In this document: positions 1-64,000 of the stretch, one piece after another
Position numbering within the stretch: the stretch's first letter is position 1
Layout: the number at the start of each line of letters is the position of its first letter
Source: Candidatus Saccharimonadales bacterium
Lineage (GTDB): Bacteria > Patescibacteriota > Saccharimonadia > Saccharimonadales > UBA4665
Assembly: GCA_035545555.1 (NCBI GenBank)
Contig: DASZYD010000013.1
Span: 5,725-69,724, forward strand
Direction of reading: 5' to 3'
DNA length: 64,000 nt
Program-made: the position numbers and the translations under genes
Notes under the pieces: model-generated
The model's database searches: none
Told to the model about the DNA's origin: nothing
What the model saw: the letters and a program-made list of their open reading frames with translations, nothing else

Positions 1-2593
<2,593 letters not shown>

Positions 2594-2624
2594 GATGTCT
2601 CTTATTGTAGCAAACGATTGGCGC

Positions 2625-3515
2625 CTACGCGTGGCTGCCCATGCTGCGCAAGCGGGCAATGCGGTCGTCCAGTGGCGGGTGTGTGCTGAAGAGCCCGGCC
2701 AAGCTATGCGCTTTGAGCGGATTGGCGAAAAAGAGATGCGCGGTAGCAGTATTCTGCCGGCGCAAGGGACGGCCATAGGTCTTGAGCTTCTCCAGCGCGC
2801 TGATCAGCCCCTCGGGGTAGCGTGTCGTAAGCGCGCTCGTGGCGTCGGCCAGGTACTCGCGCTGACGCGAGATAGCGAGCTGGATCATCGTAGCTACGAT
2901 TGGTGCCAGGATAGCCGCCACAATACCGAGCAAGAGCATAACGGCAGCGGCATCCCCATCGCCCCGGCCGCGGCGACCACCCCTGAACCAGGTCAGCCGC
3001 AACATAACATCGGCAAACAGCGAGATGACGGCGGTCAGCGCGAACGCCACCATCGACACGCGGATATCGTAGTTTTTGACATGGCCGAGCTCGTGGGCAA
3101 AGACGCCCTGCAGTTCGTTATCATCCATGATGTCGAGCAAGCCGGTTGTCGCACAGACAGCGGCATCCTGCGGTTTGCGCCCGGTAGCGAATGCGTTGGG
3201 CGCCGGGTCATCCATGACATACACTTTTGGCATCGGCAGGCCGTCGGTAATAGCCAGGTTTTCAATGATACGCCAGAGGCGCGGGTTATCCTCTTTCTGA
3301 ATCTCGTGCGCTCCGTTTACCGCCAGCGCCAGGCGGCTGCCGGCAAAATAGGTGATAAGCGCATAGACCGCTGCGCCGATCAATACACCGTAAAACATGG
3401 TCGGCTGACCGCCAAGTGAGTAGTTGAACAGCCAGGCAATCGCACCCACGAACGCCACAAAGACGGCCATGATGATGACTGTCCGGCGTTTGTTGGCGGC
3501 GATGTCACTGTACAT
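2625..3515 (-). CDS. htpX: zinc metalloprotease HtpX (peptidase M48)
   Basis: 296 aa with N-terminal TM helices and the HELGHVKNYD zinc motif (HExxH). It has the typical HtpX length and the common LemA-HtpX adjacency. Confidence 0.9.
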   Translation of the reverse strand: MYSDIAANKRRTVIIMAVFVAFVGAIAWLFNYSLGGQPTMFYGVLIGAAVYALITYFAGSRLALAVNGAHEIQKEDNPRLWRIIENLAITDGLPMPKVYVMDDPAPNAFATGRKPQDAAVCATTGLLDIMDDNELQGVFAHELGHVKNYDIRVSMVAFALTAVISLFADVMLRLTWFRGGRRGRGDGDAAAVMLLLGIVAAILAPIVATMIQLAISRQREYLADATSALTTRYPEGLISALEKLKTYGRPLRRQNTATAHLFFANPLKAHSLAGLFSTHPPLDDRIARLRSMGSHA

Positions 3516-3553
3516 GACGGGTAGTACCCCTCACGCTGCTCCTAGCTGCTGAG

Positions 3554-4120
3554 CTAGAACTTAACCTCAACCGGCTGCTCGGCCTGGGCTTGTGCCGCTT
3601 CATCCAGCTCGAAGAACTCTTTGTCTTTGGTGAAGCCAAGCATACCGGCAAAAATGTTGGTCGGGAAAACTTTGCGCTTGGTGTTAAAGTCGCGCACGAC
3701 CCCGTTGTAGAAGCGGCGCGAGGCCATGACCTTGTCCTCGGTGTCTGTCAGCTGAGCCTGCAGCTGCTGGAAGTTTTCACTCGCCTTGAGCTGCGGGTAG
3801 TTCTCGGCAACCGCAAAGAGGCTTTTGAGCGTCTGGCTGAACTGGTTTTCGGCCTTTGCTGTTGCCGCGGGGCCCTGCGCCTGCATAGCCTGTGAGCGGG
3901 CCTTTGTCACGTCCTCAAATACGCTCTTTTCGTGGGTGGCATAACCCTTGACGGTGTTAACCAGGTTAGGAATAAGGTCATACCGTCGTTTGAGCTGGAC
4001 GGTGATGTCACTCCACGCCTCGTCTGCCTGCACGTTCAGGCGTACCAGGCCGTTGTACATAGCGACCACCAGGGCGGCCAATACCACCACGATGATAAGT
4101 ACGATAATAAGTGCGGTCAT
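3554..4120 (-). CDS. lemA: LemA family membrane protein
   Basis: 188 aa with one N-terminal TM helix followed by YNGLVRL...EAWSDITVQLKRRYDLIPNLV...ENYPQLKA, the LemA signature pattern. Confidence 0.88.
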   Translation of the reverse strand: MTALIIVLIIVVVLAALVVAMYNGLVRLNVQADEAWSDITVQLKRRYDLIPNLVNTVKGYATHEKSVFEDVTKARSQAMQAQGPAATAKAENQFSQTLKSLFAVAENYPQLKASENFQQLQAQLTDTEDKVMASRRFYNGVVRDFNTKRKVFPTNIFAGMLGFTKDKEFFELDEAAQAQAEQPVEVKF

Positions 4121-4165
4121 GCGAAATGTCTCCTTGTTTCTCTACGCATTATACAGCACCCTGCC

Positions 4166-5398
4166 ATGGGCGCTATGATATACATAATGGTAAAACATTC
4201 GCGTGTCCGTCGGACCCTGCTCAGCCTGCTGGTCGTATTGCTCTGCGGCAGCTACGTGGCATATACGCTGACCCAGCCGCTGGCAGCGCTGGCACCGCGC
4301 GTGACGTTTCGCGGCTCCCGGCCCGCCGCGGCTGTGGCGCTTGACTGGCCGGTCTACGGCGAGTCAGCGGTCGGCGCCGTTGGCTATGGTGTCCTGACGA
4401 CGCACGGCGCCGAAACTCCGCTGCCGACCGCAAGCACTATCAAGGTCCTGACGGCATTGGCAGTGCTGCAGCGACAACCACTTACATCTGGGCAGCAGGG
4501 ACCAGCCATCACTATTACGGCAGCCGATGTCGCATCGTACACTAAGTATGTCGCCGAGGATGGCTCGGTCGTTCGCGTTGTTGCCGGCGAGCAGTTGAGC
4601 GAATATCAGGCGCTACAGGCGCTGCTGTTGCCCTCTGCCAATAATATCGCCGAAACACTGGCCCGCTGGGCATTCGGCTCAATTGCCGCGTACACGACCT
4701 ACGCAAACACCTATGCCCGCCAGCTGGGTATGACGAGTACGGCCGTTACCGATCCAAGCGGATTTCTCTCCTCCACGACCAGCACGCCCCGCGACCTCAC
4801 ACTGCTCGGCGAAGCGGCACTGGCCAATCCGGTTCTTGCGGCGATTGTGGCTCAGCCAAGCGCGATCATACCGGTCCAAGGCACGATATATAACGTGAAC
4901 TTTCTGCTTGGGCAAGAAGGGCTCATCGGCATCAAGACCGGCAATAACGATGATGATCTGGGCTGTTTCCTGTTTGCGGCCACGCGGCCCGTTGGCAGCC
5001 GGTCGGTTACTATTGTAGGCGCCATTATGGACGCCCCGAATCTGAACACGGCATTAACCGATGCGCTGCCGCTCATCCGCAGCGCTGCTGGCAGCTTCAG
5101 TGATGTGACGGTTATCCGCGCCGGCGACCAGATCGGCACGTATCAGTCACCGTGGCAAGGCACCATCCGTGCCGTAGCCGCTAAGACACAATCAGCACTG
5201 CTATGGAACGGCGCGGCGCTGACCACTACCACCGTACTGCATACTGTCGATATCCCTGCCAAAAGCCAGCAGGCGGTCGGTACCCTGACAATTAAAAACG
5301 CCGCAACAAGCGGCGTTACAACAGTTCCGGTAGTACTTGCGCATGCCGCCGGCACTCCCGGCATCCTTTGGCGGCTCACGCATCCCTTCGATCTATAG
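4166..5398 (+). CDS. D-alanyl-D-alanine carboxypeptidase (serine peptidase S11, PBP5-like)
   Basis: Carries the SxxK motif (ASTIKVL), the SxN motif (PSANN) and the KTG motif (GIKTGN), with a signal or TM segment LLSLLVVLLCGSYVAY. The track ORF starts at 3932 but overlaps lemA. Plausible starts are ATG 4166, 4175 or 4187. Confidence 0.85.
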   Translation: MGAMIYIMVKHSRVRRTLLSLLVVLLCGSYVAYTLTQPLAALAPRVTFRGSRPAAAVALDWPVYGESAVGAVGYGVLTTHGAETPLPTASTIKVLTALAVLQRQPLTSGQQGPAITITAADVASYTKYVAEDGSVVRVVAGEQLSEYQALQALLLPSANNIAETLARWAFGSIAAYTTYANTYARQLGMTSTAVTDPSGFLSSTTSTPRDLTLLGEAALANPVLAAIVAQPSAIIPVQGTIYNVNFLLGQEGLIGIKTGNNDDDLGCFLFAATRPVGSRSVTIVGAIMDAPNLNTALTDALPLIRSAAGSFSDVTVIRAGDQIGTYQSPWQGTIRAVAAKTQSALLWNGAALTTTTVLHTVDIPAKSQQAVGTLTIKNAATSGVTTVPVVLAHAAGTPGILWRLTHPFDL

Positions 5399-5402
5399 AT
5401 CT

Positions 5403-5478
5403 GGTGGGTTGTGAGGGGCTCGAACCCCCGACCTCCTCGGTGTAAACGAGGCGCTCTAGCCAACTGAGCTAACAACCC
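5403..5478 (-). tRNA. tRNA-Val (anticodon TAC), CCA encoded
   Basis: The reverse complement GGGTTGTTAGCTCAGTTGGCTAGAGCGCCTCGTTTACACCGAGGAGGTCGGGGGTTCGAGCCCCTCACAACCCACCA folds as a cloverleaf, with anticodon stem CCTCG/CGAGG and loop TTTACAC. Confidence 0.92.
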
Positions 5479-5490
5479 TTATACAGACTG

Positions 5491-5499
5491 AGTATACCA
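5491..5499 (-). promoter_or_regulatory. putative extended -10 element (TGGTATACT) for tRNA-Val
   Basis: On the minus strand TGgTATACT lies 12 nt upstream of the first tRNA base, in an AT-rich spacer between divergent tRNA genes. Confidence 0.4.
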
Positions 5500-5548
5500 C
5501 ATACCTCAGATCTATAAATTTAGGCGACTTCATTATATCTGATCCATA

Positions 5549-5557
5549 TGCTAAAAT
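5549..5557 (+). promoter_or_regulatory. putative extended -10 element (TGCTAAAAT) for tRNA-Leu
   Basis: TGcTAAAAT ends 10 nt upstream of tRNA position 1. Confidence 0.4.
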
Positions 5558-5567
5558 AGCAGTCGAT

Positions 5568-5652
5568 GCGCGGGTGCTGTAATCGGTAGCCAGGCTGGCT
5601 TGAGGTGCCAGTGTCGCAAGACGTGGAGGTTCAAGTCCTCTCCCGCGCACCA
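5568..5652 (+). tRNA. tRNA-Leu (anticodon GAG), long variable arm, CCA encoded
   Basis: The sequence is GCGCGGGTGCTGTAATCGGTAGCCAGGCTGGCTTGAGGTGCCAGTGTCGCAAGACGTGGAGGTTCAAGTCCTCTCCCGCGCACCA. The anticodon stem is CTGGC/GCCAG with loop TTGAGGT, and there is a class II variable arm. Confidence 0.9.
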
Positions 5653-5654
5653 AC

Positions 5655-5690
5655 AAAAGACTCTTTCTTTCGGGGTCTTTTATTTATTTT
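5655..5690 (+). terminator. Rho-independent terminator after tRNA-Leu
   Basis: The hairpin AAAGACTC-TTTCTTTC-GGGGTCTTT (one G-T wobble) is followed by TTTATTTATTTT. Confidence 0.6.
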
Positions 5691-5712
5691 ATCTTGATTA
5701 AGAATCGTCGTG

Positions 5713-7341
5713 CTAGTTACGCGGCAAGTGGTGGGCGAGGTGCGCCAGGCTATATTGCTGGCGCATCAGCGGCTTGATGTCATCAAGCTTCACACCGATT
5801 TTCACACCAGGGTTCAGTGTATGGTGCGGGTCAAAGATATCTTTCACCTTCCTGAAAAGACCATACGCTTCCGTACCGTATTGTTGCTCCAGATACGGGG
5901 CGCGAAGCCGGCCGTCGCCGTTCTCACCGCTGACAGTACCGCCCAGCGAGATGACAAGCCGGTGGTATTCGTCGAGCAGCCGGAAGGCCTTCTGACGGTC
6001 GCCGAGCTGGGCAACATCCAGATAGGGCTGGATGTGCACTTGCCCGTCGCCGGCATGGCCCCAGAGTGCTGCCGGCAGCCGGTTACGCTCCAGAATATCA
6101 TAGGTACCGACGATCAGGTCTTGCAGCTTCTCGGCGGGTACGGCGCCATCCAGCAACGGCAGCGCCCGCGCCGCTCCCTGACCATGTGCCAGGACCATTG
6201 CCGATGCTTCGCGCAGCCGCCAGAGTGCTGCCTGCCGCTCCGGATCAGTTTCGGTCCGCATGGTGGTGGTGTATTTGGCAAGTATTTTGGCAGCCTTGTG
6301 AGCAGTCTTTTTCTGGGAGCGGCCAGGCGTGTCGTACTCTACCAACAGGCTAAAAGCAGACAACGGCGCCTCCACCAGCCCGCGGAGCTGGCTCGGATTG
6401 AGCGTAGTGACCGCTGCGAGCAGGTTGCCGTCTACCACCTCCATGGCGCTCGGCGTATCGCCCTGGCGCAGTTCAAGTACAGCCGCCTGTAATGCCGGCA
6501 GATCGCGTATCCCGGCGACGAGCAAGGTTGTTTCAGGATTATATGGTTCTGTGTCGAGCGTAATTTCCGTAACGATACCTAGTGTTCCCTGGGAACCGAC
6601 AAACAACGGCGTAAGATCAAACGAGCCGTCTTTGTGCTTGATGTCCAGCAGGTCGTAGCCTGCCGTATCTTTCGTGACGTGCCGCTTCAAGCTATCTACA
6701 GTACTTTTGTGTTCTTCGAGCAAGGCGTCCAGCGAGCGGTAAATCTCGCCTTCAAAGGTTGCCGAGCCGAGCTTTTTACTCAGCTCACGCTTGCTGAGGC
6801 GCTCGGTCACTATCACCTCGCCGTTTGCCAGCACCACACGCAGCCCGCGGACATAGGCACGCGTGTCACCATACTTCAGGCTTTTCTCGCCGCCGGCATT
6901 ATTGGCCACGGCCCCGCCGATAGTCGAATACGCCGCAGAAGCAGGGTACGGCGGCAGGAAACGACCATGTGTCTCCAGTGTCTGTTGAAGCGTACCATAA
7001 TTGAGGCCTGGTTCAACCACCACCGTGCCGCTTTTGGCGTCGAGCTCCAGAATACGATTGAGGTGCGCCGGAAAGGCCATGATCATACCGCTGCCGATGG
7101 CCGCCCCGCTTTGGTCGGTGCCGGCACCACGCGCCGTAATCGGCACGATGCGGCCACGCTCGGCCAGCTGCCAGATAAAACGTGCGGCCTTGCGCACATC
7201 CTGTTCGCTGCGCGGGTATAGCACCAGCGAGGGCGTCAGTGTAAAGATACTGGCGTCGGCGGCGAAGGCATGGCGTATATCCGCCGACTCAATCACCTCG
7301 CCTGTTACATGTTGCTGCAAATACTGCCCGATTTTATTCAT
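5713..7341 (-). CDS. FAD-binding oxidoreductase (GlcD / D-lactate dehydrogenase-like, FAD-linked oxidase family)
   Basis: 542 aa with an N-terminal PCMH-type FAD-binding pattern (VLYPRSEQDV...PITARGAGTDQSGAA) and the C-terminal FAD-oxidase_C pattern (GGTVSGENGDGRLRAPY...K..FDP...LNPG). Confidence 0.85.
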   Translation of the reverse strand: MNKIGQYLQQHVTGEVIESADIRHAFAADASIFTLTPSLVLYPRSEQDVRKAARFIWQLAERGRIVPITARGAGTDQSGAAIGSGMIMAFPAHLNRILELDAKSGTVVVEPGLNYGTLQQTLETHGRFLPPYPASAAYSTIGGAVANNAGGEKSLKYGDTRAYVRGLRVVLANGEVIVTERLSKRELSKKLGSATFEGEIYRSLDALLEEHKSTVDSLKRHVTKDTAGYDLLDIKHKDGSFDLTPLFVGSQGTLGIVTEITLDTEPYNPETTLLVAGIRDLPALQAAVLELRQGDTPSAMEVVDGNLLAAVTTLNPSQLRGLVEAPLSAFSLLVEYDTPGRSQKKTAHKAAKILAKYTTTMRTETDPERQAALWRLREASAMVLAHGQGAARALPLLDGAVPAEKLQDLIVGTYDILERNRLPAALWGHAGDGQVHIQPYLDVAQLGDRQKAFRLLDEYHRLVISLGGTVSGENGDGRLRAPYLEQQYGTEAYGLFRKVKDIFDPHHTLNPGVKIGVKLDDIKPLMRQQYSLAHLAHHLPRN

Positions 7342-7425
7342 GCTCTGCTGCCTCTACCCTGCCGGGCATCATAATTCCGTATGTATCATAGCATAGTTAC
7401 TTATGCTTAGGGGCTGTCAGACGGC

Positions 7426-8595
7426 CTACGGTTCTTTCGGCCGGAGTGCCTCTGCAACCTCCGCTAAGAACGCAGCTTCCGCCTGTAGTTGCTCTTCGGA
7501 AGTGATTGGTTTGCGGCGAATTGCCACCCGTGGCGGTATCTCCGGCCGGTCGTCGGTTGCCGGGACTGGCGGCAATGTATCTACCCTGAAGTCGCCTATG
7601 CGGCCACGTTGCTCCAGCAGCTCACGAACGCGTGCTTCAGGTATATTGTGCATACGTAACTCAACAGCATAGGCTCCCGGCAGATTGCGTGTGCCGTAGG
7701 TTAGCTCCTCTAGTATTTGTCCCATGAGCTCCTGAGGGTTATCGGGGTATGTTACCTCGAATCCTCCCCAAAGATGGACGGGCCTCGTATAGTCACCGAA
7801 AATGTCGTTGTCGGTCTTGCGGTTGAAGTAAGTGTACTGCTCCAGCCGGCGCCGGACGACCGCAGCGATATCGGTGCCCGGATCATCTTGCGCAACCCGC
7901 TCGGCTTGCGCGATCCAGCGGGGGTTGCTCAGGTCTACGGCAAGCGCGCGGCGGTGGAGCTCCTCGGTTATAGTGGGCTCGGACAGTTTCGCCAGACGCG
8001 TTTCGGCCTGCGCGGCTGCCAGCTGCAGCAATTTCTGATAAGAGACGTTGGCTTTGACGTGCTTATCCATACGCAGGATCGGCCCGTTCGGCCCCTGTAC
8101 GCGCTGGACAAGACCGAATTTCTGCCCAGCCGCCAGTGAGAACATGGCCCCCGTCGTGTCAGTGATATCCATCGTAATGACATTCGGCCGCAGCGCCAGC
8201 AGTTGCTGGACCATCCGCGTTTCGAGCAGCGTTGCCAGGCCGAGCCCGCGCACATCGGGTGAGACATAGACCATGCCGATATTGGCACGGACTTGCTTGC
8301 CTGCTTGCATCGCACCTGACAGCCCATAGCCGACGAGGTGGTCGTCTACGAATAAACCTTCCTGCTTGTACCCAATCGGCAAGGCTTCTCGGGCTACATT
8401 GGTCACCGCCGCGACACTGTCGCTATCGCGCTGCTGCATCCATGTCAGTTCACCATCGGAAATAGCACGGAACGTGATGCCAATCGCCTGCAAACGCTCT
8501 TCAAATGAAGGGCGCTGCTCTTGCGCCAATCCATCAGCTGGTGGCAGCGTTTCTCCTGCCATGCCTACTCCTGCGCCTTTGCACGTGGCGTACAC
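7426..8595 (-). CDS. hypothetical protein with N-terminal GNAT-like acetyltransferase domain and unknown C-terminal half
   Basis: Carries a GNAT motif-A-like segment, GMVYVSPDVRGLGLATLLETRMV. The C-terminal ~200 aa matches no family I recognise. The start may instead be Met12 at 8562. Confidence 0.55.
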   Translation of the reverse strand: MYATCKGAGVGMAGETLPPADGLAQEQRPSFEERLQAIGITFRAISDGELTWMQQRDSDSVAAVTNVAREALPIGYKQEGLFVDDHLVGYGLSGAMQAGKQVRANIGMVYVSPDVRGLGLATLLETRMVQQLLALRPNVITMDITDTTGAMFSLAAGQKFGLVQRVQGPNGPILRMDKHVKANVSYQKLLQLAAAQAETRLAKLSEPTITEELHRRALAVDLSNPRWIAQAERVAQDDPGTDIAAVVRRRLEQYTYFNRKTDNDIFGDYTRPVHLWGGFEVTYPDNPQELMGQILEELTYGTRNLPGAYAVELRMHNIPEARVRELLEQRGRIGDFRVDTLPPVPATDDRPEIPPRVAIRRKPITSEEQLQAEAAFLAEVAEALRPKEP

Positions 8596-8794
8596 ATACT
8601 ACCTACAACAGATTCTAGCCATCGCCGCATATAATGCAATACCAATCAAAGAGCCCAGCTACCCACTAGGCTCTTTGATTGGTGCAGTATAAAGGACGAT
8701 TATAGAACTTTGGTTGGTCTCTCATCTGTTGATTCTGTAGAAAAGTACGGCGAGCATGATGAGACTGACGACCGTACGCTTTAGCACGAACCTG

Positions 8795-8823
8795 TTGACA
8801 TGACCTATCTTAATGTATATACT
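8795..8823 (+). promoter_or_regulatory. sigma70-type promoter of mazEF (TTGACA-17 nt-TATACT) overlapping the palindrome GTATATAC..GTATAC
   Basis: The -35 is a perfect consensus at 8795-8800, followed by a 17-nt spacer and TATACT at 8818-8823. An AAGGAG RBS lies 8 nt before ATG 8845. The palindromic sequence is a plausible antitoxin operator. Confidence 0.5.
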
Positions 8824-8844
8824 TGTATACACAAGGAGTTAACC

Positions 8845-9096
8845 ATGAACATCATGTTATCGCTACAAAAATGGGGAAATGGCACGGGCGTACGCATACC
8901 TAAAAAAGTAGTACAAGCAGCAAAGCTGCAATTAAATCAGCCCTTAAATATAACCCTTCAGAATAATTCAATAATTCTGACCCCAATCGCGGACAACGAT
9001 CTTACGCTTGAGTCAATGCTGCAAGGCGTAACGCCAGATCAAATTAACGGCGAGGTCGATTGGAGTGCAGATATCGGTGTAGAGAAATATGAGTAG
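8845..9096 (+). CDS. mazE: type II antitoxin MazE (AbrB/SpoVT-fold)
   Basis: MNIMLSLQKWGNGTGVRIPKKVVQAAKL...ITL..NSIILTPI is the classic MazE/AbrB looped-hinge-helix pattern. The gene overlaps mazF by 8 nt. The track ORF start at 8800 was trimmed to the RBS-preceded ATG. Confidence 0.85.
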   Translation: MNIMLSLQKWGNGTGVRIPKKVVQAAKLQLNQPLNITLQNNSIILTPIADNDLTLESMLQGVTPDQINGEVDWSADIGVEKYE

Positions 9097-9427
9097 AGAC
9101 CCATATATACCTGACAGAGGTGATATTATTTGGTTGGTACTCGATCCACGCGTTGGCCATGAGCAGTCAGGACGAAGGCCGGCAATTGTCTTGAGCGAGC
9201 GCTATTTTACAGAGCACACTCAATTGGCGGTCATATGCCCCATAACTTCAAAAGTAAAGGGACTACCATTTGAAATAGTCATTAAAACGGAAAATATCGA
9301 TGGAGCAATTCTACCGATACATATTCGAAGTGTTGATGTGATGGCGAGAAAAGCAAAATTTATAGAGCATGCATCTGAGGCAATCATCGCTAAAACAAGC
9401 AAGGCTACCGAATTGATAATGAGCTAA
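9089..9427 (+). CDS. mazF: type II toxin MazF/PemK endoribonuclease
   Basis: 112 aa reading PDRGDIIWLVLDPRVGHEQSGRRPAIVLS...AVICPITSKVKGLPFEIV, the PemK/MazF signature. Confidence 0.88.
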   Translation: MSRDPYIPDRGDIIWLVLDPRVGHEQSGRRPAIVLSERYFTEHTQLAVICPITSKVKGLPFEIVIKTENIDGAILPIHIRSVDVMARKAKFIEHASEAIIAKTSKATELIMS

Positions 9428-9492
9428 TGTGAGTGATGGCCCGAACGCCCTCGAGCACCGTTATAGTTTGGTTGAAATAGTTGAATTCAGTT

Positions 9493-9579
9493 TGGTGCGC
9501 GAGAGAGGACTTGAACCTCCACGAGTGTAACCTCACTAGTACCTGAAACTAGCGCGTCTACCAATTCCGCCACTCGCGC
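9493..9579 (-). tRNA. tRNA-Leu (anticodon CAG), long variable arm, CCA encoded
   Basis: The reverse complement is GCGCGAGTGGCGGAATTGGTAGACGCGCTAGTTTCAGGTACTAGTGAGGTTACACTCGTGGAGGTTCAAGTCCTCTCTCGCGCACCA. The anticodon stem is CTAGT/ACTAG with loop TTCAGGT. Confidence 0.9.
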
Positions 9580-9636
9580 GTAACCTGTTGGAATCGCCAA
9601 AGAACTACCATATCGTATCTGTTTTTGGCAAAAAAC

Positions 9637-11451
9637 TCAAGAGGGGAGACGGCGGGTAACCCAAGCCGTATGGATCATCCAGTTTTGGACATTGGTGAAG
9701 CGGTCGGCGTCGGTGTTGATCTGCTCTTTGCCAAGGCCATAGACGTGTACATGCGAGATATAGACGAAACGCGGCTGGTAAAGGCCAAGCGCCGGCGCGT
9801 CCTGCTGCCAGGCTTGCAGGAACGGCTGGTACTTGATGGCGCGCAGTGCATCGCCCAGGCGCGTCCGGCCGGCCTCTAGCGAAGCGTCTGCCACATCCGA
9901 TGTGTAGCTGGAGAAGTTAAGCTGCGTCGCGGAGCGGACATCGGCCTGCGAACTGTCCCAGTAGACAAATACATCCGGGTCTACGCCGATGGAGATGCCG
10001 TCCACGATGGCGTCGTACGGCCGTACCGATGTCGAGGCTGAACCGGCCGGCGAAAGAGCGGCCTGAAAATCAGCCGGCTGCTGGAGGTTGAGCGTAACGC
10101 CTATGCCGATTGCCCGCCACTGGGCGCGCAGCCGCTGCGCGACACCTTTAAACTCCGGGTCGTTGACGGCAGTCAGCGTAAAGCTGAGCGGCTGCCCGTC
10201 CTTGGTGCGCACCTCGCCAGCGCCGAGCTTCCAGCCATCGGCATCGAGCAGCGCCGCCGCCTGAGCGGCCTGGCCGGTGACCTGGGCATAGGCCGGATTA
10301 TAACCAAGCTGGCCATGCAGCAGCGGCTCATCAACAGGGATAGCGCTATAACCAAGGCCGGCCAGGATCGCAGAGCGATTAGCCGCCAGCACTAAGGCCT
10401 GGCGTACCTTGGCATCTTGCAGAACAGCTTGCTTGGTATTGAAAAAGACGTACGTGCCGGCAGTGAGCGGCAGGTTATAGACATGCGACGAACGGTCTTT
10501 GGCGATATCGGCCGGTACGGTCGAGAGGCCGGCAGCGGCCGTCACTTGCCGGTTGCGGTACGCGCTCAGGAGCGCCCCCTGGCTGGCAAAGGCATCAATA
10601 CTGAAGCTGCTCAGGCGCGGCGATCCGGCCCAGTACTGCCGGAACGGCACCAGGGTTATCTGCTGCTCGGCCGCGTCACCCACGCCGCTTACCCCAATCG
10701 CACTCCAGCGGAACGGCCCGGCGCCTACGGGGCTGGTCGTGTTAAAAGCTACCGACCGCAGGTCAACTGCCGGCACAGCTTGCAGCAAGTGTCTCGGCAC
10801 GATGCCGTTCGTAAGGCTATACGGGAATGAGCTGAGCGGATTGGGTAAGGTGAAACTGACCGTTTGGGCGTCTAACTTCTGTACGGTCACCCCCTGCCAG
10901 CTGCTGAAGAGCGGCGACTGAGCATCGGCATTTTGGATGGTGTGGTAGGTAAAAAGGACGTCATCGGCCGTCAGCGGCTTGCCGTCCTGCCATGTCAGTG
11001 CACTGCGCAGGTGGATGGTGTAAACGGTGCCGTCATCATTGACATTCCAGCGGTCGGCCAGGTCGCCCACCAAATGGTTTTGGTTATCGTACGTCAGTAA
11101 GCTGGCAAAGACCAGCCGTGATACGGTCGTATCAACATCACTGACGGCATAAAGCGGGTTGGCGGTAGTGAATGAGCCCTCGACCCCTTCGGTATACATG
11201 CCGCCCGGGGCCGGCTGCAGGACCTGGTAATATTGCTTCAGCGCCGACAGCTGCACGCTCAGCATACCGGCAATTACCACGAACAGGAGCGTCCAGCCGG
11301 CCACCAGCCGCCACACCAGCCGGAGCTTGCCCAGGCGCGCAAAAAAATGCTTGTCTACCTGGCTGCTGCCCTCTTGGAGCAACTCACCGGTGCGCCGCAC
11401 CCGCCGGCGCACCAGGCGGCGGAAACGGAACTTGAGCGGAGAGGTGGCCAT
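9637..11451 (-). CDS. ABC transporter substrate-binding protein, family 5 (peptide/nickel type), N-terminally TM-anchored
   Basis: 604 aa with the TM segment WTLLFVVIAGMLSV, then the SBP_bac_5 pattern (LLTYDNQNHLVGDLADRWNVNDDGTVYTIHLRSALTWQDGKPLTADDVLFTY). Confidence 0.8.
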   Translation of the reverse strand: MATSPLKFRFRRLVRRRVRRTGELLQEGSSQVDKHFFARLGKLRLVWRLVAGWTLLFVVIAGMLSVQLSALKQYYQVLQPAPGGMYTEGVEGSFTTANPLYAVSDVDTTVSRLVFASLLTYDNQNHLVGDLADRWNVNDDGTVYTIHLRSALTWQDGKPLTADDVLFTYHTIQNADAQSPLFSSWQGVTVQKLDAQTVSFTLPNPLSSFPYSLTNGIVPRHLLQAVPAVDLRSVAFNTTSPVGAGPFRWSAIGVSGVGDAAEQQITLVPFRQYWAGSPRLSSFSIDAFASQGALLSAYRNRQVTAAAGLSTVPADIAKDRSSHVYNLPLTAGTYVFFNTKQAVLQDAKVRQALVLAANRSAILAGLGYSAIPVDEPLLHGQLGYNPAYAQVTGQAAQAAALLDADGWKLGAGEVRTKDGQPLSFTLTAVNDPEFKGVAQRLRAQWRAIGIGVTLNLQQPADFQAALSPAGSASTSVRPYDAIVDGISIGVDPDVFVYWDSSQADVRSATQLNFSSYTSDVADASLEAGRTRLGDALRAIKYQPFLQAWQQDAPALGLYQPRFVYISHVHVYGLGKEQINTDADRFTNVQNWMIHTAWVTRRLPS

Positions 11452-11470
11452 AATTTCCGTTGGTTGGCGG

Positions 11471-11683
11471 CTAGCTAAGAATCCCCAGGATCAATGACAG
11501 CGCAAAGACAACGGCGCAAACAATGGTCAGCTGGAAGATTGTTTTGTCAGTGCCGCGACGGGTGGTATTGATCTCTCCCGCCCCGCCCAGCCCGGCGCCG
11601 AGTGTTGCGCCGCGCGTTTGCACCAATATGAGCACGGTCATGAGCAGCATCGAGCCAATGGTCAGATAGTTGAAAATCGACAT
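11471..11683 (-). CDS. secG: preprotein translocase subunit SecG
   Basis: 70 aa with two TM helices flanking a Gly-rich loop (LVQTRGATLGAGLGGAG), the typical SecG pattern. Confidence 0.8.
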   Translation of the reverse strand: MSIFNYLTIGSMLLMTVLILVQTRGATLGAGLGGAGEINTTRRGTDKTIFQLTIVCAVVFALSLILGILS

Positions 11684-11690
11684 AACGTAC

Positions 11691-12044
11691 CTACAGTATA
11701 GCGGTCACCGCCAAGTTTACCAACCCAATGATGATACCCGTAACCATCGCGGCCCACAGATTGCCAACCTGGAGCGGCGCATACAGCGCCGCGGCCAGCA
11801 GCACCATCAATCCGTTGATGACGACCATAAAGAGCCCAAGCGTCAGGATGACCGCCGGCAGCGACAGCAGTACTACGAGCGGCTTGATGATCATATTAAT
11901 GACAGCCAGGATGAAACCGGCACTGAGCATCGCCCCCAGCCGGTTGCCATAGCTAACGGAACCGCTCAACAGTGCGGCCGCCAACCACAGCCCCAAGCTG
12001 CAGGCCAACCAGCGGATCAGAAAACTGCCAAGCAAACGGCTCAT
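11691..12044 (-). CDS. phage holin family 4-like / DUF360 small membrane protein
   Basis: 117 aa with 4 predicted TM helices and the pattern AVINMIIKPLVVLLSLPAVILTLGLFMVVINGLML, typical of the YvlD/holin-4 family. Confidence 0.65.
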   Translation of the reverse strand: MSRLLGSFLIRWLACSLGLWLAAALLSGSVSYGNRLGAMLSAGFILAVINMIIKPLVVLLSLPAVILTLGLFMVVINGLMVLLAAALYAPLQVGNLWAAMVTGIIIGLVNLAVTAIL

Positions 12045-12103
12045 GACACTATTGTACCCTATCTAAAACCGTGCCGCCGGCGGTGAGCCCCACCTGACCG
12101 GAA

Positions 12104-13366
12104 CTACAGCAACGTACGGGGCAAAGCGTCGGTAAGGATAGTGTTCCCCTCAGGCGTAATCACGACGTCGTCCTCGATACGCACGCCGATAGCTTCCTCA
12201 GGGATATAAATCCCCGGCTCTACGGTCAGCACCATACCCGGCTCCAGCGATTGGGCATAGTCGCCGGCGTCGTGTGCGTTCAAACCCAGAAAGTGTGATG
12301 TGGCATGCGGGAAGTAGCGCCGCACCGCCTCATGCTCAATGGTCTTAATCAGTCCCAACTCGCGCAGCTTTTCACCGGTAAATTGTTCAACCTGCTGCTC
12401 GTACTCACGCAGGCCTGCGCCAGGCTTGAGGAGTGAGAACGCATACGCCTGGACATCCTGCACGGCTGCATGCACCTGCTGCGCCCGCCGCGATACATCC
12501 TTGCCCAGCGCACAGGTACGCGTGATGTCGGCCACATAGTGTTCGGCTTCGGCGCCTACATCCAGTACTACCAGTTCATCACTAGCCAGCCGGCCCTCAT
12601 TGGCGACATTATGGAGCGTACAGGCGCGCTTGCCGCTGGCGACAATCGGCGTAAAGCCATGCCCGCGGGCGCCGCGCCGCCGAAAGCCACGGGTGATATC
12701 CGCCTCGATTTCGTATTCATAGGTATATTTGGCGAGGCGCGCCGGACGGGTTACCTCTTTGAGGGTTGCCGTAGTGATACGAATGGCTTGCTGCAGAGCC
12801 GCCAGCTCAACCGGCTGCTTGACCATGCGCAGGCGGGCCAGATGCTCGCGCAGATCGAGTAGTTCCAGTGCGCCGTTCGCTTCTTTCATGCGGCGGATAA
12901 GCACTGCCCGCGCCGGATTCGTGTAGAGCCCAAAGGGCTCGACATACGCCGGGCCGGCCGCAAACGTGGCAGCATGCTTGGCCTTCTTCAGCCGGCGTTC
13001 CAGCTGGTGCCATCCTTCCGTTTCGTCCACGATGTCGCCGATGCCGGAACAGCGCGCCAGCGCCGCCCGATCGACGGCTCCGTCAAACACTTCGCGCGTA
13101 TCGCTGCGCCCGGGCACTATCAGGTATTCTTTGCCCTTATCCAGTACTAATACGATGTCCGGCTCGTCAATGCCGGTCAGATACCAGAAGTTGGCATCCT
13201 GCTGGAACGGGAAGGCCTCATCTGCTGCGCGCTGCAGCAGCCCGTTGGCGGTGATAATAATCGGCGCGGTGCCGGTAAACAGTTCGCGCAAGCGCGCCCG
13301 GTTGCCCGCGAAGAAGTCGCTCCCAAACATGACATCATCTAGCTTAGCATGCTTGGCAAATCGCAC
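12104..13366 (-). CDS. Xaa-Pro aminopeptidase (M24B metallopeptidase)
   Basis: Metal-ligand motifs are present: VLDVGAEAEHYVADITRT, HATSHFLGLNAHD, VEPGIYIPE and GVRIEDDV. There is an N-terminal creatinase-like domain. Confidence 0.88.
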   Translation of the reverse strand: MRFAKHAKLDDVMFGSDFFAGNRARLRELFTGTAPIIITANGLLQRAADEAFPFQQDANFWYLTGIDEPDIVLVLDKGKEYLIVPGRSDTREVFDGAVDRAALARCSGIGDIVDETEGWHQLERRLKKAKHAATFAAGPAYVEPFGLYTNPARAVLIRRMKEANGALELLDLREHLARLRMVKQPVELAALQQAIRITTATLKEVTRPARLAKYTYEYEIEADITRGFRRRGARGHGFTPIVASGKRACTLHNVANEGRLASDELVVLDVGAEAEHYVADITRTCALGKDVSRRAQQVHAAVQDVQAYAFSLLKPGAGLREYEQQVEQFTGEKLRELGLIKTIEHEAVRRYFPHATSHFLGLNAHDAGDYAQSLEPGMVLTVEPGIYIPEEAIGVRIEDDVVITPEGNTILTDALPRTLL

Positions 13367-13382
13367 CAGTGCACCAGATCAA

Positions 13383-13964
13383 TTAGTGCACAAGGTGGCG
13401 CTGTACAAATGCCACAATACTGTTGTAATGGGTGCTACAAAGCCAGATGTCTAGCACCAGCAAGGCCGGGAATATAATGAGCGTTTCGATATGCTTGCCG
13501 GTCGTGACGCGTAAGCCCTTGATGGGCGGAAAACCGAACTTGATGGGGATAGGCAGGAGCCACGGCACGCCCTCTTTTGTGAGCGTATCCATAACGAGAT
13601 GCGACAGTATGCCGATGAGGAATGCGAACCAGACCACCACAATATCGACATGCGGCATAAGCGGGTGCAGGAATTGCAGCAGCGCCCGCGCGAGTAGTGC
13701 AAACAGCGCCAGGCCGATGAGTGAATGGCTCAGGAAGCGGTGACCGCCGATTACCTTGTCAAATACCTTGCCCATAACATGACCCTCGGGCAGGTTGCGC
13801 CAGAGCGGCGCCGTCGGCTGGTCGATATCCGGCGCGATGCCGCCAATCTGATTCGCAAGCACCGCCACCAACACCGTCGCTACGCTTACGGATGATTGCG
13901 GCAACATTAATACCGCCAGGCCCAGCGCAGTGATAGCAGCCAGATCATGTGTACGCGCAGTCAT
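13383..13964 (-). CDS. membrane-bound metal-dependent hydrolase (DUF457/YdjM-like)
   Basis: 193 aa, multi-TM, with H/D-rich loops (THDLAA..., APDIDQP, HRFLSHS, SHLVMDTLT) typical of DUF457. Confidence 0.65.
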   Translation of the reverse strand: MTARTHDLAAITALGLAVLMLPQSSVSVATVLVAVLANQIGGIAPDIDQPTAPLWRNLPEGHVMGKVFDKVIGGHRFLSHSLIGLALFALLARALLQFLHPLMPHVDIVVVWFAFLIGILSHLVMDTLTKEGVPWLLPIPIKFGFPPIKGLRVTTGKHIETLIIFPALLVLDIWLCSTHYNSIVAFVQRHLVH

Positions 13965-13984
13965 ACCATGTATTGTAGCAGCGT

Positions 13985-15490
13985 CTATGGCGCAGGTTTG
14001 TCGACAAGATAACTGCGCAGGATCGCGGCTTTTTTACGGCCGACGGCCGCTTCAAGCTCACGATCAGTTGCCTGGCCAACGGCACGCACGCTGCCGAATG
14101 TGCGCAGCAGTTTTTTCTTGGTACTCGGCCCGATGGATGGAATATCGTCCAACAGGCTGGCCGTCTGGCGCTTGGTCTTCAGCACCGAGTGGTAGCTGAC
14201 GGCAAAGCGGTGTGACTCATCGCGGATGCGCTGCAGCAGTTTCACAAGGTTGGTGCTATGCGGCACGTTGACCAAGATGAAATCGTCGCTTTCAGCCATG
14301 AAGCCGCCCAGCTTGTGCAGTATATCCATATTCAGTACCACATTGGAGTGCTCTTTTTGGATCACGATCTGCTCTTCCCGCTTGGCCAGCCCGACGAACG
14401 GCACGGCGCCGGCACTGGCTTCGTCGCGCGCCCGGATGGCGGCGTCCAGCTGGCCTTTGCCGCCGTCGATCAGCACCAAGTCGGGCTTGCCCCAGCCGCG
14501 CACGTGCGTCTCGGCGAAGCGGCGTTTGATCGTCTCGTGCATGTTATAGAAATCGTTGTTGTGGTCTCTTTTCGTTTTGAATTTGCGGTATTCGCGCTTG
14601 TTGCTGACACCGTTGGTGAAGACTACCATGCTCGCCACTACGTCAGTGCCCTGCATATGGCTGATGTCGTAGCCTTCGATGCGCTGCGGGAACGCGGACA
14701 AGCTTAACAAGTCAACTAATTCCGTCAGCGCGTGATCTTTGCTGATATCCAGAAATTCTTTATCGCTGAAAATTACTTTACGCGTCAAGTTTTGCAGCGC
14801 AAACAGCTGGTTGCGGAGCTTGGCTGCCTTCTCGAAGTCCTGCGCGGCTGCGGCCGTGCGCATATCTTGTTCCAGCTCGCGAGCGACGGTTTGGCGCTTG
14901 CCCTCAATCACGGCTATCAGTTTGCGTAAGTTGGCGCGGTAATCCTCCAGACTGGTCCGGCCCTCCTCCAATCCGGGATCGAGGCCAAGGTGATAGAACA
15001 GCGTCGCGCGCTTCTGGCCGCCGATGCGGCGCGTAGCGAACGGAAAGACATGGCGGAGTGCTTTGAGCGCCTGGCGAACGCTCAGGGCGCTGAGGTAAGG
15101 GCCGAAATATCTGGCACCGTCATCGAGTGGCCGGCGCGTGGTAGTGACGGTCGGGAAATCGCTGCCGTAGTCGATGCGGATATAGACCATCGACTTGTCA
15201 TCACGCAGTAAAATATTGTAGCGCGGCATGTACCGCCGGATCATTTCGGCTTCCAGGAACAACGCTTCCAGTTCGCTCTCGACCACCATCCAGTCGGTGT
15301 CGGCAATCTCGGCTACGAGCGCGTCGGTCTTCGCGTCGCGCAGCCGTGATTTTTGAAAATACTGCCGCACGCGGTTGCGCAGTACCGCTGCCTTGCCCAC
15401 GTAAATAATCTGGCCACTGGTGTCCTTGTGAAAATAGACGCCGGGAGCCTTCGGCAGTTGCTTCAATTTCGCCGCCAGTTGTTCGGTCAT
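13985..15490 (-). CDS. uvrC: excinuclease ABC subunit C (compact, 501 aa)
   Basis: Carries GIY-YIG (PGVYFHKDTSGQIIYVGKA...LRNRVRQYF), a UVR domain (FEKAAKLRNQLFALQNL), an RNase H-like endonuclease region and a C-terminal HhH (IPSIGPSTKKKLLRTFGS). Confidence 0.9.
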   Translation of the reverse strand: MTEQLAAKLKQLPKAPGVYFHKDTSGQIIYVGKAAVLRNRVRQYFQKSRLRDAKTDALVAEIADTDWMVVESELEALFLEAEMIRRYMPRYNILLRDDKSMVYIRIDYGSDFPTVTTTRRPLDDGARYFGPYLSALSVRQALKALRHVFPFATRRIGGQKRATLFYHLGLDPGLEEGRTSLEDYRANLRKLIAVIEGKRQTVARELEQDMRTAAAAQDFEKAAKLRNQLFALQNLTRKVIFSDKEFLDISKDHALTELVDLLSLSAFPQRIEGYDISHMQGTDVVASMVVFTNGVSNKREYRKFKTKRDHNNDFYNMHETIKRRFAETHVRGWGKPDLVLIDGGKGQLDAAIRARDEASAGAVPFVGLAKREEQIVIQKEHSNVVLNMDILHKLGGFMAESDDFILVNVPHSTNLVKLLQRIRDESHRFAVSYHSVLKTKRQTASLLDDIPSIGPSTKKKLLRTFGSVRAVGQATDRELEAAVGRKKAAILRSYLVDKPAP

Positions 15491-15516
15491 AGTTCTATTG
15501 TATCGCTCGGTGACGG

Positions 15517-17418
15517 CTACGCCAGAATGATGAAGAGGACAACCAGCAGGATAACAAGGACTGCGAGTGCGACGATATTGGCCGCAACGAGCATGGTTTG
15601 CGTGTCCCGATGCGCGGCAGCAGGTGGCGTCGACACGTCCGATGGCAACCCCACGGGCGGCGGCGCTGCCGGCGGTGTCTGCGCCGCCGGCTGGCCGGCG
15701 GCAGGTGCAGCTGACGCCGCGGCAACACCGCCGGCAGCAACCGGGGCGATAGTGCTGTCGGCAGACCGACGGGCGGCAGCCGCTTCTGCCTGTGACTGCC
15801 GACGGGCCATCAGCGGGTCGCGCTCATAGCTTTGCTCTTGGAGGAGCAGCTCTTCGTTCAGGACGCGGCGGAAATCGCCGCCGCGCTGGTAGGCTTCGAC
15901 CACGCGGCGCAGGCCCTGCTCACTGATAAGATGCGTTTCGAATACCCGGTCGACTGTTGTGGCGCCGACTACAATACTTTCGGCGGCTGCGGCGAGTTCT
16001 TTCGTGCTCATATGCTCTGCGCCTTTGAGCGCCGGTTTGGCAGCTTCGGGCTTGGGAATGGGCCGCTCCGGTCGTATAGCTTCCGCTGTCGTGCGCAGTG
16101 CTTCGACCGGACGGGCCGCTTCCGGCATCCGGCCGCTGGCAGCGGCTTGCTCCTGAACCTTGGCGATGGCTGCAGCCGTTTCTGCCTGACGCGCCTCTGC
16201 GTGCTGATAGGCGACAGTCCGCAGGTCGGCCTCGCGGCGGGTAATATTGGCGATCTGCTCGTGCAACGCCCGGTTCTCGTGGGCCAGGCCCTGCTGCACT
16301 GGTTTGAACTTCTTTTCGGCGGCGGCGATGCCCTCGCGCAGGCCTTTTTTCCTGCCGCTACGGTGGCCAAGCAGATAGCCTAACACGCCCCCTATGATAC
16401 CGCCCGTTACCGCAGCACTGCTGTCGGCGGTATCGCTTCCGGCCGTCTCTGCCGTCGGTGCCGGCAATTCGTTGCCTGAAGCAGGCGCCTGATTATACGC
16501 ACCGTACCAGCCCGGCCCGCCGCCTGCGAACATGCCGGCGACGCGCTGGCCGGGCGGCCCCATGCGTCCACCCATGGCCCCGGCCGCCTGCTCGTCCGCG
16601 TCCTCGGCGGCGCCAGCTTGCTCGGGCGCTGACGGGCCCGGTTGTTCGGCACGGTTGGCGATAAGCCCGGCTACATCGTCTGTTTCGGCAGCAGGTGGCA
16701 GCGCGGCTTCTGCCGTTTCCAGCTCGGGTAGGCTGTAGGCCTCCCGGACAGCCTCGTCGGCGTGCTCAATAGCCTGCGGGATCTCCGCCTCAGCAGCGGC
16801 CGTGACATTCTCGCTGGTCTGTTCAACAAAATCGCGGTCTACATGCCCTGCCTCGGCATGCGGCGTCTCGGCTTCGGTATCAACCAACTCAAGCTCGATA
16901 TCCGCCTCGCGCTCGTGCAGGAACTCGATGACCCCTTCTTTGATAACGGGCTGCTCGTCCGCCTGTTCGGCCGCCGCAGCCGACAGCGCCGCATCTTCTG
17001 CCACGTCTTCATCCGTCGCGGTCTCGCCGCCCCCGTCTGACACGGCCGCGGCTTCAGCCGCATCGGCGGCGGCCTCTTCTGCCGGCTCTTCCGCAGCGCT
17101 TATTTCATCTGCCTTGGCAGGCTCTGCTGCCGTCTCATCGGTCTCTGCCTGTTCCTCTTGCCGCTCCGTTTTGTCTTTTTCTTTCGGCCGTTCAGGTTCC
17201 TGTTTGAGCAGGCCGGCGATACGCTCGGCAAGCGTTTTGGGCGGCGGCGTGGCCTCAGGCGGCGCCTGTGCGGCGCGCTCGGCTACTTTGCCGACAATAC
17301 TGGCGGCTTCAGCACGTTTGCCGCTCTCTTCTTTGCCTTTCTTTTCTTTCTTCTCGTCTTTGTCGTTATCCGACGAGCTCGCTTCGAAAGATGATCCGGG
17401 GAACCGTTCTCCTGCCAT
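15517..17418 (-). CDS. Ala/Glu-rich low-complexity protein with C-terminal TM anchor
   Basis: 633 aa with a KE-rich N-terminus, long acidic A/E/T tracts, an internal Gly-rich hydrophobic segment (GGIIGGVLGYLLG), a coiled-coil-like middle and the terminal TM MLVAANIVALAVLVILLVVLFIILA. No family recognised. Confidence 0.55.
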   Translation of the reverse strand: MAGERFPGSSFEASSSDNDKDEKKEKKGKEESGKRAEAASIVGKVAERAAQAPPEATPPPKTLAERIAGLLKQEPERPKEKDKTERQEEQAETDETAAEPAKADEISAAEEPAEEAAADAAEAAAVSDGGGETATDEDVAEDAALSAAAAEQADEQPVIKEGVIEFLHEREADIELELVDTEAETPHAEAGHVDRDFVEQTSENVTAAAEAEIPQAIEHADEAVREAYSLPELETAEAALPPAAETDDVAGLIANRAEQPGPSAPEQAGAAEDADEQAAGAMGGRMGPPGQRVAGMFAGGGPGWYGAYNQAPASGNELPAPTAETAGSDTADSSAAVTGGIIGGVLGYLLGHRSGRKKGLREGIAAAEKKFKPVQQGLAHENRALHEQIANITRREADLRTVAYQHAEARQAETAAAIAKVQEQAAASGRMPEAARPVEALRTTAEAIRPERPIPKPEAAKPALKGAEHMSTKELAAAAESIVVGATTVDRVFETHLISEQGLRRVVEAYQRGGDFRRVLNEELLLQEQSYERDPLMARRQSQAEAAAARRSADSTIAPVAAGGVAAASAAPAAGQPAAQTPPAAPPPVGLPSDVSTPPAAAHRDTQTMLVAANIVALAVLVILLVVLFIILA

Positions 17419-17678
17419 ACTGTCGGTCTACTGCGCTTTCATCTTCCCGCAAATTGTTATTGCCTTTATTACGGTAGCATTATAAGATATGGGGTATCTA
17501 TTAGCAATCTAACCGGAGGCGGCCACCCCATGTATATCACCACAGCGACTATTGCTGGCGCCCCGGCGCGAGCCTAAGCTTCTCTCGATCACTGTACCAT
17601 CGTCGCTAACCGGCGACGCTCACCAAACCTAAGCGTACTATCAACCTGACTTGCAGCCTTCGGAGGAGTGCTGCCGCT

Positions 17679-19451
17679 ATGAATACCACCCTGCAAACCG
17701 TCAAACTGTTCTGGAGCCACGCCCGGCGCTACCCGCATCTGGTCATCGGCATCGTTGTCAGCATCCCGCTGACGGTGCTGGCCGGATCATTCTTGCCGCC
17801 GCTGATCGTGGCAAACGTCCTTAACAAACTCGGCACCCACAGCTATGCGCCGGACGAACTGTGGGCCACGTTTAGCACCGCACTGGTCGCATATGCCGTC
17901 CTGCAGGTTGCCAGCGGCGTGCTCGGATGGCGGATTGCCGACGCCTTTGGCTGGCGGCTCGAAGCCAACGTTGAGCGCGACATGGCCCGCCGCATCTTCA
18001 AACACCTGCTGGACCAGAGCCCGAACTTCCACGCCAACCGCTTCGGCGGGTCGCTGGTCTCACAGACAAACAAGGTGATGGGCGCGTATATCCGTTTCGC
18101 CGACACCACGATGTACCAGCTTATCCCGCTGACATCGGCGCTCGTGTTCGCCGGCCTTATTCTGGCGTTGCGTGCGCCCCTGTATGCAGTGGTACTCATT
18201 GCCTTTGCGGTGGTGTATATCACTAGTTCGGTTTTTGTGACCAAGGCGGTGCGCAAGCGCGGCGCCGAACAGGCGGCAGCCGAGAGCCGGCAGACCGGCA
18301 ACCTGGCCGATGCCGTGACGAATGTGATGGCCATCAAGAGCTTTGCCGGCGGCGCCTACGAAAACGAGCGGTTTGCAAACACGACGCAAGAAACGTACGA
18401 CAGCTTGTTCCGCCTGGCGCACGCGCACGCGCGGCAGCAGATCTATTTCAGCGCCATGAGCAACGGTATCCTGGCGATTTCGCTTGCCATGGCCGTCTTT
18501 AGCGCCGTGCGGCTGCATGTCGACCTGGCCGTGGTTTTCCTGATACTCAACTACACCACCACGATCGCCGGCAACCTGTTCCAGTTCAGCAACAACGCCC
18601 TGCGCCAGTACAACCGGGCACTCGGCGATGCTGCCGACATGGTGCAGATCCTGCAGCTGGAACCGGAGATCAAAGACCCGGCCGAGCCGGAAGCGCCGCG
18701 CATCAGCCGCGGCGACATCCGTTTTGACCGTGTGACGTTCACGCATAATGGGGCCGAGCATACGCTGTTCCGGAACCTTGCCCTGCACATCAAGGCCGGC
18801 GAAAAGGTCGGTCTGGTCGGTCACTCCGGCTCAGGCAAGACGACGCTCACCCGTCTGCTGCTCCGCTTCAGCGACCTGGACCGCGGCCGCATCCTGATTG
18901 ACGGACAGGATATCAGCCGCCTCACGCAGGATGACCTGCGCCGCGCTATCGCATATGTGCCGCAAGAGCCCATTTTGTTCCACCGCTCTTTGCGCGAGAA
19001 TATCGGCTACGGACGACCCGATGCCTCGCAGGTGGAGATTGAAGCGGCGGCCAAGCTAGCCTATGCACACGAGTTCATCGCCGAGCTGCCTGAAGGCTAC
19101 GACACGCTGGTGGGCGAACGCGGCGTCAAGCTGAGCGGCGGGCAACGGCAGCGCATCGCCATCGCCCGGGCACTGCTCAAAAACGCGCCGGTGCTGGCGC
19201 TCGACGAAGCGACCAGTGCGCTCGACTCCGAGAGCGAGGCGCTCATTCAGGACGCGCTCTGGAAGCTGATGGATGGCCGCACGGCTATTGTCATCGCCCA
19301 CCGCCTGAGCACCATCCAAAAGATGGACCGGATTGTCGTGCTCGAGAGCGGCAAGGTCATCGAAGAAGGCACCCATCAGGAGCTATTGCGCCGTGGTGGG
19401 GCCTACGCCAAGCTTTGGGCGCACCAGTCGGGCGGGTTCATCGAGGAGTAA
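17679..19451 (+). CDS. ABC exporter, fused permease/ATPase (MsbA/ABCB type)
   Basis: 590 aa with 6 TM helices, then Walker A GHSGSGKTT, the signature LSGGQRQRIAIARAL and Walker B VLALDEATSALD. Confidence 0.9.
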   Translation: MNTTLQTVKLFWSHARRYPHLVIGIVVSIPLTVLAGSFLPPLIVANVLNKLGTHSYAPDELWATFSTALVAYAVLQVASGVLGWRIADAFGWRLEANVERDMARRIFKHLLDQSPNFHANRFGGSLVSQTNKVMGAYIRFADTTMYQLIPLTSALVFAGLILALRAPLYAVVLIAFAVVYITSSVFVTKAVRKRGAEQAAAESRQTGNLADAVTNVMAIKSFAGGAYENERFANTTQETYDSLFRLAHAHARQQIYFSAMSNGILAISLAMAVFSAVRLHVDLAVVFLILNYTTTIAGNLFQFSNNALRQYNRALGDAADMVQILQLEPEIKDPAEPEAPRISRGDIRFDRVTFTHNGAEHTLFRNLALHIKAGEKVGLVGHSGSGKTTLTRLLLRFSDLDRGRILIDGQDISRLTQDDLRRAIAYVPQEPILFHRSLRENIGYGRPDASQVEIEAAAKLAYAHEFIAELPEGYDTLVGERGVKLSGGQRQRIAIARALLKNAPVLALDEATSALDSESEALIQDALWKLMDGRTAIVIAHRLSTIQKMDRIVVLESGKVIEEGTHQELLRRGGAYAKLWAHQSGGFIEE

Positions 19452-19464
19452 CGCGTGATAAAAA

Positions 19465-19494
19465 GAAACAGGCGCCGGTTGTGGCGCCTGTTTC
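19465..19494. terminator. bidirectional stem-loop terminator between convergent ABC exporter and rplY
   Basis: A perfect 12-bp stem, GAAACAGGCGCC-GGTTGT-GGCGCCTGTTTC, is flanked by A-rich and T-rich runs. Confidence 0.6.
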
Positions 19495-19512
19495 CTATGT
19501 GGTGCGGGGCTA

Positions 19513-20217
19513 TTATGCCTCTTTTTTCTCGTCGTTCTCGTCTGCTTCGGCCGTCTCGCTGCGCTCGGCCGCTTCACCTTCGGCGGCCGCGGCTGTTTCT
19601 TCCGGTTCGGCAGCGCCGCCAGCTGCATCGTTGGCTGCCTGCAGCGCGCTCGGCTCGTAGACTGTCGCCACCGGGTGCTCGGCATCTTCCAGCACTTCCA
19701 CGCCGTCCGGCACCACCAGCTGCGCGACGGTCACTTGGTCGCCGTCGGCTACCAACAGCTCGGCATCATACTCCAGCACATCCGGGATCTTATCCGGTAC
19801 GGCGCGCACCGGCACGCTGGTCAGCTGCTCAAGGACGATCAGGCTGCTGCGCTCGGCCGGGCTGGCGTCGTTGCCTTCGGCATAGCGGGCGCGTACCGGC
19901 ACCTCGGCTTCAACTTTCTGCGTTTTACTAACGGCATTAAAAACGAGGTGCGTCAGCTTGTTGTGATGCGGCTCGAAGCTGGCAGATTTGATGAGCGTTG
20001 TGTACGTCTTGCCGCCGGCTTTGACGACGACCGGATGGTGCCGCCCGGCACGCTGGTACAAATGCTGTAGCGTCAAGTATGGTCCTTGCACCAATACGGA
20101 TGCCTTGCCGTGGTTGTGGATCACGGCCGGAACCTGCCCATCCTCACGCAAATGCTTCACCGCCTTGCCGGTTATGTCACGCGGCGTAAGCTCAACACTC
20201 ATGGTCTCATCGGTCAT
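19513..20217 (-). CDS. rplY: 50S ribosomal protein L25/Ctc with acidic C-terminal tail
   Basis: LTPRDITGKAVKHLREDGQVPAVIHNHGKASV...HPVV, with two beta-barrel domains of Ctc type. The tail is E/A-rich. Confidence 0.85.
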   Translation of the reverse strand: MTDETMSVELTPRDITGKAVKHLREDGQVPAVIHNHGKASVLVQGPYLTLQHLYQRAGRHHPVVVKAGGKTYTTLIKSASFEPHHNKLTHLVFNAVSKTQKVEAEVPVRARYAEGNDASPAERSSLIVLEQLTSVPVRAVPDKIPDVLEYDAELLVADGDQVTVAQLVVPDGVEVLEDAEHPVATVYEPSALQAANDAAGGAAEPEETAAAAEGEAAERSETAEADENDEKKEA

Positions 20218-20303
20218 GCGGATACCCTCTCGCTTACTATATGTTCCAGTATACCACGGTGGCCAGGCTGGACGTAGACACGTAAAACAGATACGATAAA
20301 CAC

Positions 20304-20954
20304 ATGTTTCATGTGACGGAACTCATCCAGACCGGCGGTTTGTTGCTTATCGCGCTAGTGATCTTTGCCGAGTCAGGTATGATGGTCGGGTTTTTCTTCC
20401 CGGGAGACACGCTGCTCCTGAGCGCGGGTGTGCTGGCAGCCGGCGGCGCTATCTCGCTTCCCTGGACGCTGGTGGTGATCGCGGCCGCGGCGATTGCCGG
20501 CGACAATGTCGGCTACCACATCGGCCGCACGGTAGGACGGCGTCTGTTCCGCAAGCCGGACGGCATTATCTTCCGCCACGAGTACATCATGCGGGCCGAA
20601 CAGTTTTATGAGAAGTACGGCAGCAAAACGATGCTGCTGGCCCACTTCGTGCCTGTTGTTCGTACCTTCGCGCCGGTTACGGCCGGCGCCGGCAATATGC
20701 CGCTCAAAAAGTTCGTCTTTTTTGATGCGGCTGGTGATACTGCCTGGGCGCTGTTCGGCGTACTGTTCGGCTACTTTGTGGGCAGTCGCATACCAGGCAT
20801 CGACCGGTACATCGAGCCGGTGCTCATTCTGATCATCATCGCGTCGCTCACGCCCACCATCTACCACCTGGTGCGGGATCAAAAAATCCGCGCCGCGCTT
20901 GCCCGCCGGTGGCAGCGCTTGCGGCGGCGCGGCAAAACGCCGACTGACGAGTAA
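20304..20954 (+). CDS. DedA family membrane protein
   Basis: Carries ESGMMVGFFFPGDTLLLSAG...GYHIGR..G..LF...Y..K.G.K..L.A.F.P.VRTF.P..AG, the DedA/SNARE-associated pattern. Confidence 0.88.
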   Translation: MFHVTELIQTGGLLLIALVIFAESGMMVGFFFPGDTLLLSAGVLAAGGAISLPWTLVVIAAAAIAGDNVGYHIGRTVGRRLFRKPDGIIFRHEYIMRAEQFYEKYGSKTMLLAHFVPVVRTFAPVTAGAGNMPLKKFVFFDAAGDTAWALFGVLFGYFVGSRIPGIDRYIEPVLILIIIASLTPTIYHLVRDQKIRAALARRWQRLRRRGKTPTDE

Positions 20955-21079
20955 CAGAGCGTCGGAACGAGGACGAGCTCCAAGCAACGTCAAGTGGTCG
21001 GCCCGAATATGCCTCTGCCGTCTATGCCGATGCGCAAGGCCCAGTGCCACAGTGCTGAAACGGGCACACTAGCCACTAC

Positions 21080-22060
21080 TTACGCCATAGATTGCGGTGC
21101 GGCACCGATGTACTGGTAGCGACCGCGGAACTCCTCGAAATAGTATGCCAGACCGGGGATAAGCGTCGTCAGGCGCACCAGCTCGCCGTCTTTCTGCACC
21201 AGCGGATCGACAATCCGCGGCTTGCTGCGTCCGTAAAACTCCGCTTCGGCTTCGGCGGCGTACCGGAATTCATAACCCGGCCGCAGGCGCTCAAGACGCC
21301 TGTCTATCTGCGGATCGTGCGCGGCCTGCAGCTTTTGCCACACTTGCTCATCCGTCGCAAAAAAGTCTTCCTCGGCCAAACCGCCCGTTTCCCAGGCGGT
21401 TTTAATGGCACCCGCCAGGAGCTGGTAGGCGCCGTGCGACGTAGGGTCAAGCCATAACAAGCGGCAGAAGTTCAGGTACAAGATGGCGTAGAGGCTGGCA
21501 ATGCGCACATCCTCAAAATAGAACTGCTCGTGTTTTTCCTTCAGAGAGGTGAGAAAGAGTTTCACGGTCTGCCGCGGCAGCAGGCCAAAGCCGTAGCCGT
21601 CGCGCATGAAGTAATCCAACCGGTCAAACGAAATATCCGGCAGGTCGTTCTCCAACAGCGGAAATTGTTCTTTGTCGAGCACCTTGGCGATGTCGATGCG
21701 ATGCCGCCGGCAAATGTCCGGGATTTCCGACCGCATCACGACTTTTTCCAGGAACTGGTCGTGATAGGCCCAGCCGTCGCTCGGGATGACCGTATCAATG
21801 ACATGCGAGAATGCCGTGTGCGGCACATCGTGCAGCAGGCAGGCGATTTGCTCCTCAACCGGCCGCTTATAGTAGCGGGCCAGATACCATGCGCCGACGC
21901 TATGCTCAAACCGCGTGACATCACGGCTCGGATAGATGAAATGCGACGCCCCGTCCTGGGAGATATGTTTGAGGCGCTGGAGCGGTTTGGAGGCTATAAG
22001 CTCGGCAATGACCGGCTCGGTAACGGCAATGCGCCCGTATATCCTATCGCGTAGAACCAT
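21080..22060 (-). CDS. HD-domain phosphohydrolase (COG1078-like)
   Basis: Contains RFEHSVG and LLHDVPHTAFSH (HD motif). The start is set at the ATG at 22060, preceded by the strong RBS AAGGAGG; the track ORF starts 24 nt further upstream. Confidence 0.8.
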   Translation of the reverse strand: MVLRDRIYGRIAVTEPVIAELIASKPLQRLKHISQDGASHFIYPSRDVTRFEHSVGAWYLARYYKRPVEEQIACLLHDVPHTAFSHVIDTVIPSDGWAYHDQFLEKVVMRSEIPDICRRHRIDIAKVLDKEQFPLLENDLPDISFDRLDYFMRDGYGFGLLPRQTVKLFLTSLKEKHEQFYFEDVRIASLYAILYLNFCRLLWLDPTSHGAYQLLAGAIKTAWETGGLAEEDFFATDEQVWQKLQAAHDPQIDRRLERLRPGYEFRYAAEAEAEFYGRSKPRIVDPLVQKDGELVRLTTLIPGLAYYFEEFRGRYQYIGAAPQSMA

Positions 22061-22127
22061 CGGCCCCTCCTTCTCTCCTTGCAACTATACGGGCTGGCCC
22101 TCCAACACACAAGCAGCCAGGGAGATT

Positions 22128-24986
22128 TTACAATAGGTGCTTGAGATATTGGCCGGTGTACGAGGCCGGTACCTTGGCGACCTGCTCGGGCGTACCCTCG
22201 GCCACGACGGTGCCGCCGCCGCTGCCGCCCTCCGGGCCCATGTCGATCAGCCAGTCGGCGCTCTTGATGACATCGAGGTTATGCTCGATTACCACCACGC
22301 TGTTGCCGGTGTTTACTAAGGCATGGAGCAGACGCAAGAGTTTATCGACATCGGCCATATGCAGGCCGGTGGTCGGCTCGTCCAGAATGTAGAGCGTGCG
22401 GCCCGTGGCACGGCGCGAGAGTTCGCTGCTCAGCTTGATACGCTGGGCTTCGCCGCCGCTGAGGGTGGTGGCCGGTTGGCCAAGGCCGATATACCCCAGG
22501 CCGACATCCACCAGTGTCTGCAGTTTGTTACGGATGGCAGGCACGTTCTCGAAGAACTCCAGCGCCTGCTCGCACGTCATATCCAGTACATCGCTGATCG
22601 TTTTGTCTTTGTAGTGGATCTCCAGCGCCTCGCGGTTGTAGCGCTTGCCGTGGCAGACTTCGCACGGCACATACACATCCGGCAAAAAGTGCATTTCGAT
22701 CTTGATAATGCCGTCGCCCGAGCAGTTTTCACACCGCCCGCCCTTCACGTTAAAGCTGAAGCGCCCGGGCGAATAGCCGCGCACTTTGGCTTCGGGCGTC
22801 TGCGCAAACAGCTCGCGGATAGGCGTAAAGATGCCTGTGTAGGTCGCCGGGTTGCTGCGCGGCGTGCGGCCGATGGGTGACTGGTCGATGATAATCGCCT
22901 TGTCGAGCTCCTTGATACCCTCAATATCGTCATGCCGGCCGGCAACGGTGCTGGCGCGGTGCAGCCGGGCGAGGAGCTCTTTGGCAAGAATGTCGTTGAT
23001 GAGGCTTGATTTGCCCGACCCGCTCACGCCACTCACCACCACCAGCTTGCCCAGCGGGATGCGCACATCAATATTCCTGAGGTTATTCTCGCGTGCGCCG
23101 CGGATTACCAGCTCCTTGCCATTGCCCTTGCGGCGTGTTTTCGGCACCGCGATGGCCTTTTTGCCGGAGAGATATTGCGCGGTAATGCTTGCCGCCACGG
23201 TGGCGACCTCAGCAGGCGCGCCGGACGCGACCACGTTGCCGCCGTGTACGCCGGCACCGGGGCCGATGTCCAAAAGATAGTCGGCTGTGCGGATCGTTTC
23301 TTCGTCGTGCTCCACCACGATAACGCTATTCCCCAGATCGCGCAGGTGTTTGAGCGTAGCGATCAGCCGGCCGTTGTCACGCTGGTGCAGTCCAATGCTG
23401 GGCTCATCCAGCACGTACAGCACGCCCATCAGCCCGGAGCCGATCTGCGTCGCCAGACGGATGCGCTGGGCTTCGCCGCCGCTGAGGGTGGTGGCACTGC
23501 GCAGCAACGTCAGATAATTCAGCCCGACATCGACCAGGAACTGCAGTCGCGCGTTCACTTCTTTGAGAATCAGCCGGGCAATGCTTTGCTCTTTGTTGTT
23601 GAGTTTGAGACCGGCAAACCAGGCCAGTGCCGCATCGATGGACTCGTCGCAGACATCCATGATCGATTTGCCGCCGACCGTCACGGCCAGTACTTCCGGC
23701 TTGAGCCGCCGCCCCTTACAGGCGTAGCAAGGCCGTTCCACCATGAACTTTTCGATGTCCTGGCGCATAAACTCACTCTCGGTCTCGCGATGCCGGCGCT
23801 CCAGGTTCGGCACCACACCCTCGTAGGTCGTGCTGAACGACCGGCCGCCACCCAGCGGAATACGGTACGTGTCATCGCCGGTGCCGTACATAATCCGGTC
23901 GATGTCGACCGGCCTGAGTTCGCTGGTCGGCACCTGCAGGCTGAAGCCGTATCTATCCGCAACGGCCTGCAGCTTTTTCATATACCAGGCGTCGGCATTG
24001 AAGCGGTTGTAGGGACGGATGGCACCTTCGGCGATGGACAAGCGGCCATTCGGCATGACCAGTTCAGGGTCCACTTCCAGCCGTGAGCCAAGGCCCGTGC
24101 ACACCGGGCAGGCACCGTGCGGGCTGTTAAAACTGAAGGTACGCGGCTCCAGCTCCGGAATATGAATATCGGGGTGTTCCGGGCAGGCATACAGGAGGCT
24201 ATAGCTGAACTCTTCCTCGGTGTCGGCATTGATAACTTTGAGGTGTCCCTCGGCCACGTCCAGGGCCTGCTCCACCGATTGGCTGAGCCGTGACCGGCTT
24301 TCGTCGTTCTGCACCAGCCGGTCCACGACAATATCGATGTTATGGCGGTAATTCTTGTCGAGTGCGGGGAACTCGTCCAGCGCATACACCACGCCGTCCA
24401 CCCGGACGCGGCCAAAGCCGGCCCGCTGGTACTGGCCCGGGATATGCTCAAACGCGCCTTTCTTGTCCACCACGACCGGGGCAAGGATCATCAGCCGGGC
24501 ACCTGCCGGCATAGCGGCTACCTGGTCGATGATGCTGGCGGCAGTTTGGCGCGCCACGACCCGCCCGTCGATCGGACAGTGCGGGATGCCCACGCGTGCG
24601 AACAGCAAGCGCAGATAGTCGTAGATTTCGGTCACGGTGGCAACGGTGCTGCGCGGGTTGCGTGAGGTCGACTTCTGGTCGATGGAGATAGCCGGACTGA
24701 GCCCGTCAATCTGGTCCACGTCAGGTTTCTCCATGATGCCCAAAAATTGCCGCGCGTAGGAGCTGAGTGACTCTACATAGCGGCGCTGTCCTTCGGCGTA
24801 AATCGTATCAAAGGCCAGGCTAGACTTGCCCGACCCGGACAGGCCGGTAATGACTACCAGCTTGCCGCGCGGGATGGTCACATCAATGTTCTTAAGGTTG
24901 TGCTCCCGCGCACCCTTGACCACAATATTGTCATTCACAACGGGTATAGTATAGAGAAAACCGGGCGATCTTTCCAGACCGCCCAT
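22128..24986 (-). CDS. uvrA: excinuclease ABC subunit A
   Basis: Two ABC modules ([18 protein letters not shown]; LSGGEAQR twice) and zinc fingers (CPVCTGLG; CENCSGDG...CEVCHGKRY). The true start may be the GTG at 24938, which gives [18 protein letters not shown], the canonical UvrA N-terminus. Confidence 0.95.
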
Positions 24987-25012
24987 GTGTCTGTGAGACG
25001 CTATGCCGGGCG

Positions 25013-27193
25013 TTAGAGCACTGGCGGCAGGCCGGTGATCGCCGCATAGCCGCCGCTCGGTTGCGCGGCACCGCGAGGTAGCCAGAGCTCCGGCGTGTAG
25101 TTAAAAACCTCGGCCGCATGGCTTGAACCGGGGGTCGTATCGGTTGTCTTGGCCTGCCCGACCGATCCATAGGTGCGCAGGAACTGGACCTGGGTAGCCG
25201 CGAAGGCGCCATTGACCAACAATTGTTTGTTGCAATCGGTGTAGTAGTTGGCAGTCGTTGGCGTATAGGGCTTATATTGTGCCCCCTGGAGGTACGAACA
25301 CGTGTAGATGCGGCCGCCGGTGCCGCCATCTGCCGCGGCCACGTAGAGGCCATCCAATTGCGTGACGCCGGCGCCGACGTAAATGTTACCGCCGATTACC
25401 ACCAGCCGGTACGAGGGGATGCTTGCCGGGCTGCTCCAGCCGCCGGTGCCCTGGTAGGTGATATTGCCGTTAATGTACACGTCCGCACCTTTGACGTACT
25501 GCACGACGTGGCTGTTAGTGGCGACTGTCGTACCGGGAATGAGCGTGTCGGTCTGTACCGGCGCTGTTGTAATGCCGCTGGTGAAATCGCAGTCAGCACT
25601 CACAGCACCCATATCGCCGCCGAATAAACCTCCGGCTGTATCAACGGCAGTAGTATTGGCAAATGACAGGCCTGCCGGTACGGGGCTGTTGCTGTTCTGG
25701 GCGCTCGCGAAATCTTCGATCTGCGCCAATGCCTGCACGGCATACTGTGTGCCGGCGCCGGAGAAGTCGGTGGTGTGATTATTCCAGCTATAGACGCCGG
25801 CATTGGGGTTGGTGGGTGCAGTACTGCCGGCGCACGCATAGGCCGGGCCGCCGCCCGCCTCGACATCGCCGCCATAGACCTGCAAGTACGGCAGGTCGAC
25901 CACCGAGAAAGTAATAGGGCCACCGGTCGCGCCGGGACAGGTAATGGTGACGTTCGCGGCAGTCAACTTCCATGTTACGGTATAGACGCCCGCTTTTCCG
26001 GTGGGCCCCAGGTTACTGAACGTCGCTGTTGAGGTACCGCCGCTGCCGCCGGCCGCCTGCGAACCACTATAGCTGTAGGTAGCACCACTCGGCGGTGTAA
26101 TTGTCAGGCTCATGGTCGCGCCCGGCGGCGTCTGGCCGACACTGTTGGTCACGCTCACCTGCACCGAAAACTTCGTATACGGGTCAAGCCTGGCCGGCGT
26201 AACGGTCATCCCGCCGCAGCCCAAGCTCACGCACGAGTTCGGCGTATTGGCGTTTGCGACATTGACATACTGCTGCGTACCGACCGTTCCCGTATCCTTC
26301 ACCCAGAGGGCCACCCCCTGGGGCCCATAGGGATTGGTGGCTGAGCGCGGGATGTCGATGCGGTGCGAGCCGCCCGACGCCACCGTGCCCGATTGCCAAC
26401 TGCCGGTTTTGATATATCCGTTGGTCGATGCGTCCGGGTCGCTCACCGTGACGGTGGCATATTCCGTCCAGGTGGTGGTGTCACAGCTGAGCGTAATGGT
26501 ACCGGAGGGATTGCGGTCGATGGGAATGGTACTCAGGCTTGACTCAACGTTGCCGCAGCCTCGGCCGATGATGAACTTGCTGCCGCCGTTATTCCAATAG
26601 AACGTAATGACCGGCGTACCGAAGGTATAGCCATACGGACAGATAGTCATGTGGAAGACATCATCACTGATAGTCGGCGCGTAGGCGCTGTTAACCTGGC
26701 CGCAGAAGGTGTTGTAGTCCGGCATCGAGCTCCAGTTGACGCCGTAGCCAGGACCACCGGCGGCGTAGTGGTTGACCAGATTCTGCCAGGTGCCAAAGTT
26801 GTTCTTGGCATAGTTGACGCCGGCGTTGACGCCGCCGCTGCTTTTGAAGGTGGTGTGGCCAAGCATGGTGTCGATGATGAACGCCGCGCCGATCCGGCTC
26901 TGGTAATTGCCGGAGTTGAGATAACCGCTGATAATACTCTCGAAACTGCCGGGACCCGTCACATTATTGAGCGCCGGTGCCGGAAAGACATTCAGCAGAT
27001 TGTCACCGCCAGTGCCGGTAATTGACGGTACGCCGTTCGCGCCCGAGAAATAGCCGTAGCATGAGGTCGTGCCGAACTCATTCGGCGCATTGCAGGGAAA
27101 CGCCGCTGCACTCACCCGCTGATGCTGGAAAAAGAGTCCGATGCAGCCCGCGACGACTGCCACCAGTAGACCAAAGAGTACCTTCTTGCTCAT
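25013..27193 (-). CDS. large secreted Gly/Thr/Ser-rich protein, unknown function
   Basis: 726 aa with the signal peptide [22 protein letters not shown]...VSAAA, many Cys pairs and a beta-rich composition. The start overlaps the stop of the upstream TPR gene (ATGA). Confidence 0.6.
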
Positions 27194-27765
27194 GCACCGC
27201 CCTCCGCCTGCAGTTCCTGAATCGCCTCCTGGTAGCGCCCGATCTGGTTGTGCAGTGTCGGATCGGATGATTGCTGCAACAGGGTTACGAGTTGCTGCAG
27301 CGTGCTGACCGCCTGACCGGTCTGTTTATTCGCTATGTAGGCGCTGGCCAGCTGGCCTAAAACGGTAATCTGCGAGGAGTTGTCTGCGGCAATCGCGCTC
27401 TGGTAAGCGGTAATCGCTTTATCCGGCTGCTGGTTGTTGTAGTAGGCGGCACCCAGATTGGCGTAGGCAACCGACTTTTGCTGTGCTGTGGTGGCCTGTC
27501 TGAGCGCTGCTTGCGCGTCGGCGAGGTTTTGCGCCGGATTCTGGAAAGAGCTGTTCGGGTGTTGCGAGGCCGTGTTTCCCGAATGTGAGGGCTTCGGCGC
27601 GTGCACATGCTCGATGTAGAAAAAGCCGCCGGTGCCGAGAGCGATAACCACTACCGTAGCGCCCGCAAACAGCCACCGCCGGGACAGGCGTGGGCGCACG
27701 GCCCGCACTGCATCGCTGGTCACTACACCAGTAGTCTTGGGCGCAGGCTGTGCAGACAGGCTCAT
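27190..27765 (-). CDS. TM-anchored TPR-repeat protein
   Basis: The start is trimmed to the ATG at 27765 (MSLSAQPAPK...). It has the TM segment WLFAGATVVVIALGTGGFFY and TPR-like repeats (AYANLGAAYYNNQQPDKAITAYQSAIAAD...LASAYIANKQTGQAV). Confidence 0.65.
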   Translation of the reverse strand: MSLSAQPAPKTTGVVTSDAVRAVRPRLSRRWLFAGATVVVIALGTGGFFYIEHVHAPKPSHSGNTASQHPNSSFQNPAQNLADAQAALRQATTAQQKSVAYANLGAAYYNNQQPDKAITAYQSAIAADNSSQITVLGQLASAYIANKQTGQAVSTLQQLVTLLQQSSDPTLHNQIGRYQEAIQELQAEGGA

Positions 27766-27916
27766 GTCATTCACAGTATAGCAAAAGCACAAACGGTACC
27801 GCCAACCACAACTCCAAAATGTGATGCTTATGCATATAAATATAGTTGCACTATGCACAACTAAGAGATATAGTGATACTAAAATAATAGAGGCGGCAGC
27901 AGTGCTGACATTTATC

Positions 27917-28138
27917 ATGCTGGGGCTGGTTCCGGGCACGGACGTTCAGATCAGTTTTGCAGACTGGGAACTGCTGATGGCTGGCCTGGTGCTTGTCTCT
28001 CTACTCTATGTTGCCTACAAGAAGCAGGCCGGCAAACTCCGTCTGCGCCTATCCCGCCTGGCAGCGCTTGGCGCGGTACCACAGCCTGCAGCCGAACGCC
28101 CCCGGCAACGCCGCCGGCTTACGCAGCACTTGGCATAA
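27917..28138 (+). CDS. possible small membrane protein (73 aa)
   Basis: MLGLVPGTDVQISFADWELLMAGLVLVSLLYVAYKK..., one TM helix plus a basic tail. Codon usage looks GC3-rich like real genes, but it has no homology anchor and its 3' end overlaps sbcB. Confidence 0.3.
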   Translation: MLGLVPGTDVQISFADWELLMAGLVLVSLLYVAYKKQAGKLRLRLSRLAALGAVPQPAAERPRQRRRLTQHLA

Positions 28139-29561
28139 GCGACTCGCCATACAGGCGCAGTTCTTCGAGCAGATACCGCTGCCTGCCCGTCGTTGACGGC
28201 AGCGCGGCCAAGGTCTGCAGGCGTGCAAAATAGCTTGCCAGGCGGCTTTTCTGGCCACCATCGAACAGCCGGTGCGCGCAGAAAGCTTCCCAGGCGCTAC
28301 GCTCATCACTCGTCAGGTGCTCCGGATAGTTTCGCGCTTTATAGAGCGGCAGGAGTGCCGCCAGCCGTTGATCGGTAAAGCGTACCAATGAGGCGCCAAG
28401 CTCATCCGGTGCCGCCGCCAGCACCGTTTCCAATCTGGCGCGGTCCTGATCACCCACAAAGCCGTCGTAGAGTTGCGCGTCCACTGTCTGCTCATCAGTG
28501 ACCAGCGCCGTCTGCTGGTCGCGCGTAAGCGACGCCAACGCCTCAGTGACCCGCTCGGCGAAATCGGTGAGCTTACGTAGCTCCGTACGGTTTGCTTCGA
28601 TACCGTCCATGTCGAGCTTGAGGCGCGTACGGCTCGCGGCATCCAGCACGCTCAGGGGCGCCACCGCCGGGCACTTGTTGTACCGTAGCGTCTTTACCGG
28701 CAGGGCCGGTTCGTCGGCCGGGCGGTCTTTGCGCCAGCGCAGGCGCTCGGCCAGCTGCTTGACCGACAGCTTGGCAAACGGCGCCGGATCGAAGCGCAAG
28801 TCATACACGACGGCGCCGCCGTTCTGGCTTGCCTCGGCAAGCATCACGGCTACGGTCGTCTTTTCGAACTCGCCGGGGTACTTGCCCGAGGTGTAGACAA
28901 ACGGCTGACGCGTTTGCACCAGGGCGGCTACGTTGCGTTTGTCGCGCATGTCCAGGAGAAATTGGAAAAGCTTCGGCTGCTTGGTCTTGATAAGTTTGGC
29001 AACAGCGATGGTCGCCTGCACGTCGCTGAGCGCATCATGGGCATTCTCGTGGTCCAGTCCGTTCACGGACGTCAGCAGCTCCAGCCGGTTGGTGGCCGCG
29101 CCGTCCGAAGCAAACGGCCAAGTAATACCTTCCGGCCGGAGCGCCCGCGTCATTCGCACGACGTCAAGCAGATCCCAGCGCGAACAGTTATCACACCATT
29201 GCCAGCGGTACGCATCGTAGAAATTGCGGTACTGCAAAAAGCGCATAAACTCATCATCGAACCGTACCGAGTTGTACCCCAAGAAGATGGTACCCGGTAC
29301 GCAGATATCGGTATAAAAACGCTTGAGAAACGCCGCTTCGGTTATACCGTCTGCCAGCGTCATCTGCGGCGTGATGCCGGTGACCAGCACGGCATCCGGG
29401 TCGGGCAAGACGTCGGGCGTCAGCTTGATCAGCTGATTGACCGGCTCGCCGACAGGCTTGAGGTCCATATCGGTACGCTGGCCGGCGAACTGCATAATGC
29501 GAGCGGCGCGAGGATCGATGCCGCTCGTTTCCAGATCATAAAAGAAAAAACTGGCGGCCAT
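28119..29561 (-). CDS. sbcB: exodeoxyribonuclease I
   Basis: FFFYDLETSGIDPRAARIMQFAG (Exo I motif) with DEDDh residues (HDALSDV). The 480-aa length and C-terminal SH3-like/helical domains are typical of SbcB. Confidence 0.88.
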   Translation of the reverse strand: MAASFFFYDLETSGIDPRAARIMQFAGQRTDMDLKPVGEPVNQLIKLTPDVLPDPDAVLVTGITPQMTLADGITEAAFLKRFYTDICVPGTIFLGYNSVRFDDEFMRFLQYRNFYDAYRWQWCDNCSRWDLLDVVRMTRALRPEGITWPFASDGAATNRLELLTSVNGLDHENAHDALSDVQATIAVAKLIKTKQPKLFQFLLDMRDKRNVAALVQTRQPFVYTSGKYPGEFEKTTVAVMLAEASQNGGAVVYDLRFDPAPFAKLSVKQLAERLRWRKDRPADEPALPVKTLRYNKCPAVAPLSVLDAASRTRLKLDMDGIEANRTELRKLTDFAERVTEALASLTRDQQTALVTDEQTVDAQLYDGFVGDQDRARLETVLAAAPDELGASLVRFTDQRLAALLPLYKARNYPEHLTSDERSAWEAFCAHRLFDGGQKSRLASYFARLQTLAALPSTTGRQRYLLEELRLYGESLMPSAA

Positions 29562-29603
29562 GTGTCTCAGTGTAACACAGGGGGTGACTGCCCGCAGGAC
29601 GCA

Positions 29604-30362
29604 TTATTGGCCGGTCGTCGCAGCTTCCAGCAGCGCTAAGCGCGACAGGCTCTGAGCGGCTGGGGCCTGGGACGTTTCGGGCCTCGTATCGGGACCGCCA
29701 GCTAGCATGAGCGGCACCGTATCCACCAAACACAGACGATCTTCGGCATCAAAGCCCAGGTTGCCGTCACCGGCCAGATCAGGTACAAAGCGTTTCTCAT
29801 CCACCATTGCACGGGCACCAGCACAGAAATCCCGGAGTTGCCCCATTGCCATTGGGGATAGTGACTCCAGCCGCTTCAGGTCGACTCCGTGCAAGCCGGC
29901 CACAAAAGGCTGCCGGGCCATGATAACCTGGACATCAGGCCGCAATGGGTGCGGTTCAATACTAAAGCGCTGCGTAAGGGCAAATGAACCGATATATTGC
30001 CGGACCAGCTCCTGGCCGGCGGCCATAGCTTTGACCACTGTCTCGTTTTGCTGCCTGTCCTGGTGTGCACTGTTGCGGTGGATCTTCAATACTTCGTCAT
30101 CCTGCCGCACAACCGTTGAGAAATAGCCGCTTCCAAACAGGTGCATGCCATGGCGCTCATAGGGCACTGCTGCAGCGCGCCGGGCTATAGTTGCCAGGGG
30201 TTCGTTTGTAGCCAGCTCGACAGCCATCATTGCCAGTTTATTCAGTGATGGGGACAGTTCGCGGTTCTGCCTTACAAACTCCTGTCGCAGTGGCGAATCC
30301 GGTCCGCAGAACAGCTGCTCGTAGAACTTATTGACAAGGTGGTCACGATGCCTCACCTTCAT
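29604..30362 (-). CDS. hypothetical protein with protein-kinase-like / phosphotransferase-like motif grammar
   Basis: Carries FGSGYFSTVV...VLKIHR (Gly-loop plus Lys-like) and PDLAGDGNLGF...LCLVDT (catalytic-loop and DxG-like). This is weak, motif-level evidence only. Confidence 0.4.
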   Translation of the reverse strand: MKVRHRDHLVNKFYEQLFCGPDSPLRQEFVRQNRELSPSLNKLAMMAVELATNEPLATIARRAAAVPYERHGMHLFGSGYFSTVVRQDDEVLKIHRNSAHQDRQQNETVVKAMAAGQELVRQYIGSFALTQRFSIEPHPLRPDVQVIMARQPFVAGLHGVDLKRLESLSPMAMGQLRDFCAGARAMVDEKRFVPDLAGDGNLGFDAEDRLCLVDTVPLMLAGGPDTRPETSQAPAAQSLSRLALLEAATTGQ

Positions 30363-30415
30363 GCCTATACTATAACATAGATGTACTACGTACGCAAGTT
30401 GGCACCTCGTCCAAG

Positions 30416-31690
30416 CTAATAGACAAAGCTGCCGCGGCCGATGTGGACGCGCTGGCCGGGCAGGATGCCCTGGCGCTGCAGCTCGTGCAGCACGCCGTGG
30501 CGCTGGAGGATATCGCGCAGGCGCCGCAGCGCCTCTTCGTTGCCAAAGTCGGTGCGGGCAGCAAAGTGCTCCAGCTTGGTGCCGCGCACGACAAATGCAT
30601 CATCGTGCCGTTCGACCGTCCAGGCGTCAGCCGTCTCGGCCAGGCTATGCACCGGCACCGCCTCGCGTGGAAGAGCTTCTGCTGCTGCGGCCTGGCGCGC
30701 CTCGGCAACCGCCTCCTTGACGGCGAACAGTAGTTCACGCAGGCCCGTGCCGGCTTGCGCCGAAACGGCATAGAGCGGCGTGCCGTGCGGCACGGCCTGG
30801 TGCAGCCGGGCAAGCAGATCATCGACGATTTCCTCATCCAGCCCCTCGGTTTTGTTCAGCGCAACGATGACCGGACGCTCTGCTAACCGTTTGTCGTACT
30901 TCCGCAGTTCGCCAGTAACCGTATGGTACGCCGCGACTACATCGTCCTGGTAGGCGTCGATCATGTGCAGCAGTACCGCCGTGCGTTCGATGTGGCGCAG
31001 AAACTCATGGCCCAGACCCTTACCTTCGCTGGCACCTTCGATCAATCCCGGGATGTCGGCAAACAGCAGGCTGGTGTCCTGATCGATATCCACCATGCCG
31101 AGATTGGGCGTCAGGGTCGTAAACGGATAATCGGCGATTTCCGGCCGGGCGTTGCTGATACGCGCGAGGAGCGTGGACTTACCGGCGTTCGGCAGGCCCA
31201 CCAGACCGACATCGGCGATCATTTTCAGTTCCAGCTTGAGTTCGTAGGCCTCGCCCGGTTCGCCTTTTTCGGCGAATTTCGGCGCCTGCCGCGTGCTGTT
31301 CACAAAGTGCGCATTGCCAAAGCCGCCACGGCCGCCGTGGGCGATAATCGCCCGCTGCCCGTCGTTTGTCAGGTCTGCCAGCTGCCGCCCATCATCAGTG
31401 GTGACAACCGTGCCGACCGGCACATCCACCAGCAAATCGTCGCCGTTTTTGCCGTGCATGCGCTTCTTGTCGCCGGGCACACCGGCTGCGGCACGCAGCT
31501 CTTTTTGGAAGCGGAACCGCGCCAGGGTATTTTGGTTGCGGCTGGCCACAAAAATCACATTGCCGCCACGGCCGCCGTCGCCGCCGTCCGGCCCGCCCTT
31601 GGCAACGAACTTCTCATGGCGGAAGCTGACCCGGCCGTTACCGCCGTCCCCGGCAGCCACCGTCACCGCAACCGTATCGATAAAATGCAT
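30416..31690 (-). CDS. obg: GTPase Obg/CgtA
   Basis: The start is trimmed to MHFIDTVAVTVAAGDGGNGRVSFRHEKF (Obg fold). It has G1 GLPNAGKST, DIPGLIEGA, NKTE and a C-terminal OCT-like domain. Confidence 0.93.
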   Translation of the reverse strand: MHFIDTVAVTVAAGDGGNGRVSFRHEKFVAKGGPDGGDGGRGGNVIFVASRNQNTLARFRFQKELRAAAGVPGDKKRMHGKNGDDLLVDVPVGTVVTTDDGRQLADLTNDGQRAIIAHGGRGGFGNAHFVNSTRQAPKFAEKGEPGEAYELKLELKMIADVGLVGLPNAGKSTLLARISNARPEIADYPFTTLTPNLGMVDIDQDTSLLFADIPGLIEGASEGKGLGHEFLRHIERTAVLLHMIDAYQDDVVAAYHTVTGELRKYDKRLAERPVIVALNKTEGLDEEIVDDLLARLHQAVPHGTPLYAVSAQAGTGLRELLFAVKEAVAEARQAAAAEALPREAVPVHSLAETADAWTVERHDDAFVVRGTKLEHFAARTDFGNEEALRRLRDILQRHGVLHELQRQGILPGQRVHIGRGSFVY

Positions 31691-31722
31691 AGCTGTAGTA
31701 TACCTTGCCAGCGGGTATTGCC

Positions 31723-32841
31723 CTACGGCTTGGTGATGTAACGGTAGGTGCCGACCGAGACCCAACCCTGCCCGACCTTATCAAAACCGCCGCCGTCGCC
31801 ATAGTTGTTCATGTCGCGGATCTCTACTTGGCTGCCGTCAGCGTTAATCGCGATGACGATGCCGACGTGACCCAGCGCACCGGCGTCAGTTTGGGCAATT
31901 GCGCCGACTGTCGGTACCGAACTGACATGCCAGCCGGCCGCGAGCGCGCCATTGTCCCATGTATCGGCGTTGCCCCAGTTGGCGGGCACGGCAATCTGGG
32001 TCGCCACATACCACGTACAGTTGCCGAAGTCGTAGCCGTTAAATCCATATATGGCGCCTGTTCCCCAGGCAAAGCCGCTATATGAGGAACTCGTGTACGT
32101 ATAGACCGGTACGATGACACCATCAGGGATAATAATCTGCTCGCCCACGTGCAGGCCCGCCAGCTCGGCGTCGTTATAGGCGATGATCTTGTCTTTGCTG
32201 GCCTTAAACTTGCTGGCCAGACTATCCGGCGTGTCGCCCGCCCGTACCGTGTAGACGATACCGTTGACCGGCGGAATTACCAGCGCCTGTCCGGCATTCA
32301 GGTAATCGCTGAGCAGACCGTTCGACCACAAGATACTGTTCGAGTTCACGCCAAACTTTGCCGCCAAGCTTGACACGGTATCGCCCGTCTGCGTGGTGTA
32401 GTGATGGATATCTTTGTTGGAGACAAAGGCCGACGACACCGCCTGCGGCTTGTTCACCACCGTCGTGTCGGTTGATGCAACCGCCAGCTGAATACTTGCC
32501 GAATCGGCCTGGTTGCTGACGGCCGGTGCTTCGGGCAGGTTGGCCATACGCGCAACGGTCAAGGCAATATTCACCGAGGCCAGCTGGTCGACCGGTGCGG
32601 TTACTATCTGGTCGTTCGCCGTCTGGGCAGCCGACTGCAGTGATCCGTTCGCCCGGCCCGGATCCAGCACGACGATGCCGACAACGATGAGCAGGACCGC
32701 GACGTTGGCACACACTAACCCAACGCGCACGGCGCGTCGTTGCAGCGACTTCTTGAGCAGCTGGCTGCGCCACCGGCCGAACAGTGTCGCTCCGGACGCC
32801 ATTTTAAGCGGCGTCCACCGGGTGCGCGCCAGACCACGCAA
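31723..32841 (-). CDS. peptidoglycan hydrolase: TM anchor + 2 LysM + CHAP domain
   Basis: Two LysM repeats (YTTQTGDTVSSLAAKFGVNSNSILWSN; YTVRAGDTPDSLASKFKASKDKIIAYN) and a CHAP domain (GNCTWYVA...GHVGIV). Confidence 0.88.
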   Translation of the reverse strand: MRGLARTRWTPLKMASGATLFGRWRSQLLKKSLQRRAVRVGLVCANVAVLLIVVGIVVLDPGRANGSLQSAAQTANDQIVTAPVDQLASVNIALTVARMANLPEAPAVSNQADSASIQLAVASTDTTVVNKPQAVSSAFVSNKDIHHYTTQTGDTVSSLAAKFGVNSNSILWSNGLLSDYLNAGQALVIPPVNGIVYTVRAGDTPDSLASKFKASKDKIIAYNDAELAGLHVGEQIIIPDGVIVPVYTYTSSSYSGFAWGTGAIYGFNGYDFGNCTWYVATQIAVPANWGNADTWDNGALAAGWHVSSVPTVGAIAQTDAGALGHVGIVIAINADGSQVEIRDMNNYGDGGGFDKVGQGWVSVGTYRYITKP

Positions 32842-33025
32842 CGATGTGTTACTAATACAAACTCCTTGGGGCCGTCATGTGCCGGCCCGCGTACTGCCAT
32901 CGGCGCGAAGCCAAGGCAAGACATTCACGCAGCATGTTCCGCCGCCACCGTGGCTACCCGCTACGCGCACACCATTATACCAGAAACGGCACACTAACAG
33001 CGTAGCGTCAGCTTCGGCGCGTACA

Positions 33026-34087
33026 CTACTGGGCCTCGCTGCAGAGCTTATGGCAGTATTTGCTGACGTTGGCATTGTGCTCGTCAAGCGTCTTGGCAAA
33101 GTGTGTCACGCCGTCGTCGCCGGTCACAAAGTACAGCCAATCAGTATTTGCCGGGTGCGCCACCGCTTGCAGGGAGCTGTCGCTGATAGTGCCGATCGGC
33201 CCCGGCGGCAAGCCTTTGTGCAACAGTGTGTTATACGGCGAGTCGTAATCAGTGGTCGGCGTTACGCCGGCCTTGACTGCCCCATAGTAAGCCGTCACGT
33301 CCGACCCCAGCGGCATATCAATCTGCAGCCGCTTTAAGAATACCTGGGCAGCCTGATTGCGGTCATTCTGGCCGGGTACCTCCTGTTCAACGATAGAGGC
33401 GATGGTAACTCCCTGGTACACCGTCAGCCCCTCTGCCGCAAAGCTTGCTCGTATGGAGCTGGTGAGATGTGTCTGCATCTCGGCTAATGACTCGCCGATG
33501 ATCTGCTTGGGGTCAGTACCGGCCGTCTTCTGGAAGCTGTCCGGGTAGAGGAAGCCTTCGAGACTGGCACCGGGCGGATTGTCTGCCAACGCCGGATAGG
33601 TGGCACGGTACTGCGATACGTCGAGCGCCGCGTCTACGGCAGCGGCGTTAAACCCGGCTTTGATAAACGATGAGCGGATCTGGTCGAGCCGCTGGCCGGG
33701 CAGAATCGTGACCAGATCAGTCGCAATCTTGCCCTGCACCATTGCCTCGGCAATCTCGGCCGTACTCTGGCTGGACATAAACCGGTAGGTGCCGGCCTGC
33801 AGTTTGTCGCGGTCATTATGCGTGCTGACGTACCAATCGAAGGCGCGGCTGCTGCGGATAAGACCGGCCGCCTGCAGCGACTCCCCGATCTGCGATGCGG
33901 TCGAGCCGTCGGCTACCGTAAAGTAGTGCACCGCCGAACTGCTGCCGACCGGGCGGAGCTGTACGTCGTACCAGCGCTGTACCGCCACTGTACCGCCGGC
34001 CGCCAGGATGATGAGAATAAGCAGGATGAGCCAGACACGGCGGGGGATGCGATGGCGACGGATTGGCCGAGTATTATAGGTGGTCAT
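33026..34087 (-). CDS. mltG: endolytic murein transglycosylase MltG (YceG-like)
   Basis: The start is trimmed to MTTYNTRPIRR.... It has an N-terminal TM helix and the YceG pattern (SPYNTLLHKGLPPGPIGTIS). The gene overlaps the ruvX stop. Confidence 0.88.
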   Translation of the reverse strand: MTTYNTRPIRRHRIPRRVWLILLILIILAAGGTVAVQRWYDVQLRPVGSSSAVHYFTVADGSTASQIGESLQAAGLIRSSRAFDWYVSTHNDRDKLQAGTYRFMSSQSTAEIAEAMVQGKIATDLVTILPGQRLDQIRSSFIKAGFNAAAVDAALDVSQYRATYPALADNPPGASLEGFLYPDSFQKTAGTDPKQIIGESLAEMQTHLTSSIRASFAAEGLTVYQGVTIASIVEQEVPGQNDRNQAAQVFLKRLQIDMPLGSDVTAYYGAVKAGVTPTTDYDSPYNTLLHKGLPPGPIGTISDSSLQAVAHPANTDWLYFVTGDDGVTHFAKTLDEHNANVSKYCHKLCSEAQ

Positions 34088-34487
34088 GCAAATAATCCTC
34101 CAAAATATAGGCGGCGGCGAGGGCATCGATATCGCCCTTGGTGTACGGCTTGCCGCGGGTACGCAGCTCGGCTTCGGCCTGCACCGACGTTACGGCTTCG
34201 TCCTGCCAGTGTAGCGGCAGCGGCAATGCTTTGGCCAGTTCCTCGCCGAAAGCCCGTACCGCGGCCGTCTGAGGCGTCTCCTGGCCGCTGAGGCCGCGCG
34301 GCAGACCGACGACTATTTGTACCGCACCTTCCCGCCGGCAGAGCTTCTGCAGCTCGCTGATGGTTGTGGCATCACGCTTGAGCGCACCGCTCGGGTGGGC
34401 AAGCCGGGCTGCGGTGCTCGCCAGCGCTACGCCGACGCGGGCGGCGCCGACATCAAGCGCCACGATGGTGCCATCAGTTGCTGCCAT
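34074..34487 (-). CDS. ruvX: Holliday junction resolvase-like RuvX (YqgF)
   Basis: 137 aa reading IVALDVGAARVGVA...IVVGLPRGLSGQET...DE..TS, the YqgF family pattern. Confidence 0.88.
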   Translation of the reverse strand: MAATDGTIVALDVGAARVGVALASTAARLAHPSGALKRDATTISELQKLCRREGAVQIVVGLPRGLSGQETPQTAAVRAFGEELAKALPLPLHWQDEAVTSVQAEAELRTRGKPYTKGDIDALAAAYILEDYLHDHL

Positions 34488-36174
34488 GCGTCTGCGCGGC
34501 GCCGGTGATGGTCACCGTTATCTTGCTGGTCTTGCCCGGCACGGCGCCGACCCAGAACGGGCTCAAGTGCACATCGACCTTGGTGACGCCCGGAATGGCG
34601 TTGATGAATGACTTGACGTCGCCGATCTTCTTGCCGGCCGCTTGCTTCTTGATATCCGCCGCATTGATGTCCGGACCGATGGTCGCGGTTGTCTGCAGTG
34701 TCAATTGCACCGTGTTGCCGGACGTATTGCCAACGCTCATGGTGGCACTGTTCAGCCCGTCGTTTAAGATCGACTGCTTGCTGGGGTCGATCTGTCCGTC
34801 GGTGGCGTGTTTGATGAGTGTGTCCAGATCGGCCTGCTTGACGCCATACATGGTATAGGTGACCGCCTGCGTGACCGTGACGGTATCCGCCTGGTCACCG
34901 GCATTGTTGTCGCTCGTGATGACCGGCGTGCCGGCATTAAATGTCGTCTCCAGCGGGTACAGACCCTGGCCTCTTAGTGCTTGCTCCAAGCTGGTTTTGA
35001 CGGCATTGGTGTCCTGGCTGGCCAGCTTCTGTTTGGCGTTATCGATATCGGCCTGGGCCACAATGTGGATGATGTCATCCGTACCGCCGGATGTCGAGCC
35101 GGTCGCCGTCACGTCCGAGCGCCCTGCCACCGTAAAGGTTGCATTGCTGACGTTGTACTTGCTGCCAGCGTTCTGTGCTGTTATTGATGTCGCGTCACTA
35201 CTAAAGATACCGCACCCGTTATTAAAGCTAGTGATATGAAAGACCGTCGTTTCCTGGGTAATGAACGTCAGGCCGTTTGTGCTGACTCCGGTTCCCGCCG
35301 GCACCGAGGCGGGATTGCCTGATCCCGAACATTTCTGCGCTGTCATAGTTACGCTGCCGGTAGCTGTCTGACCATTGTTTTGCTGGCCGGTGGTCGCCAC
35401 TTGCTGGCTGGTGGTCTTTTGCTGCTGTTGGGCAGTCGCGGGGATGACATTCTGGCTGGTATCAACTGCTTGTGCTGAGGGGTTAAGCGTCATCGTCAGG
35501 TTCACATTGAGCGCACTGGTATTGGTCGTGATGGCGATGGCCGCTTTGGGTAGAATCGCCAAGCAGATGTACAACCCGAACACGATGAGCACCAGTACGA
35601 TCGCGCCGAGGAACAAGCGCAGCCGGAACTTATTGAAGTTGGGCACCTTCAGGTGGCGGTCTTTGGCCTTGGCCGGCTTCTTGGCCGGCGCTTCATCCTC
35701 ATCTGCTGCATCGGGCATTTCCGGCTCATCCGGCAAATCGACCGTTTCGATGGCCGACGTGCCGACAGGCTCTGCTTCGCCGGACAGGTCGCCAACGGCC
35801 CGGTCACCGGCATTGTCTGCCGTGTAACCATCGTCTTCCTCAGCATCAACGACTTGGTTCGCGTTGCCGGCACCTGCCGTCGGCGGCACTTCCGGCTTGG
35901 ACGACGGCGTAGCTGCGACATACAGGCCCACCGAGCCGGCCAGCGGCATTAAGCCGGCTTCGGTCGTGATAAGCACCACGTGCTTCTTGGCCTCGTCGGC
36001 GCTGCGCTTCAGCAGCTTCATATTGACGATACTTTGGAAGACCGACGCCCGCTTTGGCAGCACCAAGGCCAGCACGCGCGCCGAGCTGGAACGGACTTTG
36101 TCGATGATGGTCGTAATCTCATCATCGACGTCAACGTAGATAGTGTCTTTGCTGTTTGAAGCCGCTGTTGCCAT
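34474..36174 (-). CDS. conserved bitopic membrane protein (cytoplasmic N-domain, acidic linker, TM, Thr/Gln-rich external domain)
   Basis: The N-terminus is IYVDVDDEITTIIDKVRSSSARVLALVLPKRASVFQSIVNMKLLKRSADEAKKHVVLITTE, a pattern I associate with Patescibacteria proteins. The TM segment is LFLGAIVLVLIVFGLYICLAIL. It is translationally coupled to ruvX and lies directly downstream of the ftsA-like gene. Confidence 0.6.
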   Translation of the reverse strand: MATAASNSKDTIYVDVDDEITTIIDKVRSSSARVLALVLPKRASVFQSIVNMKLLKRSADEAKKHVVLITTEAGLMPLAGSVGLYVAATPSSKPEVPPTAGAGNANQVVDAEEDDGYTADNAGDRAVGDLSGEAEPVGTSAIETVDLPDEPEMPDAADEDEAPAKKPAKAKDRHLKVPNFNKFRLRLFLGAIVLVLIVFGLYICLAILPKAAIAITTNTSALNVNLTMTLNPSAQAVDTSQNVIPATAQQQQKTTSQQVATTGQQNNGQTATGSVTMTAQKCSGSGNPASVPAGTGVSTNGLTFITQETTVFHITSFNNGCGIFSSDATSITAQNAGSKYNVSNATFTVAGRSDVTATGSTSGGTDDIIHIVAQADIDNAKQKLASQDTNAVKTSLEQALRGQGLYPLETTFNAGTPVITSDNNAGDQADTVTVTQAVTYTMYGVKQADLDTLIKHATDGQIDPSKQSILNDGLNSATMSVGNTSGNTVQLTLQTTATIGPDINAADIKKQAAGKKIGDVKSFINAIPGVTKVDVHLSPFWVGAVPGKTSKITVTITGAAQTHGSN

Positions 36175-36183
36175 AACTATATG

Positions 36184-37542
36184 TTATACCCGTAACATTC
36201 TATCAATTTTTTCGCGGATTGACCCCGAACCCGTGCCGTTGAAATGCAAGGTATCCACACCCACGCGCAACAGCCCCATGGCCGTGATGTAGGTATGGTC
36301 GCTGACCTTACCGGTGCTATCGGTAATGCCGACGACCTGTTCCGGCCGGATGCGCCGCACCACCGGCTTGCGCGTAAACGGCAGCTGCTTGTACCAATCA
36401 GACTCCTCGAGCGTCTCCACCAGCATGTCCAGGCTAGAGCCACCGCCACAGAGGTACATCCGATACGGCAGATGGTCGAGCTTGTCGAATTCGCCCAGTG
36501 CCAGTTCCACGCCGCTTGTCCAGACGCCGACAGTCTTTTTGAGCGCCGCTTCGACGGCCGCAATCTTGGCCTGCGGTGTTTTATCGTCGGACAGGCCCAG
36601 TTTGAGCGCTTCGGCTTGCTCGAAGCTTACATTCAGATCGCGTTCCACGCCGCGCGTGTACGCACGGCCGCCGATGCCGAACATCTTGGTGCCCTGCACG
36701 CCACCGTCGTTGACCACGGCGATGTCAGTCGTGCCGCCGCCGACATCCATTAGAATAGCGCTGAGGTTGGTGTTGGTGCGGTCGCCAATGACCGAACGGG
36801 CCACCGCAAACGGCTCGGCCGCCACGGCCAGCAGATCAAGATCCAGCTCCTGGGCCGTCTTTTCGAGCGCGCCAATGTGGATCATCGGTGCAAAGGCCGT
36901 ATAGAGCTGCACGACCACCTCTTTACCCTGGAACCCAATCGGGTTGGTGACCGGGTAGCCGTCAATCTCGATGCTCACCAAGGCGCTGTTCACCAGCCGC
37001 ACCTCAACGTCCTTGCCGCCCAACTCTACGGCCAGCTGCTTCTTGGCGGCGACTTCGGCGTGTTCCTGCACCAGCTGGATCGTGCGGTCCATTTCGGTCA
37101 TGTCCAGCGGCTTGGCCGGCGTTTTGCGCAACACCCGCACGGTAGTCGTGGTACCCTTCACCAGCTCACCGGCAATGCCGATAATCGCCCGCCGGGCGCT
37201 GACCCCCGCCTGTTGTTCGGCCTCATTCAGCGCCGCGTCGCAATTCTCGACCACGCTGGCGATATCCGAGATCGCCCCGGCCTGCATATCGGTCAGCCCC
37301 TGGTGTTGCCGCCCGGCACCGATGATCTCGACGCTGCCGTCATCCGACACTTTGCCGATCAGCGCTTTAATGAACTCGGTGCCGATATCCAATGCGACCA
37401 AGTACTGCCCTTCCGGCATCCGGGCCGCTTTTGCCTTGCTGCCAGCGGCCGTGGCCGCACTCCGGGCCAGGGCCGATGTTTTGCTGGCCAGCCGGGTACC
37501 CACTTGCTGACCGAGGGTCTTGAGCGAATCAAGCATATGCAA
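36184..37542 (-). CDS. ftsA: actin-like ATPase, cell division protein FtsA-like
   Basis: Carries YLVALDIGTEFIKALIG (phosphate-1), DVGGGTTDIAV (phosphate-2) and LCGGGS (adenosine motif), with a C-terminal short amphipathic tail. Confidence 0.8.
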   Translation of the reverse strand: MHMLDSLKTLGQQVGTRLASKTSALARSAATAAGSKAKAARMPEGQYLVALDIGTEFIKALIGKVSDDGSVEIIGAGRQHQGLTDMQAGAISDIASVVENCDAALNEAEQQAGVSARRAIIGIAGELVKGTTTTVRVLRKTPAKPLDMTEMDRTIQLVQEHAEVAAKKQLAVELGGKDVEVRLVNSALVSIEIDGYPVTNPIGFQGKEVVVQLYTAFAPMIHIGALEKTAQELDLDLLAVAAEPFAVARSVIGDRTNTNLSAILMDVGGGTTDIAVVNDGGVQGTKMFGIGGRAYTRGVERDLNVSFEQAEALKLGLSDDKTPQAKIAAVEAALKKTVGVWTSGVELALGEFDKLDHLPYRMYLCGGGSSLDMLVETLEESDWYKQLPFTRKPVVRRIRPEQVVGITDSTGKVSDHTYITAMGLLRVGVDTLHFNGTGSGSIREKIDRMLRV

Positions 37543-37580
37543 CTTATTCTAGCACATTGCAGCTGTCTAGATAGAAGAGC

Positions 37581-37784
37581 CTACCCGGATTGTTCGTCAG
37601 TAAGTTGCCGGTGTAGGTCGTTATACCTTGATAGGCCTTCAAACTTCTCATCAAACATATCCTGCGTTATGAGTCCGCCCATGTACTGATCAATCAGCTC
37701 TTGACGCTCCTGCTCTTCAGCATCATTCAGGAGCTCATGAGAATCTATCGGCTCTATACCGGAACTGTTGTATTTGTCCGCCAC
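37581..37784 (-). CDS. small highly acidic hypothetical protein (67 aa)
   Basis: An ORF in a lower-GC segment with a D/E-rich composition. No family recognised. Confidence 0.4.
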   Translation of the reverse strand: MADKYNSSGIEPIDSHELLNDAEEQERQELIDQYMGGLITQDMFDEKFEGLSRYNDLHRQLTDEQSG

Positions 37785-37819
37785 GCAACACCTCCCCTAT
37801 ATACCCATGCCTTGTTGGA

Positions 37820-38113
37820 TTATAGGAGAGCATTGCCTTCGCTATCAACCGGATAATATCCAAGTTGTTCATCCCAGCAGAGCGAAGCACCTTCAGGGAA
37901 ATATCCCTCAGTAATGAGCTGAGCAAAATACCCATCAACCACCTCAGCATCCGCGCCAGATTCGTTGATCATAGTGATCTGGCCCAGCCACTGTGCTTTC
38001 TTGGGAATGCCGATTCCATCAGCACCAGTGCTCTCTGCGTAAGAATCACCGGCCGAGGGAATGATATCCTCAGCACTCATCCAACTTTCTTCTCGTTTGC
38101 GTCTAAATAGCAT
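37820..38113 (-). CDS. small acidic hypothetical protein (97 aa)
   Basis: An ORF in the same lower-GC segment between alaS and ftsA. No family recognised. Confidence 0.4.
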   Translation of the reverse strand: MLFRRKREESWMSAEDIIPSAGDSYAESTGADGIGIPKKAQWLGQITMINESGADAEVVDGYFAQLITEGYFPEGASLCWDEQLGYYPVDSEGNALL

Positions 38114-38134
38114 CCTGTAGCTCCCTGGGTTGCC

Positions 38135-40084
38135 CTATTGCAAAACCGCCTTGATACGACGGACACCGGCCGAGCTGGATTCTTCTTTGAGAATCTTGAA
38201 TTGTTTGCCGCCTTCGGCGAGCACGCCCGTGTGCGTGACGTGCGGGCCGCCGCAGATTTCGCGGCTGAAGTACACGCCGTCCGGATCACCCACGGTGTAG
38301 ACCTTGACGGTTTCGCCGTATTTGTCACCGAACGCGCCGGAGACGCCCCTGGCCAAGGCTTGCTTGGTATGTTCCTCTCGCCAGCTGACCGGCCAGTCCT
38401 TTTTGATCTGTTCGTTGACGATCTGCTCCACCTGCTTGATCTGTTCCGGCGTCAGTTTGTCGGGGTGGGAGAAGTCGAAGCGCAGACGCTCGGGCGTGAT
38501 GTTGCTGCCGCGCTGGATGACGTGTTTGCCCAAGACATTTTTGAGCGCCTGATACATCAGGTGCGTGGCAGTATGGTACTTGGTCACAATTTCGGAATGG
38601 TCCGCCAGGCCACCCTTGAACACGCCCTTCTCAGCCGTTTGTGAGCGGGCCCGCTGCTCGGCCATAAGTCTATCAAAGATATCATCTGCGTCTTCGCTCA
38701 CCATGAAGCCACGTTTGAACGCCTCTTCTTTCGATAGCTCAACAGGAAAACCATACGTATCATACAGCTGAAAGATATTCTCGCCGAACAGCATCGGCTT
38801 TGGCTGGCGCTGTTCATCATCTTCCGGAATAGAAGCGTCGTATATGTCGGTACCGCGTACGCCCATCATTCTGTCAAACTCCTTGAGGCCGTTGCGCAGC
38901 GTATGGCGGAAGACTTTTTCTTCGCGCACCAGCACCTCGATCACCTTGTCGCGATTGGCCGCAACCTCAGGGAAGTCTCTGTGATAGAGATCAGCAATGA
39001 CCGGCACGACCTGCTCCAAAAAGTTCTGCTCGATGCCCAGATCAAAAGCGTAGCGGATGGCGCGGCGCAGCAGCCGGCGCAGCACGTAGCCCTGGGTTTT
39101 ATTACTAGGCACGACGCCGTCAACCGCCATGAACGTGCTAGCGCGCAAGTGGTCGGCGACGACGCGCATACTCTCCTGGTGGCTGGCGTAGTCTTTGCCG
39201 GAAATCGTTTCCAGCTTGGCGATAATCGGCCACAACAGGCTGATCTTAAACACATCAGGGTCGCCGATGGCCGCGGCGGCGATGCGCTCCAGCCCTGAGC
39301 CGTGGTCGATATTCGGTTTCTCCAGCGGCGTAAACTCGCCCTCGGCCACCTTGCGGTAGGTCATAAAGACGTTGTTGCCGATCTCCATGAAGCGGCCGCA
39401 GTCACAGTTAGGGTGACAATGTTCGCCCCACTTCGTATCGTGCGGCGTGCCGAAATCATAGAACATCTCGCTGTCCGGCCCGCACGGGTCGCCGACCGGC
39501 GTGGTTTTGAGCCCGGTTTTGCCGCGGTTCCACCAGTTTTTGCTGTCGTCATAGTAGAAAATGCGCTCGCCGTCTTTCATGCCGCGCTGGTAGCCGGCGG
39601 CTTCGGTGCCGATCTCGGCAATCTTTGCCTCCACGCCTTTCGCTTCGAAGAGTGTTTGCCACAGTTCGGCTGCTTCGCTGTCGCGCGGGATCTTGGCCGA
39701 CGGTACGCCGGCAAAGCAGGTCACGTACAGCCGGTTTGGATCGATGCCGACAATGGTCGTCAAAAATGCAAACATCCAGGCAATCTGGTCCTGCTTGCCA
39801 AAATCGCCAAGCGACCAGTTACCCAGCATTTCAAAAAACGTGGTGTGGCGGTTGTCTCCCACATCTTCAATATCCTGTGCCCGCAGGCAGGTTTGGCTAT
39901 CGGCCAGGCGTACGCCGGCCGGGTGCTCCTGCCCCAGCAGGTATGGGATAAGCGGCTGCATACCACTGCCGGTAAACAGCGTGGTCGGGTCGTTCTGCGG
40001 TACCAGCTGGGCGCGCGGGATGACCGCGTGGCCGTGCTTGGTCATAAAATCAAGATACTTTTTGCGAATCGTTTGGGCGTCCAT
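38135..40084 (-). CDS. alaS: alanine--tRNA ligase, compact form (649 aa, no C-Ala/DHHA1-like tail)
   Basis: Has the class II core (FTGSGMQP, FFEMLGNWS) and editing-domain zinc motifs (HTATHLM ... CGGPHV), and ends shortly after the editing domain. Confidence 0.93.
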   Translation of the reverse strand: MDAQTIRKKYLDFMTKHGHAVIPRAQLVPQNDPTTLFTGSGMQPLIPYLLGQEHPAGVRLADSQTCLRAQDIEDVGDNRHTTFFEMLGNWSLGDFGKQDQIAWMFAFLTTIVGIDPNRLYVTCFAGVPSAKIPRDSEAAELWQTLFEAKGVEAKIAEIGTEAAGYQRGMKDGERIFYYDDSKNWWNRGKTGLKTTPVGDPCGPDSEMFYDFGTPHDTKWGEHCHPNCDCGRFMEIGNNVFMTYRKVAEGEFTPLEKPNIDHGSGLERIAAAAIGDPDVFKISLLWPIIAKLETISGKDYASHQESMRVVADHLRASTFMAVDGVVPSNKTQGYVLRRLLRRAIRYAFDLGIEQNFLEQVVPVIADLYHRDFPEVAANRDKVIEVLVREEKVFRHTLRNGLKEFDRMMGVRGTDIYDASIPEDDEQRQPKPMLFGENIFQLYDTYGFPVELSKEEAFKRGFMVSEDADDIFDRLMAEQRARSQTAEKGVFKGGLADHSEIVTKYHTATHLMYQALKNVLGKHVIQRGSNITPERLRFDFSHPDKLTPEQIKQVEQIVNEQIKKDWPVSWREEHTKQALARGVSGAFGDKYGETVKVYTVGDPDGVYFSREICGGPHVTHTGVLAEGGKQFKILKEESSSAGVRRIKAVLQ

Positions 40085-40212
40085 AAAATCGTCCTTGGTT
40101 AGATAATCGTGAAATAAATATGAAAAGAAGAGTTATCTAGCCCCAAGGGCCGCTGCGCGTACCGATCCGAGCACTGCCATTGCTATCATGCTGGCCATTA
40201 TAACAGATATGA

Positions 40213-41265
40213 TCATATGACAATCCCGCCGCCGAGGACACGGTCGCCATCGTAGATGACGGCAGACTGCCCGGGCGTGATGGCGCGGACGTCTTCGGCA
40301 AGGCTAACGGTTGCCGTGTCGCCGCGCGGCGTAGCTGTGCCCGCAACCAGCGGCGCCCGGTAGCGCGTACGAACCTGATACATGGTGCCGGCTTCAGGCG
40401 CACCATTGATCCAATACAGGCCGGTCAGTTTGAGTTCGCGGCGCCAGAGCCCGGCATCCTGCAGGTCGGTTGTCACATAGACTTCGTTCTTATGCATATC
40501 CTTGCCGGTGACGTAGTACGGCAGGCCGCCGCCGACGTGCAGGCCGTGACGCTGGCCGATGGTATAAAAAATAGCACCGTCGTGCTCGCCCACCACGTGG
40601 CCGCCTTGGTCAATGACCCGGCCATGCGGCTGGTCGCCCAGCTGCGACACCAAAAAGTCGCGGATGCCCACCTTGCCGACAAAACAGATGCCTTGGCTGT
40701 CTTTCTTGGAGGCCGTGGCCAAGCCCAGCCGGGCCGCCACTGCACGTACCTCGGCTTTGGTAGCAAAATCGCCAATCGGGAAAAGCGTACGGCGCAGCGC
40801 GGCTTCCCGGACGCGGTACAGAAAGTACGTCTGGTCTTTCTCGATGTTCTTGGCCGTCAGCAGCCGGCCGTCGTCTGTACGGGCGTAATGGCCGGTCGCG
40901 ATCATAGCGGCGCCGTCGGCCAGTGCCGTTTCCAGGAACAGTTTGAACTTTACCTCCTGGTTGCACATCACGTCGGGGTTTGGCGTGCGGCCAGCCCGGT
41001 ACTCACGGAGCATGTAATCGACCACCCGCTGGCGGTATTCGGCTTGGAAGTCGTACATTTTGAAAGGTATGTCCAACTGCACGGCGACGCGTTTAGCGTC
41101 CTGGTAATCTTCTTGCCACGGGCACACCATACCCGGCAAATCCTGGCTCCAGTTTTTCATATACACACCCGTGACGTCGTAGCCCTGCTCTTTGAGCAGC
41201 GCCGCCGTCACCGACGAGTCGACCCCGCCGGACATGCCGACAAAGACTTTTATATCCTTTGACAT
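40213..41265 (-). CDS. mnmA: tRNA 2-thiouridine(34) synthase MnmA
   Basis: Carries the PP-loop VGMSGGVDSSV and the catalytic Cys contexts (CPW, GICFVG). The 350-aa length is typical. Confidence 0.93.
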   Translation of the reverse strand: MSKDIKVFVGMSGGVDSSVTAALLKEQGYDVTGVYMKNWSQDLPGMVCPWQEDYQDAKRVAVQLDIPFKMYDFQAEYRQRVVDYMLREYRAGRTPNPDVMCNQEVKFKLFLETALADGAAMIATGHYARTDDGRLLTAKNIEKDQTYFLYRVREAALRRTLFPIGDFATKAEVRAVAARLGLATASKKDSQGICFVGKVGIRDFLVSQLGDQPHGRVIDQGGHVVGEHDGAIFYTIGQRHGLHVGGGLPYYVTGKDMHKNEVYVTTDLQDAGLWRRELKLTGLYWINGAPEAGTMYQVRTRYRAPLVAGTATPRGDTATVSLAEDVRAITPGQSAVIYDGDRVLGGGIVI

Positions 41266-41300
41266 AACTAAGCTATTTTAGCAAACAACGCGCGCCGGTG

Positions 41301-42188
41301 CTACTGCGCTTCGCTGCGGCTGTTTTCGATGGAGCGGCGGATCATATAGAGTTCGTGCCGCCGGCCAAGCCAAAACGAGGTGAGCAGCAGCGGGATGGCA
41401 ATGAGCATCGGCTGCCAGAGGATTTCGGTCTTGCCCTGCCCGGTGCTGCCTGTGCCGCCGGTTGTCGATACCGAACCGCTGATCGTGCCGTTGGCTACAC
41501 CTACGACTTGCAGATACGCGGTAGTGCCGTTGGCGTCGGTCGCTTTGACCACGATAGTGTAGACGCCCGCCTGCTGGTACGTATGGCTCACGTTGATCAC
41601 CCCAGGGAATGAAACGCTTTTGAGGTCGTTGGCGCTGCCGTCGCCCCAGTCGAAACTGAGTGCGTACGGCCCGGTGCCGCCACTTAGGATAAACGACCAG
41701 TCGAGTGGGCTGCCCGGATCGGCGCCGCGCCGCGCATAGCTGCTGGTGATGGACACGCGCGAGCCAAATTGCGCAAATTGCGCATCATTGAATGTCACGC
41801 TGACGGTATTGGAGTCCGGCCCCTGCTGGTCGAGAGCATCATACACCCGTGCCACCAGGTCGTTGCGCCCGCTGAAGAGGTCAATCTTGAGGCTGTAGCT
41901 GCCGCCTGCACAGACTGCCGAGCCGACAAAAATGTTATTGGAAAAGATCTTAACCAGCAGCCCCGTCTTGCAAAGGCCGCTGACGGTAATCGGCGTGCTG
42001 GTAAATGTCTGCCCGTTGCTTGGCGTGGCAATGGTTGCCGCCTGTGTGGGCGCGGCTGTCGAGACAGTCGCTTCCAAGCCCATCGAGTTCGACTGCGGAT
42101 TGTCGAGCGCGGCGACGGGCGCGGCCAGTAACAGGCACGTCAGCAGAGCCAGTGCACTTGTTCGGGCGATCCATCGACGGTTCATCAC
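41301..42188 (-). CDS. secreted Ig-like + PKD-domain protein with C-terminal TM anchor
   Basis: Has a signal peptide (ALALLTCLLLAAPVAA), the PKD signature FDWGDGSANDL...VSHTYQQAGVYTIVVKATDANG and the C-terminal TM LIAIPLLLTSFWLG. Confidence 0.75.
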   Translation of the reverse strand: MMNRRWIARTSALALLTCLLLAAPVAALDNPQSNSMGLEATVSTAAPTQAATIATPSNGQTFTSTPITVSGLCKTGLLVKIFSNNIFVGSAVCAGGSYSLKIDLFSGRNDLVARVYDALDQQGPDSNTVSVTFNDAQFAQFGSRVSITSSYARRGADPGSPLDWSFILSGGTGPYALSFDWGDGSANDLKSVSFPGVINVSHTYQQAGVYTIVVKATDANGTTAYLQVVGVANGTISGSVSTTGGTGSTGQGKTEILWQPMLIAIPLLLTSFWLGRRHELYMIRRSIENSRSEAQ

Positions 42189-42247
42189 GGTTTTACTGCT
42201 TACGCTCCTGCTTCAACCTTAGCAAACCGGCCAGAAATGGCAAGCCG

Positions 42248-43252
42248 CTAGCGGCGGGTCGCCCTGCGCACCACACGCTGATTGTACCCGCGCATCAGCC
42301 GTGGGAAGCCGAAGATGAAGAACAGGATGATGAGAATGACCGCAAGCACCCCCAAAATACCCCAGATCGGAATGACATAGAATGTCGTTTGGCCGCTGAG
42401 CAATTGGCCGTCCTGGCCGAAGCCAAAGTTGCCCTCCAGCGTGTATTTGCCGAACATGCCTATATGGCTCAAGCTAACGGTGAACTTGCGAACGCTATCC
42501 GGCAACACGTTGCCGCGCGGCGTAGTGTTGTTGATCTCAAATGAGGCCAGCTGCTTTTTGCCCTGCTTGAGCAACAGCTTGCCGAACGGCTGCTCCTGGA
42601 CATCGCCGTCATTCTTAAAACGAATAGCCGCCACCAGGTTCTTGCTGCTCGTAAAGACCACGCTGGAGCTGCCGTTGTCACCCTGCTGCACACTCATGTC
42701 GGTCAGCTGCAAATCCTCCTTAAAATCGCCCGGCACGCGCACCAGGATCAGCGAGGCCACGCTGGCGGACAGCGCCACGCTGCCGCTGCCGCCACTGCTG
42801 GCCGGCGCGAAGCGCACTGCACCGTAGTAGCCGCCGCCCGGGGCATCGCTTGGAATAGTGATCGTCACCCCGACCGACTTTTCCTGCCCGGCAGCAAGCG
42901 TCACATTCGGCACCGGCGCCACGTAGCGCTTGAGGCTATGGCTTGGCGCGTACTGGTTAGGGTTGAGCAGCAGCGCCGGCGTGCCGCTCTCGTCGCCGCT
43001 AGCCGTAAAGTCATTAATAAACACCTGCAGCGTTACCGGTGCCTGTGTCACGTTCTGCACATTCACGGTCACGGTTTGCGACTGTCCGGGGTTGACGGTT
43101 ATGTTGGTGCTAACTGGCGAAATCTTCAGGCCGTTGCCGCCGGCGCTGCCGCTTGTCGCCGCTGCAGCCAGCGGTGACAAGACAGCCGACAACACTAGTA
43201 CTAATCCGGCCAGCAAACTGCTACCAAGCCCGGCGGATGTGCGACGCCTCAT
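42248..43252 (-). CDS. DUF916/DUF3324-like cell-surface protein (CscA-like), C-terminal TM anchor
   Basis: Signal peptide, then ISPVSTNITVNPGQSQTVTVNVQNVT...VTLAAGQEKSVGVTITIPSDAPGGGYYGAVRF (DUF916 grammar). A second beta domain follows, ending in the TM IWGILGVLAVILIILFFIFGF and a basic tail. Assigned from motif grammar, not from a search. Confidence 0.6.
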   Translation of the reverse strand: MRRRTSAGLGSSLLAGLVLVLSAVLSPLAAAATSGSAGGNGLKISPVSTNITVNPGQSQTVTVNVQNVTQAPVTLQVFINDFTASGDESGTPALLLNPNQYAPSHSLKRYVAPVPNVTLAAGQEKSVGVTITIPSDAPGGGYYGAVRFAPASSGGSGSVALSASVASLILVRVPGDFKEDLQLTDMSVQQGDNGSSSVVFTSSKNLVAAIRFKNDGDVQEQPFGKLLLKQGKKQLASFEINNTTPRGNVLPDSVRKFTVSLSHIGMFGKYTLEGNFGFGQDGQLLSGQTTFYVIPIWGILGVLAVILIILFFIFGFPRLMRGYNQRVVRRATRR

Positions 43253-43309
43253 ATCCTCAATCTTCCCCCATGGTTATCTAAAATCTGCTCCATTTATCGT
43301 ACCAAACCG

Positions 43310-44377
43310 CTAGAAGTTTGCCAAACACACATACGTCAGCGTTGTGGCATACACGCCCGGCGCCTGTCCCGTCGGAATATTAATGATGTAGCTGACCGTG
43401 AACTTCCGGTAATCCTGCACTGCCGTGGCCGTCGCGATCGTATCGCCGGAGACAAAGCGGAAGAAGTTTGGTTGCGCATAAGCCGGTGCCGCCGTGGCAG
43501 TGCCGGGCCCGACCGGGTTAGCGCCGACCGACGGCGTCGCGTTTGCCACCAGGTTGATCCCGAACTGGCTGAGCCCGGGCCGCGAGACGTCCGACACAGC
43601 CATGGCGCTTATGATGTTATTGCCCGACGTCATAGTATTGCCGGCCACCTGCATGACATAGCCGGAGCCGGCGTTCGTTGCCGTCAGCAGCTGGCTCTGC
43701 GCGCTGGCCGTAACCCCACCGGTAAGGTTGCCGAAATTGATATAGTTGCCGCTGGCCTGGCCACAGTCAAACCCGCCGATGGTGATGCCGCTGCAAAACA
43801 AGAGATACGGTGGCACGGTGGTAGTAACGCTGATGGCGTTGTTGATATTCATAGCGATGCCGCCGTGATCATTCTCCGCCCCGCTGGCATCAGTACTGGC
43901 AAAGGTTTGCAGGCGTCCGAAAAAGCTGCCCTGACCCGATGGATTCGTAACACCGGCCACTGTATAGCTAACGGTACCAGCCGCTGCCGGCGCTGCCGTA
44001 CGAGTCAGCACGAGGGTGTTTGCATCGGTGCCAGCGCCGTCGATCGAAAAGCCCAGTTCGCCACTCTGCGCGCTCAGCGTAGCACCGGAGATATCAAAGC
44101 CGGCCGGCGCCGGACACGGATCACCAAATAACGGATCGTTCGCACAAAACAGGAGCTTGATCGAACCAAGCGTCTCTGGGGCTGGGATATCAAAACTCAG
44201 TTTGTATGTTGCTGTGGCGCTCGCGACACTATCGCTTAGGGTAACGCTTCGGTTCGGCAACAGCGAGGCCGAGGCGTGCGCCAAGTAGAGGGAGAACAGT
44301 CCCGCCACCACGAGCAGGGCTGCCCCAATCTGTGCGGTCCGAACGCTAAGAACGGTGCTACGCCTTAGGCTGCTCAT
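43310..44377 (-). CDS. secreted beta-rich surface protein, paralogue family member A (355 aa)
   Basis: Has a signal or TM segment. It shares the N-module ATYKLSFDIP...IKLLFCANDPLFGDPCPAPAGF with the next two genes, and the C-module QFGINLVAN...GDTIA...FTVSYIINI...PGVY...F-COOH with the 263-aa protein. Confidence 0.65.
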   Translation of the reverse strand: MSSLRRSTVLSVRTAQIGAALLVVAGLFSLYLAHASASLLPNRSVTLSDSVASATATYKLSFDIPAPETLGSIKLLFCANDPLFGDPCPAPAGFDISGATLSAQSGELGFSIDGAGTDANTLVLTRTAAPAAAGTVSYTVAGVTNPSGQGSFFGRLQTFASTDASGAENDHGGIAMNINNAISVTTTVPPYLLFCSGITIGGFDCGQASGNYINFGNLTGGVTASAQSQLLTATNAGSGYVMQVAGNTMTSGNNIISAMAVSDVSRPGLSQFGINLVANATPSVGANPVGPGTATAAPAYAQPNFFRFVSGDTIATATAVQDYRKFTVSYIINIPTGQAPGVYATTLTYVCLANF

Positions 44378-44395
44378 TCATTCTATTGTAGCGTA

Positions 44396-45619
44396 CTAGA
44401 ACGTACCGGTGGCGATGAGCGATTCGCTGCCAAGATAGACGCCGGCCGGAGTAGTGTTGGCAGCAGTAGCTACGAACTCAAGCGTATTTGCCTCATTGCT
44501 GACGGCACCGGTACCAGAAAAGACTTGACTGCCGAACGTGGATGTCGTACCCGTTGTGTTGTTGCCATCCATGCCATAAAGGCTCGTAGCATTATAGGTT
44601 GCGGGGCAACTATTGGCCGTGTCGCTATAGGCTGCAGCGACGGTCGTATTGGCGCCCTTGTTAACGCACATCCCCCATGCACCAGCCCCTGCCGTAAGCG
44701 TAGTAGCATTACCGGTCAATATATTCCCTATTATAGGACAGGTCGTACCGCCATCCGAGCTAAGTCCTCCATTAGTGCACGTGTTGCCTGCTTTCATGCG
44801 TACTACCCATCCGCCGTTTGCATTCGTTGATAGCTGTGTATTAACACCCGCTATATCAACCTGCGTGGCCGTCAAGACGGTTGCTGAGCCCACGGTGTGG
44901 CCGAGCGTAATCGACGGAGCAGTCAGGGAGCCGCCACAGGTTCCCGTAATGGTTGCCGTAGTTACGCAGAACGTCATGGTTTCCTCGACCGTAGCAGTAA
45001 CGTTGATCAATGCCGCAGTGCTGAGGGCGACACCGCCTGAGTCTACGACACCCGTTGAGCCGCCGGCAGTATAACTGTCAGCATGTGCCTTCGTATCATA
45101 GGTGTACATTCGGGCATAGAAGGAGTGATTGGCTGCCACGTTCGGGTTAGTAACATTCGTTACGCTGAAGGATACGGCGCAAGGCGTCGTAGTGACGTTG
45201 ATGGCTGAAGCGGCTGATAACTCTAGCGTATGCGCGCCCGCAGCAGTACCGGTAGTGACGGTAAAGGTAGAGATGTTACAACCGGCTGTAGTGGACTGAC
45301 CAGTAACCGTTGGCGAAGCGATGGAGAAGCCGCTTGGTGCCGTGCAGGTCGTATCGGCCAATAGTGGGTCGTTATCGCAAAAGTCGACGATGATAGCCTG
45401 GATACTGGGGCTACCGGTAGAAATTGTATTAAACGAAAACTTGTACGTCACACCCGTCGCGCCGGCCGTGGCGTTGCTCATTTCTATGCTTCGAGACGTG
45501 ACCTGTGCAGCAGTAGCCGTCCCGTTCAAGACAAGCGGTACGCCCGCCGCCAGGGCCAATATAACTGCCGCCACTACTGCATAGAGGTTGCGCGAAAGCC
45601 CCTGCATGCGTTTTTTCAT
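44396..45619 (-). CDS. secreted beta-rich surface protein, paralogue family member B (407 aa)
   Basis: Has a signal peptide. The N-module is VTYKFSFNT...IIVDFCDNDPLLADTTCTAPSGF and the C-module is EETMTFCVT...TPAGVYLGSESLIATGTF-COOH. An AT-rich putative promoter region lies at 45620-45737. Confidence 0.65.
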   Translation of the reverse strand: MKKRMQGLSRNLYAVVAAVILALAAGVPLVLNGTATAAQVTSRSIEMSNATAGATGVTYKFSFNTISTGSPSIQAIIVDFCDNDPLLADTTCTAPSGFSIASPTVTGQSTTAGCNISTFTVTTGTAAGAHTLELSAASAINVTTTPCAVSFSVTNVTNPNVAANHSFYARMYTYDTKAHADSYTAGGSTGVVDSGGVALSTAALINVTATVEETMTFCVTTATITGTCGGSLTAPSITLGHTVGSATVLTATQVDIAGVNTQLSTNANGGWVVRMKAGNTCTNGGLSSDGGTTCPIIGNILTGNATTLTAGAGAWGMCVNKGANTTVAAAYSDTANSCPATYNATSLYGMDGNNTTGTTSTFGSQVFSGTGAVSNEANTLEFVATAANTTPAGVYLGSESLIATGTF

Positions 45620-45737
45620 ACTTTTTGCTATCCTTCTAGTTTTTGTATGTTCAAAGGTATCGCTCAGATCTTAGCATGTTAACCTGGAGCCTTGCAATAA
45701 AGCGTAAGGACTTATCCACAAGAATCTTAACAGAGAA

Positions 45738-48557
45738 TTAAAACGTGCCGGTCGCCACGAGAGAGTAGGCCCCAATATAGATCCCGGCTGGGGTGGTGGA
45801 TGAGGCGCTGGCGGCGAAGGTCACTATGTCGTTCTCGTTGTCTAGCGCGCCGCTGCTGGTAAAGACCGGGCTGCCGTATGCGCTTCTGACGCCTGTGGCT
45901 GTAGCATCGTCCAGGCCGTAGGCAGTACCGCTGCCGCAACTGGCGCCATTGTACGGTGCCTGCACGGTAATGCTGCCGCTGCCGGCCTGCACGCATACGC
46001 CGACAGCCGCCGTCCCGGCCGACAGCGTCGTCGCGCTACAGCTACCGCCACAGGATGTGTTGATGGCCGGGACGCCGCACGAGCTCCCGCCGTTGCTGCT
46101 CAGGCCGCCACAGCTGGCGCCGACGCGCACCATACGAACGGTCACGCCGCTCCCCGCGTTGGTCGATGTTTGCGTATAGGCGTCGGCCGTATCGACACTG
46201 CTGCTGTTGAGCACCGGCGGCGAGCCGTGCCCAAGCGTCAGGCTGGCCGGCGACAGACCGGTGCAGTTGGCGCTGATACTGCCGCCCGATACGCAAAACG
46301 TAATCGCCTCCGGCACAACAAAGGTCAGAGCGATCCCGTCGCCGGTGGAGAGGGCCATACCGCCATGATCGACCGAATCCGCCAGGTTGCCCGAGCGGGT
46401 TGTACCCGAAACGGTGTACTCGCCGGTCATATTGCCAGCGGTGTTGAAGGTGATGACACGCGCATAAAACGAGTGGTTGGCCGCCGCCGGGTTTGTCGCC
46501 GTGGTGATAGTGAAATCGATGGGCGTGCCGGTCGAAACTGTCTGTGGCGTCGCGTTGGACAATTCCAGTACCTGTGACTTTCCGGCTGCCGCCCCACCTT
46601 GCACCCCGGCTGCTGTCCAGCCGCTGCCCATGCCGCCGTTTACCGTCAGGCTCGGGCTCGCGCCGCCCCAGTCGAAGCTGGCCGGATAGGTGCAGGCAGC
46701 GTCGTTGAAAACGGGGTCATTGTCGCACATATCGACGACGATACCGCCGATGGGGGTGTTGATGGTGGGCGTAAAGACCACTTCGTAGCTGACGTTTGCC
46801 GCGCCAGGTGTCGAGGTGGTCATAGTCACACTGCGGCCCGTCGCTTGCGCATGATACTCGGGGATCAACACGACCGTGCCGTTCCCGGCCGCCGCACCCA
46901 AGTGGTTCGTCCCGGCTAGGGCAGCATGTGCCGCATCAAGCGTATTCCCGGTCCACGAGTTGGTGAGGTAGCGTATAGCAATCCGGCCGCCGCCGCCAGC
47001 TGCGCCGCCACAACCGGTAGCGCCGTTACCGCCGTTGGCGCTCATCGATCCGGATCCGGTGAACGTGTTCACATCAAGATATAGGCTGCCGCCCGAGCCA
47101 GCTGACGCGTTACATCCGCTGGCATTCGTCCCGTTGGCTGTCAGTGAGCCGTTAACGGTAAGCGTTCCATTCACCACCAACTTGATAGCACCGCCGCCGG
47201 CCGTGCCGGGGCCATTACTGTCGGAACCGCCGCCCGATCCAAGATCAAGTGGCGAAGAAGCCGACCCATAGGTGCTGCTGTTGCCGTTACCTCCGATGCC
47301 ACCATATGCACCACCTTTGGAGGTATTAACACCACCAGCCCCGCCGCCGGGGCCGACACCGTTAATCGACGTCGTTGTGCCGCCCGGATAGCCGAGCCCG
47401 TCGGCCGATATCGCGCTCGTCGCCGGCACCGTCACGTTGCCCCCAACAGTGATGGTTACCCCTGTGCCGTTTGTACTCGTCGTATTCGAGCCGCCAGCCG
47501 ATAGTGTTACTCCGGAAGCCAACGTTAGCGCATCGCTCACCGTCAATGTAAAAGCTGCTGCGCTGGCTGAAGAGAACGTCACATTCGCATTGACTGTCAC
47601 ATCGTGATACGAGAATGCCGTTTCGTCAGTCGAACGCCATGTGCCGTTGATTGCCGGAATAGTCAGATCATTCGTTCCCGTGCGCAGGATATACGCCGTA
47701 CCGTAGCCGGCAGCCGTACCGTTATGGGTAGCGCCCGGCGCAGCCGAGACAGTACCGCTAAATGTTGGCGCGTTCGTTGAGTTGAGCGAAATACGGCCGC
47801 CACCACCCGCTGCGCCGCCACAACCGGTAGCGCCGTTACCGCCAGCCACCGTAACGGTACCCGCGCCAGCGAGCGTACCGGCTATTGCCCAAATGCTGCC
47901 GCCTGAGCCGCCGGCGACGTTACATCCTGATGGTGAGCCGCCGGCGGCTGTTACAGTGCCGCTTACCGTAAGGGTACCCGAAGTGACAAGCTTAATCGCA
48001 CCGCCGCCGTTACCGGCCGGGTTGCCGTTATTGTCATAACCGCCGCCGCTTCCCATATTGGTCGGGGAGAAAATAGACCCGTAGACGGCGCCACTGCCGG
48101 CATGGCCCGCCGGGTTGCCGCCAAAACCGCCATAGCCGGCGCCGCCCGCATTATTCGTGCCGCTCCAGCCAGCACCCGGCCCTTCAGCTGTCGGCGTGCC
48201 CGAGGACCCGCCGCGGTAGCCCTTGGCATCCGCCGTCAGCGTACCGACAATACTTATCGATGTTGCGTCAATCTCCACACTGCCGTAACTGGAGCCATTA
48301 TACGCCTGTACGGTCGCCGTCTCGCCCGTGCCGATGGTTAGAGTGCCGACATTCGTATGCACGCCGGCGATGCCGCCGGGACAATCGGTGGCCGGGTCCC
48401 AGCTGGCGCCGCCATGGTCACCGCCGTTGAGACAGGTATACGAGGCACCCGCCCGGCGCTGATACAGCACCAGCGCGCCGGCCACGACCAGCACTGCCAC
48501 GACCGACAGCGCTACTACACGTATAACTCTCACCCTACGCATAAGCATTAGCTTCAA
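45738..48557 (-). CDS. large secreted surface protein: duplicated Gly-rich beta-helix-like module + paralogue family C-terminal part (939 aa)
   Basis: N-terminal TM or signal segment, two ~155-aa Gly-rich modules 270 aa apart, then VSYEVVFTPT...IVVDMCDNDPVFNDAACTYPASF ... EAITFCVS ... TPAGIYIGAYSLVATGTF-COOH. Confidence 0.7.
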   Translation of the reverse strand: MKLMLMRRVRVIRVVALSVVAVLVVAGALVLYQRRAGASYTCLNGGDHGGASWDPATDCPGGIAGVHTNVGTLTIGTGETATVQAYNGSSYGSVEIDATSISIVGTLTADAKGYRGGSSGTPTAEGPGAGWSGTNNAGGAGYGGFGGNPAGHAGSGAVYGSIFSPTNMGSGGGYDNNGNPAGNGGGAIKLVTSGTLTVSGTVTAAGGSPSGCNVAGGSGGSIWAIAGTLAGAGTVTVAGGNGATGCGGAAGGGGRISLNSTNAPTFSGTVSAAPGATHNGTAAGYGTAYILRTGTNDLTIPAINGTWRSTDETAFSYHDVTVNANVTFSSASAAAFTLTVSDALTLASGVTLSAGGSNTTSTNGTGVTITVGGNVTVPATSAISADGLGYPGGTTTSINGVGPGGGAGGVNTSKGGAYGGIGGNGNSSTYGSASSPLDLGSGGGSDSNGPGTAGGGAIKLVVNGTLTVNGSLTANGTNASGCNASAGSGGSLYLDVNTFTGSGSMSANGGNGATGCGGAAGGGGRIAIRYLTNSWTGNTLDAAHAALAGTNHLGAAAGNGTVVLIPEYHAQATGRSVTMTTSTPGAANVSYEVVFTPTINTPIGGIVVDMCDNDPVFNDAACTYPASFDWGGASPSLTVNGGMGSGWTAAGVQGGAAAGKSQVLELSNATPQTVSTGTPIDFTITTATNPAAANHSFYARVITFNTAGNMTGEYTVSGTTRSGNLADSVDHGGMALSTGDGIALTFVVPEAITFCVSGGSISANCTGLSPASLTLGHGSPPVLNSSSVDTADAYTQTSTNAGSGVTVRMVRVGASCGGLSSNGGSSCGVPAINTSCGGSCSATTLSAGTAAVGVCVQAGSGSITVQAPYNGASCGSGTAYGLDDATATGVRSAYGSPVFTSSGALDNENDIVTFAASASSTTPAGIYIGAYSLVATGTF
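46968..47435 (-). repeat. intragenic repeat copy 2 (aa ~375-530)
   Basis: The peptide is ...GGGAIKLVVNGTLTVNGSLTANGTNASGCNASAGSGGSLY...GGNGATGCGGAAGGGGRIAI, offset exactly 810 nt from copy 1. Confidence 0.85.
47778..48245 (-). repeat. intragenic repeat copy 1 (Gly-rich module, aa ~105-260 of the 939-aa protein)
   Basis: The peptide ...GGGAIKLVTSGTLTVSGTVTAAGG.PSGCNVAGGSGGSIW...GGNGATGCGGAAGGGGRISL parallels copy 2. An exact 34-nt match is found at 47810-47843 and 47000-47033. Confidence 0.85.
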
Positions 48558-48600
48558 CTATAGTGAAGCGCCAACCTGCGATCAAGCCGCCGGCCGGACG

Positions 48601-49392
48601 CTAAAAGGTACTGGTCGCCACCAGCACATGGTCCATGGTGTAGGTGCCGCCAGGCGTTACATTGCTGATGTTGATGAGGTATGAAATGGTAAAATCGGTC
48701 TCGCCAGAGCTCTTGGTCGCATGGGCGATCGTATCGCCGTTGTGATATTTAAACTGGCATGCTGTATCATACCCGCTTGCCGCCGCGCCGAAGCTAAACG
48801 TGGCATCGGGCACCTGGACAGGATTGGCGCCCAGGCTGGCAGGCAAACCGCCGCCGCAGCTGCTATTCGCCACCAAGTTGATGCCGAACTGCTCGGTTGA
48901 CGGATTTGAAGGCCCGGCAGACGACATGGCTGTCAGCAGGTGGGCGCCGTTGGCGGGCGGGTCAGCGGCGGTCACTACCTGATAGCCGCTGGCAAGGTAT
49001 GTCTTGACTGAGAAGTGAGCCAGGCCGGTGGCCGGGGTGCCGGGGCTCAATGTGCCAAGGTTAATGTTCGTGCTCGTCACTACAAATGTCAGTGACGGCG
49101 TACGGTCGGTATTGAATCCCGCCTGGGCCTGATAATTCGTGCTGGATGAGTTGCCCACGCCCGTTTCTCCGACCGAGACTTTGGCGCAATAGTTGGTAGA
49201 CTGCTCGGAGCCGCTCTGGCCGGGATCGCAGAGTGCCCCGCCGTTTCCCAGGAAGGCCTCACTTACCCCGTAGCCGCCCGAACAACTCTGCTGACCGGTA
49301 CTGCACGCCGCTGCGCCACCGGCGTCCATGCCGGCCAGCGCCGCGACCATGGCAATTGCCAGCACCAGTTTTATACACAGCTGACGCCTCAT
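48601..49392 (-). CDS. secreted beta-rich surface protein, short paralogue (263 aa)
   Basis: Signal peptide, a Cys-rich N-segment, then LTFVVTSTNINLGTL...QFGINLVAN...GDTIAHAT...FTISYLINI...PGGTYTMDHVLVATSTF-COOH. This matches the C-module of the 355-aa protein. Confidence 0.65.
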   Translation of the reverse strand: MRRQLCIKLVLAIAMVAALAGMDAGGAAACSTGQQSCSGGYGVSEAFLGNGGALCDPGQSGSEQSTNYCAKVSVGETGVGNSSSTNYQAQAGFNTDRTPSLTFVVTSTNINLGTLSPGTPATGLAHFSVKTYLASGYQVVTAADPPANGAHLLTAMSSAGPSNPSTEQFGINLVANSSCGGGLPASLGANPVQVPDATFSFGAAASGYDTACQFKYHNGDTIAHATKSSGETDFTISYLINISNVTPGGTYTMDHVLVATSTF

Positions 49393-49458
49393 GTGCCTCT
49401 ATTGTCCCGCAAGCAGGGTTAAAACTCAAATCCGTTTACGCTTGGCCGGCATTCTAGT

Positions 49459-50520
49459 ATGCTTAAGGTATATGCTCATCAGCTAATCGATGCAGCACTA
49501 ACAGATATGGACGCCGGCAACAATCCCAATTCGGCCGATGACAGCTCACTCGAGGGCTCGACCACCGTCGTAGAGCCCACAGCGGGCAGTCCTGTCGTAC
49601 CCGGTGCACCCGCCGCTGCCCCGGGGCAGCCAGCCGGCGACACGGCTACGCCTCCGACATCGCAACCCAAACGCCGCTTTTCGCTACGGTATCTTTTCCG
49701 TCGATTCAATATCTATTTGCTGGCGTTCATCCTCCTGCTCGTAGTTGCAGGCGTCGTAGGTACTATCTTCTACCTCAAATCGCAGAACGGCACCATCGGC
49801 AGCAATGTCCCCTCGCAGGCGCTGACACAAGACGAGCTGAACCAACTCGCCAACAGTGATGTAAGCGTGGGCGAGCCGCAGCACACCCTGAATGTCCAAA
49901 GCAATGCCGTCTTTGCCGGCAGCGTGCTGATGCGCGGCAACCTGCAGATCGCCGGTACTTTGCAAGTAGGCAATAACTTGGCCATCAACGGCGTGCGCGT
50001 CACCGGCAACAGCACGTTCGACGATGTGCAGATCACCCACTCGCTGTCGCTTACCGGCAACGCGTCAATCCAGGGGCAGCTCAATGTGCAGAGCAATCTG
50101 GGCGTCAATGGCACCGGCACGTTCCAGGGGGCGCTGTCCGCGCCGTCGATCACCGTGAGCGCGCTGCAGCTCAACGGCAACCTGAACCTGACTCACCACA
50201 TTACGGCCGGCGGCGGCACGCCGGCGCGCAGCAACGGCTCAGCACTGGGCGGCGGCGGCACGGCGACTGTCAGCGGGTCTGACACGGCCGGATCAGTCAA
50301 CATCAACACCGGCAGTAGCCCCGGTGTCGGCTGCTTCGTGACGATCACCTTTGCTAGTGCGTTCAACAGCACACCGCATATCGTAATCACGCCGGTCGGC
50401 GCGGCAGCCGCCGGCATCGACTATTACATTACCCGCACTACCACTACCTTCAGTATTTGTACCACCTCTGCCGCACCGGGCGGCACCTCATTCGGCTTCG
50501 ACTACCTCGCGTTCGACTAA
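49459..50520 (+). CDS. N-terminally TM-anchored fibre-like protein with beta-helical repeats and a conserved ~110-aa C-terminal domain
   Basis: Disordered N-terminus, the TM segment IYLLAFILLLVVAGVVGTIFYL, short repeats (NLQIAGTLQVGNNLAINGVRVTGNSTF...LSLTGNASIQGQLNVQSNLGVNGTGTF), and a C-terminal domain shared with the 61380..63443 protein. Confidence 0.65.
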   Translation: MLKVYAHQLIDAALTDMDAGNNPNSADDSSLEGSTTVVEPTAGSPVVPGAPAAAPGQPAGDTATPPTSQPKRRFSLRYLFRRFNIYLLAFILLLVVAGVVGTIFYLKSQNGTIGSNVPSQALTQDELNQLANSDVSVGEPQHTLNVQSNAVFAGSVLMRGNLQIAGTLQVGNNLAINGVRVTGNSTFDDVQITHSLSLTGNASIQGQLNVQSNLGVNGTGTFQGALSAPSITVSALQLNGNLNLTHHITAGGGTPARSNGSALGGGGTATVSGSDTAGSVNINTGSSPGVGCFVTITFASAFNSTPHIVITPVGAAAAGIDYYITRTTTTFSICTTSAAPGGTSFGFDYLAFD

Positions 50521-50574
50521 CCCTATATTGGCTATTTCCTCTGCCTTCCCGGCCATAGGGAACAACTTATCGCA

Positions 50575-50904
50575 TTACACTTCCAGAAACACGGTGACGA
50601 CATTGCTGTGGACCTGCATCACGCCGCCGGAAATCTTGATGCGAATCTCGCCTTCTTTGGTCTGCAGCACCAAATCGGACGAATTGAGCAGCGTGATGAA
50701 GTTGCGATGCCGCGGCAGAATATCGAACGCGCCGGTGCCGTTCACGCCGGACACACTGACCGCCTCGGCGTCGTAGAAGACCCGGAATGGCGACCAGACT
50801 TTGACATGCAACAGATCGTCAGCTGGTTTGGCAGCCTGCTTTGCGCCGGCCGGTTCGTCAACGGCGACCAACTGGCCCGTGCTGGCGTCGGTGCGCATTG
50901 CCAC
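50575..50904 (-). CDS. F-type ATPase epsilon-like subunit (beta-sandwich domain only)
   Basis: LLHVKVWSPFRVFYDAEAVSVSGVNGTGAFDILPRHRNFITLL..SDLVLQ...GEIRIKISGGVMQVHSNVVTVFLE parallels the AtpC N-domain (L.V.IV.P...F......V..P...G..GILP.H.P......G...I.......V.GGF.EV..N.V.IL). It has no C-terminal helical hairpin. Confidence 0.7.
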   Translation of the reverse strand: MAMRTDASTGQLVAVDEPAGAKQAAKPADDLLHVKVWSPFRVFYDAEAVSVSGVNGTGAFDILPRHRNFITLLNSSDLVLQTKEGEIRIKISGGVMQVHSNVVTVFLEV

Positions 50905-50930
50905 GGCCTAGAGTCTCCTCACACTGCACA

Positions 50931-53091
<2,161 letters not shown>

Positions 53092-53119
<28 letters not shown>

Positions 53120-53245
53120 GAGACAAACCCTTGCAGGGTTTTTCTCATCGGAGCTGGCGGAGTGAATCCGCCTCCCGTCTGCGACGGGACCGCCCTTGCT
53201 CTTTTCCCAAATAACCGGCTACTGATCATTTCCGTACCTCTTGGG
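53092..53245. repeat. exact 20-bp direct repeat (53092-53111 and 53226-53245) bracketing a 114-bp hairpin-rich intergenic insert
   Basis: TCATTTCCGTACCTCTTGGG occurs twice. On the coding strand it contains GGTACGGAAATGA, which is the alpha stop at one copy and the gamma ATG region at the other. The spacer holds three stem-loops: GAGACAAACCCT/AGGGTTTTTCTC, GGCGGA/TCCGCC and TCCCGTC/GACGGGA. Confidence 0.85.
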
Positions 53246-54653
53246 TGCTGGCGGTGAGGAGTTCGTCGCGTATCTGGTCGAACTGGCTATCGTCGGTCAT
53301 CTTGGCGCCGATACCCAGGGCATTCTTTTTGAGCGTCTTGATGTCGAGCACCTGGCCGTCTTTCAGATTGAGCACGATGTCCAGCATGAGCAGCTGGCTG
53401 TTGACCGAGTAGACTTCATCAGGTGCCTGGTTGAAGAGTTCGATGATGCGCTTGCCGCGCTGCAGGTCCTTTTGCGCTTCCAATGCCAGCTCGGAGCCGA
53501 AATGCGAGAACTCCTGCGCTTGCGCGTAGGCGTTAAGCGTCGAGATCGTCTGCGCCGCCAGCTGTTTCTGGCGCCTGTTTTGGCCCAAGCCGCCGACGCG
53601 CGTGACGCTGAGGCCCGTGCTGACCGCCGGCCGCATCGATTCACGGAACGTCTTCATATCCAAAATCCACTGCCCGTCGGTGATGGACATGATATTGGTC
53701 GGCAGATATCCGGTGATATCACCATCCGATGCCAGCACAATAGGCAGCGCCGTGAGCGTTTTGTGATTCGCCTTGAGCTTGCCGGCCCGTTCAAGCAGGC
53801 TGGAGTGTGCATAGAACATGTCGCCCGGGTACGAATCCCGGCCCGGCGCGCTGCCCGTGAGGAGCGCGATCTCTCGGTAGGTGTAGGCGTGACTGGTGAG
53901 GTCGTCGTAAATGATCATCACATCTTGGTCACACTTCTGCCAGAGATATTCGCCCATGGCGCAGGCCACGTACGGCGCCAGATAGCTTGTCACCAGCGAC
54001 TCAAACGTCGTCGAGACAATGACGATGGCATGCTTCATGGCATCGTTGGCAGCCAGCTTGCTGAGCAGCAGGTCAACATCGCTGCGCCGCTTGGAAATAA
54101 GCACATAGATGGCGACCACATCAGAGTCTTTTTGGTTGAGCGCCAGCTGGTAGGCCAAGGTGCTCTTGCCGGACTTGCTGTCGCCCAGCACGGCCAGGCG
54201 CTGGCCGCGCACCAGCGGGAAGAGCTCATCCAATACCATCAGGCCGGTCACCAGTTGCCTGTCCAGCGCCTCGCGCTCCTGCAGGCCCGGCGCGGCGTTA
54301 AAGACCGGCCACGTCGTATCGGCCGCAATCGGCCCCTTGCCGTCAAGCGGCTCGCCGGTTACCGAAATGACCCGGCCGATAAAATCTTTGCCTACTTTGC
54401 TGACCAGTTCGTGGTGCTGTACCACCGCCATCATGCCGGCGTGCAGGACGTTCACGCCCAGGTGGAGCACCACCACCCGGTCCTCCAGAATGTGGCGGAC
54501 AAAGCCTTTGCTGCCGTCCTCAAACATGACCAGTGCATTGACGTTCACCGGCTGCAAGCCGCGTACCTGCACCATAAATTTATCGACGGTAATCACTTCG
54601 CCGACGGGGCGGCTGCTTTCTACCAGATGGTCGAAGTGCGGATTGTCACTCAT
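53226..54653 (-). CDS. F1 ATPase alpha-like subunit (divergent, 475 aa)
   Basis: Carries P-loop GDSKSGKST (canonical GDRQTGKT), [17 protein letters not shown] (YDDLSKQAVAYR), [39 protein letters not shown] and [16 protein letters not shown] (Arg-finger context). Confidence 0.85.
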
Positions 54654-55209
54654 GCATGGCCTCCGCCGACACCGTAGCCATGGGTGCGGCTGCTGCAGCG
54701 GGGGCGTCGGCCGCGGCAGCTACCAGGCTATCGACCAACAGCTGCCGGTGGTCCTGCAAGTAGCGCCGCAGCGACAGATCAAAGTACTGGTTAGTGGTCT
54801 GTACCGTGCAGCCGGCCGCAATGCTGGGCTGCAAACCGACACGGATCAATACCGCCGGATGGATAGTTTGGCGGAACCACTGCACGATCTTCTGCAAAAA
54901 GGCCGATGATGGGTCAACCGCAAAACTCATATGTACCACCGGCGCCTGCGCGGTCGTATCTTGCAAAAAAGCTGCCAGCCGGGCGCGCGCAGCCGCGTCA
55001 AGAAGGTTCAGCCCGTTCGCCGCCGCCAGCTCATCGAGCATACGGCTGACTTTGGGCAGCTGCGCCTGCGTGGTGCCTGGGGTCCGCAGCGCCTGCTGGT
55101 GCAAGTAGTCGCTCAGTGCTGCCACCTCGCGCTTGAGGCGCGATACATCAGCCGGGGAGGTCACCAGCAACGGTAGCGTCAGAGTGCCGGGGATGGTCGT
55201 ATGTTCCAT
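54646..55209 (-). CDS. F-type ATPase delta/OSCP-like subunit (only the C-terminal domain recognisable)
   Basis: [22 protein letters not shown]...[32 protein letters not shown] parallels the AtpH C-domain (...VDPSLIGG..V..GD.V.D.S....L). It sits between the b-like and alpha-like genes, overlapping the alpha start. Confidence 0.6.
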
Positions 55210-55212
55210 AGC

Positions 55213-55839
55213 CTACGCTCCGCGGCTGATATCTTCCAATATCGCACGTTTATTCGTCTCAAGTTCGCCAAGAATGTACTCCAGCTGATCGCCCAGATTG
55301 ATCTGGTTGCCGATGGCCGTCATGAGATAATGGTTGACGATTGTCGCGGTGTTGTCGGTAAAGCGCTGGATGATCTGCGCCTTCTCGGCTGCAATCTGCT
55401 CCTGCACCTGTTTGCTCAGCTGGGCGCGCTGTTCGTCGATGGCCTGGTTCGTCTTCTGGATGGAGTCGATGGCGAGCTGCTTGGCGTCCATGATCGACTG
55501 CTCATACTTGGCAAACTCTTCCTGCAGCTTCTTGGTGATCTCCGCCTTCATGTACTCGTTCAGCTGGCTGGTCGTCAGGCGCAGGTCCTGCTGCAGAAAC
55601 ATCGCGTTCTCACCGATGATCTTCTCGAAGTGCAGGCGGCCGCGGTTGCGCAGCTCTTCGCGGAACTCGGCATTGAAGATGTGTTCGACGTCTTCCTCGG
55701 CTGCTTTGCTATAGTCGGCAACGGCTTTCTTGGCCGGGCGGACGCCGGCGGCGCTTCCCAGACGCACCGCCACCCAGACGAACGCCAGCCCTGCGGCCCC
55801 CAAGATGCCGAGCATTCCGCCGAGCCACCAAATCGTCAT
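55213..55839 (-). CDS. F-type ATPase b-like peripheral stalk subunit
   Basis: One N-terminal TM helix (WWLGGMLGILGAAGLAFVWVAV), then ~170 aa of heptad-like charged helix. Called from position and architecture, not sequence identity. Confidence 0.6.
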   Translation of the reverse strand: MTIWWLGGMLGILGAAGLAFVWVAVRLGSAAGVRPAKKAVADYSKAAEEDVEHIFNAEFREELRNRGRLHFEKIIGENAMFLQQDLRLTTSQLNEYMKAEITKKLQEEFAKYEQSIMDAKQLAIDSIQKTNQAIDEQRAQLSKQVQEQIAAEKAQIIQRFTDNTATIVNHYLMTAIGNQINLGDQLEYILGELETNKRAILEDISRGA

Positions 55840-55867
55840 GTCTTTATACCCACCGCCCTGCTTACGC

Positions 55868-56713
55868 TTATAACCTTAGTAACAAATATACCGCAAACAG
55901 ACCAATGATTAAAATGGTCACACTGGTAAGGATGATCTGGACCAGCCCGCGCACGATTGACTGCTTGGCAAGCGGGTTACGGCCGATCGAGATAATACTG
56001 CCGCGCACCCCGCTGTACAGCACACCGCCGGCGATGAGCGCGGTAATGGCCAGCACCGCCAGGCTCAGCCAAACGCGCGGTGCGCTAACCGGTTTAGCGG
56101 CGATGGAGTTGCCCGCCACCTGCAGAAAGCCGGGCAGATTGCCGGTGCCATGGCCCAGGTTCGGGTTGCCCGCCACGTTCAGATCGACCGGAATACTGCC
56201 GATGGCTACCGTCTGTTTGCCGCTGCCCGTTTGCAGCGTCGCCGTGCTCACGGTATTGCCGGCGCCGGTAAACGCAACCGCGGCTTTGCCCAGCACGATG
56301 ATCTGGCTGTTGTCGGCTTTCATGCCGACACCATTGAGCGCGGAAATGGTAATGTAATCGCCAACGCTGATAGCCCCGTTCTGGTTGCTCACCAGCACGC
56401 TGTAGCGGCCGGAGGTAGCTACATAGACCTGAGCCGTATCACCGTTGCCTGTCAGCGATAGTGGCGCGTCACTGGCCGGGATGGACACGCCGAGCATTGC
56501 GGTGTCACGGTCGTTCGTCAGCGGTATGACCTTGGTCGTATCGTGCGGATCGAGCCCTACGATCATCCCCTGCCGAATCGCCGTCCCCGCATCATAGGCC
56601 GTCACGACCGGTGACCCGCTGGTCGTCGCACTGGCAGCCACAGCCACACCGGCCGCCCCCACCGGTAAAAGGAGTACGGCAAACGCGAGTACGATACGGC
56701 GAAGCGTAAACAT
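55868..56713 (-). CDS. secreted ~200-aa beta-rich domain fused to a c-subunit-like TM hairpin (occupies the atpE slot)
   Basis: The signal peptide (LLLPVGAAGVAVAAS) is followed by a soluble domain and a C-terminal hairpin, WLSLAVLAITALIAGGVLYSGVRGSIISIGRNPLAKQSIVRGLVQIILTSVTILIIGLFAVYLLLRL. The hairpin has a GRNP loop (canonical c subunits: A-R-Q/N-P) and 34 residues from the loop Pro to the C-terminus, the same as in Bacillus-type c subunits. Neither helix contains Asp or Glu. Confidence 0.6.
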   Translation of the reverse strand: MFTLRRIVLAFAVLLLPVGAAGVAVAASATTSGSPVVTAYDAGTAIRQGMIVGLDPHDTTKVIPLTNDRDTAMLGVSIPASDAPLSLTGNGDTAQVYVATSGRYSVLVSNQNGAISVGDYITISALNGVGMKADNSQIIVLGKAAVAFTGAGNTVSTATLQTGSGKQTVAIGSIPVDLNVAGNPNLGHGTGNLPGFLQVAGNSIAAKPVSAPRVWLSLAVLAITALIAGGVLYSGVRGSIISIGRNPLAKQSIVRGLVQIILTSVTILIIGLFAVYLLLRL

Positions 56714-56742
56714 CTTACCCCAGTATAACCATGGTGCCAGAG

Positions 56743-57879
56743 CTAGGCAATGAGGCCGGCGAGCGCTTCGACGGTTCGTCGGATATCCGGCTCGGCCGTA
56801 CCACGACCCATGGTAAACCGCAGCGATGATTGTGCGGCAGCATCGCTCAGGCCCATGGCGCGCAGTACATGCGAGGGTTCTTCGTCGCTCGCCGCACAGG
56901 CCGATCCGGCAGCCGCCATGATGCCCGCTTCGTCCAGCGCCATCAGCAGCCGCTCGTTATCCTGCCCGGCCAGCGTGACATGCACATTATTCGGGAGGCG
57001 ATGGCGCCGCGAACCGTTGATGCTCGCGCCCGGCAGTTGCTCCAGCAGCTCAAAAAAGAGTGCTTGCAGCGTGCGGAGCCGGCCGGCCTCGGCAGCGCGC
57101 ATATCCTGCGCAATCTCTAGCGCTTTACAAAAGCCGATGATACCCGGCACATTCTCCGTACCGCTGCGCAGCCCCCGCTCCTGCCCACCACCATACACCA
57201 GCGGTTTGAGCGCTACGCCGGTTCGTGCCCAGAGCGCGCCTGTCTGTTTAGGCCCATAGATTTTGCCCCCATTCAGAGTGAGCAGATCCACGCCAAGCCG
57301 TGAGACATGCAGATCGAGATAATTCGCCGCCTGGGTAGCGTCGCTATGCAGATAGAGCGGTAAGCTGTTACCGCGCCGCCGCCGGCCAGCCAGCACCTGA
57401 CGCACCAGCGCCGCCACCTCGCGCAGCGGCTGAACGGCACCGACTTCGTTGTTGGCATATTGCACGCTCACCAGCACCGTATTGTCATCAATCAGCTTCT
57501 CAAGCGCCGATACGTCCAGCACACCATCGGGACGTACCGGTGCCTCGGCATGTGCGTAGGCGCGGGCCGTTGCCAGGATAGATTCGTGCTCAATGCTGCT
57601 GACGATCATCCGCGCACCCGGAAAAGCCTGCATTACGCCATGGATCGCCAGGTTGTTCGCCTCAGTGCCGCCGGCCGTAAACAAGACGTCGGCCGGTCGG
57701 GCGCCAAGCACACCGGCAACACCCGCCCGCGCCGCTTCTACGTCACGGTGCACCGCTTTGGCCGCCAGATACGTCGCCGAGGGATTGAAGAACTGCTCCC
57801 GAAAGTATGGCTGCATGGCTGCCAGCACACGCTCATCCGGCGGTGTGGCAGCAGCATAGTCAAGATAAATCGTATGCAT
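56743..57879 (-). CDS. cysteine desulfurase (class V aminotransferase, NifS/IscS-like)
   Basis: Carries FTAGGTEANN, HSDATQA, the PLP-Lys context LNGGKIYGPKQTG and the catalytic Cys loop AAGSACAAS. Confidence 0.88.
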   Translation of the reverse strand: MHTIYLDYAAATPPDERVLAAMQPYFREQFFNPSATYLAAKAVHRDVEAARAGVAGVLGARPADVLFTAGGTEANNLAIHGVMQAFPGARMIVSSIEHESILATARAYAHAEAPVRPDGVLDVSALEKLIDDNTVLVSVQYANNEVGAVQPLREVAALVRQVLAGRRRRGNSLPLYLHSDATQAANYLDLHVSRLGVDLLTLNGGKIYGPKQTGALWARTGVALKPLVYGGGQERGLRSGTENVPGIIGFCKALEIAQDMRAAEAGRLRTLQALFFELLEQLPGASINGSRRHRLPNNVHVTLAGQDNERLLMALDEAGIMAAAGSACAASDEEPSHVLRAMGLSDAAAQSSLRFTMGRGTAEPDIRRTVEALAGLIA

Positions 57880-57904
57880 TACTGTCTAGTATACGGCCCT
57901 CAGG

Positions 57905-58282
57905 CTACGCGCCTTGGGCAATGCGTTGCAGCTCGGTACCGACCTTGCGGGAATAAAGTTGGATGGCAGCATAGAAGTTGCGCAATTCTTCATCGCTCAG
58001 CGACTGGTATACGCTGTCGCCCTGCGACTTCACAATGCCGGTTGGCCGCACGTCATAGCGCGTGGTCATCACACGGTGCCTGCCCTGCGCATCGTTCCAT
58101 TCTTCGTGCCAGACCCAGGTGTGCGGATCCAGGCAGAAAAATTCGCGGCGTACCCCTTTCGGTACCGGGCCGAACAGCTCGCCGCCCAGGCGCGCCTCGT
58201 AGTGCAGCAGTGCCCGCTGGATGTCGGCACGGCGGCGGGCCTGCTTCTGCTCACGCGTCCGGTTCAACATGCTACGCAGCAC
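57905..58282 (-). CDS. hypothetical protein (125 aa)
   Basis: An ORF with a plausible basic N-terminus and a Trp-rich core (FFCLDPHTWVWHEEWND). No family recognised. Confidence 0.45.
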   Translation of the reverse strand: MLRSMLNRTREQKQARRRADIQRALLHYEARLGGELFGPVPKGVRREFFCLDPHTWVWHEEWNDAQGRHRVMTTRYDVRPTGIVKSQGDSVYQSLSDEELRNFYAAIQLYSRKVGTELQRIAQGA

Positions 58283-58934
58283 GGTGCACCTCTGGGATAT
58301 CCGATTGCGCCGGCGTCATAGCGAGTGCCGCAACCACGGCCTGCCGGGCCTGCGCCGCGCGGTCAAGCGCAACCGGTGCTTGCTGGATTTCCGGCTGCAC
58401 CGGCGTAGCCGGCTGGGTCATACTTCTTTCATAAGGGATAGGCTGCCTAGCGCTGTCTTCGGCTGCCACTGCAGCAGCGTGTTGCGGAACCGGCTGCTGG
58501 CCGCTCGCCGCCGAGACGGCCGCCCTGGCCTTATCAAGCGAGATGGGCTCCCGGGCGGCTTGGGCAGGATGCTGCTGAGCGACGTTTGGTTGCTCTGGCG
58601 CGCGGAACGGGACGACATTGGCAGGATATACGTCAGTCTGGGCTGCTGGCCGGAAGGCCTCCGGCGCCGCCTCAGGTCGGGCGACAGCAGCAACGCCGAC
58701 ATTGCCAACTCCCTGATATAGCCGGTCGGCAGGCTCTGTCCCGACTACATTGCCAAAGACACGGTCAACGTGCATGCCGTTGGCAGGGTTAGCCGCGTAG
58801 ACCGCTTCTTTACCAGCCCTAAACGCCCGCTCAATCACTCCCCGTCTTTCCTGGGCAAACTGAGTAAGCGTAAGCTTTTCAAAAGACTGCTTTGTCCCAC
58901 CAAGAGATTCTAGTGGTGAATAATCGGGTGACAT
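58272..58934 (-). CDS. hypothetical Ala/Pro/Gln-rich protein (220 aa)
   Basis: A co-directional ORF overlapping the next gene by 11 nt, with a structured N-terminal ~70 aa and a low-complexity remainder. Confidence 0.4.
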   Translation of the reverse strand: MSPDYSPLESLGGTKQSFEKLTLTQFAQERRGVIERAFRAGKEAVYAANPANGMHVDRVFGNVVGTEPADRLYQGVGNVGVAAVARPEAAPEAFRPAAQTDVYPANVVPFRAPEQPNVAQQHPAQAAREPISLDKARAAVSAASGQQPVPQHAAAVAAEDSARQPIPYERSMTQPATPVQPEIQQAPVALDRAAQARQAVVAALAMTPAQSDIPEVHRAA

Positions 58935-58942
58935 AAGCGCCT

Positions 58943-59767
58943 CTATATATTGAAGAGCTGCCGTGCATTGCGCGTGGTCGCCTGGGCTAGTATTGCCAGC
59001 GATTCTCCTCGCGCTGCCGCCAAAAACTCTCCGATCACACGTATGTGACGTGGCTCACATATTTTACCGCGATCTGGCACTGGCGTCAAGAAGGGGGCGT
59101 CGGTTTCCAGAAGTAAATGATCCAGCGGGATCGAGCGGAACACCTCCTGTTGCATAGGGTTTTTGCTGAACGTCGCAATGCCGTTCACGCCAAGGTACAG
59201 ATTGTGATGTAGCGCACGCTGCAGATGCCCCGCCGAGTCGGTGAAGCTGTGCAGCACGCCCCGTATGGGGTTGGCGGCGGTATGGTAGCGCTCAAACACC
59301 GGCCAGAAGTCGTCGAACGCTTCACGCACATGAAAGACCATGGGCAGCTCGTGTTCTTGCGCCAGTTTGAGCTGGAACTCCAGCAGCGCCAGTTGCGCTT
59401 CGCGCGGCGAATGGCCGTAGAAATAGTCCAGCCCACACTCCCCCACCGCCACGACCTTTGGCCGCGTGGCCAGCGCCGCGAACACTTGGCGGGCCGCCGC
59501 GTCACCTGCATAGCGGGCAGCCTCGTGCGGGTGGATACCGATGGCGGCCCAGCAATTGTCGTGCGCTTCCGCAAACGCAACAGCGAGCCTGCTATCCTCG
59601 GCATCGCAGCCTACACACAGTAACCTGGTCACGCCTGCGTCGCGCGCCCGCCGGATGACCGCAGCAGCATCGGTAACAGCCCCCTTGGTCCACAACTCGC
59701 GGGTCGACTTTTCGCCGCCCGCCGCCCCGACCGACTGGATATGGCAGTGTGAGTCAAACAGTTCCAT
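58943..59767 (-). CDS. tatD: TatD family metal-dependent hydrolase
   Basis: LFDSHCHIQ, with the GECGLDY, HVREA, HSF and ETDAPFL motifs in canonical order. Confidence 0.9.
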   Translation of the reverse strand: MELFDSHCHIQSVGAAGGEKSTRELWTKGAVTDAAAVIRRARDAGVTRLLCVGCDAEDSRLAVAFAEAHDNCWAAIGIHPHEAARYAGDAAARQVFAALATRPKVVAVGECGLDYFYGHSPREAQLALLEFQLKLAQEHELPMVFHVREAFDDFWPVFERYHTAANPIRGVLHSFTDSAGHLQRALHHNLYLGVNGIATFSKNPMQQEVFRSIPLDHLLLETDAPFLTPVPDRGKICEPRHIRVIGEFLAAARGESLAILAQATTRNARQLFNI

Positions 59768-59776
59768 AGCGGACGC

Positions 59777-61225
59777 TCAAGCCGCCACAGCGGCTTCCTG
59801 CTTCGGGAACAGCGTGCCGGGGATAGGCGCCACAACTCCCTGTACGAACACTGACTGTATCTTCTCGGCCGTCTCGGGGAGAAACGGCGCCAGCAGGTCG
59901 GCGATCTCGAGCAGGCAGCCGGCCTGGTAGGCCAGCACTTCGCGCAAGTGCTCAGCGTCGCCGAGCTTGGCGATCTCCCACGGCTTCTCTTCGTCGATAT
60001 ACTGGTTGAGGCCGCGAACCTGCTCCCAGACGTCGTCCAGTGCCCGGTCAAAGCGGCAGGCTTCCAGCGCCGCTTCGTACTGCGCGGTGTCGTGCTCGGC
60101 CGGCGGAATGTCGCCAATGAGACCGTTCTGGTACTTTTGGATCATAGCCGCGGTGCGCTGCACGGCGTTGCCGAGCTCGTTTGCCAGCTCGTTATTGTAG
60201 GCTGCGTCAAACGTCTCCCAGCTGAAATCGCCATCGTCATAACTCGGGATATGCCGGAGGAAGAAGTAGCGGAAGGCATCGGCACCGTATTTGCTGATGA
60301 CCTCGTGCGGCGAAATGTAATTACCGAGCGATTTGCTCATCTTTTTGCCGTTGATGTTGATGAAGCTGTGCACATACAACGTTTTGGCCAGCGGCAGGCC
60401 CAGGCCCAGCAACATGGCGGGCCAGATAGCCGCGTGGAAGCGTACGATGTCTTTGCCGATGACTTGTACAGTGGCCGGCCAGAAGTGCTTGAAATCGTCG
60501 TGCTCCGGGTAGCCGAGCACGGTGATGTAATTCATAAGCGCCTCAAACCAGACGTACATCACCTGCGACGGGTCGCCCGGCACCGGGATACCCCAGGATA
60601 TCTTCTCTTTGGGGCGTGAAATGCTGATGTCTTCCAAGCCGTCTTTCAAAACCGCCAGGATTTCATTGCGCCGTGTATCCGGCACAACAACAAAGGCGCC
60701 GGTTTCGATGGCGGTGCGGACTTGCCCGGTGTACTTGCTCAAGCGGAAGAAATAATTCTCTTCTTCGACCTTCTCGTATGGCCGGTTGTGGTTGGGACAG
60801 ACACCGTTATTGGCCTTTACCTCTGTTTCGGTGAAGAAAGCTTCGTCACCGGTACAGTACCAGCCTACGTACTTGTTCTTATAGATATCGCCGGCGAGCG
60901 CTTTCCAGATGAGTTGGGCGCGCTGCTCGTGCGGTTTGTCAGTGGTGCGGATAAAACGGTCGTTGCTGATGTTGAGCGCCGTCAGCAGATCGCGGAACGT
61001 TTGGCTCATCTGGTCGGTCAGCGCCTGCGGCGTCAGCTTCAGCTCGGCCGCCTTTTCGGCGATCTTGCCGCCGTGCTCGTCCGTGCCGGTGCTGAAAATG
61101 GTTGGCTTGCCCTGCGCACGGGCATACCGCGCCAGCACGTCGGCCATCACGAACTCCATGGCATGCCCCAGATGCGGCTCGCCGTTGACATACGGGATGG
61201 AAGTGGTCACGAAAAAATTGCTCAT
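59777..61225 (-). CDS. metG: methionine--tRNA ligase (short form, no C-terminal tRNA-binding appendage)
   Basis: Carries the HIGH motif (EPHLGHAM), the KMSKS motif (GKKMSKSLGN) and anticodon-binding helices. 482 aa. Confidence 0.93.
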   Translation of the reverse strand: MSNFFVTTSIPYVNGEPHLGHAMEFVMADVLARYARAQGKPTIFSTGTDEHGGKIAEKAAELKLTPQALTDQMSQTFRDLLTALNISNDRFIRTTDKPHEQRAQLIWKALAGDIYKNKYVGWYCTGDEAFFTETEVKANNGVCPNHNRPYEKVEEENYFFRLSKYTGQVRTAIETGAFVVVPDTRRNEILAVLKDGLEDISISRPKEKISWGIPVPGDPSQVMYVWFEALMNYITVLGYPEHDDFKHFWPATVQVIGKDIVRFHAAIWPAMLLGLGLPLAKTLYVHSFININGKKMSKSLGNYISPHEVISKYGADAFRYFFLRHIPSYDDGDFSWETFDAAYNNELANELGNAVQRTAAMIQKYQNGLIGDIPPAEHDTAQYEAALEACRFDRALDDVWEQVRGLNQYIDEEKPWEIAKLGDAEHLREVLAYQAGCLLEIADLLAPFLPETAEKIQSVFVQGVVAPIPGTLFPKQEAAVAA

Positions 61226-61379
61226 ACTAGTAGTCTACCTGTTTACCGTAAGAAGAGAAAATGCTAGCGACAATAGAGAGAGTTATGCCCGGTCGGGCAT
61301 CATACGCGTCATGACCATCATGCATGCCTGCAGCATAGCTGTGGGGAGTATACCACTGAGGCAAGCGTAGACAAAGCTA

Positions 61380-63443
61380 TCACTGCAGAACGTGGTAGTA
61401 GTAGTCGTACGTCGTGTTCGGAGCGGGAGCGGTGCCGGATGCGATCGTAAAGGTGGTGGTCGTTGCCGTAGCGCCGTACTGCAATGCCGCGCCAGCGGTC
61501 CCCTCCGGCGTGAGCACAACGATGGGCGCGGTGCTAAACGGCGCCGCAAACGTTACCGTAGCAAGCGTACCGGCAGCACACGGGCTGTTACCGGTCGTGA
61601 TGCTCACCGCCCCAGCCGTATCATCGCCGGTGACGCTGACGGTTGCCGTACTGCTACAGTCGGCAGCACTGCCGGAGACTGCCGTCGTCGTTCCGGTGGG
61701 ATTGCCTGTAATGATGTGACCATCGACTGTCAGCGTACCGGACACGACCAAACTCTTTACGGTCAGCACCATAGTGGTCGTGTCTGCCACTAATAGCGGC
61801 GTGCCGGCAGCATTTTGAACCTGGAATGCTACGGCACTGTCGGTCCGCACCCTCGCCGTACCACTTACATCTAAGGTGTATTGCGGGTTATCGTTTGCGA
61901 TACCTACATTACCGGAAGCAGCAATGGTAAGCCGGTCGGTGAACGGGTCCGCTGTGGTATTCGGAATCTGGTTGATCGGCACGGTGTAGTCGACATAGTC
62001 AGATTGGTTATTGCCGGTGATAAGGGTCCAGGTCATGGTGGTCGTACCAGGCTGGCCGGGCTGGTTTGAGCTCAGGCCGCCCAACGGATCATTCCATGTC
62101 AAGGTCTGACCGGAGCCGGGGGTTGGACCGCCGAAGTGATCACCTACAATAAAATCGGTGATCAATTGCGACGGCTGGCTGGCAATCGTCACCGATGTGG
62201 TAGCGGCAGTACCAATCTGCGTCTGTGCAGTGCCGAATGGCGTCGACTGGTCGACGTTATAAAAGCTGGCGGCGTCAAATGTGAAGAAGTCTGCCCCTGT
62301 CAACGTTACGGCCAGCGTATTGCTGCCTGTCGGCGGCGCCAGCATATACCACACCTCGGCATCGCAACCGCTGGGGAAGACAGCTGTCGGACAACTCGCC
62401 GCATGCAGCAGCGTCAGCGGCGTACCGTTATACGTCACTGAGGCGACGCTATGCGTGTTCCCCAGACTCACCTGCACCATCAATAGACGGTTCAGGTTTG
62501 AGCCGACAACAAGCGTCGTTGAGGCACTGAGGCTCGGACTAAACGGCGAGCCGCCACTGGCCGTAGAATCAACCGTCACCGGCGTCTGTTGCGCCGCCGC
62601 GGTACGGAAAACGATATTGCCCGATCCGCCGGCACCTGTGCCGTTCGAGGCGTCAATATGTATGTCACTGCCGGTTACATTGTTGCCGCTGGCCGCGCCG
62701 CCACGCAGCGTCATCAGGCTCGTCGTGCCATCATTGCCCAACACGACAGCCGTGTTGACCGTGTCAGCCGTTAAAAGGTTCACGCCGCTGGCGTTTTGTA
62801 CTTGTAGCGCCGCCGTACTGTTCGCTTTTACGAGTGCCGTACCGGCTGCAAGAGTATCAGCGGTGAGATTTGTCGCCGTGCCGGTGCCCGAAATGGTGAA
62901 ATTACCAGCGTCAGCCGTGCCTGGCGTACTCGCCTGTAAATGCACAAAAGAGCCGCCAGGCGTGGTCGTGCCGCCGCCGGTTGTCGTAAAGACATTGTTC
63001 GTGATAAACGTATTACCGCCGCCCTGCACAAGATTGACGAATTTCGTGCCGTCGTAGTAGCGGAGCTGGCCTGCGGTTGCATCAACGTAGAGCTCGCCGG
63101 CTACCGGCGAAGCCGGTTCCTCCCCGGGAAGGAGGATAAGGCCGTCACTAACATATGCCTGGCCGTGTACGTTCAGCCGGCCCACGCCTGTCGCCGGCGG
63201 CGCACTGGTAAGTTCCGGGAGCTCAGCTGATGGTATTGCCGACGCGCGATACTGCGCAACGTCGAAGCCCGTCAGCGTCGTTTGGCCGTGGCCGCCGAAC
63301 ATCCGGCTGACCCACAGCACAGCAAGGACCGCTAGGGCAACCAGCAGGACAACGAGCCCAATCGCCCACATCCACCGCGGCATAGGGCGCGGCGGCTGTG
63401 CTGCTGGGCTGGGATACCGCGAAACGATATTATTGGGACCCAT
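61380..63443 (-). CDS. N-terminally TM-anchored tail-fibre-like surface protein (688 aa) with conserved C-terminal domain
   Basis: The start is set at the ATG at 63443, after a GGAG RBS; the track start at 63557 would overlap the upstream gene. The TM segment is WAIGLVVLLVALAVLAVLWV. Motifs typical of phage tail-fibre-like proteins are present (GNVGIANDNPQYTLDVSGTARV; AFQVQNAAGTPLLVADT; ALQVQNASGVNLLTADT). The C-terminal ~115 aa are homologous to the C-terminus of 49459..50520. Confidence 0.7.
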   Translation of the reverse strand: MGPNNIVSRYPSPAAQPPRPMPRWMWAIGLVVLLVALAVLAVLWVSRMFGGHGQTTLTGFDVAQYRASAIPSAELPELTSAPPATGVGRLNVHGQAYVSDGLILLPGEEPASPVAGELYVDATAGQLRYYDGTKFVNLVQGGGNTFITNNVFTTTGGGTTTPGGSFVHLQASTPGTADAGNFTISGTGTATNLTADTLAAGTALVKANSTAALQVQNASGVNLLTADTVNTAVVLGNDGTTSLMTLRGGAASGNNVTGSDIHIDASNGTGAGGSGNIVFRTAAAQQTPVTVDSTASGGSPFSPSLSASTTLVVGSNLNRLLMVQVSLGNTHSVASVTYNGTPLTLLHAASCPTAVFPSGCDAEVWYMLAPPTGSNTLAVTLTGADFFTFDAASFYNVDQSTPFGTAQTQIGTAATTSVTIASQPSQLITDFIVGDHFGGPTPGSGQTLTWNDPLGGLSSNQPGQPGTTTMTWTLITGNNQSDYVDYTVPINQIPNTTADPFTDRLTIAASGNVGIANDNPQYTLDVSGTARVRTDSAVAFQVQNAAGTPLLVADTTTMVLTVKSLVVSGTLTVDGHIITGNPTGTTTAVSGSAADCSSTATVSVTGDDTAGAVSITTGNSPCAAGTLATVTFAAPFSTAPIVVLTPEGTAGAALQYGATATTTTFTIASGTAPAPNTTYDYYYHVLQ

Positions 63444-63516
63444 GTTTGTTTCTCCACAGCGCTCACCCGGTGGCTGCCGCTTATGCTGTTCGTGAATATT
63501 ATATACATATGGACCG

Positions 63517-64000
63517 TTAGCGCAATGTAAAGTACAGCACAACAGCCGCAACCGCAACGATAAGGCAGGCAGTTGCCATCACCTGCGTCAGCGTACGCAG
63601 GATTGAGCGGCGTGCCAGGGGGTTCCGGCCCATTGCAACAATACTGGCATGGATAGCGCCATAGATCAGGGCTATGAGCGCACCGACCGACACAACCGCG
63701 ATAACAAAGCTCAGCACGGCGCGCAACGCCGAAACCTGGTGGCCGGCAACAACTGCCGCGACCGACTGTAGGTTGGCGATCACGCCAGATTGTTCGGACG
63801 CCGCTATGCCCGATCCGACCAGAATCGCTACCGGGATTGAGCCGACATGTACGGTCTGTGTCCCGCCGGCAACCTTTGGCACCTGATAGGTTACCGGCGA
63901 CGTGCCCGCAGAGAAGTCCGCTTCAGCAGTACCGATTGTGTACAAACCAACCGCCGCCTTCATCCCAATGCCCGCTATCGGCGAGACCGATATACGATCG
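63517..64000 (-). CDS. second paralogue of the secreted-domain + c-subunit-like hairpin protein (5' end outside window)
   Basis: The frame stays open to the window edge (...DRISVSPIAGIGMKAAVGLYTIGTA, compare GDYITISALNGVGMKADNSQIIVLGKA in 55868..56713). It shares GSIPV..LV and the C-terminal hairpin ...ALIALIYGAIHASIVAMGRNPLARRSILRTLTQVMATACLIVAVAAVVLYFTLR. Confidence 0.65.
   Translation of the reverse strand, partial: DRISVSPIAGIGMKAAVGLYTIGTAEADFSAGTSPVTYQVPKVAGGTQTVHVGSIPVAILVGSGIAASEQSGVIANLQSVAAVVAGHQVSALRAVLSFVIAVVSVGALIALIYGAIHASIVAMGRNPLARRSILRTLTQVMATACLIVAVAAVVLYFTLR

Follow-up and report, generated by a model that had tools for sequence, protein, structure and literature searches.

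The closest described relative of the locus reported here is the pam operon of Ca. Mycosynbacter amalyticus, which encodes thin attachment filaments of ultrasmall CPR bacteria (bioRxiv 10.64898/2026.03.03.709456). Cryo-EM of M. amalyticus PamA and PamB filaments revealed donor-strand exchange, and the chaperones of the system are TM-anchored; AlphaFold predictions underlie the proposed order of assembly and the functions ascribed to PamE, PamT, PamR, and the chaperones, and the neighborhood of the operon includes ATP synthase and a tail-fibre-like gene, with no trans-envelope machinery reported (10.64898/2026.03.03.709456). Chaperone-usher pili (Pap/Fim, CFA/I, Csu, Caf1) resemble Pam pili in that incomplete Ig-like subunits are assembled by donor-strand complementation and exchange and in a chaperone fold with two Ig-like domains. 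Unlike these pili, Pam operates without an outer membrane or usher, its chaperone is membrane-anchored, and the donor strand is the inter-domain linker rather than an N-terminal extension. Also relevant are the Csc/WxL complexes of Firmicutes, in which a WxLIP (CscA) is accompanied by a small WxL protein (CscB), a large WxL protein (CscC), and an LPXTG protein (CscD), the last often with a sortase. A Csc/WxL cluster is defined by the presence of at least two WxL-domain proteins (PMC10599100).

The window, by which we mean the whole 64,000-nucleotide stretch of DNA from a Saccharimonadales MAG that was analyzed, contains at 41301-49392 six ORFs, all on the minus strand and separated by intergenic gaps of 18-118 bp. 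All six predicted proteins carry a hydrophobic signal-like segment at the N terminus, confirming an earlier description of six consecutive minus-strand genes for signal-peptide or TM proteins. The features of the locus and its immediate neighbor are as follows.

41301..42188, minus strand: PamR, RbmA-like pilus terminator and membrane tether, 295 aa (NF058578 equivalog, 396.9 bits against a cutoff of 300)
42248..43252, minus strand: PamD-like membrane-anchored pilus chaperone of the WxLIP family, 334 aa (PF06030, 41.4 bits against 27.3; PamD position)
43310..44377, minus strand: p355, PamE-like pilin, 355 aa, adjoining the chaperone (NF058581 Pam_pilin_C, 162.2 bits against 55; position and size as for M. 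amalyticus PamE)
44396..45619, minus strand: p407, putative PamA-class shaft pilin, 407 aa, composed of N-module, linker, and C-module (paralogy; PamA position)
45738..48557, minus strand: p939, putative PamA-class pilin with an N-terminal extension, 939 aa (core paralogous to p407)
46902..48557, minus strand: signal-like segment and glycine-rich extension of p939 (25% Gly, internal repeats)
48601..49392, minus strand: PamT, single-domain tip pilin, 263 aa (NF058579 equivalog, 283.8 bits against a cutoff of 240, aa 26-263)
49459..50520, plus strand: divergent 353-aa membrane protein with a TM segment at aa ~81-109 and a beta-helix-like region (adjacent to PamT in all 54 complete loci)

These assignments draw on the curated NCBIfam models for the Pam system, comprising two equivalogs (NF058578, CPR_pilus_PamR, and NF058579, CPR_pilus_PamT) and one domain model (NF058581, Pam_pilin_C), the last of which also matches PamT (156.6 bits against a cutoff of 55). 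The gene order PamR, chaperone, p355, p407, p939, PamT is colinear with a run of consecutive genes in M. amalyticus, namely PamR (QHN43270), PamD, PamE, PamA, and PamT (QHN43274), with matching sizes. Because the M. amalyticus locus was not among the best 80 from our scan of genome contigs, orthology to PamD, PamE, and PamA is deduced from the NCBIfam models together with gene order and size. We conclude that the six-gene locus is very probably a pam operon encoding a CPR-specific, usher-less donor-strand-exchange pilus, based on gene identity, paralogy, the fold and family of the chaperone, and operon conservation. The Pam locus is real but already known, and what is new here is another member rather than a new system. 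The paralogues therein belong to an already characterized family, the Pam pilus, an outcome that the initial annotation had counted against its own reading; the DUF916 similarity it proposed is nevertheless present.

At one end of the operon, PamR combines a pair of Ig-like/PKD domains with a hydrophobic anchor at the C terminus (aa ~256-275), and it accounts for the PKD protein previously noted in the cluster (PF00801, 28.5 bits against 23.5). At the other end, the 353-aa neighbor corresponds to the 'tail fibre-like protein' of the preprint, where it is central in the neighborhood network (10.64898/2026.03.03.709456). PHROGs gave no support for a phage tail-fiber identity of this neighbor, and its similarity to bactofilin is weak (21 bits, below cutoff). 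The genes directly upstream encode ATP synthase subunits; epsilon, beta, and gamma (50575-53119) were assigned by eye from their translations, and the delta subunit (54646-55209) scored weakly, below cutoff. A promoter and terminator scan of the locus yielded no enrichment and no clear operon boundaries.

The four pilins are related far beyond chance. In BLASTP comparisons with composition-based statistics, p407 aligns with residues 553-939 of p939 at 39% identity over 399 aa (E 2e-35), p355 matches p407 (E 4e-15) and p939 (E 1.5e-7), and PamT(110-263) matches p355(213-355) at 36% identity (E 7e-16). An hhalign comparison of PamA-type with PamT/E-type C-modules (Prob 97.9%, E 3.9e-13, 161 columns) indicates that the C-module is common to all four pilins. 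The N-module signature previously attributed to the 355-, 407-, and 939-aa proteins is also present, with [FM]C.NDP.{4,7}C..P..F at p355:77, p407:80, and p939:610, as is the segment QFGINLVAN...GDTIA...SY.INI common to p355 and the 263-aa protein. The four C termini read ...PAGVY...ATGTF, ...PAGIY...ATGTF, ...PGGTY...ATSTF, and ...APGVY...CLANF, with p355 deviating slightly from the proposed terminal motif P-(A/G)-G-x-Y. PamT consists of the signal-like N terminus, a Cys-rich N-terminal region, and the common C-module (aa ~105-263). p407 matches Pam_pilin_C across the entire model at a score under the cutoff of 55 (26.6 bits, E 5e-6, model positions 5-148 of 148), and its relatives number 726 cluster representatives at E<=1e-3. 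From paralogy and gene position, p407 and p939 are both assigned as putative Pam pilins.

The most conserved of the pilins is p355, for which we identified 936 homologues, with lengths of ~350 aa in those listed. It is laid out as an N-terminal beta-sandwich (aa ~43-178), a conserved linker (186-200), and the C-module (~205-355). Conservation is highest in segments 263-277, 341-355, and 186-200, which include the linker and the C-terminal strand; a conserved linker and C-terminal strand were likewise reported for PamA and PamB (10.64898/2026.03.03.709456). The AF2 model of p355 (pLDDT 89) matched generic tandem-Ig proteins alone in Foldseek (E 1e-5 to 1e-3, low TM-score), using a PDB copy without Pam structures. 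Searches with p407, p355, and the p355 family profile against a set of PDB sequences that does not include the Pam structures of the preprint returned no match.

The 334-aa protein, named a DUF916 domain-containing protein by NCBI, was proposed in the initial annotation to be a DUF916/DUF3324 homologue with a C-terminal TM anchor, and this proposal is borne out. Its two Ig-like domains (aa ~42-150 and ~166-293) precede a C-terminal TM segment (aa 289-322, with the helix at aa ~296-322). DUF916 (PF06030) scores above the gathering threshold and was matched in 38 of 38 orthologues; DUF3324 (PF11797) gave no Pfam match at E<=1. For more sensitive comparisons, we used a partial EfmWxLIP1 sequence from a PDB alignment to locate seven Firmicutes csc/WxL loci on plasmids, from which WxLIP and WxL alignments were built. 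Against six Firmicutes WxLIPs, hhalign returned a probability of 97.8% (E 7e-13) over 261 columns that span DUF916, DUF3324, and the TM helix, the same three elements over which the Pam and Csc/WxL chaperones are homologous. The AF2 model (pLDDT 84) features two beta-sandwich domains and a C-terminal helix (296-333), and its top Foldseek matches are the E. faecium WxLIP structures 9i1y_A (5.7e-12) and 9i25_C (1.7e-11), with 276-283 columns aligned; our literature search found no paper describing the 9i1y and 9i25 structures. A tblastn search of plasmids with the chaperone gave one marginal actinomycete match and nothing more. Sequence and structure both place the Pam chaperone in the WxLIP (DUF916/DUF3324) family.

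Next in the Foldseek ranking of the chaperone come the chaperone-usher chaperones CfaA, SafB, DraB, Caf1M, and CsuC (1e-8 to 1e-6). This structural similarity, together with a CfaE-CfaB fusion among the pilin Foldseek matches, is what one would expect of a classical pilus of the chaperone-usher kind, the other classical options being sortase-dependent and type IV pili. A scan of the operon and its neighbors, however, revealed no usher-like gene for an outer-membrane usher, no sortase, no LPXTG motif, and no prepilin motif, and no sequence similarity to chaperone-usher systems is detectable: the chaperone reached a probability of 1% against E. coli FimC in hhalign and 12.5 bits (E 0.14) against PapD_N, and the pilin did not match FimA. 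These FimC and FimA controls are weak because they are single sequences, and a single WxLIP compared with the chaperone profile likewise reached a probability of only 7.6% (E 0.0046). For this reason, it is the Pfam scores and the Foldseek ranking that support a closer relationship of the chaperone to WxLIP than to the chaperone-usher chaperones. We regard a classical pilus as extremely improbable and the usher-less Pam pilus as the preferred reading.

Given the genuine WxLIP homology of the 334-aa protein, we also considered whether the locus encodes a Csc/WxL-type complex instead of a pilus, in which an adhesive layer of non-polymerizing, W-less WxL-like proteins would be retained on the cell wall by the WxLIP. 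In Firmicutes, a WxLIP strand completes the WxL beta-sandwich (PMC10599100), and the cluster layouts run in parallel, each with a small single-domain client, large clients with adhesive domains at the N terminus, and a partner anchored in the membrane or wall. The clients themselves point the other way. The WxL domain PF13731 gave no Pfam match at E<=1 in any of the four pilins, hhalign of the p355 family against WxL reached a probability of 2%, and profiles of the C-terminal domain only gave E-values of 0.2-0.9. The WxL chain 9i25_A is absent among the 50 Foldseek matches listed for the p355 model, of 1,234 with E<=10. The pilins contain no W-x-L motif, no sortase occurs in the genes scanned, and LPXTG motifs are found neither in the cluster proteins nor near the C terminus of any ORF in the window. 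Furthermore, the PamT and PamR equivalogs correspond to components of a system for which cryo-EM revealed pilin filaments. We therefore consider a Csc/WxL-type complex unlikely. The suggestion of a csc/WxL-like complex in the initial annotation is only partly right because its WxLIP-family protein is present and the pilins have no detectable WxL domains, nor is there an LPXTG protein or sortase.

The two systems do share more than the chaperone family, as both chaperones are proposed to donate a strand that completes the incomplete beta-sandwich of their clients. They differ in the anchor, which is the TM protein PamR in Pam and an LPXTG protein with sortase in Csc/WxL, and in the product, which is a polymer in the former and a peptidoglycan-bound complex in the latter. 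A broader and rather doubtful idea is that Pam pili and Firmicutes Csc/WxL complexes represent two branches of one ancient, usher-less system of single-membrane bacteria in which a membrane-anchored WxLIP-type chaperone completes the beta-sandwich of the clients and the C-module is a W-less, polymerizing relative of WxL. Homology of the Pam and WxLIP chaperones is essentially shown. Homology of the clients, pilin C-module and WxL, finds no support from Pfam or hhalign; the pairs TNAGSGY.V.V / RG.N.GW.L.V and PGVY.TTLTYV / A..Y.TTLTW.L (Pam C-module / WxL) occur in the same order, without statistical support. Were this idea true, WxL clusters might also assemble through strand exchange.

The largest pilin, recorded at NCBI as hypothetical protein VHC98_01260, has no direct family match in Pfam or NCBIfam, and PHROGs gave no support for a phage tail-fiber identity. 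Its pilin core (residues 553-939, nt 45741-46901) is preceded by an extra module of ~510 aa (residues ~41-552, nt 46902-48437) with two internal repeats (aa 184-286 and 454-560) sharing 54% identity across 107 aa (E 3e-8). Among the 120 best database matches, 118 share the extension module alone and 4 share the pilin core too; the few named sources are Planctomycetota, Verrucomicrobiota, Bdellovibrionia, and cyanobacteria. A p939-type extension was present in just one of 80 related loci, and lengths of >500 aa occurred in 4 of the 150 best p407 relatives. We propose that the glycine-rich module is possibly an adhesin for the fiber.

We confirmed chaperone relatives at 266 places in species-representative genomes and kept 80 loci, two of these contigs deriving from one MAG. 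The labels are mostly Saccharibacteria or Saccharimonadales, with a few 'bacterium' or 'Patescibacteria group' and one 'Bacillota'. In all 54 complete related loci, the order is T-A(1-2)-E-D-R plus the tail-fibre-like gene, with PamT first and PamR last. This regularity bears on another possibility, that the genes encode independent paralogous secreted adhesins or S-layer-like proteins and that the 334-aa protein serves not as a chaperone but as an Ig-like surface protein. Such a reading draws on the Foldseek matches of the p355 model, among which tandem-Ig proteins of the adhesin type (MSCRAMMs, AgI/II, Als) predominate at weak E-values, and on the occurrence of the p939 module in large surface proteins of other phyla. 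It is disfavored by the strict gene order, in which tip-type, base-type, chaperone, and anchor genes each occur once in all 54 loci, by the conserved C-terminal strand and linker, and by the curated equivalog matches; the resemblance of the 334-aa protein to WxLIP and chaperone-usher chaperones argues against a mere Ig-like surface protein. We judge a set of independent adhesins to be very unlikely. As for the structure first envisaged, a surface layer is not upheld, as the NCBIfam models and the preprint resolve the locus to a Pam filament instead, whereas the alternative suggestion of an attachment fiber, with a fimbria-like G-x-Y...aromatic C terminus, fits a donor-strand-exchange pilus.

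Compared with its M. amalyticus counterpart, the Pam locus of the window has the same PamT and PamR equivalogs, the Pam_pilin_C domain, two-domain pilins, the order PamR-PamD-PamE-PamA-PamT, ATP synthase and tail-fibre-like neighbors, and a CPR/Saccharimonadia lineage; a TM-anchored chaperone with two Ig-like domains is also common to both, a likeness drawn from the AF2 model, the Foldseek matches, and the gene position. Unlike M. amalyticus, the locus has two PamA-class paralogues, one of 407 aa, smaller than the 55-kDa PamA, and one of 939 aa, which is much larger, and within the 64-kb window it has a single chaperone and no PamB/PamC pair. Since no further paralogue for this pair was found in the window or in the 80 related loci, the clade presumably builds a simpler or different fiber than the one solved.

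By analogy with M. amalyticus, the present organism would produce a donor-strand-exchange filament. Sec would export all six proteins, and every pilin would end in an incomplete Ig-like C-module whose groove first receives a strand from the chaperone (334 aa), which is membrane-anchored and has two Ig-like domains. Donor-strand exchange would then place the conserved inter-domain linker of the following subunit in the groove. PamT (263 aa) is predicted to begin the fiber at its tip, followed by a shaft built from both PamA-class pilins (939 and 407 aa), with p939 displaying its glycine-rich, probably adhesive module, and by PamE-like p355 as the base. PamR (295 aa) would cap the fiber and tether it to the cytoplasmic membrane, and the filament probably makes contact with the host bacterium.

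The Pam preprint does not mention the link between the Pam chaperone and WxLIP, which connects a CPR pilus with the widespread Csc/WxL clusters that serve adhesion in lactobacilli, enterococci, and Listeria. This link also suggests a role for WxLIP proteins as assembly chaperones that donate a strand. The preprint likewise makes no mention of the large N-terminal repeat modules, rich in glycine, on some Pam pilins; these modules are candidate host-recognition domains, displayed along the fiber or near its tip. The window shows a compact form of the operon, with one chaperone and no PamB, that predominates in Saccharimonadales. A locus that was formerly CPR "dark matter" now has a name, and the Pam pilus it encodes is probably a filament that reaches the host cell.

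Six consecutive ORFs make up the operon, which occupies 41301-49392 on the minus strand. They encode proteins of 295, 334, 355, 407, 939, and 263 aa, and the gaps between them measure 18-118 bp. Every product starts with a hydrophobic stretch resembling a signal peptide; in addition, the 334-aa protein (p334) carries a C-terminal transmembrane (TM) segment and the 295-aa protein a hydrophobic tail. The initial annotation had described six consecutive minus-strand genes for signal-peptide or TM proteins, which the ORFs and hydrophobic starts bear out. ATP synthase genes (50575-55209, minus strand) lie directly upstream on the same strand, as is also reported for Pam neighborhoods (10.64898/2026.03.03.709456). 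The flanking features are as follows.

Downstream of the operon: putative MnmA and AlaRS, read from ORFs
49459-50520, plus strand: 353-aa gene, "tail fibre-like," divergent neighbor of the gene for PamT (the 263-aa protein)
50575-53119, minus strand: ATP synthase epsilon, beta, and gamma, from a by-eye reading of translations
54646-55209, minus strand: ATP synthase delta subunit, from a weak NCBIfam score below cutoff

A long plus-strand ORF at 53241-54677 matched no family in the family-model scan; the true atpA probably lies on the opposite (minus) strand and overlaps it. The C-terminal ≈124 aa of the 353-aa neighbor are 43% identical (E 5e-13) to a 725-aa protein, not assignable to any known family, encoded 11 kb away (61380-63557, minus strand), and neither Pfam nor PHROGs gives a convincing match to either protein. 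In the NCBI annotation of this MAG (Candidatus Saccharimonadales bacterium, locus tags VHC98_*), p334 appears under the name "DUF916 domain-containing protein," whereas the product of 939 aa is listed as hypothetical.

Family models from NCBIfam release 20 recognized three of the operon's proteins. The 263-aa protein is a PamT equivalog (284 bits against a cutoff of 240) and the 295-aa protein a PamR equivalog (397 bits against 300), and the 355-aa protein (p355) and PamT score 162 and 157 bits, respectively, against Pam_pilin_C (cutoff 55 bits). The 407-aa protein (p407) aligns over the full length of the latter model at 26.6 bits, below that cutoff. The Pam system was described in June 2026 in Candidatus Mycosynbacter amalyticus, where PamA and PamB are the two-domain pilins of cryo-EM filaments, joined by donor-strand exchange in which the inter-domain linker of one subunit fills the open C-terminal Ig-like domain of its neighbor (bioRxiv 10.64898/2026.03.03.709456). 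AlphaFold suggested roles for PamC and PamD as TM-anchored chaperones, PamE as a minor pilin, PamT as a single-domain tip pilin, and PamR as an RbmA-like membrane tether (10.64898/2026.03.03.709456). In the proteomics table of that preprint, PamB, PamR, PamD, PamE, PamA, and PamT are consecutive entries (QHN43269 to QHN43274) with masses of 38.7, 32.8, 37.4, 38.6, 55.3, and 25.6 kDa. The series PamR-PamD-PamE-PamA-PamT is colinear with PamR, p334, p355, p407, the 939-aa protein (p939), and PamT of the window, and because both gene order and sizes correspond, we infer that p334 is PamD-like, p355 PamE-like, and p407 and p939 PamA-class. Table S1 of the same preprint (10.64898/2026.03.03.709456) lists pamC as QHN42421.1, a 119-kDa protein with numbering far from the operon; an unnamed 36.5-kDa protein directly before pamB, QHN43268.1, is a better chaperone fit, and the pamC entry may be a labelling slip. 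The stretch 41301-49392 is thus very probably a Pam pilus operon that works by chaperone-assisted donor-strand exchange.

Paralogy among the four pilins is real. p407 is 39% identical to the C-terminal 387 residues of p939 (E 2e-35), the N-module of p355 matches p407 at E 4e-15 and p939 at E 1.5e-7, and PamT is 36% identical to the p355 C-module (E 7e-16). Profile-profile comparison joins the two types of C-module (Prob 97.9%, E 3.9e-13). The FC.NDP...C..P..F motif, the terminal G-x-Y...F strand, and the QFGINLVAN block all lie where they had been placed, and the PKD domain of the 295-aa protein scores above the Pfam gathering threshold.

The AF2 model of the chaperone p334 (pLDDT 84) has two β-sandwich domains and a long C-terminal helix. 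Foldseek returned as its best PDB match the solved Enterococcus faecium WxL-interacting protein (WxLIP) alone (9i1y, E 5.7e-12), followed by WxLIP in complex with a long WxL protein (9i25_C, E 1.7e-11), with both domains aligning in each case, and then by the chaperone-usher chaperones CfaA, SafB, DraB, Caf1M, and CsuC at 1e-8 to 1e-6. p334 passes the Pfam gathering score for DUF916 (PF06030; 41.4 bits, versus 12.5 bits for PapD_N), a family matched by all 38 orthologues tested. For comparison, we used csc/WxL loci from plasmids of Enterococcus, Lactococcus, and Lactiplantibacillus plantarum, and Pfam confirmed the expected domains in one representative per alignment (PF06030 and PF11797 in a WxLIP, PF13731 in a WxL protein). 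Profile-profile alignment of the Pam chaperones with six WxLIPs gave Prob 97.8% and E 7e-13 over 261 columns, a span that begins in DUF916, crosses DUF3324, and reaches the TM helix. Against single sequences, the chaperone profile reached Prob 1% with Escherichia coli FimC and also just Prob 7.6% (E 0.0046) with one WxLIP; the Pfam scores and Foldseek ranking carry this comparison better than single-sequence hhalign. The Pam chaperone is therefore a WxLIP in sequence space, its likeness to PapD and FimC being apparently structural only, and the earlier reading of p334 as DUF916, DUF3324, and TM anchor was right. The Pam preprint (10.64898/2026.03.03.709456) mentions neither WxL nor DUF916, and this identity is a modest but real new result.

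AlphaFold predicts that WxLIP completes the WxL β-sandwich with a strand of its own (PMC10599100), the same strand-completion principle as is proposed for Pam chaperones. Residues 150-175 of the window's chaperone (42248-43252), PASSGGSGSVALSASVASLILVRVPG, link the two Ig-like domains; L161, S164, S167, L168, L170, V171, V173, P174, and G175 are invariant or nearly so, and the segment has the lowest pLDDT (57-70) within the folded part of the model. Conservation together with low pLDDT is what a strand that becomes ordered only on client binding would show, and the segment is a candidate donor strand.

The pilins themselves have no detectable link to the WxL domain by Pfam, hhalign, or Foldseek. 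They had no WxL Pfam match at E≤1, the p355 family reached Prob 2% against seven WxL proteins, and C-module-only profiles gave E 0.2-0.9. The p355 model (pLDDT 89) found only generic tandem-Ig proteins, with 9i25_A absent among the 50 matches listed of 1,234. Two motif pairs occur in shared order, TNAGSGY.V.V with RG.N.GW.L.V and PGVY.TTLTYV with A..Y.TTLTW.L, a correspondence that may serve as a lead only, being without statistical support. LPXTG and W-x-L motifs are absent from the operon's proteins, and the genes scanned include no sortase. What the initial annotation observed therefore holds, and its proposal of a Csc/WxL-like system is supported in part: the chaperone family is common to Csc/WxL clusters, and the locus is predicted to work like a chaperone-assisted strand-complementation system, but it belongs to the Pam pilus family and not the WxL cluster family.

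Using two conserved peptides of the chaperone as probes, we scanned a single genome for each GTDB species, confirmed chaperone relatives at 266 places, and kept 80 loci (two contigs came from one MAG). Most of these bear the label Saccharibacteria or Saccharimonadales; a few are called only "bacterium" or "Patescibacteria group," and one is called "Bacillota." All 54 complete loci, defined by PamT, PamE-like, chaperone, and PamR genes, have the order T-A(1-2)-E-D-R and the divergent 353-aa-like gene; 43 carry one PamA-class gene and 11 carry two, the PamA-class products of all these loci measuring 362-491 aa. A second chaperone or PamB-like gene was found neither in the 80 loci nor elsewhere in the 64-kb window, and the locus represents a compact one-chaperone operon form that predominates in Saccharimonadales. 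The "Bacillota bacterium" contig (L078, DATIJU010000009.1, 140,840 bp) holds a pam operon that is complete and whose chaperone shares 47% identity with p334; it is probably a taxonomic mislabel or mis-binned Saccharimonadales contig. Searches detected 936 members of the p355 family, those listed being ≈350 aa long, and 726 representatives of the p407 family at 50% clustering. The best-conserved stretches of p355 orthologues are the linker (186-200), residues 263-277, and the C-terminal strand (341-355), in agreement with the preprint, which reports the strongest conservation in PamA and PamB for the donated linker and the site that binds it (10.64898/2026.03.03.709456).

The largest pilin, p939, is a PamA-class core preceded by ≈510 residues that are 25% glycine and include two internal repeats with 54% identity to each other over 107 aa. 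This glycine-rich module also occurs in large surface proteins: 118 of the 120 best database matches share only the module, the few named sources being Planctomycetota, Verrucomicrobiota, Bdellovibrionia, and cyanobacteria. Module and pilin core occur together in only four database proteins among those 120, one of which (P0125, 1135 aa) appears by eye to have three repeats. The module appears in just one of the 80 related loci, and only four of the best 150 p407 relatives exceed 500 aa. In six loci (L030, L062, L067, L070, L078, and L080), 1.5-2.7 kb separate PamT from the first recognizable PamA-like gene, and BLAST detects no Pam paralogue there; genes for divergent pilins or adhesins may lie unrecognized in these gaps, whose position is that of p939. 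Large WxL proteins of Firmicutes offer a parallel, with N-terminal MucBP, LRR, or pectate-lyase-like adhesive domains; in csc loci on Enterococcus faecalis (L085) and Enterococcus mundtii (L087) plasmids, the gene after WxLIP/WxL encodes a pectate-lyase-like adhesive or MucBP/LRR protein ending in WxL, a layout resembling the module fused to the Pam core. The strand that Pam pilins donate is an internal linker and not the N terminus (10.64898/2026.03.03.709456), so the fiber should tolerate an N-terminal fusion, which would protrude from it. The extended pilin variant is a modest but real novelty, and p939, whose gene adjoins that of PamT, may be an adhesin-bearing, possibly tip-proximal pilin.

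Follow-up and report, generated by a model that had tools for sequence, protein, structure and literature searches.

A structured repeat, probably a non-autonomous mobile element, at the atpA-atpG stop/start overlap of a Saccharibacteria genome

In the 64-kb stretch of DNA analysed here (the window), an ATPase operon extends over positions 50575-56713. It encodes short alpha (475 aa) and beta (437 aa) subunits, delta is represented by a weak below-cutoff OSCP match, and two ORFs of 208 and 281 aa upstream have no credible Pfam match. The atpA-like and atpG-like genes are separated by an insert that lies between two copies of a 20-nt sequence (Table 1). An earlier note on this DNA, made from the sequence alone, had described the duplication as exact, with the upstream copy encoding the alpha C-terminus (...QEVRK-stop) and the downstream copy supplying the start of gamma (MKRLLDL); both points were confirmed, the downstream copy comprising a Shine-Dalgarno sequence together with the gamma ATG. 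The 20-mer (TCATTTCCGTACCTCTTGGG in plus-strand form, CCCAAGAGGTACGGAAATGA on the minus strand) has exactly two occurrences at a spacing of 134 nt. With up to three mismatches tolerated, there were two matches in the whole window, and none of 100 dinucleotide shuffles gave two or more. Along the minus strand of 52900-53450, the order of segments is ACC CAA GAG GTA CGG AAA TGA, TCAGTAGCCGGTTATTT, GGGAAAAGAGCA...GGGTTTGTCTCAT, GGCCCG, CCCAAGAGGTACGGAAATGA, and AACGGCTGCTT. The alternative in-frame ATG at 53119 that had been pointed out is also present; it has no Shine-Dalgarno sequence, and in relatives the gamma start is at the MKR/MRR position.

Table 1. Features of the atpA-atpG junction in the window and further copies of the element in the same genome.
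Feature	Position	Strand or orientation	Remarks
atpA-like gene	53226-54653	-	475 aa; ATP-synt_ab, ATP-synt_ab_C
Upstream 20-nt copy	53226-53245	-	final atpA codons and stop (QEVRK-stop); AAGAGG Shine-Dalgarno; ATG (53229-53227) opening the bridging ORF
Filler, 17 nt (TCAGTAGCCGGTTATTT)	53209-53225	-	between upstream repeat and element; about half not common to other copies
Bridging ORF, 45 codons	53092-53229	-	start overlaps atpA stop (ATGA); stop overlaps atpG start (ATGA)
Core element, long form, 91 nt (GGGAAAAGAGCAA to GGGTTTGTCTCAT)	53118-53208	-	model R1 match G000:C13:58842-58932, 40.6 bits; alignments
Single-stranded 5' motif (GGGAAAAGAGCA)	53197-53208	-	invariant or near-invariant columns in alignments A1 and A3
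P1 closing stem	53150-53196	-	53192-53196 paired with 53150-53154; encloses P1a and P1b (three-way junction)
Hairpin P1a	53174-53188	-	within P1
Hairpin P1b	53156-53172	-	within P1
Near-invariant hairpin P2 (ATGAGAAAAACCC-TGCA-AGGGTTTGTCTCAT)	53118-53148	-	contains, in its 3' strand, the ATG at 53119
Linker GGCCCG, 6 nt	53112-53117	-	element to downstream repeat
Downstream 20-nt copy	53092-53111	-	AAGAGG Shine-Dalgarno; atpG ATG (53095-53093); TGA (53094-53092) closing the bridging ORF
atpG-like gene	52241-53095	-	284 aa from MKRLLDL; Pfam ATP-synt; longest ORF 52241-53119
Beta-type protein ORF	50931-52244		from the list of flanking ORFs
Own-genome copy	C37:12045-12148	sense	83-85% identity; between mraZ and rsmH
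Own-genome copy	C26:2755-2850	antisense	77% identity; between ABC-2 permease gene and PHP-domain gene
Own-genome copy, shorter	C32:17128-17202		between two tRNA-Ser genes

The alpha/gamma junctions of 26 related genomes, read after locating the gamma gene, reveal the empty site. A 4-nt ATGA stop/start overlap, preceded by a GGAG-type Shine-Dalgarno sequence about 8-10 nt upstream, was found in 23 junctions, among them those of all four same-genus genomes with the gene (G002-G005), which have no insert. The remaining three comprise a TAATG overlap, a longer overlap, and a spacer of 273 nt in G042. The upstream 20-nt copy represents the original 3' end of atpA, collinear with ...GGAGATGAAGAAATGA of the relatives. 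The comparison of orthologous junctions that the earlier note had proposed thus bears out its claim of an ancestral ATGA overlap, and the spacer is not an ancient one. Because relatives keep the overlap and the sole other spacer is that of G042, the 134-nt addition is derived and lineage-specific. Judged from these junctions, the insertion is placed after the split of this lineage from the sampled species of its genus.

The three stem-loops reported earlier in the insert are real and supported by covariation (P1a, P1b, and P2), with P1 closing the first two. The minimum-free-energy RNA fold has -70.7 kcal/mol (z = -2.7), and in this fold pairing between the filler and atpG encloses the element. 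The filler is complementary to the first atpG codons (duplex of -17.0 kcal/mol, compared with -9.6 +/- 2.8 in shuffles; p ~0.007). We considered the filler as a targeting guide and rejected this idea, given that the complementarity is significant in the window copy alone and not in 21 other flanked copies; in the window, it may have arisen by chance or been left behind by the insertion.

The insert had also been described as having no ORF. This was wrong, as a 45-codon ORF begins at the ATG within the first ATGA and is closed by the TGA within the second. Since insert and repeat together measure 134 nt, the duplicated ATG opens a 45-codon frame through the element, and the second repeat copy falls in the atpA frame, so that the bridging ORF has a C-terminus identical to the end of atpA. 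This arrangement is shared by all 13 copies found at junctions with a Shine-Dalgarno sequence and ATG (window, L021, L022, L027, L028, L034, L067, L068, L077, L089, L104, L105, and L111). In each, the upstream stop is overlapped or abutted by an ATG from which a frame of 33-45 codons extends across the whole element, and the stop codon lies on, or at most 3 nt from, the downstream start codon (TAATG, ATGA, or TAGTG). As a given frame is open across the element in 54.5% of the other copies, 13 of 13 is unlikely to have arisen by chance (at most ~4e-4, or ~8e-3 when about eight distinct junctions are counted). Furthermore, the spacing between the 5' motif and P2 is 1 mod 3 in 10 of 12 short-form junction copies, compared with 15 of 56 elsewhere, and this spacing class avoids the in-frame TGA of CGATGAG, keeping the frame open. 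In L105, the flanking duplication has decayed and the bridging ORF is kept. The bridging ORFs are not one conserved protein, because the frame used through the element differs between copies. An automatic definition of "intercistronic" copies, which picked wrong starts and was affected by short loci and short ribosomal-protein genes, was kept out of these statistics.

The duplication preserves both genes, with the C-terminus and stop of atpA in the upstream copy and the ribosome-binding site and start of atpG in the downstream copy. We infer that the bridging ORF is translated. Ribosomes ending atpA would restart on the duplicated ATG, melt the folded element while in the bridging frame, and then terminate on the atpG start; reinitiation at the atpG ATG would relay translational coupling, and the insertion would be tolerated. 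Selection alone can account for the extent of the duplication, exactly from the Shine-Dalgarno sequence to ATGA, since a duplication of about 20 nt leaves both genes intact only there. The bridging ORF thus looks like a way of keeping translational coupling rather than of altering it. The proposal that the insert tunes the alpha:gamma stoichiometry is not supported, as close relatives lack the insert, the bridging ORF seems to preserve coupling, and no terminator-like site was found on the minus strand of 52600-53700, where P2 is followed by GGCCCGCCC with no match to an intrinsic terminator or attenuator. The insert has no promoter-like site on the coding strand either. It may have a modest effect on atpG translation or mRNA stability.

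The element belongs to a multi-copy family. A BLAST search of the insert, which the earlier note had put forward as a test for a multi-copy element, identified three further copies in the same genome (0.78 Mb in 42 contigs; Table 1) and matches in 19 of 61 related genomes; no donor copy more than 85% identical was found in this 87.6%-complete assembly. Members of the family share a plan in which the 5' motif GGGAAAAGAGCAG is followed by the P1 stem over one variable hairpin (short form, ~72-76 nt) or two (long form, ~85-93 nt, as in the window), then (GC)GCG, and then the almost invariant 12-bp hairpin P2, ATGAGAAAAACC-GNA-GGTTTGTCTCAT. The GC content of copies ranges from 0.41 to 0.61. An extra 3' tail, AGGCGAAGCCGTAA(T), which contains the mini-hairpin sequence GCGAAGC, follows P2 in a subset of copies (L066, L068, L071-L073, L090, and others) and is absent from the window copy. 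No terminal inverted repeats are present: neither form of the 3' end (GGTTTGTCTCAT alone or extended by AGGCGAAGCCGTAA) matches the 5' end (GGGAAAAGAGCAG) in inverted orientation, and the inverted repeats of the insert are limited to its internal hairpins. The reverse complement of the family 5' motif (CTGCTCTTTTCCC) starts like boxA, and in the genome of the window a perfect boxA-like GCTCTTTAACAA separates mraZ from the element copy upstream of which it lies (C37, ~12180-12200; L002). The resemblance of this reverse complement (CTGCTCTTT) to boxA was dropped, because tRNA and rRNA genes are on the opposite strand.

A covariance model of the short form (R1) was used to search 151 evenly sampled genomes of the order, mostly MAGs, in which related genomes are non-independent samples. 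Matches were found in 99 of these, with 1-25 per genome and ~620 in all. Among ~145 genomes of other Patescibacteria, there were three weak matches. A scan of GTDB species genomes for the exact P2 pattern returned at least 120 stretches, nearly all from records titled Candidatus Saccharibacteria, Saccharimonadales, or Saccharimonadia, including one TM7 oral-taxon single-cell genome. Carriage by phages or viruses was considered and set aside, with no family match in IMG/VR contigs or phage records. Searches of Rfam 15 gave best E-values of 1.4 for the window copy and 4.9 for a consensus-like copy, and no gathering-level match on the element in 26 loci. Our literature search found no description of the family in Saccharibacteria or Patescibacteria. 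Going by the records searched, the family is specific to Saccharibacteria, essentially absent elsewhere, and apparently undescribed until now.

The structure of the element is under selection. Among 83 distinct copies aligned on R1, 98.8% of pair cells are standard and compensatory changes affect 16 of 20 pairs; none of 500 shuffles reached these values, and sliding the partners lowers pairing to 32-53%. A caveat for these figures is the fitting of the alignment to the model itself. For the long form, a structure-blind MAFFT alignment of 13 copies was scored against a hand-written three-way junction (P1, P1a, P1b, and P2): pairing extends to 94% of cells, compensatory changes are seen in 18 of 28 pairs, and none of 500 shuffles did as well. 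Counts of G-U and A-C mismatches (16:11 and 9:9), meant to tell which strand folds and in which form, give no strand asymmetry, and the fold may matter either as RNA or as single-stranded DNA.

Direct repeats of host sequence are a trait of the family. A flanking duplication was called when it lay above the 99th percentile of controls with mismatched flanks. By this standard, 17 of 52 copies in a first sample were flanked by repeats of 13-54 nt, with 1-38 nt of filler on the 5' side and a gap of 6-16 nt on the 3' side. In an independent sample obtained by the exact P2 pattern, 19 of 106 copies were flagged, three of which were artefacts of tRNA-tRNA similarity. The 16 that were left have duplications of 15-78 nt, including exact ones of 50/50, 48/48, 44/44, 26/26, and 24/24. 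Overall, ~15-30% of copies have flanking duplications of 13-78 nt. The 20/20 repeat, 17-18-nt filler, and 6-nt right gap in the window are thus typical of the family. The earlier note had proposed two sources for the insert. The first, a small non-autonomous element that left a long target-site duplication as its footprint, is supported by the copies in the same genome, by the spread over the order, and by the duplications in both samples, whereas the second, if taken as pure replication slippage, does not account for a multi-copy family.

We read the insertion as recent and the inserted unit as a non-autonomous mobile element. In full, we propose, with a probability of roughly 0.7, that a structured non-autonomous repeat specific to Saccharibacteria inserted in the atpA-atpG ATGA overlap and duplicated 20 nt, that coupling is relayed across it, and that at this site the element has, at most, a mild modulatory effect and is most likely a selfish one. 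The 5' filler and the differing lengths of the duplications would point to independently placed staggered nicks or to template switching rather than to the cut of a classical transposase.

Against this reading stand the lack of a donor copy above 85% identity in the assembly and the outcome of the search for a mobilizing enzyme, in which none was identified. Y1_Tnp-like ORFs were found in 45 of the 151 genomes of the order and are not associated with the element, which occurs in 33 of the 45 genomes with Y1_Tnp and in 66 of the 106 without; G084 (25 copies), G054 (19), and G073 (17) have no Y1_Tnp match. DDE_Tnp_1 was found in none of the genomes searched and rve in G000 (the genome of the window) only. 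These three domains were rejected as mobilizing partners, Y1_Tnp for lack of association and the others as essentially absent. A route by reverse transcription was likewise rejected, as no reverse transcriptase domain (PF00078) was found in any of six genomes (G000 and five high-copy genomes; four are 97-100% complete). Apart from this, many genomes of the order contain multi-copy ORFs of ~205-240 aa that match only the C-terminal two-thirds of the Pfam Y1_Tnp profile (~38-120), e.g., G048 (six), G063 (nine), G081 (nine), and G182 (six). They occur beside a few canonical IS200-like genes (~145 aa) and are unassociated with the repeat family.

The positions of the copies are far from uniform. 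About one third sit 3-15 nt 5' of tRNA, 5S, or 16S genes. In the 106-copy sample, a sense tRNA gene begins 3-15 nt downstream of 37 copies and an antisense one of a single copy, and other copies precede 5S by 3-13 nt or 16S by 13 nt, fall in the 5' portion of 23S, or come after the L10 leader. The targets also include the 3' ends of coding sequences and the starts of genes. Of the copies between two ORFs of the same strand, 21 are in sense and 7 in antisense orientation. Several junctions are occupied in more than one genome, e.g., rpmC-rpsQ, rplW-rplB, rplE-rpsN, a CCEG...-coaD junction, and the 5' end of a tpiA-like gene (antisense), with gene names read by eye from N-terminal sequences. At these recurrent junctions, the paired flank copies are near-identical within a genome and different between genomes, a pattern that would be equally expected from old insertions with concerted evolution or from repeated new insertions. 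The atpA-atpG spacer of G042, which belongs to a different family of the order, holds a divergent member of the repeat family (45 bits). In this 273-nt spacer (L049, G042:C3, 1219-1491), the element forms the last 68 nt (1412-1479), directly before the atpG Shine-Dalgarno sequence; its inner P2 helix is replaced by GGGGG/CCCCC, and the first ~190 nt of the spacer are AT-rich.

Some individual loci have features of their own. The copy in L020 (G006:C1, 1501-1573, minus strand) lies within the 23S rRNA gene, ~320 nt from the 5' end, and is flanked by the complementary ctggtat and ataccag, resembling an intervening sequence. In L017 (G029:C3, ~1532-1740), a tRNA-Ser-like start (GGAGAGGTACCCAAGTGGCTG) directly follows the copy, with the called tRNA-Ser ~115 nt further on; this may reflect duplication of the 5' half of the tRNA or interruption of the gene. 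A conserved GGAAUCCCGUG..AAUCGGGAACUGUGCCGCAACGGUAAG adjoins copies in L012 (1-60), L013 (~1400-1478), and L107 (reverse strand). By its look it is part of a structured RNA and by eye it recalls the core of a cobalamin riboswitch, and in L013 and L107 it has no Rfam match at the gathering level.

These positions, together with the mobility results, suggest a further reading that we regard as tentative and rather doubtful, in which the family represents a new class of mobile elements: a structured unit of ~72-90 nt that lacks inverted ends, neither encodes nor is linked to a transposase or reverse transcriptase, homes to the 5' boundaries of highly expressed genes (tRNA, rRNA, and the start codons of ribosomal-protein, atp, and glycolytic genes), and produces long, variable target duplications. 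RNase P RNA is present, so tRNA-linked copies would be freed from the tRNA as leader RNAs. If the new class is real, such RNase P-released copies could be master copies, and the insertion mechanism would be an undescribed one in which a conserved host factor recognizes the invariant hairpin.

The conservation over the whole order and the placement 3-15 nt before tRNA and rRNA genes are also a hint of a host function. The element might be a functional RNA module, e.g., a processing, stability, or protein-binding signal that normally serves 5' of tRNA, rRNA, and ribosomal-protein cistrons, with the atpA-atpG copy selected for mRNA processing or for the alpha:gamma ratio. This would agree with the nearly exclusive sense orientation of the adjoining tRNA genes (37 to 1), the copies at 5S, 16S, 23S, and the L10 leader, the strong sequence conservation and covarying stems, the bias to the sense strand (21 to 7), and the second family member at the same junction in G042. 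However, 24 of the 26 relatives, including the four same-genus genomes with the gene, have no element at this junction, the insert has no terminator-like site, and about a quarter of the copies between same-strand ORFs are antisense, including one in the genome of the window (C26). The flanking duplications mark insertion events rather than inherited regulatory regions, and the mismatch counts favour neither strand. We consider this explanation unlikely.

A second alternative is a one-off replication error, in which the fork changed its template to a different copy of the repeat and came back 20 nt upstream, the family as a whole spreading by such accidents alone. Duplications that vary from 13 to 78 nt with 0-27 nt of filler on the 5' side would be expected from such events, as would the window filler, which looks like the atpG start copied in inverted orientation, and a family with no associated transposase or reverse transcriptase. 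Accidents alone account poorly for an architecture that recurs dozens of times with a defined 5' motif, a 3' hairpin, and a sense bias, for right-hand gaps that are short in nearly all flanked copies, and for identical junctions hit in several genomes, and the complementarity of the filler is absent from other copies; this explanation thus seems improbable. Very little credence is due to an artefact of assembly, or to an old intergenic spacer with a chance repeat in it, even with a genome of 42 contigs and 87.6% completeness, as the insertion lies mid-way along an 85-kb contig, the same anatomy (duplication, filler, element, and bridging ORF) is found in many independent assemblies, and the empty site in relatives argues against an ancient spacer.

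A recently inserted, largely selfish repeat thus remains our preferred reading, and it has several implications. Saccharibacteria genomes are tiny and tightly packed, with many overlapping genes. Despite this streamlining, the repeat has reached most of the sampled lineages of the order. The atpA-atpG junction illustrates how a compact operon absorbs an insertion: a duplication from the Shine-Dalgarno sequence to the start codon and an open frame of the right length rebuild both stop/start overlaps, as they do again at other junctions, including those of ribosomal-protein genes. A route of mobility outside the current classes of bacterial transposons is suggested by duplications that are long and variable, by ends that are not inverted, and by the failure to identify an enzyme. 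The close association with the 5' ends of tRNA and rRNA genes, in turn, points to either a targeting rule or a role as RNA. For annotation, the family is missing from Rfam, and pipelines will call small ORFs or extend gene starts at such sites, e.g., to the ATG at 53119.

Among known systems, self-cleaving ribozymes such as the hammerhead have cleavage activity and a conserved catalytic core, e.g., CUGANGA ... GAAA. The element was compared with the hammerhead by eye and set aside as an unlikely candidate, since its CGAUGAG lacks U4 of the CUGAUGA core and there is no match to an Rfam ribozyme. SINE-like retroposons, which move by target-primed reverse transcription, have to our knowledge no bacterial precedent. 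The family resembles them in its variable duplications, untemplated or foreign 5' filler, defined 3' side, and many tRNA-linked copies that could serve as masters, but has no A-rich 3' tail, and no reverse transcriptase domain was found in the six genomes searched. The REP/BIME elements with their RAYT (Y1 HUH) partners and the IS200/IS605-derived hairpin elements share with the family a conserved imperfect hairpin as the recognizable unit. Unlike in the REP/RAYT system, however, presence of the family does not track Y1_Tnp, and several genomes with 13-25 copies have no Y1_Tnp. Transposition of IS200/IS605 produces no target duplication.

The palindromic elements of Rickettsia are inserted in-frame within proteins and add a peptide segment (PMC10969869 and references therein). 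Both they and the present family are palindromic repeats in the reduced genomes of host-dependent bacteria, and in both a frame that stays open allows the repeat to be tolerated within translated sequence. By contrast, the translated copies of the present family would be separate bridging ORFs of 33-45 codons between genes, bounded by duplicated stop/start overlaps; the frame differs between copies, and there is no sequence relationship. Prokaryotic MITEs (e.g., Correia, ERIC, and RUP) are multi-copy elements of less than 500 bp with stem-loops, and direct repeats flank their younger copies (PMC10969869). The family likewise is small, multi-copy, non-coding for its own mobility, and often co-transcribed with neighbouring genes, with stable stem-loops and direct repeats of the target; such repeats flank the copy in the window (20/20) and 17 of 52 and 16 of 106 copies elsewhere. 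It differs from MITEs in that it lacks terminal inverted repeats (~4-30 bp in MITEs), its duplications are long, ranging over 13-78 nt, where those of MITEs are short and of fixed length, and its copies are neither AT-rich nor confined to AT-rich intergenic targets, with a GC content of 0.41-0.61 and targets that include coding 3' ends and gene starts. Moreover, its sequence is conserved over a whole order rather than at the genus level, and it strongly prefers the 5' boundary of tRNA, rRNA, and protein genes. MITEs are moved in trans by a related autonomous IS with the same ends; for the family, searches for three transposase domains gave no such IS, with rve in G000 only, DDE_Tnp_1 nowhere, and Y1_Tnp unassociated. 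Prokaryotic MITEs and the Rickettsia elements are the nearest known kinds, which places the family with the small non-autonomous mobile repeats, and it may move by a new mechanism.

Follow-up and report, generated by a model that had tools for sequence, protein, structure and literature searches.

Mycoplasmas reportedly carry two kinds of 'F1-like X0' ATPase, Type 2 (G1, gliding) and Type 3 (MIB-MIP), described by Beven et al. 2012. They share their genomes with an essential canonical Type 1 F1Fo. N-ATPases, in turn, retain subunit a and a c subunit whose carboxylate binds Na+, and have AtpQ and AtpR in addition. The mycoplasma Type 2 and Type 3 systems are each encoded by a cluster of seven genes that is genetically linked to cell-surface machinery. 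The clusters contain alpha-, beta-, gamma- and epsilon-like genes; a and c are missing from them, as are b and delta, and a membrane protein with 12 helices and a small cytoplasmic one are among their products (PMC12994834). These systems are thought to carry ATP-derived force across the membrane, and they have been described as mycoplasma-specific (PMC12994834).

The DNA analysed here is a 64-kb stretch, called the window below. Its minus strand encodes an F-type ATPase operon with the gene order X-b-delta-alpha-gamma-beta-epsilon, in which the first gene, X, takes the place where a and c would be expected. The genes of the operon are as follows.

55868..56713, minus strand: gene X, first gene of the ATPase operon, 281 aa (NCBI HVU59456.1, hypothetical protein)
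55213..55839, minus strand: b-like peripheral-stalk subunit, 208 aa, assigned by position and by architecture (one N-terminal membrane helix, then a coiled coil)
54646..55209, minus strand: delta/OSCP-like subunit, 187 aa (PF00213, E 4e-4; TIGR01145, E 9.5e-5; both under the curated thresholds)
53226..54653, minus strand: F1 alpha, 475 aa, divergent (377.9 bits against the atpA cut-off of 484)
52241..53119, minus strand: F1 gamma, 292 aa, profile match (75.6 against a cut-off of 194)
50931..52244, minus strand: F1 beta, 437 aa, with Walker A and the catalytic GER intact; DELSEED reads NELSAAD
50575..50904, minus strand: epsilon, 109 aa, the beta-sandwich domain only, without the inhibitory C-terminal domain

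The F1 catalytic motifs of the X-type operon are intact, as judged from the sequence. Alpha, beta, gamma and delta fell short of their equivalog cut-offs: in addition to alpha and gamma, listed above, atpD scored 449.5 against 462.9 and delta 22.7 against 57.5. The b-like gene had no Pfam ATP-synt_B match and matched TIGR03321 alt_F1F0_F0_B weakly (E 0.004). Alpha and beta of the window score higher with canonical F1 models than with MMOB/MSC models, and NCBI names them 'sodium-transporting two-sector ATPase' and 'F0F1 ATP synthase subunit beta', respectively. The earlier note on this DNA had raised the question of whether homologues of X sit upstream of b, delta and alpha genes, and this is where nearly all of them lie. 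X is directly upstream of b/delta/alpha in every one of the 80 GTDB loci that has enough flank and in 34 of the 36 metagenomic low-GC loci of a distant subfamily; the same operon order is seen in loci L001-L005, L089, L092 and L093. The X-first operon is found in ~170 loci from two distant lineages of the ultra-small CPR bacteria, between which the X proteins share ~30% identity.

By analogy, the closest known counterpart of the X-type ATPase would be the mycoplasma 'F1-like X0' ATPase, with which it shares the seven-gene cluster of alpha-, beta-, gamma- and epsilon-like genes, the lack of a and c, and the linkage to surface machinery. The likeness between X and the two-helix protein of mycoplasmas is one of architecture, by the description in PMC12994834. 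The CPR operon differs in that b-like and delta-like genes are present and no polytopic protein is found near X. Like the N-ATPase or alternate F1F0 (TIGR03305, TIGR03321, TIGR03324), the X-type operon may be a second, divergent F-type operon beside a canonical one, and b, alpha, beta and gamma of the window give sub-threshold matches to 'alt_F1F0' models. Unlike the N-ATPase, the X-type operon has no a, canonical c, Na+-binding carboxylate, AtpQ or AtpR.

X begins with a signal peptide, continues with a beta-rich ectodomain and an amphipathic helix, and ends in a two-helix hairpin. These four parts map to the DNA as follows.

56633..56713, minus strand: signal peptide, residues ~1-27, with an AVA/AS cleavage-type site (AlphaFold2)
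56132..56632, minus strand: extracytoplasmic beta-rich domain, residues ~28-194, with a predicted phage capsid cement/decoration fold (Foldseek, Pfam)
56084..56131, minus strand: amphipathic helix, residues 195-205, then a linker that runs up to membrane helix 1 (AlphaFold2)
55871..56083, minus strand: C-terminal c-subunit-like hairpin, residues 211-281 (profile and fold searches)
55973..55984, minus strand: invariant loop G244-R245-N246-P247, equivalent to the R-Q/N-P loop with which c subunits contact gamma and epsilon
55919..55921, minus strand: V265, 18 residues after the loop proline (P+18), the c-subunit ion-binding Asp/Glu position; hydrophobic family-wide

The N-terminus of X reads MFTLRRIVLAFAVLLLPVGAAGVAVA before the cleavage point and AS after it. 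The signal peptide with AVA/AS that the earlier note had read in the sequence is indeed present, and in the AlphaFold2 model residues 2-20 are helical and residues 24-31 form a low-pLDDT linker. The same model bears out the soluble extracytoplasmic domain between signal peptide and hairpin, which is beta-rich over residues 37-182, and the two membrane helices, residues 211-245 and 247-280, joined at S-I-G-R-N-P. Within the hairpin, TM1 spans residues ~213-236, the cytoplasmic loop ~237-256 and TM2 ~257-279. The signal peptide and the positive-inside character of the loop agree with the topology proposed from the sequence, N-terminus outside and loop inside. The codons of G-R-N-P, GGC CGT AAC CCG, are the reverse complement of 55973..55984.

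Relatives of X number at least 1171 proteins after 90% clustering and fall into 715 clusters at 50% clustering; 367 GTDB species genomes encode one. Complete genomes that bear X include CP064992.1 and that of Ca. Mycosynbacter amalyticus JR1. Residues G244, R245, N246, P247 and A249 are invariant, with G-R-N-P found in 56/56 orthologues, and the loop is also kept in the distant subfamily. The same fusion architecture runs through all 715 clusters. No stand-alone short hairpin was found among the cluster representatives, every short match being a fragment. The X system has apparently not been described so far.

Profile and fold searches support homology of the X hairpin to F-type c subunits (PF00137, COG0636). 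The hairpin has the same length, the R-Q/N-P cytoplasmic loop, and 34 residues after the loop proline, as in the Bacillus PS3 c subunit; I-I-G is found at P+22..24 in both. Its helix 1 is richer in small residues than its helix 2, as in c subunits, its N-terminus is outside and its loop inside, and its gene adjoins b in an F-type operon. An ungapped hhalign alignment reproduces this register, including the R-N-P loop, and the by-eye alignment of the earlier note to a Bacillus c subunit agrees in loop, IIG offset and distance to the C-terminus. The valine noted at the position of the conserved glutamate, with Thr and Ser neighbours, is V265 (neighbours T263, S264 and T266), which falls on the c-subunit Glu at P+18. 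Asp or Glu occupies this position in 0/362 X-family hairpins versus 11/11 reference c subunits; the X-family residue is L, I, V, F, A or M. X further differs from F-type c in scoring under the Pfam threshold, in its fusion to a signal peptide and a ~170-aa exported domain, in the lack of a partner a subunit, and in a TM1 that is poorer in small residues than c-subunit helix 1 (0.38 vs 0.58).

The profile likeness of the last 75 residues to ATP-synt_C, suggested in the earlier note, did not emerge from X alone. No ATP-synt_C match was obtained for X or its hairpin (Pfam even at E<=10; NCBIfam), the HMM of X-orthologue hairpins retrieved no c subunit from the PDB sequences, and the orthologues match c subunits weakly, with an hhalign probability of 29-46%. 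Sensitivity was gained only through a distant subfamily, A4, reached through protein P0280. A4 shares the architecture and operon context of X and aligns with the X orthologues at an hhalign probability of 98% (E 2.8e-13), and with c subunits at 91.9% (E 7e-7, 48 columns). The similarity is greater than expected by chance: the hhalign score against c subunits was 37.7 for A4 (column-shuffled controls 9.8 +/- 2.4, maximum 16.8) and 23.5 for the X orthologues (controls 9.6 +/- 2.1, maximum 17.6). When the A4 profile was run with HMMER against 177,635 PDB sequences, the best six matches were all F-type c subunits (E 5e-4 to 0.01). One A4 member, P0363, scores 19.1 bits with Pfam ATP-synt_C, under the threshold of 24, and is annotated by JGI as subunit c. 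A c-subunit HMM searched against the 4206 ORFs of 80 metagenomic loci returned X-family proteins for all of its best 40 matches. The X orthologues by themselves match weakly, and the case for homology of the X hairpin with c subunits runs by transitivity through A4.

The fold agrees. A hairpin-only AlphaFold model (pLDDT 95) was matched by Foldseek to c subunits at all of ranks 1-49, with TM-scores of 0.8-0.9 and rmsd of 1.2-1.8 Å. Such likeness is not decisive by itself, since another study found that two-helix hairpins of type IV secretion pilins match the fold of c subunits as well (PMC10633639, supplement). The earlier note had named pilin-like proteins as the kind of two-helix family to which X might belong instead; no pilin family fits. 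The sole match was PF18895 T4SS_pilin at E 0.42, obtained from a paralogue, X2, the Foldseek top 50 include no pilin, and the genes around X are those of the ATPase, not of type IV secretion. X is probably a c-subunit derivative that has lost the membrane carboxylate and has kept the R-N-P loop as its best-conserved feature.

The surroundings of the operon in the window include the following features.

49459..50520, plus strand: tail-fibre-like membrane protein, convergent with the ATPase operon in 52/52 related loci
41301..49392, minus strand: Pam pilus operon, a conserved neighbour in Saccharimonadia only
48601-49392, minus strand: PamT, within the Pam pilus operon
43310-44377 and 44396-45619, minus strand: Pam pilin C-terminal domains, with a paralogue at 45738-48557
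42248-43252, minus strand: membrane-anchored WxLIP_PGBD protein, within the Pam pilus operon
41301-42188, minus strand: PKD protein, within the Pam pilus operon
63520..64000, minus strand: X2, the X paralogue; it shares the ectodomain motif and the G-R-N-P hairpin of X, and its ORF is cut off by the window end

The tail-fibre-like protein has a cytoplasmic N-terminus, one membrane helix, a bactofilin-like beta-helix and a C-terminal domain shared with the fibre-like protein p725 (61380-63557). X2 lies directly upstream of p725 and has no F1 genes of its own. In Saccharimonadia the X-type operon adjoins the Pam pilus system (bioRxiv 10.64898/2026.03.03.709456; NCBIfam NF058579, NF058581). The consulted sections of this preprint treat the neighbouring genes as an ATP-producing ATP synthase and mention neither X nor the absence of a and c. 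Unlike Saccharimonadia, the low-GC lineage has the X-type ATPase without pam genes. There, genes of sugar metabolism surround the operon, an iPGM gene interrupts it, and neither fibre nor Pam genes were found near it. P0363, which is encoded beside iPGM, was considered as a member outside the ATPase context; as other loci show iPGM between X and b, its contig probably just ends early.

We consider it reasonably likely that X stands in for the Fo genes a and c together in an F-type ATPase that is divergent and CPR-specific and that would be an ion-blind motor or a tethered ATPase. With no carboxylate and no a subunit, canonical driving or pumping by H+ or Na+ would be impossible, and the X-type 'ATP synthase' can probably neither exploit nor build up an ion gradient by the ordinary mechanism. 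Lacking canonical ion coupling, the complex would act as an ATP-hydrolysing motor or a membrane-tethered ATPase. X would oligomerise into a c-ring-like assembly whose R-N-P loops bind gamma and epsilon and whose N-terminal domains form a crown on the outer membrane face. With b and delta as the stator, the X ring would be turned, or put under strain, by F1, and the crown would pass the mechanical output to the outside of the membrane. The tail-fibre-like membrane protein and/or the adjoining Pam pilus would be the likely recipients in Saccharimonadia. The idea of a surface output does not generalise, because the low-GC operon lies without fibre or Pam genes. The arrangement has two difficulties. 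In a ring, 8-15 ectodomains of ~170 aa each would emerge from the inner ring helices, and a 28-residue linker must fan them outwards. In addition, without subunit a nothing evident keeps the b stator beside the X ring.

In its fullest form, this proposal extends to much of the CPR (Saccharimonadia and at least one low-GC class). What is routinely scored there as 'F-type ATP synthase' would be an a-less, carboxylate-less rotary ATPase, an ATP-driven motor in place of an ion-coupled enzyme. Its rotor, derived from a c-ring, would bear an extracellular crown, and its mechanical output outside the cell might turn or actuate a tail-fibre-like protein or the Pam pilus; in some lineages it could be the sole F-type ATPase. 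We regard this form as doubtful; if true, it would help to explain why bacteria without a respiratory chain retain an 'ATP synthase'. The X-type operons of hundreds of species would be counted as ATP synthase by annotation pipelines and metabolic surveys. Should the complex assemble as proposed, metabolic reconstructions of these CPR lineages would need revision, nature would offer a c-ring that has lost ion coupling and gained an external domain, and non-canonical F1-like surface motors would no longer be confined to mycoplasmas. The X-type ATPase is also a candidate energy-linked partner for the Pam pilus and the adjacent fibre protein, and a cultivated organism for such work exists, Ca. Mycosynbacter amalyticus.

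The best-surviving alternative, unlikely as we judge it, is that X is a static membrane anchor, as a ring or not, that tethers an F1-type ATPase without sustained rotation. Such an enzyme might, for example, energise the assembly or export of Pam pilus or fibre proteins, or might serve as a regulated ATP sink. In the loci covered there is no a subunit to define a rotor-stator interface, epsilon is without its inhibitory C-terminal domain, and pam and fibre genes are neighbours of the operon; rotation is likewise undemonstrated in the Type 3 analogue of mycoplasmas, whose mechanism is described as unknown. However, gamma, epsilon, b and delta are all kept, a full rotor shaft and stator that would be superfluous in a non-rotary complex, and the best-conserved part of X is the very loop that would dock gamma and epsilon. 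A role in pilus assembly also sits poorly with the Pam preprint (bioRxiv 10.64898/2026.03.03.709456), whose consulted sections propose that the pilus is assembled by way of Sec and chaperones and does without a dedicated trans-envelope machine.

The proposed replacement of a and c by X builds on the absence of these genes. Neither subunit a (PF00119, marked by the conserved Arg of its R-L-x-x-N motif) nor a stand-alone c was found in the operon, in the 64-kb window or within +/-10 kb of ~170 loci, and no conserved polytopic membrane protein was found near X. In some loci a gap of 1-3 kb separates X from a cysteine desulfurase gene and was considered as a place for hidden a or c genes. What lies in these gaps is unrelated, and most of it is encoded on the other strand: a UDP-glucose pyrophosphorylase-like gene, GDPD and a transposase.

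An ordinary ion-coupled F1Fo could be encoded by a split operon, with a and c elsewhere in the genome and X an accessory such as an assembly factor or a regulator near Fo. We consider this improbable, and somewhat more so than a static anchor. The absence of a and c applies to the +/-10 kb neighbourhoods and the window, canonical a and c do occur in other Saccharibacteria (Southlakia and rhodopsin-bearing lineages), and surveys of soil Saccharibacteria report an F-type ATPase that is 'nearly complete' or of 'varied completeness' (PMC10413278, PMC8407418). A literature search yielded no statement on a or c in X-bearing lineages. An accessory role is at odds with X itself being a c homologue that occupies the a/c position beside b in ~170 loci, and alpha and beta fall under the NCBIfam equivalog cut-offs. 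Southlakia speaks against a split: its canonical operon, complete with separate genes for b, delta, alpha, gamma, beta and epsilon, lies intact at a different locus, and nothing lies between the cysteine desulfurase gene and mnmA. Relative to Southlakia, the X-type operon is an insertion/deletion. The X-type operon is thus a separate unit and not half of a split one.

It is very improbable that the operon is the decaying, non-functional remnant of an ATP synthase with a degenerated c and a lost a. CPR genomes are reduced, and Southlakia can do without its canonical ATP synthase (PMC10633639), but all seven genes are intact in hundreds of species, G-R-N-P is invariant, Walker A and GER are kept, and the fusion architecture is constant over 715 clusters. 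Least credible of all is the reading of X as a general surface protein of CPR bacteria that is anchored by two pilin-like helices and lies next to the ATPase genes by chance. X2 does stand in an operon without F1 genes and give the weak PF18895 match (E 0.42), and the ectodomain fold recurs in other surface and fibre proteins. Against this reading, gene order is kept across two lineages whose X proteins are ~30% identical, and the proteins retrieved by profile and fold searches are specifically c subunits and not pilins.

We return to X as the probable replacement of a and c, and to the domain that would form its crown. As modelled, the X ectodomain would belong to the phage capsid cement/decoration fold. 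Foldseek searches of the PDB gave capsid decoration/cement proteins at E ~1e-4, and searches of BFVD gave 48 matches at E<=1e-3, the best at 8e-8. The fold would be shared with PF23982 (XM1 gp53), PF22758 (E217 gp24/Pam3 gp6), DUF2190 and lambda gpD/SHP, and some X-family members are also similar to phage cement proteins at the sequence level. PF23982 matches the paralogue P0126 with 33.8 bits, above the threshold of 27, and matches weakly in 5/56 X orthologues; Pfam gave no match on the ectodomain of X from the window. Unlike the phage proteins, X is cellular, exported through a signal peptide, membrane-anchored and essentially absent from viral contigs. The scan of viral contigs gave one partial, insignificant match and PHROGs gave weak matches only, which argues that X is not phage-borne. 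The ectodomain fold of X is also found in other surface or fibre proteins.

Protein X is a 281-aa ORF identical to the deposited hypothetical protein HVU59456.1 (locus VHC98_01305; Candidatus Saccharimonadales metagenome-assembled genome). It heads a tightly packed minus-strand operon with the gene order X-b-delta-alpha-gamma-beta-epsilon:

55868-56713, minus strand, X, first gene of the operon
55213-55839, minus strand, b-like subunit, one membrane helix and a coiled coil
54646-55209, minus strand, delta/OSCP-like subunit
53226-54653, minus strand, alpha subunit
52241-53119, minus strand, gamma subunit
50931-52244, minus strand, beta subunit
50575-50904, minus strand, epsilon subunit

The operon contains neither an a gene nor a c gene, and a motif scan of the 64-kb window revealed no a, no c, and no R-N-P hairpins other than those of X and of its paralogue X2 at the window's edge. 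The beta subunit is short (437 aa), reads NELSAAD at the DELSEED motif, retains both the Walker A and the GER motif, and shares about 50% core identity with beta of Bacillus PS3. The NCBIfam equivalog cut-offs are not reached by alpha, beta, gamma or delta, and epsilon comprises the beta-sandwich domain alone, the C-terminal helical (inhibitory) domain being missing. Among the subunits looked up, only alpha and beta are named by NCBI; X, b, delta and epsilon are "hypothetical". A promoter-like sequence, TTGCCT-17 nt-TATACT (56722-56750, minus strand), occupies the 29-nt gap immediately 5' of the X start codon, in a region where the count of such sites is not above chance.

The AlphaFold2 model of X, calculated from 56 homologues, has a mean pLDDT of 86. 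Model and sequence together define an N-terminal hydrophobic helix (residues 2-20) with an AVA/AS site, which is followed in the model by a beta-rich domain (37-182), a short amphipathic helix (195-205) and two long helices (211-245 and 247-280) that join at S-I-G-R-N-P. The G-R-N-P residues and A249 form the most conserved stretch of the whole protein. An earlier note had aligned X by eye with the c subunit of Bacillus PS3, and every detail of that alignment was borne out. The distance from the loop Pro to the C-terminus is 34 residues in both proteins, I-I-G is found in both 22 to 24 residues after this Pro (P+22 to P+24), and V265 of X lies at P+18, the carboxylate position of c subunits.

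X alone has no Pfam match, and a hairpin profile of its orthologues retrieved no c subunit from the PDB sequences. Profile-profile comparison of these hairpins with 11 reference c subunits (alignment validated against the PDB) gave a probability of 29%, and a more diverse X hairpin alignment gave 46%, reproducing the register proposed earlier. The X versus c-subunit score was 23.5, compared to 9.6 +/- 2.1 for column-shuffled controls. The X relative P0280 led to a distant subfamily with the architecture of X, from a second, low-GC lineage of CPR bacteria. JGI calls one low-GC member "ATP synthase membrane subunit c", and this protein scores 19.1 bits with Pfam ATP-synt_C (threshold 24). The low-GC hairpin profile, A4, matches c subunits with a probability of 91.9% (E 7e-7; score 37.7, shuffled controls 9.8 +/- 2.4) and the X hairpin with 98% (E 2.8e-13). 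A HMMER search of A4 against all 177,635 PDB sequences returned F-type c subunits as the six best matches (E 5e-4 to 0.01). When a c-subunit HMM was run on 4206 ORFs from 80 low-GC metagenomic loci, the top 40 matches were X-family ORFs and included no stand-alone c. The hairpin modeled on its own by AlphaFold has a pLDDT of 95; in a Foldseek search of the PDB, ranks 1-49 were F-type c subunits, superposed with TM-scores of 0.8-0.9 and rmsd of 1.2-1.8 Å over 66-68 columns, and the first non-c protein appeared at rank 50. Since type IV secretion pilin hairpins also match the c-subunit fold (supplement of PMC10633639), the sequence-profile chain and the operon context were weighted above the fold match. 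At the sequence level, we consider the link to c subunits through the low-GC relatives decisive. X derives from a c subunit and has no ion site; it is homologous to ATP-synt_C, although it lacks the defining carboxylate and falls below the profile threshold, and it probably works as a ring subunit.

None of the 362 family hairpins carries Asp or Glu at P+18, where L, I, V, F, A or M is found. Helix 2 is acidic at one position only, P+12, which is Q259 in X and lies close to the cytoplasmic boundary; about 10% of these sequences have an acidic residue there. No a subunit is encoded near X in the 64-kb window or in about 170 loci; the a-subunit R-L-x-x-N motif was detected neither in the window nor in low-GC metagenomic loci, and across the ~170 loci the 4 kb on either side of X encode no conserved polytopic membrane protein. 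In F-ATPases, the R-Q/N-P-type loop is the part of the c subunit that docks gamma and epsilon. A retained loop, a lost carboxylate and an absent a subunit form the pattern expected if coupling to F1 had been kept and ion translocation given up.

At 90% clustering, at least 1171 relatives of X are known. At 50% clustering, the hairpin profile matches 715 clusters, and the hairpin invariably forms the very C-terminal end of a protein of 255-340 aa; shorter matches, candidates for stand-alone hairpin proteins, turned out to be fragments. An X relative is encoded in 367 GTDB species genomes, the best 80 of which are nearly all labeled Saccharibacteria or Saccharimonadales. The order metRS-tatD-p125-cysteine desulfurase-X-b-delta-alpha-gamma-beta-epsilon was observed in 80 GTDB and five metagenomic loci, wherever flanks suffice, and the c-subunit HMM found no stand-alone c in any GTDB locus. 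The 1-3 kb gap that separates the desulfurase gene from X in some loci contains unrelated genes, mostly on the opposite strand. A 125-aa protein between tatD and the desulfurase gene is kept in nearly all related loci. In the window, two proteins without any family match are encoded in this interval (57905-58282 and 58272-58934, both minus strand); the hypothetical genes SEML1_0661 and SEML1_0662, which occupy the corresponding position in Southlakia, have essential or growth-defect calls in transposon data.

In all 52 Saccharimonadia loci with enough flank, the gene next after epsilon is convergent and encodes a tail-fibre-like membrane protein. The block beyond it is identified by NCBIfam as a Pam pilus system (PamT 283.8 bits, cut-off 240, and Pam pilin C-terminal domains):

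49459-50520, plus strand, tail-fibre-like protein of 353 aa, convergent with epsilon
41301-49392, minus strand, Pam pilus operon, with PamT, several Pam pilin paralogues, a membrane-anchored WxLIP_PGBD protein and a PKD protein

This complete-looking operon adjoins the ATPase operon and is kept in related Saccharimonadia loci. The 353-aa protein has a Pro-rich cytoplasmic N-terminus, one membrane helix and a bactofilin-like beta-helix. The Pam pili of Ca. Mycosynbacter amalyticus have been solved (June 2026 preprint, 10.64898/2026.03.03.709456). The 353-aa protein is probably the "tail fibre-like protein" of that preprint, whose consulted sections refer neither to X nor to a lack of a and c. 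In Southlakia epibionticum, YdcF-MnmA-AlaRS come immediately after the cysteine desulfurase gene, and the ~16-kb block of X-type ATPase, fibre gene and pam that separates the desulfurase gene from mnmA in the window (40213-57879 compared) is absent. A complete canonical operon, AtpZ-a-c-b-delta-alpha-gamma-beta-epsilon, is located elsewhere in that genome. The X-type and canonical operons are thus not positional orthologues.

X lies upstream of ATPase genes in 34 of the 36 informative low-GC loci. In L133, L137, L141 and L094, an iPGM (phosphoglycerate mutase) gene separates X from the b-like gene, and in L138 and L139 alpha directly follows X, with no b or delta between. Low-GC surroundings comprise sugar-metabolism genes and few fibre genes, and no pam genes were found around the X-type operon in the low-GC loci examined; the setting resembles housekeeping metabolism. 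An association with surface filaments is thus lineage-specific, while the X-ATPase unit as such is ancient among the CPR.

Foldseek searches of the PDB with the X ectodomain revealed phage capsid cement/decoration proteins (E ~1e-4), from Pam3, Borrelia phage BB1, Sf11, T1, HFTV1, TW1 and lambda gpD/SHP. In BFVD, 48 matches were obtained at E<=1e-3, including preneck appendage, DUF2190 decoration, capsid-fibre and collagen-repeat fibre proteins. PF23982 (XM1 gp53 minor capsid) is above threshold in the paralogue P0126 (33.8 bits) and matches five of 56 X orthologues weakly; PF22758 (Phage_cement) matches one. X is not phage-borne, a scan of viral contigs having yielded a single partial match without significance.

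Lacking a and c, and scoring below threshold for its F1 subunits, the X-type operon is not a canonical F1Fo. Its closest known analogue is the mycoplasma Type 2/3 "F1-like X0" ATPase, described as mycoplasma-specific, in which a 12-helix membrane protein is present and b and delta are absent. No description of the CPR variant was found in the literature searched. The X hairpin carries an exported cement-like domain, and the gene always accompanies those for a complete F1, b and delta (except that L138 and L139 have no b or delta between X and alpha). X probably forms a ring, as the earlier note suggested, and this ring would dock gamma and epsilon; without H+ or Na+ coupling by the canonical route, the enzyme would run as an ATPase, and torque or strain on the ring would be delivered outside via the crown of ectodomains. 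The lumen of the V-ATPase c-ring houses single membrane helices of accessory proteins and, by analogy, the fibre-like protein could, speculatively, have its membrane helix in or on the putative X ring. Weak points of this mechanism are that many ectodomains would crowd the inner helices of the ring and that the low-GC surroundings resemble housekeeping metabolism. A rotary motor that is driven by ATP and acts outside the cell, and that serves some CPR bacteria as their sole "ATP synthase", is a tentative and rather doubtful reading of the complex.

The window encodes a second pair of such proteins:

63520-64000, minus strand, X2, with cement domain and G-R-N-P hairpin, ORF open to the window end
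61380-63557, minus strand, p725, a 725-aa membrane-anchored fibre-like protein with X2 directly upstream

The ATG at 63963 in the ORF listing of X2 is internal and not the start. The C-terminal domain of p725 is that of the epsilon-adjacent 353-aa protein. The X2 family is small (13 matches), and its pairing with a fibre gene recurs in L089; the gene after epsilon there encodes a 3779-aa relative. A segment of the giant fibre-like proteins is ~50% identical to the conserved N-G-x-I-x-x-G-D...G-V-G-M motif of the X ectodomain (L089 14572-14679; X residues 98-133), which suggests a module common to X and its putative fibre partners.

Follow-up and report, generated by a model that had tools for sequence, protein, structure and literature searches.

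Among the closest described counterparts of the locus analysed here are the F1-like ATPases of Mycoplasma, namely MMOB1660/1670, the gliding motor of M. mobile, with its giant transmembrane (TM)-anchored surface leg Gli349, and the type 2/3 ‘F1-like X0’ clusters such as MSC_0618/0619. These are divergent α/β paralogues without a normal Fo, carried by a small bacterium, wall-associated or host-associated, and genetically tied to very large membrane-anchored surface proteins; their ATP hydrolysis has been proposed to move surface structures. A conceptual parallel, and no more than that, is FliH-FliI-FliJ of flagellar and type III secretion systems (T3SS), in which an F1-related ATPase serves to build extracellular filaments and not ion-coupled ATP synthesis. 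Within the candidate phyla radiation, Saccharibacteria have been studied best, and their ‘F-type ATP synthase’ is routinely counted as a marker of bioenergetics. For some Saccharibacteria, published surveys list F-type ATP synthases that are ‘complete’ and have c subunits of the H+ type (PMC9296517); every ‘F-type ATP synthase’ gene is dispensable in the only species that is genetically tractable (PMC10633639). We found no description of a Saccharibacteria ATPase lacking a and c in the open-access literature searched, nor of the membrane protein family (here PAR) that heads the operon below; for both this is absence of evidence only.

The window, a 64,000-nt stretch of a Candidatus Saccharimonadales contig, contains a set of F1-like ATPase genes headed by a full-length PAR gene, par1 (Table 1). 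The α, β and γ subunits are F1-related but divergent, with scores below the NCBIfam cutoffs (α, 377.9 vs the 484.45 equivalog cutoff of atpA TIGR00962; β, 449.5 vs 462.85 for atpD TIGR01039; γ, 75.6 vs 194.45 for TIGR01146). Likeness to the Mycoplasma systems is functional and architectural only: window α and β are nearer to true atpA/atpD and do not reach the Mycoplasma F1-like models (NF045863/NF045858 and NF045936/NF045934; 311 vs 600, 340 vs 850, 276 vs 520 and 366 vs 570), while the operon, unlike its Mycoplasma counterparts, keeps δ, b, γ and ε together with a c-like hairpin protein, and its surface partners are unrelated. The T3SS ATPase differs from that of the window in being a homohexamer without α/β alternation that works at an export gate of unrelated proteins; window α and β match FliI/SctN models weakly, far under the cutoffs. 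No a or canonical c gene was detected in the PAR-ATPase operons or within 10 kb in any of the loci (~150; the rest of the genomes lay outside the search), and scanning 2.05 Mb of loci for the a-like RLxGN motif gave no match. In two loci (L019 and L024) the stretch separating NifS from PAR was ruled out as a site of a/c genes, since it carries unrelated genes. The initial annotation, made from sequence alone, had the first PAR paralogue heading an ATPase-like operon that ends 55 nt from a convergent fibre-like gene, whose C-terminal domain recurs in the fibre-like protein beside the second paralogue. This held, with a gap of 54 nt from the end of ε; the last ~125 residues of the convergent 353-aa protein and the 687-aa fibre-family protein share 43% identity (E 4e-13). 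The convergent gene is syntenic in 53 loci, and its stalk has a weak Bactofilin match under the Pfam cutoff.

Table 1. Positions of PAR, ATPase and fibre-family features within the 64,000-nt window.
Feature	Positions	Strand	Description	Basis
par2, 3′ part	63517..64000	(-)	last 160 aa and stop of a ~276-aa PAR-family protein	translation, par1 alignment
IAGIGMKA motif of par2 β ectodomain	63955..63978	(-)		family alignments, group conservation
par2 hairpin helix 1	63631..63726	(-)	small residues at i+4 (G..A..S..A.G)	par1 model and alignment
GRNPLA loop of par2	63613..63630	(-)	between TM helices; predicted cytoplasmic	alignments
par2 hairpin helix 2	63520..63612	(-)	without D or E	translation
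par2-fibre intergenic spacer	63444..63516	(-)	73 nt; GGAG at 63455-63452	
Fibre-family gene, 687 aa	61380..63443	(-)	73 nt downstream of par2; ATG 63443-63441	
Fibre signal-anchor TM helix	63309..63374	(-)	residues 24-45	
fibN core	63027..63179	(-)	residues 89-139; RLNVHGQAYVSDGLILLPGEEPASPVAGELYVDATAGQLRYYDGTKFVNLV	alignment, HMM matches
fibC C-terminal domain	61383..61766	(-)	residues ~560-687; also in convergent 353-aa protein and several fibres elsewhere	
par1, full-length 281-aa PAR protein	55868..56713	(-)	heads F1-like ATPase operon	
F1-like ATPase genes, whole set	50575..55839	(-)	no a gene, no canonical c gene	
b-like gene	55213..55839	(-)		
δ-like gene	54646..55209	(-)		
α gene	53226..54653	(-)		
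γ gene	52241..53119	(-)		
β gene	50931..52244	(-)		
ε gene	50575..50904	(-)		
Convergent 353-aa TM-anchored protein	49459..50520	(+)	β-helical stalk and fibC	

The second copy, par2, is cut off by the window edge, where its open frame (63517..63999, minus strand) exits; the 160 residues that remain before the TAA stop (63519-63517) contain the end of the β ectodomain, a linker helix and the two-helix TM hairpin. It is a genuine paralogue of par1, with 35% identity to the 281-aa protein over 164 columns (BLASTP, E 1e-22) in an alignment that spans the soluble part and the hairpin and pairs ISVSPIAGIGMKA with ITISALNGVGMKA, GSIPVAILV with GSIPVDLNV and MGRNPLARRSILR with IGRNPLAKQSIVR. The GxGMKA motif is nearly invariant across the PAR family, as judged from alignments and group conservation. 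The missing 5′ part was taken from a near-identical strain contig (L160, ~98% nucleotide identity), in which the full-length counterpart (P0121) has 276 aa and a signal-peptide-like N-terminus; the ~276-aa length of par2 is inferred from this 98%-identical copy. What had been claimed for this end of the window largely held: the edge frame is a second copy aligning with par1 over both soluble domain and hairpin, neither window copy has an acidic residue in helix 2, and the 73-nt gap with its GGAG ahead of the fibre-like gene was confirmed exactly. The downstream protein is TM-anchored as stated, with a length of 687 aa in place of 688. We could identify no terminator-like hairpin in the 73-nt spacer. 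It had also been proposed that an unrelated upstream operon context would refute the functional link between the two families. Upstream of the par2 counterpart in L160 lies an unrelated NUDIX hydrolase gene on the same strand, ending 27 nt before it; because upstream genes vary at every locus, this is no argument against the pair, which is not weakened.

An AlphaFold2 (AF2) model of par1 (pLDDT 84) contains a signal helix, a β domain (residues 37-182) and a hairpin (211-280, with helices 211-245 and 247-280), and the architecture of PAR proteins as signal peptide, β ectodomain and two-helix hairpin rests on this prediction. Like ATP synthase subunit c, PAR would have a two-helix hairpin of equal length with N-out/C-out topology, a short cytoplasmic loop (R-N-P in PAR, R-Q/N-P in subunit c) and small residues along helix 1, and the par1 gene lies directly upstream of b, δ, α, γ, β and ε. 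Superposition of the par1 hairpin on c subunits in Foldseek results in TM scores of 0.8-0.87 and rmsds of 1.2-1.7 Å (9itt_I: TM 0.87, 1.2 Å, 23% identity), with E-values of 0.09-0.5; a match of this sort could come from any helical hairpin. The loop motifs fall in register in hhalign, at an overall probability of only 2.4%, and an HMM built from eight c subunits did not match PAR significantly (E≥0.2). The c-subunit set behind this alignment and HMM makes just a rough profile. Neither par1, par2, P0121 nor other relatives matched ATP-synt_C (PF00137) in Pfam/NCBIfam searches at E≤0.1-1, two PDB profile searches with PAR were both empty, and the two window copies have no sequence match in Pfam, NCBIfam, PHROG or PDB. 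The initial description of the protein as ‘c-like’ is therefore supported by predicted fold, topology, the in-register R-N-P loop and operon position, and unsupported by sequence statistics; homology to subunit c remains unproven at the sequence level. The i+4 small-residue pattern of helix 1 and the invariant loop are merely suggestive of a c-ring-like oligomer.

In subunit c the ion-binding Asp/Glu is found in the middle of helix 2, ~20 residues past the loop Arg. PAR differs in having no such mid-membrane carboxylate: helix 2 lacks any acidic residue in 71 of 83 ATPase-linked copies, and where acidic residues are found their position, counted from the loop Gly, is +6 or +15 and not the canonical depth. 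At +15 par2 has Q, a position occupied by D or E in 20 of 33 fibre-linked relatives. Also unlike subunit c, PAR carries an N-terminal fusion of signal peptide and ~180-residue extracellular domain, has no subunit a gene alongside, and forms a second class that pairs with surface fibres and not with ATPase genes. It could nonetheless be argued that PAR proteins are ordinary c-subunit variants, ion-translocating and N-terminally extended, beside which the fibre genes are incidental. The hairpin fold, the R-N-P loop and the first place of par1 in an atp-like operon speak for this; the missing carboxylate, the lack of a nearby subunit a or an ATP-synt_C match, and the exclusive fibre linkage of par2-type genes outside atp operons speak against it. 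We consider this reading very improbable, as it is already contradicted by the missing carboxylate together with the conserved fibre linkage.

The fold of the PAR ectodomain is that of phage decoration, cement and head-fibre-base proteins (lambda gpD, the Pam3 and T1 cement proteins, the TW1 capsid-stabilising protein and the phi29 gp8.5 base). In Foldseek searches of the PDB the par1 β domain matched 8hdt_G best (E 1.4e-4), followed by 9ocb_K (4.3e-4), and also 9kzj_I, 8pkh, 6qyy, 5wk1 and 1c5e; in BFVD there were 37 matches at E≤1e-3 (best 2.7e-8), among them DUF2190 and ‘preneck appendage barrel’ proteins. One relative (P0126) exceeds the cutoff of XM1_gp53_minor_capsid (PF23982; 33.8 bits vs 27, E 3.7e-8) and another (P0132) falls below it, while neither window copy matches. 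The decoration-type domain frequently forms the N-terminal base of long fibre-like proteins in phages, and it is also found within some Saccharimonadales fibres. A prophage remnant, in which the pair would be a decoration or head-fibre-base protein and its fibre gene left behind by a phage, is favoured by this fold and by a Gp34_trimer domain (T4 Gp34 trimerisation) in a distant fibre relative (P0150). Unlike the phage proteins, however, PAR is membrane-anchored and encoded by a cellular chromosomal gene, with no capsid or phage context. It has no relatives in 2.9 million viral contigs, PHROG searches with it were negative, and its flanks are without phage genes. Moreover, the neighbours of the PAR-ATPase locus are chromosomal, in synteny with MetRS, TatD, NifS and atp genes, and this housekeeping synteny is kept across hundreds of species. 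On the negative PHROG and viral-contig searches we rejected a phage origin of the pair, and a remnant of this kind seems most unlikely.

The PAR family is unannotated and sizeable (~690 clusters at 50% identity, E≤1e-30), and its gene neighbourhoods were counted in 143 PAR genes non-redundant at 90% identity. Eighty-five head a b-δ-α-γ-β-ε operon without an a or canonical c gene, and 35 immediately precede a same-strand gene for a 600-3100-aa protein with fibN, a juxtamembrane module whose core is common to all PAR-linked fibres. A further 20 had no downstream sequence to judge, leaving three exceptions, two of which adjoin fibre genes. By PAR-fibN cassette we mean a PAR gene that immediately precedes, in the same orientation, a gene encoding a signal-anchor TM helix and fibN, and the window pair qualifies; the intervening gap is typically ~50-250 nt, and the flanking genes are otherwise unrelated among pairs. 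Conversely, all 50 fibN genes in the 2.05 Mb of loci adjoin a PAR gene or a PAR ATPase operon, and when two fibre homologues (P0140 and P0141) served as the starting point, the next gene upstream of each was a PAR gene. Where ATPase-type loci offered enough sequence, a fibre gene lay within 1.5 kb of ε in 56 of 59. The linkage of PAR with fibN or the ATPase operon is thus conserved and exclusive. Chance adjacency of two abundant hypothetical families might be invoked, given that both are Pfam-less and that the genome is rich in surface proteins, but it can be all but dismissed, being already refuted by the counts: the 35 non-redundant same-strand pairs with variable flanks, the 50 of 50 fibN genes and the positive converse test. 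These counts, with the 56 of 59 loci, therefore strongly support a functional link between PAR and fibN. The initial annotation had inferred such a link and named co-occurrence across related genomes as its check; the inference is supported and that check was passed.

A rough, distance-based neighbour-joining (NJ) tree without bootstraps shows the fibre-linked PAR copies to be diverse and interleaved with some ATPase-linked ones, so that a division into two clean paralogue clades was rejected. The GRNPL loop is conserved in at least 90% of members in both groups. One locus (L082) has both types side by side, with a fibre-linked PAR gene divergent from, and about 700 nt away from, a PAR-ATPase operon in which ε is followed by a gene for a ~3800-aa fibN protein.

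We propose that par2, together with the 687-aa gene, makes up a conserved cassette of two genes, one for a membrane base and one for a surface fibre, an assignment made in the initial annotation that is still inference. In this model, PAR would be exported through its signal peptide, displaying the phage-decoration-like β domain outside the cell, with the c-subunit-like hairpin in the membrane and the short GRNPL loop toward the cytoplasm. On the precedent of c subunits and of trimeric decoration proteins, PAR may assemble into a ring or crown, whose ectodomains would grip the fibN module of a type-II (N-in, C-out) anchored and possibly trimeric fibre. PAR is the only c-like gene seen in or near the F1-like operon, and since the loop is equally conserved in fibre-linked and ATPase-linked copies, PAR rings docking the γ/ε shaft are the most likely working model; ATP hydrolysis, and not ion flow, would then pass rotation or another mechanical change to the surface fibres. 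For par2, any ATPase coupling is indirect, because ATPase genes are usually absent from the neighbourhood of fibre-linked PAR genes. PAR oligomerisation, the PAR-fibN contact, ATPase coupling and the direction of energy flow are all inferred, and we would give this explanation, as a whole, slightly less than even chances of proving right.

The main competitor is a static anchor, in which PAR is a passive socket or scaffold that places the fibre, perhaps tied to the cell wall, the fibre-linked copies being unrelated to the ATPase and the ATPase-linked copy a separate specialisation. In its favour, fibre-linked PAR genes are mostly far from ATPase genes, amid unrelated housekeeping neighbours, phages employ the decoration-protein fold as a static lattice binder, and PAR is without an ion-binding carboxylate. 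Against it, the GRNPL loop, predicted to face the cytoplasm, does not vary in fibre-linked copies either, although a purely external scaffold would have no need of it; the NJ tree mixes the two kinds of copy, L082 holds both side by side, and fibre genes accompany nearly all ATPase operons. On balance we consider the static anchor less likely than not. Alternatively, PAR could be an assembly or export factor, a dedicated membrane protein that chaperones very large type-II anchored proteins or helps to insert them and is absent from the finished structure, with the F1-like ATPase acting as FliH/I/J do at the type III gate. F1-like ATPases are known to drive protein export in flagellar and T3SS systems, and both the weak FliI/SctN matches and the large, cargo-like partners directly downstream of fibre-linked PAR genes would suit such a role. 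However, the fibres have an ordinary signal-anchor compatible with Sec, the operon retains the δ, b, γ and ε of a rotary architecture, a ring of two-helix hairpins gives no obvious protein conduit, and a large conserved ectodomain is unexpected in a gate, so we regard an export factor as unlikely.

Returning to the proposed ATPase-docked cassette, the PAR-fibre-ATPase linkage suggests an undescribed surface machine. A bolder reading, which we offer only as a possibility, is that Saccharimonadales possess an unrecognised ATP-driven surface machine, in which a divergent F1 head and peripheral stalk might turn or push a ring built of c-like hairpins, no longer coupled to ions and without a subunit a. 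Its phage-decoration-like crown could grip interchangeable giant fibres, each extra fibre bringing its own ring subunit, as with par2, and the annotated ‘ATP synthase’ of these epibionts might accordingly be no bioenergetic enzyme but a motor serving attachment, motility or the manipulation of hosts. If the only c-like part of the operon is indeed a carboxylate-free hairpin with a phage-like ectodomain, and the same family is an obligate fibre partner, metabolic reconstructions in which the operon counts as an ATP synthase will have to be revised. The PAR family would also gain its first functional context, a rotary-ATPase part would be found reused outside ion transport, which is rare, and there would be a specific, testable proposal for the way in which ultrasmall epibionts anchor or drive their large surface proteins.

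Besides a short cytoplasmic tail and its single TM helix, the 687-aa protein itself comprises the fibN module, Gly/Thr-rich stretches, a β-sandwich and fibC. It had been called ‘tail-fibre-like’, which is unproven: no tail-fibre family matched in Pfam or NCBIfam, PHROG returned only two families of unknown function (E≥5e-4, ~40 residues), and a Foldseek search of the PDB gave generic β-sandwiches (best E 0.011), none significant. In the AF2 monomer model (pLDDT 63 overall) the β-sandwich (~290-500) is confident and the Gly/Thr-rich stretches are not, and confidence is low outside the two globular domains. A trimeric fibre is possible, the sole pointer being a collagen triple-helix repeat directly after fibN in a 60%-identical relative (P0134). 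In the NCBI annotation of the same metagenome-assembled genome, the fibre protein is called from a later ATG as 667 aa (P0133).

The fusion protein family with a signal peptide, a β ectodomain and a two-helix TM hairpin (here named PAR) is represented twice in the window. The second copy, par2, is an open frame of 160 residues from the window edge to its stop codon, and aligns by BLASTP with the 281-residue par1 (35% identity over 164 columns, E 1e-22) through the end of the soluble domain, the linker and the terminal hairpin. The initial annotation was right as to paralogy across both regions, the sequence motifs it cited, which are found in par2, and the lack of Asp or Glu in helix 2; the second copy is real. 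The missing 5′ end is supplied by the contig of a near-identical strain (L160, ~98% nucleotide identity), where the full-length counterpart P0121 (276 residues) has a signal-peptide-like N-terminus and lies 27 nt downstream of a same-strand NUDIX hydrolase gene, its NUDIX box read directly. In this strain the par2 loop, otherwise invariant, reads GRNLLA (Pro to Leu), with two further hairpin substitutions.

Neither copy matched Pfam, NCBIfam or PHROG models, family profiles found nothing among PDB sequences, and par1 is 100% identical to the NCBI hypothetical protein VHC98_01305. The family is nonetheless large, with >1,100 matches in a word-indexed search, 343 matching stretches in genomes representing GTDB species, and, among 50%-identity cluster representatives, 689, 2,959 and 10,365 matches at E≤1e-30, 1e-10 and 1e-3, respectively. 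Every member with a name is listed as a "hypothetical" protein from Saccharimonadales/Saccharibacteria.

PAR loci were collected by a genome-collection scan (80), a metagenome scan with the par2-subfamily alignment (64) and exact-protein look-ups (15), and annotated by ORF calls and HMMs for PAR, the window ATPase proteins and two fibre modules. The 159 PAR genes fall into 143 clusters at 90% identity. PAR heads a b-like, δ, α, γ, β, ε operon in 82 clusters, plus 3 with a frameshifted PAR or an undetected b-like gene; in 35 it is followed, at a median gap of ~100 nt, by a same-strand protein bearing fibN, the N-terminal fibre module; 20 have no downstream sequence available, and 3 (L071, L111, L144) are exceptions, two of which have fibre genes on their opposite flank. 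Linkage of PAR to fibN and to the ATPase is exclusive: the 2.05 Mb of loci contain 50 fibN ORFs, and each of them adjoins PAR, a PAR-linked fibre or the ε end of a PAR-headed operon. Conversely, the fibre homologues P0140 and P0141, found with the 687-residue query, each have PAR directly upstream, while two distant matches without fibN do not. The flanks of the PAR-fibN pair differ by locus (ParAB, gyrase, IF2, transketolase; MetRS in the window), and chance adjacency of the two genes is all but excluded. ATPase-type loci keep a near-invariant order of MetRS-TatD-NifS-PAR-b-δ-α-γ-β-ε and then a convergent fibre, with a fibre gene ≤1.5 kb from ε in 56 of the 59 with room. In L082 a fibre-linked cassette stands back-to-back with a PAR-ATPase operon, after which comes a ~3,800-residue fibN protein. 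The functional link proposed by the initial annotation thus held on co-occurrence, and is very likely, with the most support that gene-neighbourhood evidence can give.

Some cassettes hold two fibN fibres, in tandem after one PAR or on either side of it, so one base gene can serve more than one fibre gene. L071 carries the label Verrucomicrobiia and is probably mis-binned; it has no ATPase genes, and its par1-like gene lies between two fibre genes bearing fibC, the C-terminal fibre domain, with the 263- and 939-residue family genes following as usual. Here the F1-like operon appears to have been lost entirely, with PAR and fibres retained. At two related loci a divergent signal peptidase I gene (Peptidase_S26) lies just upstream of the cassette.

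Coordinates of features in the window and at compared loci
Feature	Sequence	Positions	Strand
par1, full-length PAR	window	55868..56713	-
par2, cut by window edge	window	63517..64000	-
par2 stop codon, TAA	window	63519-63517	-
par2 Gln codon, +15 site	window	63568..63570	-
687-aa fibre gene, ATG 63443	window	61380..63443	-
Convergent 353-aa TM-anchored gene	window	49459..50520	+
F1-like ATPase operon	window	50575..56713	-
Four secreted proteins	window	43310..49392	-
Rejected antisense ORFs	window	53241..54677, 57460..58434	+
NUDIX hydrolase gene	L160	1..375	
par2 counterpart	L160	403..1233	
Fibre with PAR-type domain (residues 1145-1276)	L082	10912..15243	
Fibres with PAR-type domain	L071	3..1253	
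	L155	1..3411	
	L137	1..1341	
Region with par1-like gene between fibres	L071	1..6334	
Tandem fibN fibres after PAR	L126	1232..10140	
	L136	3465..11691	
fibN fibres flanking PAR	L145	228..15176	
Signal peptidase I gene	L086	9241..9885	
	L088	9227..9883	

The fibre ORF begins 73 nt downstream of par2 and is preceded by GGAG, as originally described, with 8 nt between GGAG and ATG; it encodes 687 rather than 688 residues (667 in the NCBI call), and no terminator-like hairpin was found in the spacer. fibN opens with a cytoplasmic tail that varies, followed by basic residues and a single TM helix; a linker of ~40 residues then leads to the core LxVNGQLxVxxxLVLxPxxxPxxPxxGQIYYDQxxNxxxYYNGTxFVxL. The module is common to proteins of 600 to 3,102 residues that otherwise diverge widely. 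The C-terminal domain said to be shared with the convergent gene is confirmed as fibC (~125 residues), found also in fibres at other loci. The AlphaFold2 model of the 687-residue protein is poor overall (pLDDT 63), with a TM helix, a confident β-sandwich (~290-500) and a moderately confident C-terminal domain, and has no significant match in the PDB. A 60%-identical relative has a collagen triple-helix repeat directly after fibN, hinting at fibre trimers. "Fibre-like" is a plausible description, while tail-fibre homology, as first labelled, has no support from PDB matches and remains an untested possibility.

In the AlphaFold2 model of par1 (51 homologues aligned, pLDDT 84), a signal helix at the N-terminus precedes a β domain (37-182), and a short helix then leads to two long helices (211-245 and 247-280) that form a hairpin. 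By Foldseek the β domain resembles decoration/cement proteins of phage capsids and the head-fibre base of phi29 (best E 1.4e-4 in PDB, 2.7e-8 in BFVD). Among the BFVD matches are DUF2190 and "preneck appendage barrel" proteins, and many of these matches are long proteins with the PAR-like domain at their N-terminal end. Two relatives match Pfam XM1_gp53_minor_capsid, one above the gathering score. This likeness is limited to the ectodomain fold, PAR being without phage context, and derivation from a phage remnant is very unlikely, as no relative was found in 2.9 million viral contigs. Homologues of the ectodomain (SGRxxVxVSxxNGxIxxGDxIxxSxxxGxGMKA; E 2e-18 to 2e-10) are embedded in some fibres, directly before fibC in L082 and L071; "base" and fibres therefore have a building block in common.

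The hairpin superposes on F-ATP synthase c subunits (Chloroflexus 9itt_I: TM 0.87, rmsd 1.2 Å, 66 residues, 23% identity), albeit with weak Foldseek E-values (0.09-0.5). Its G-R-N-P-L loop, invariant in family alignments, is placed by hhalign in register with the c-subunit R-Q/N-P loop, with a probability of merely 2.4%. Predicted topology has the ectodomain outside, an N-out/C-out hairpin and the basic loop inside. The original "c-like" label thus held in part, being backed by modelled fold, topology, loop motif and operon position but unsupported by sequence statistics. PAR lacks the mid-membrane carboxylate that defines c subunits; the likeness stops at the hairpin, and PAR does not qualify as a member of that family. 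Helix 2 has a conserved polar site close to its cytoplasmic end, at +15 counted from the GRNPLA Gly and not at carboxylate depth. Both window copies have Gln there, as do ~80% of ATPase-linked PARs; 20 of 33 fibre-linked PARs have Asp/Glu.

The window operon encodes b, δ, α, γ, β and ε without subunit a or canonical c, an arrangement repeated in ~85 non-redundant loci, including the same PAR-headed operon in a low-GC lineage (L154). Neither gene was found in the operon or ≤10 kb from any of ~150 PAR-bearing loci; the rest of these genomes was not covered, and both may be encoded elsewhere. That PAR is an ordinary ion-translocating c variant is very unlikely, with no carboxylate at canonical depth and no nearby a or c genes. 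Rhodopsin-bearing Saccharibacteria are reported to have complete clusters with H+-type c subunits (PMC9296517), and in Southlakia the ATP synthase genes are reportedly all dispensable (PMC10633639). Window α, β and γ are clearly F1-type yet under NCBIfam equivalog cutoffs, and are even more distant from Mycoplasma F1-like families, whose ATPases coupled to giant surface proteins serve only as a working analogy.

We infer that PAR may oligomerise into a c-ring-like base, with an external crown of decoration-like domains that would hold fibN of a trimeric, N-terminally anchored fibre, and that its cytoplasmic loops could dock the γ/ε shaft of the F1-like ATPase; in this way ATP hydrolysis would act on surface fibres. 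That par2-type copies would still face the same cytoplasmic partner is argued mainly from the GRNPL loop, which is equally conserved in fibre-linked and ATPase-linked PARs. Against this stands a static anchor without ATPase coupling, which is somewhat less likely; an assembly or export helper is unlikely. The ATPase-coupled model as a whole is the favoured reading, though slightly more likely wrong than right, while the PAR-fibre cassette within it is very likely a functional unit; the originally proposed membrane base and surface fibre remains an inference. No description of the family or cassette was found in the full-text literature searched, and the function of the system is inferred and not shown.

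Elsewhere in the window, long antisense ORFs (up to 478 residues; two of many are tabulated) overlap real genes throughout and were rejected as an artefact expected at the high GC of this MAG (59%). Four consecutive secreted proteins (355, 407, 939 and 263 residues), without Pfam match, have a common C-terminal strand motif, ...TP(A/G)G.Y....(L/V)(V/I)AT(G/S)TF, with CLANF in one, and might be pilin-like or donor-strand subunits; in most loci, two of them have syntenic orthologues on the far side of the convergent fibre gene.
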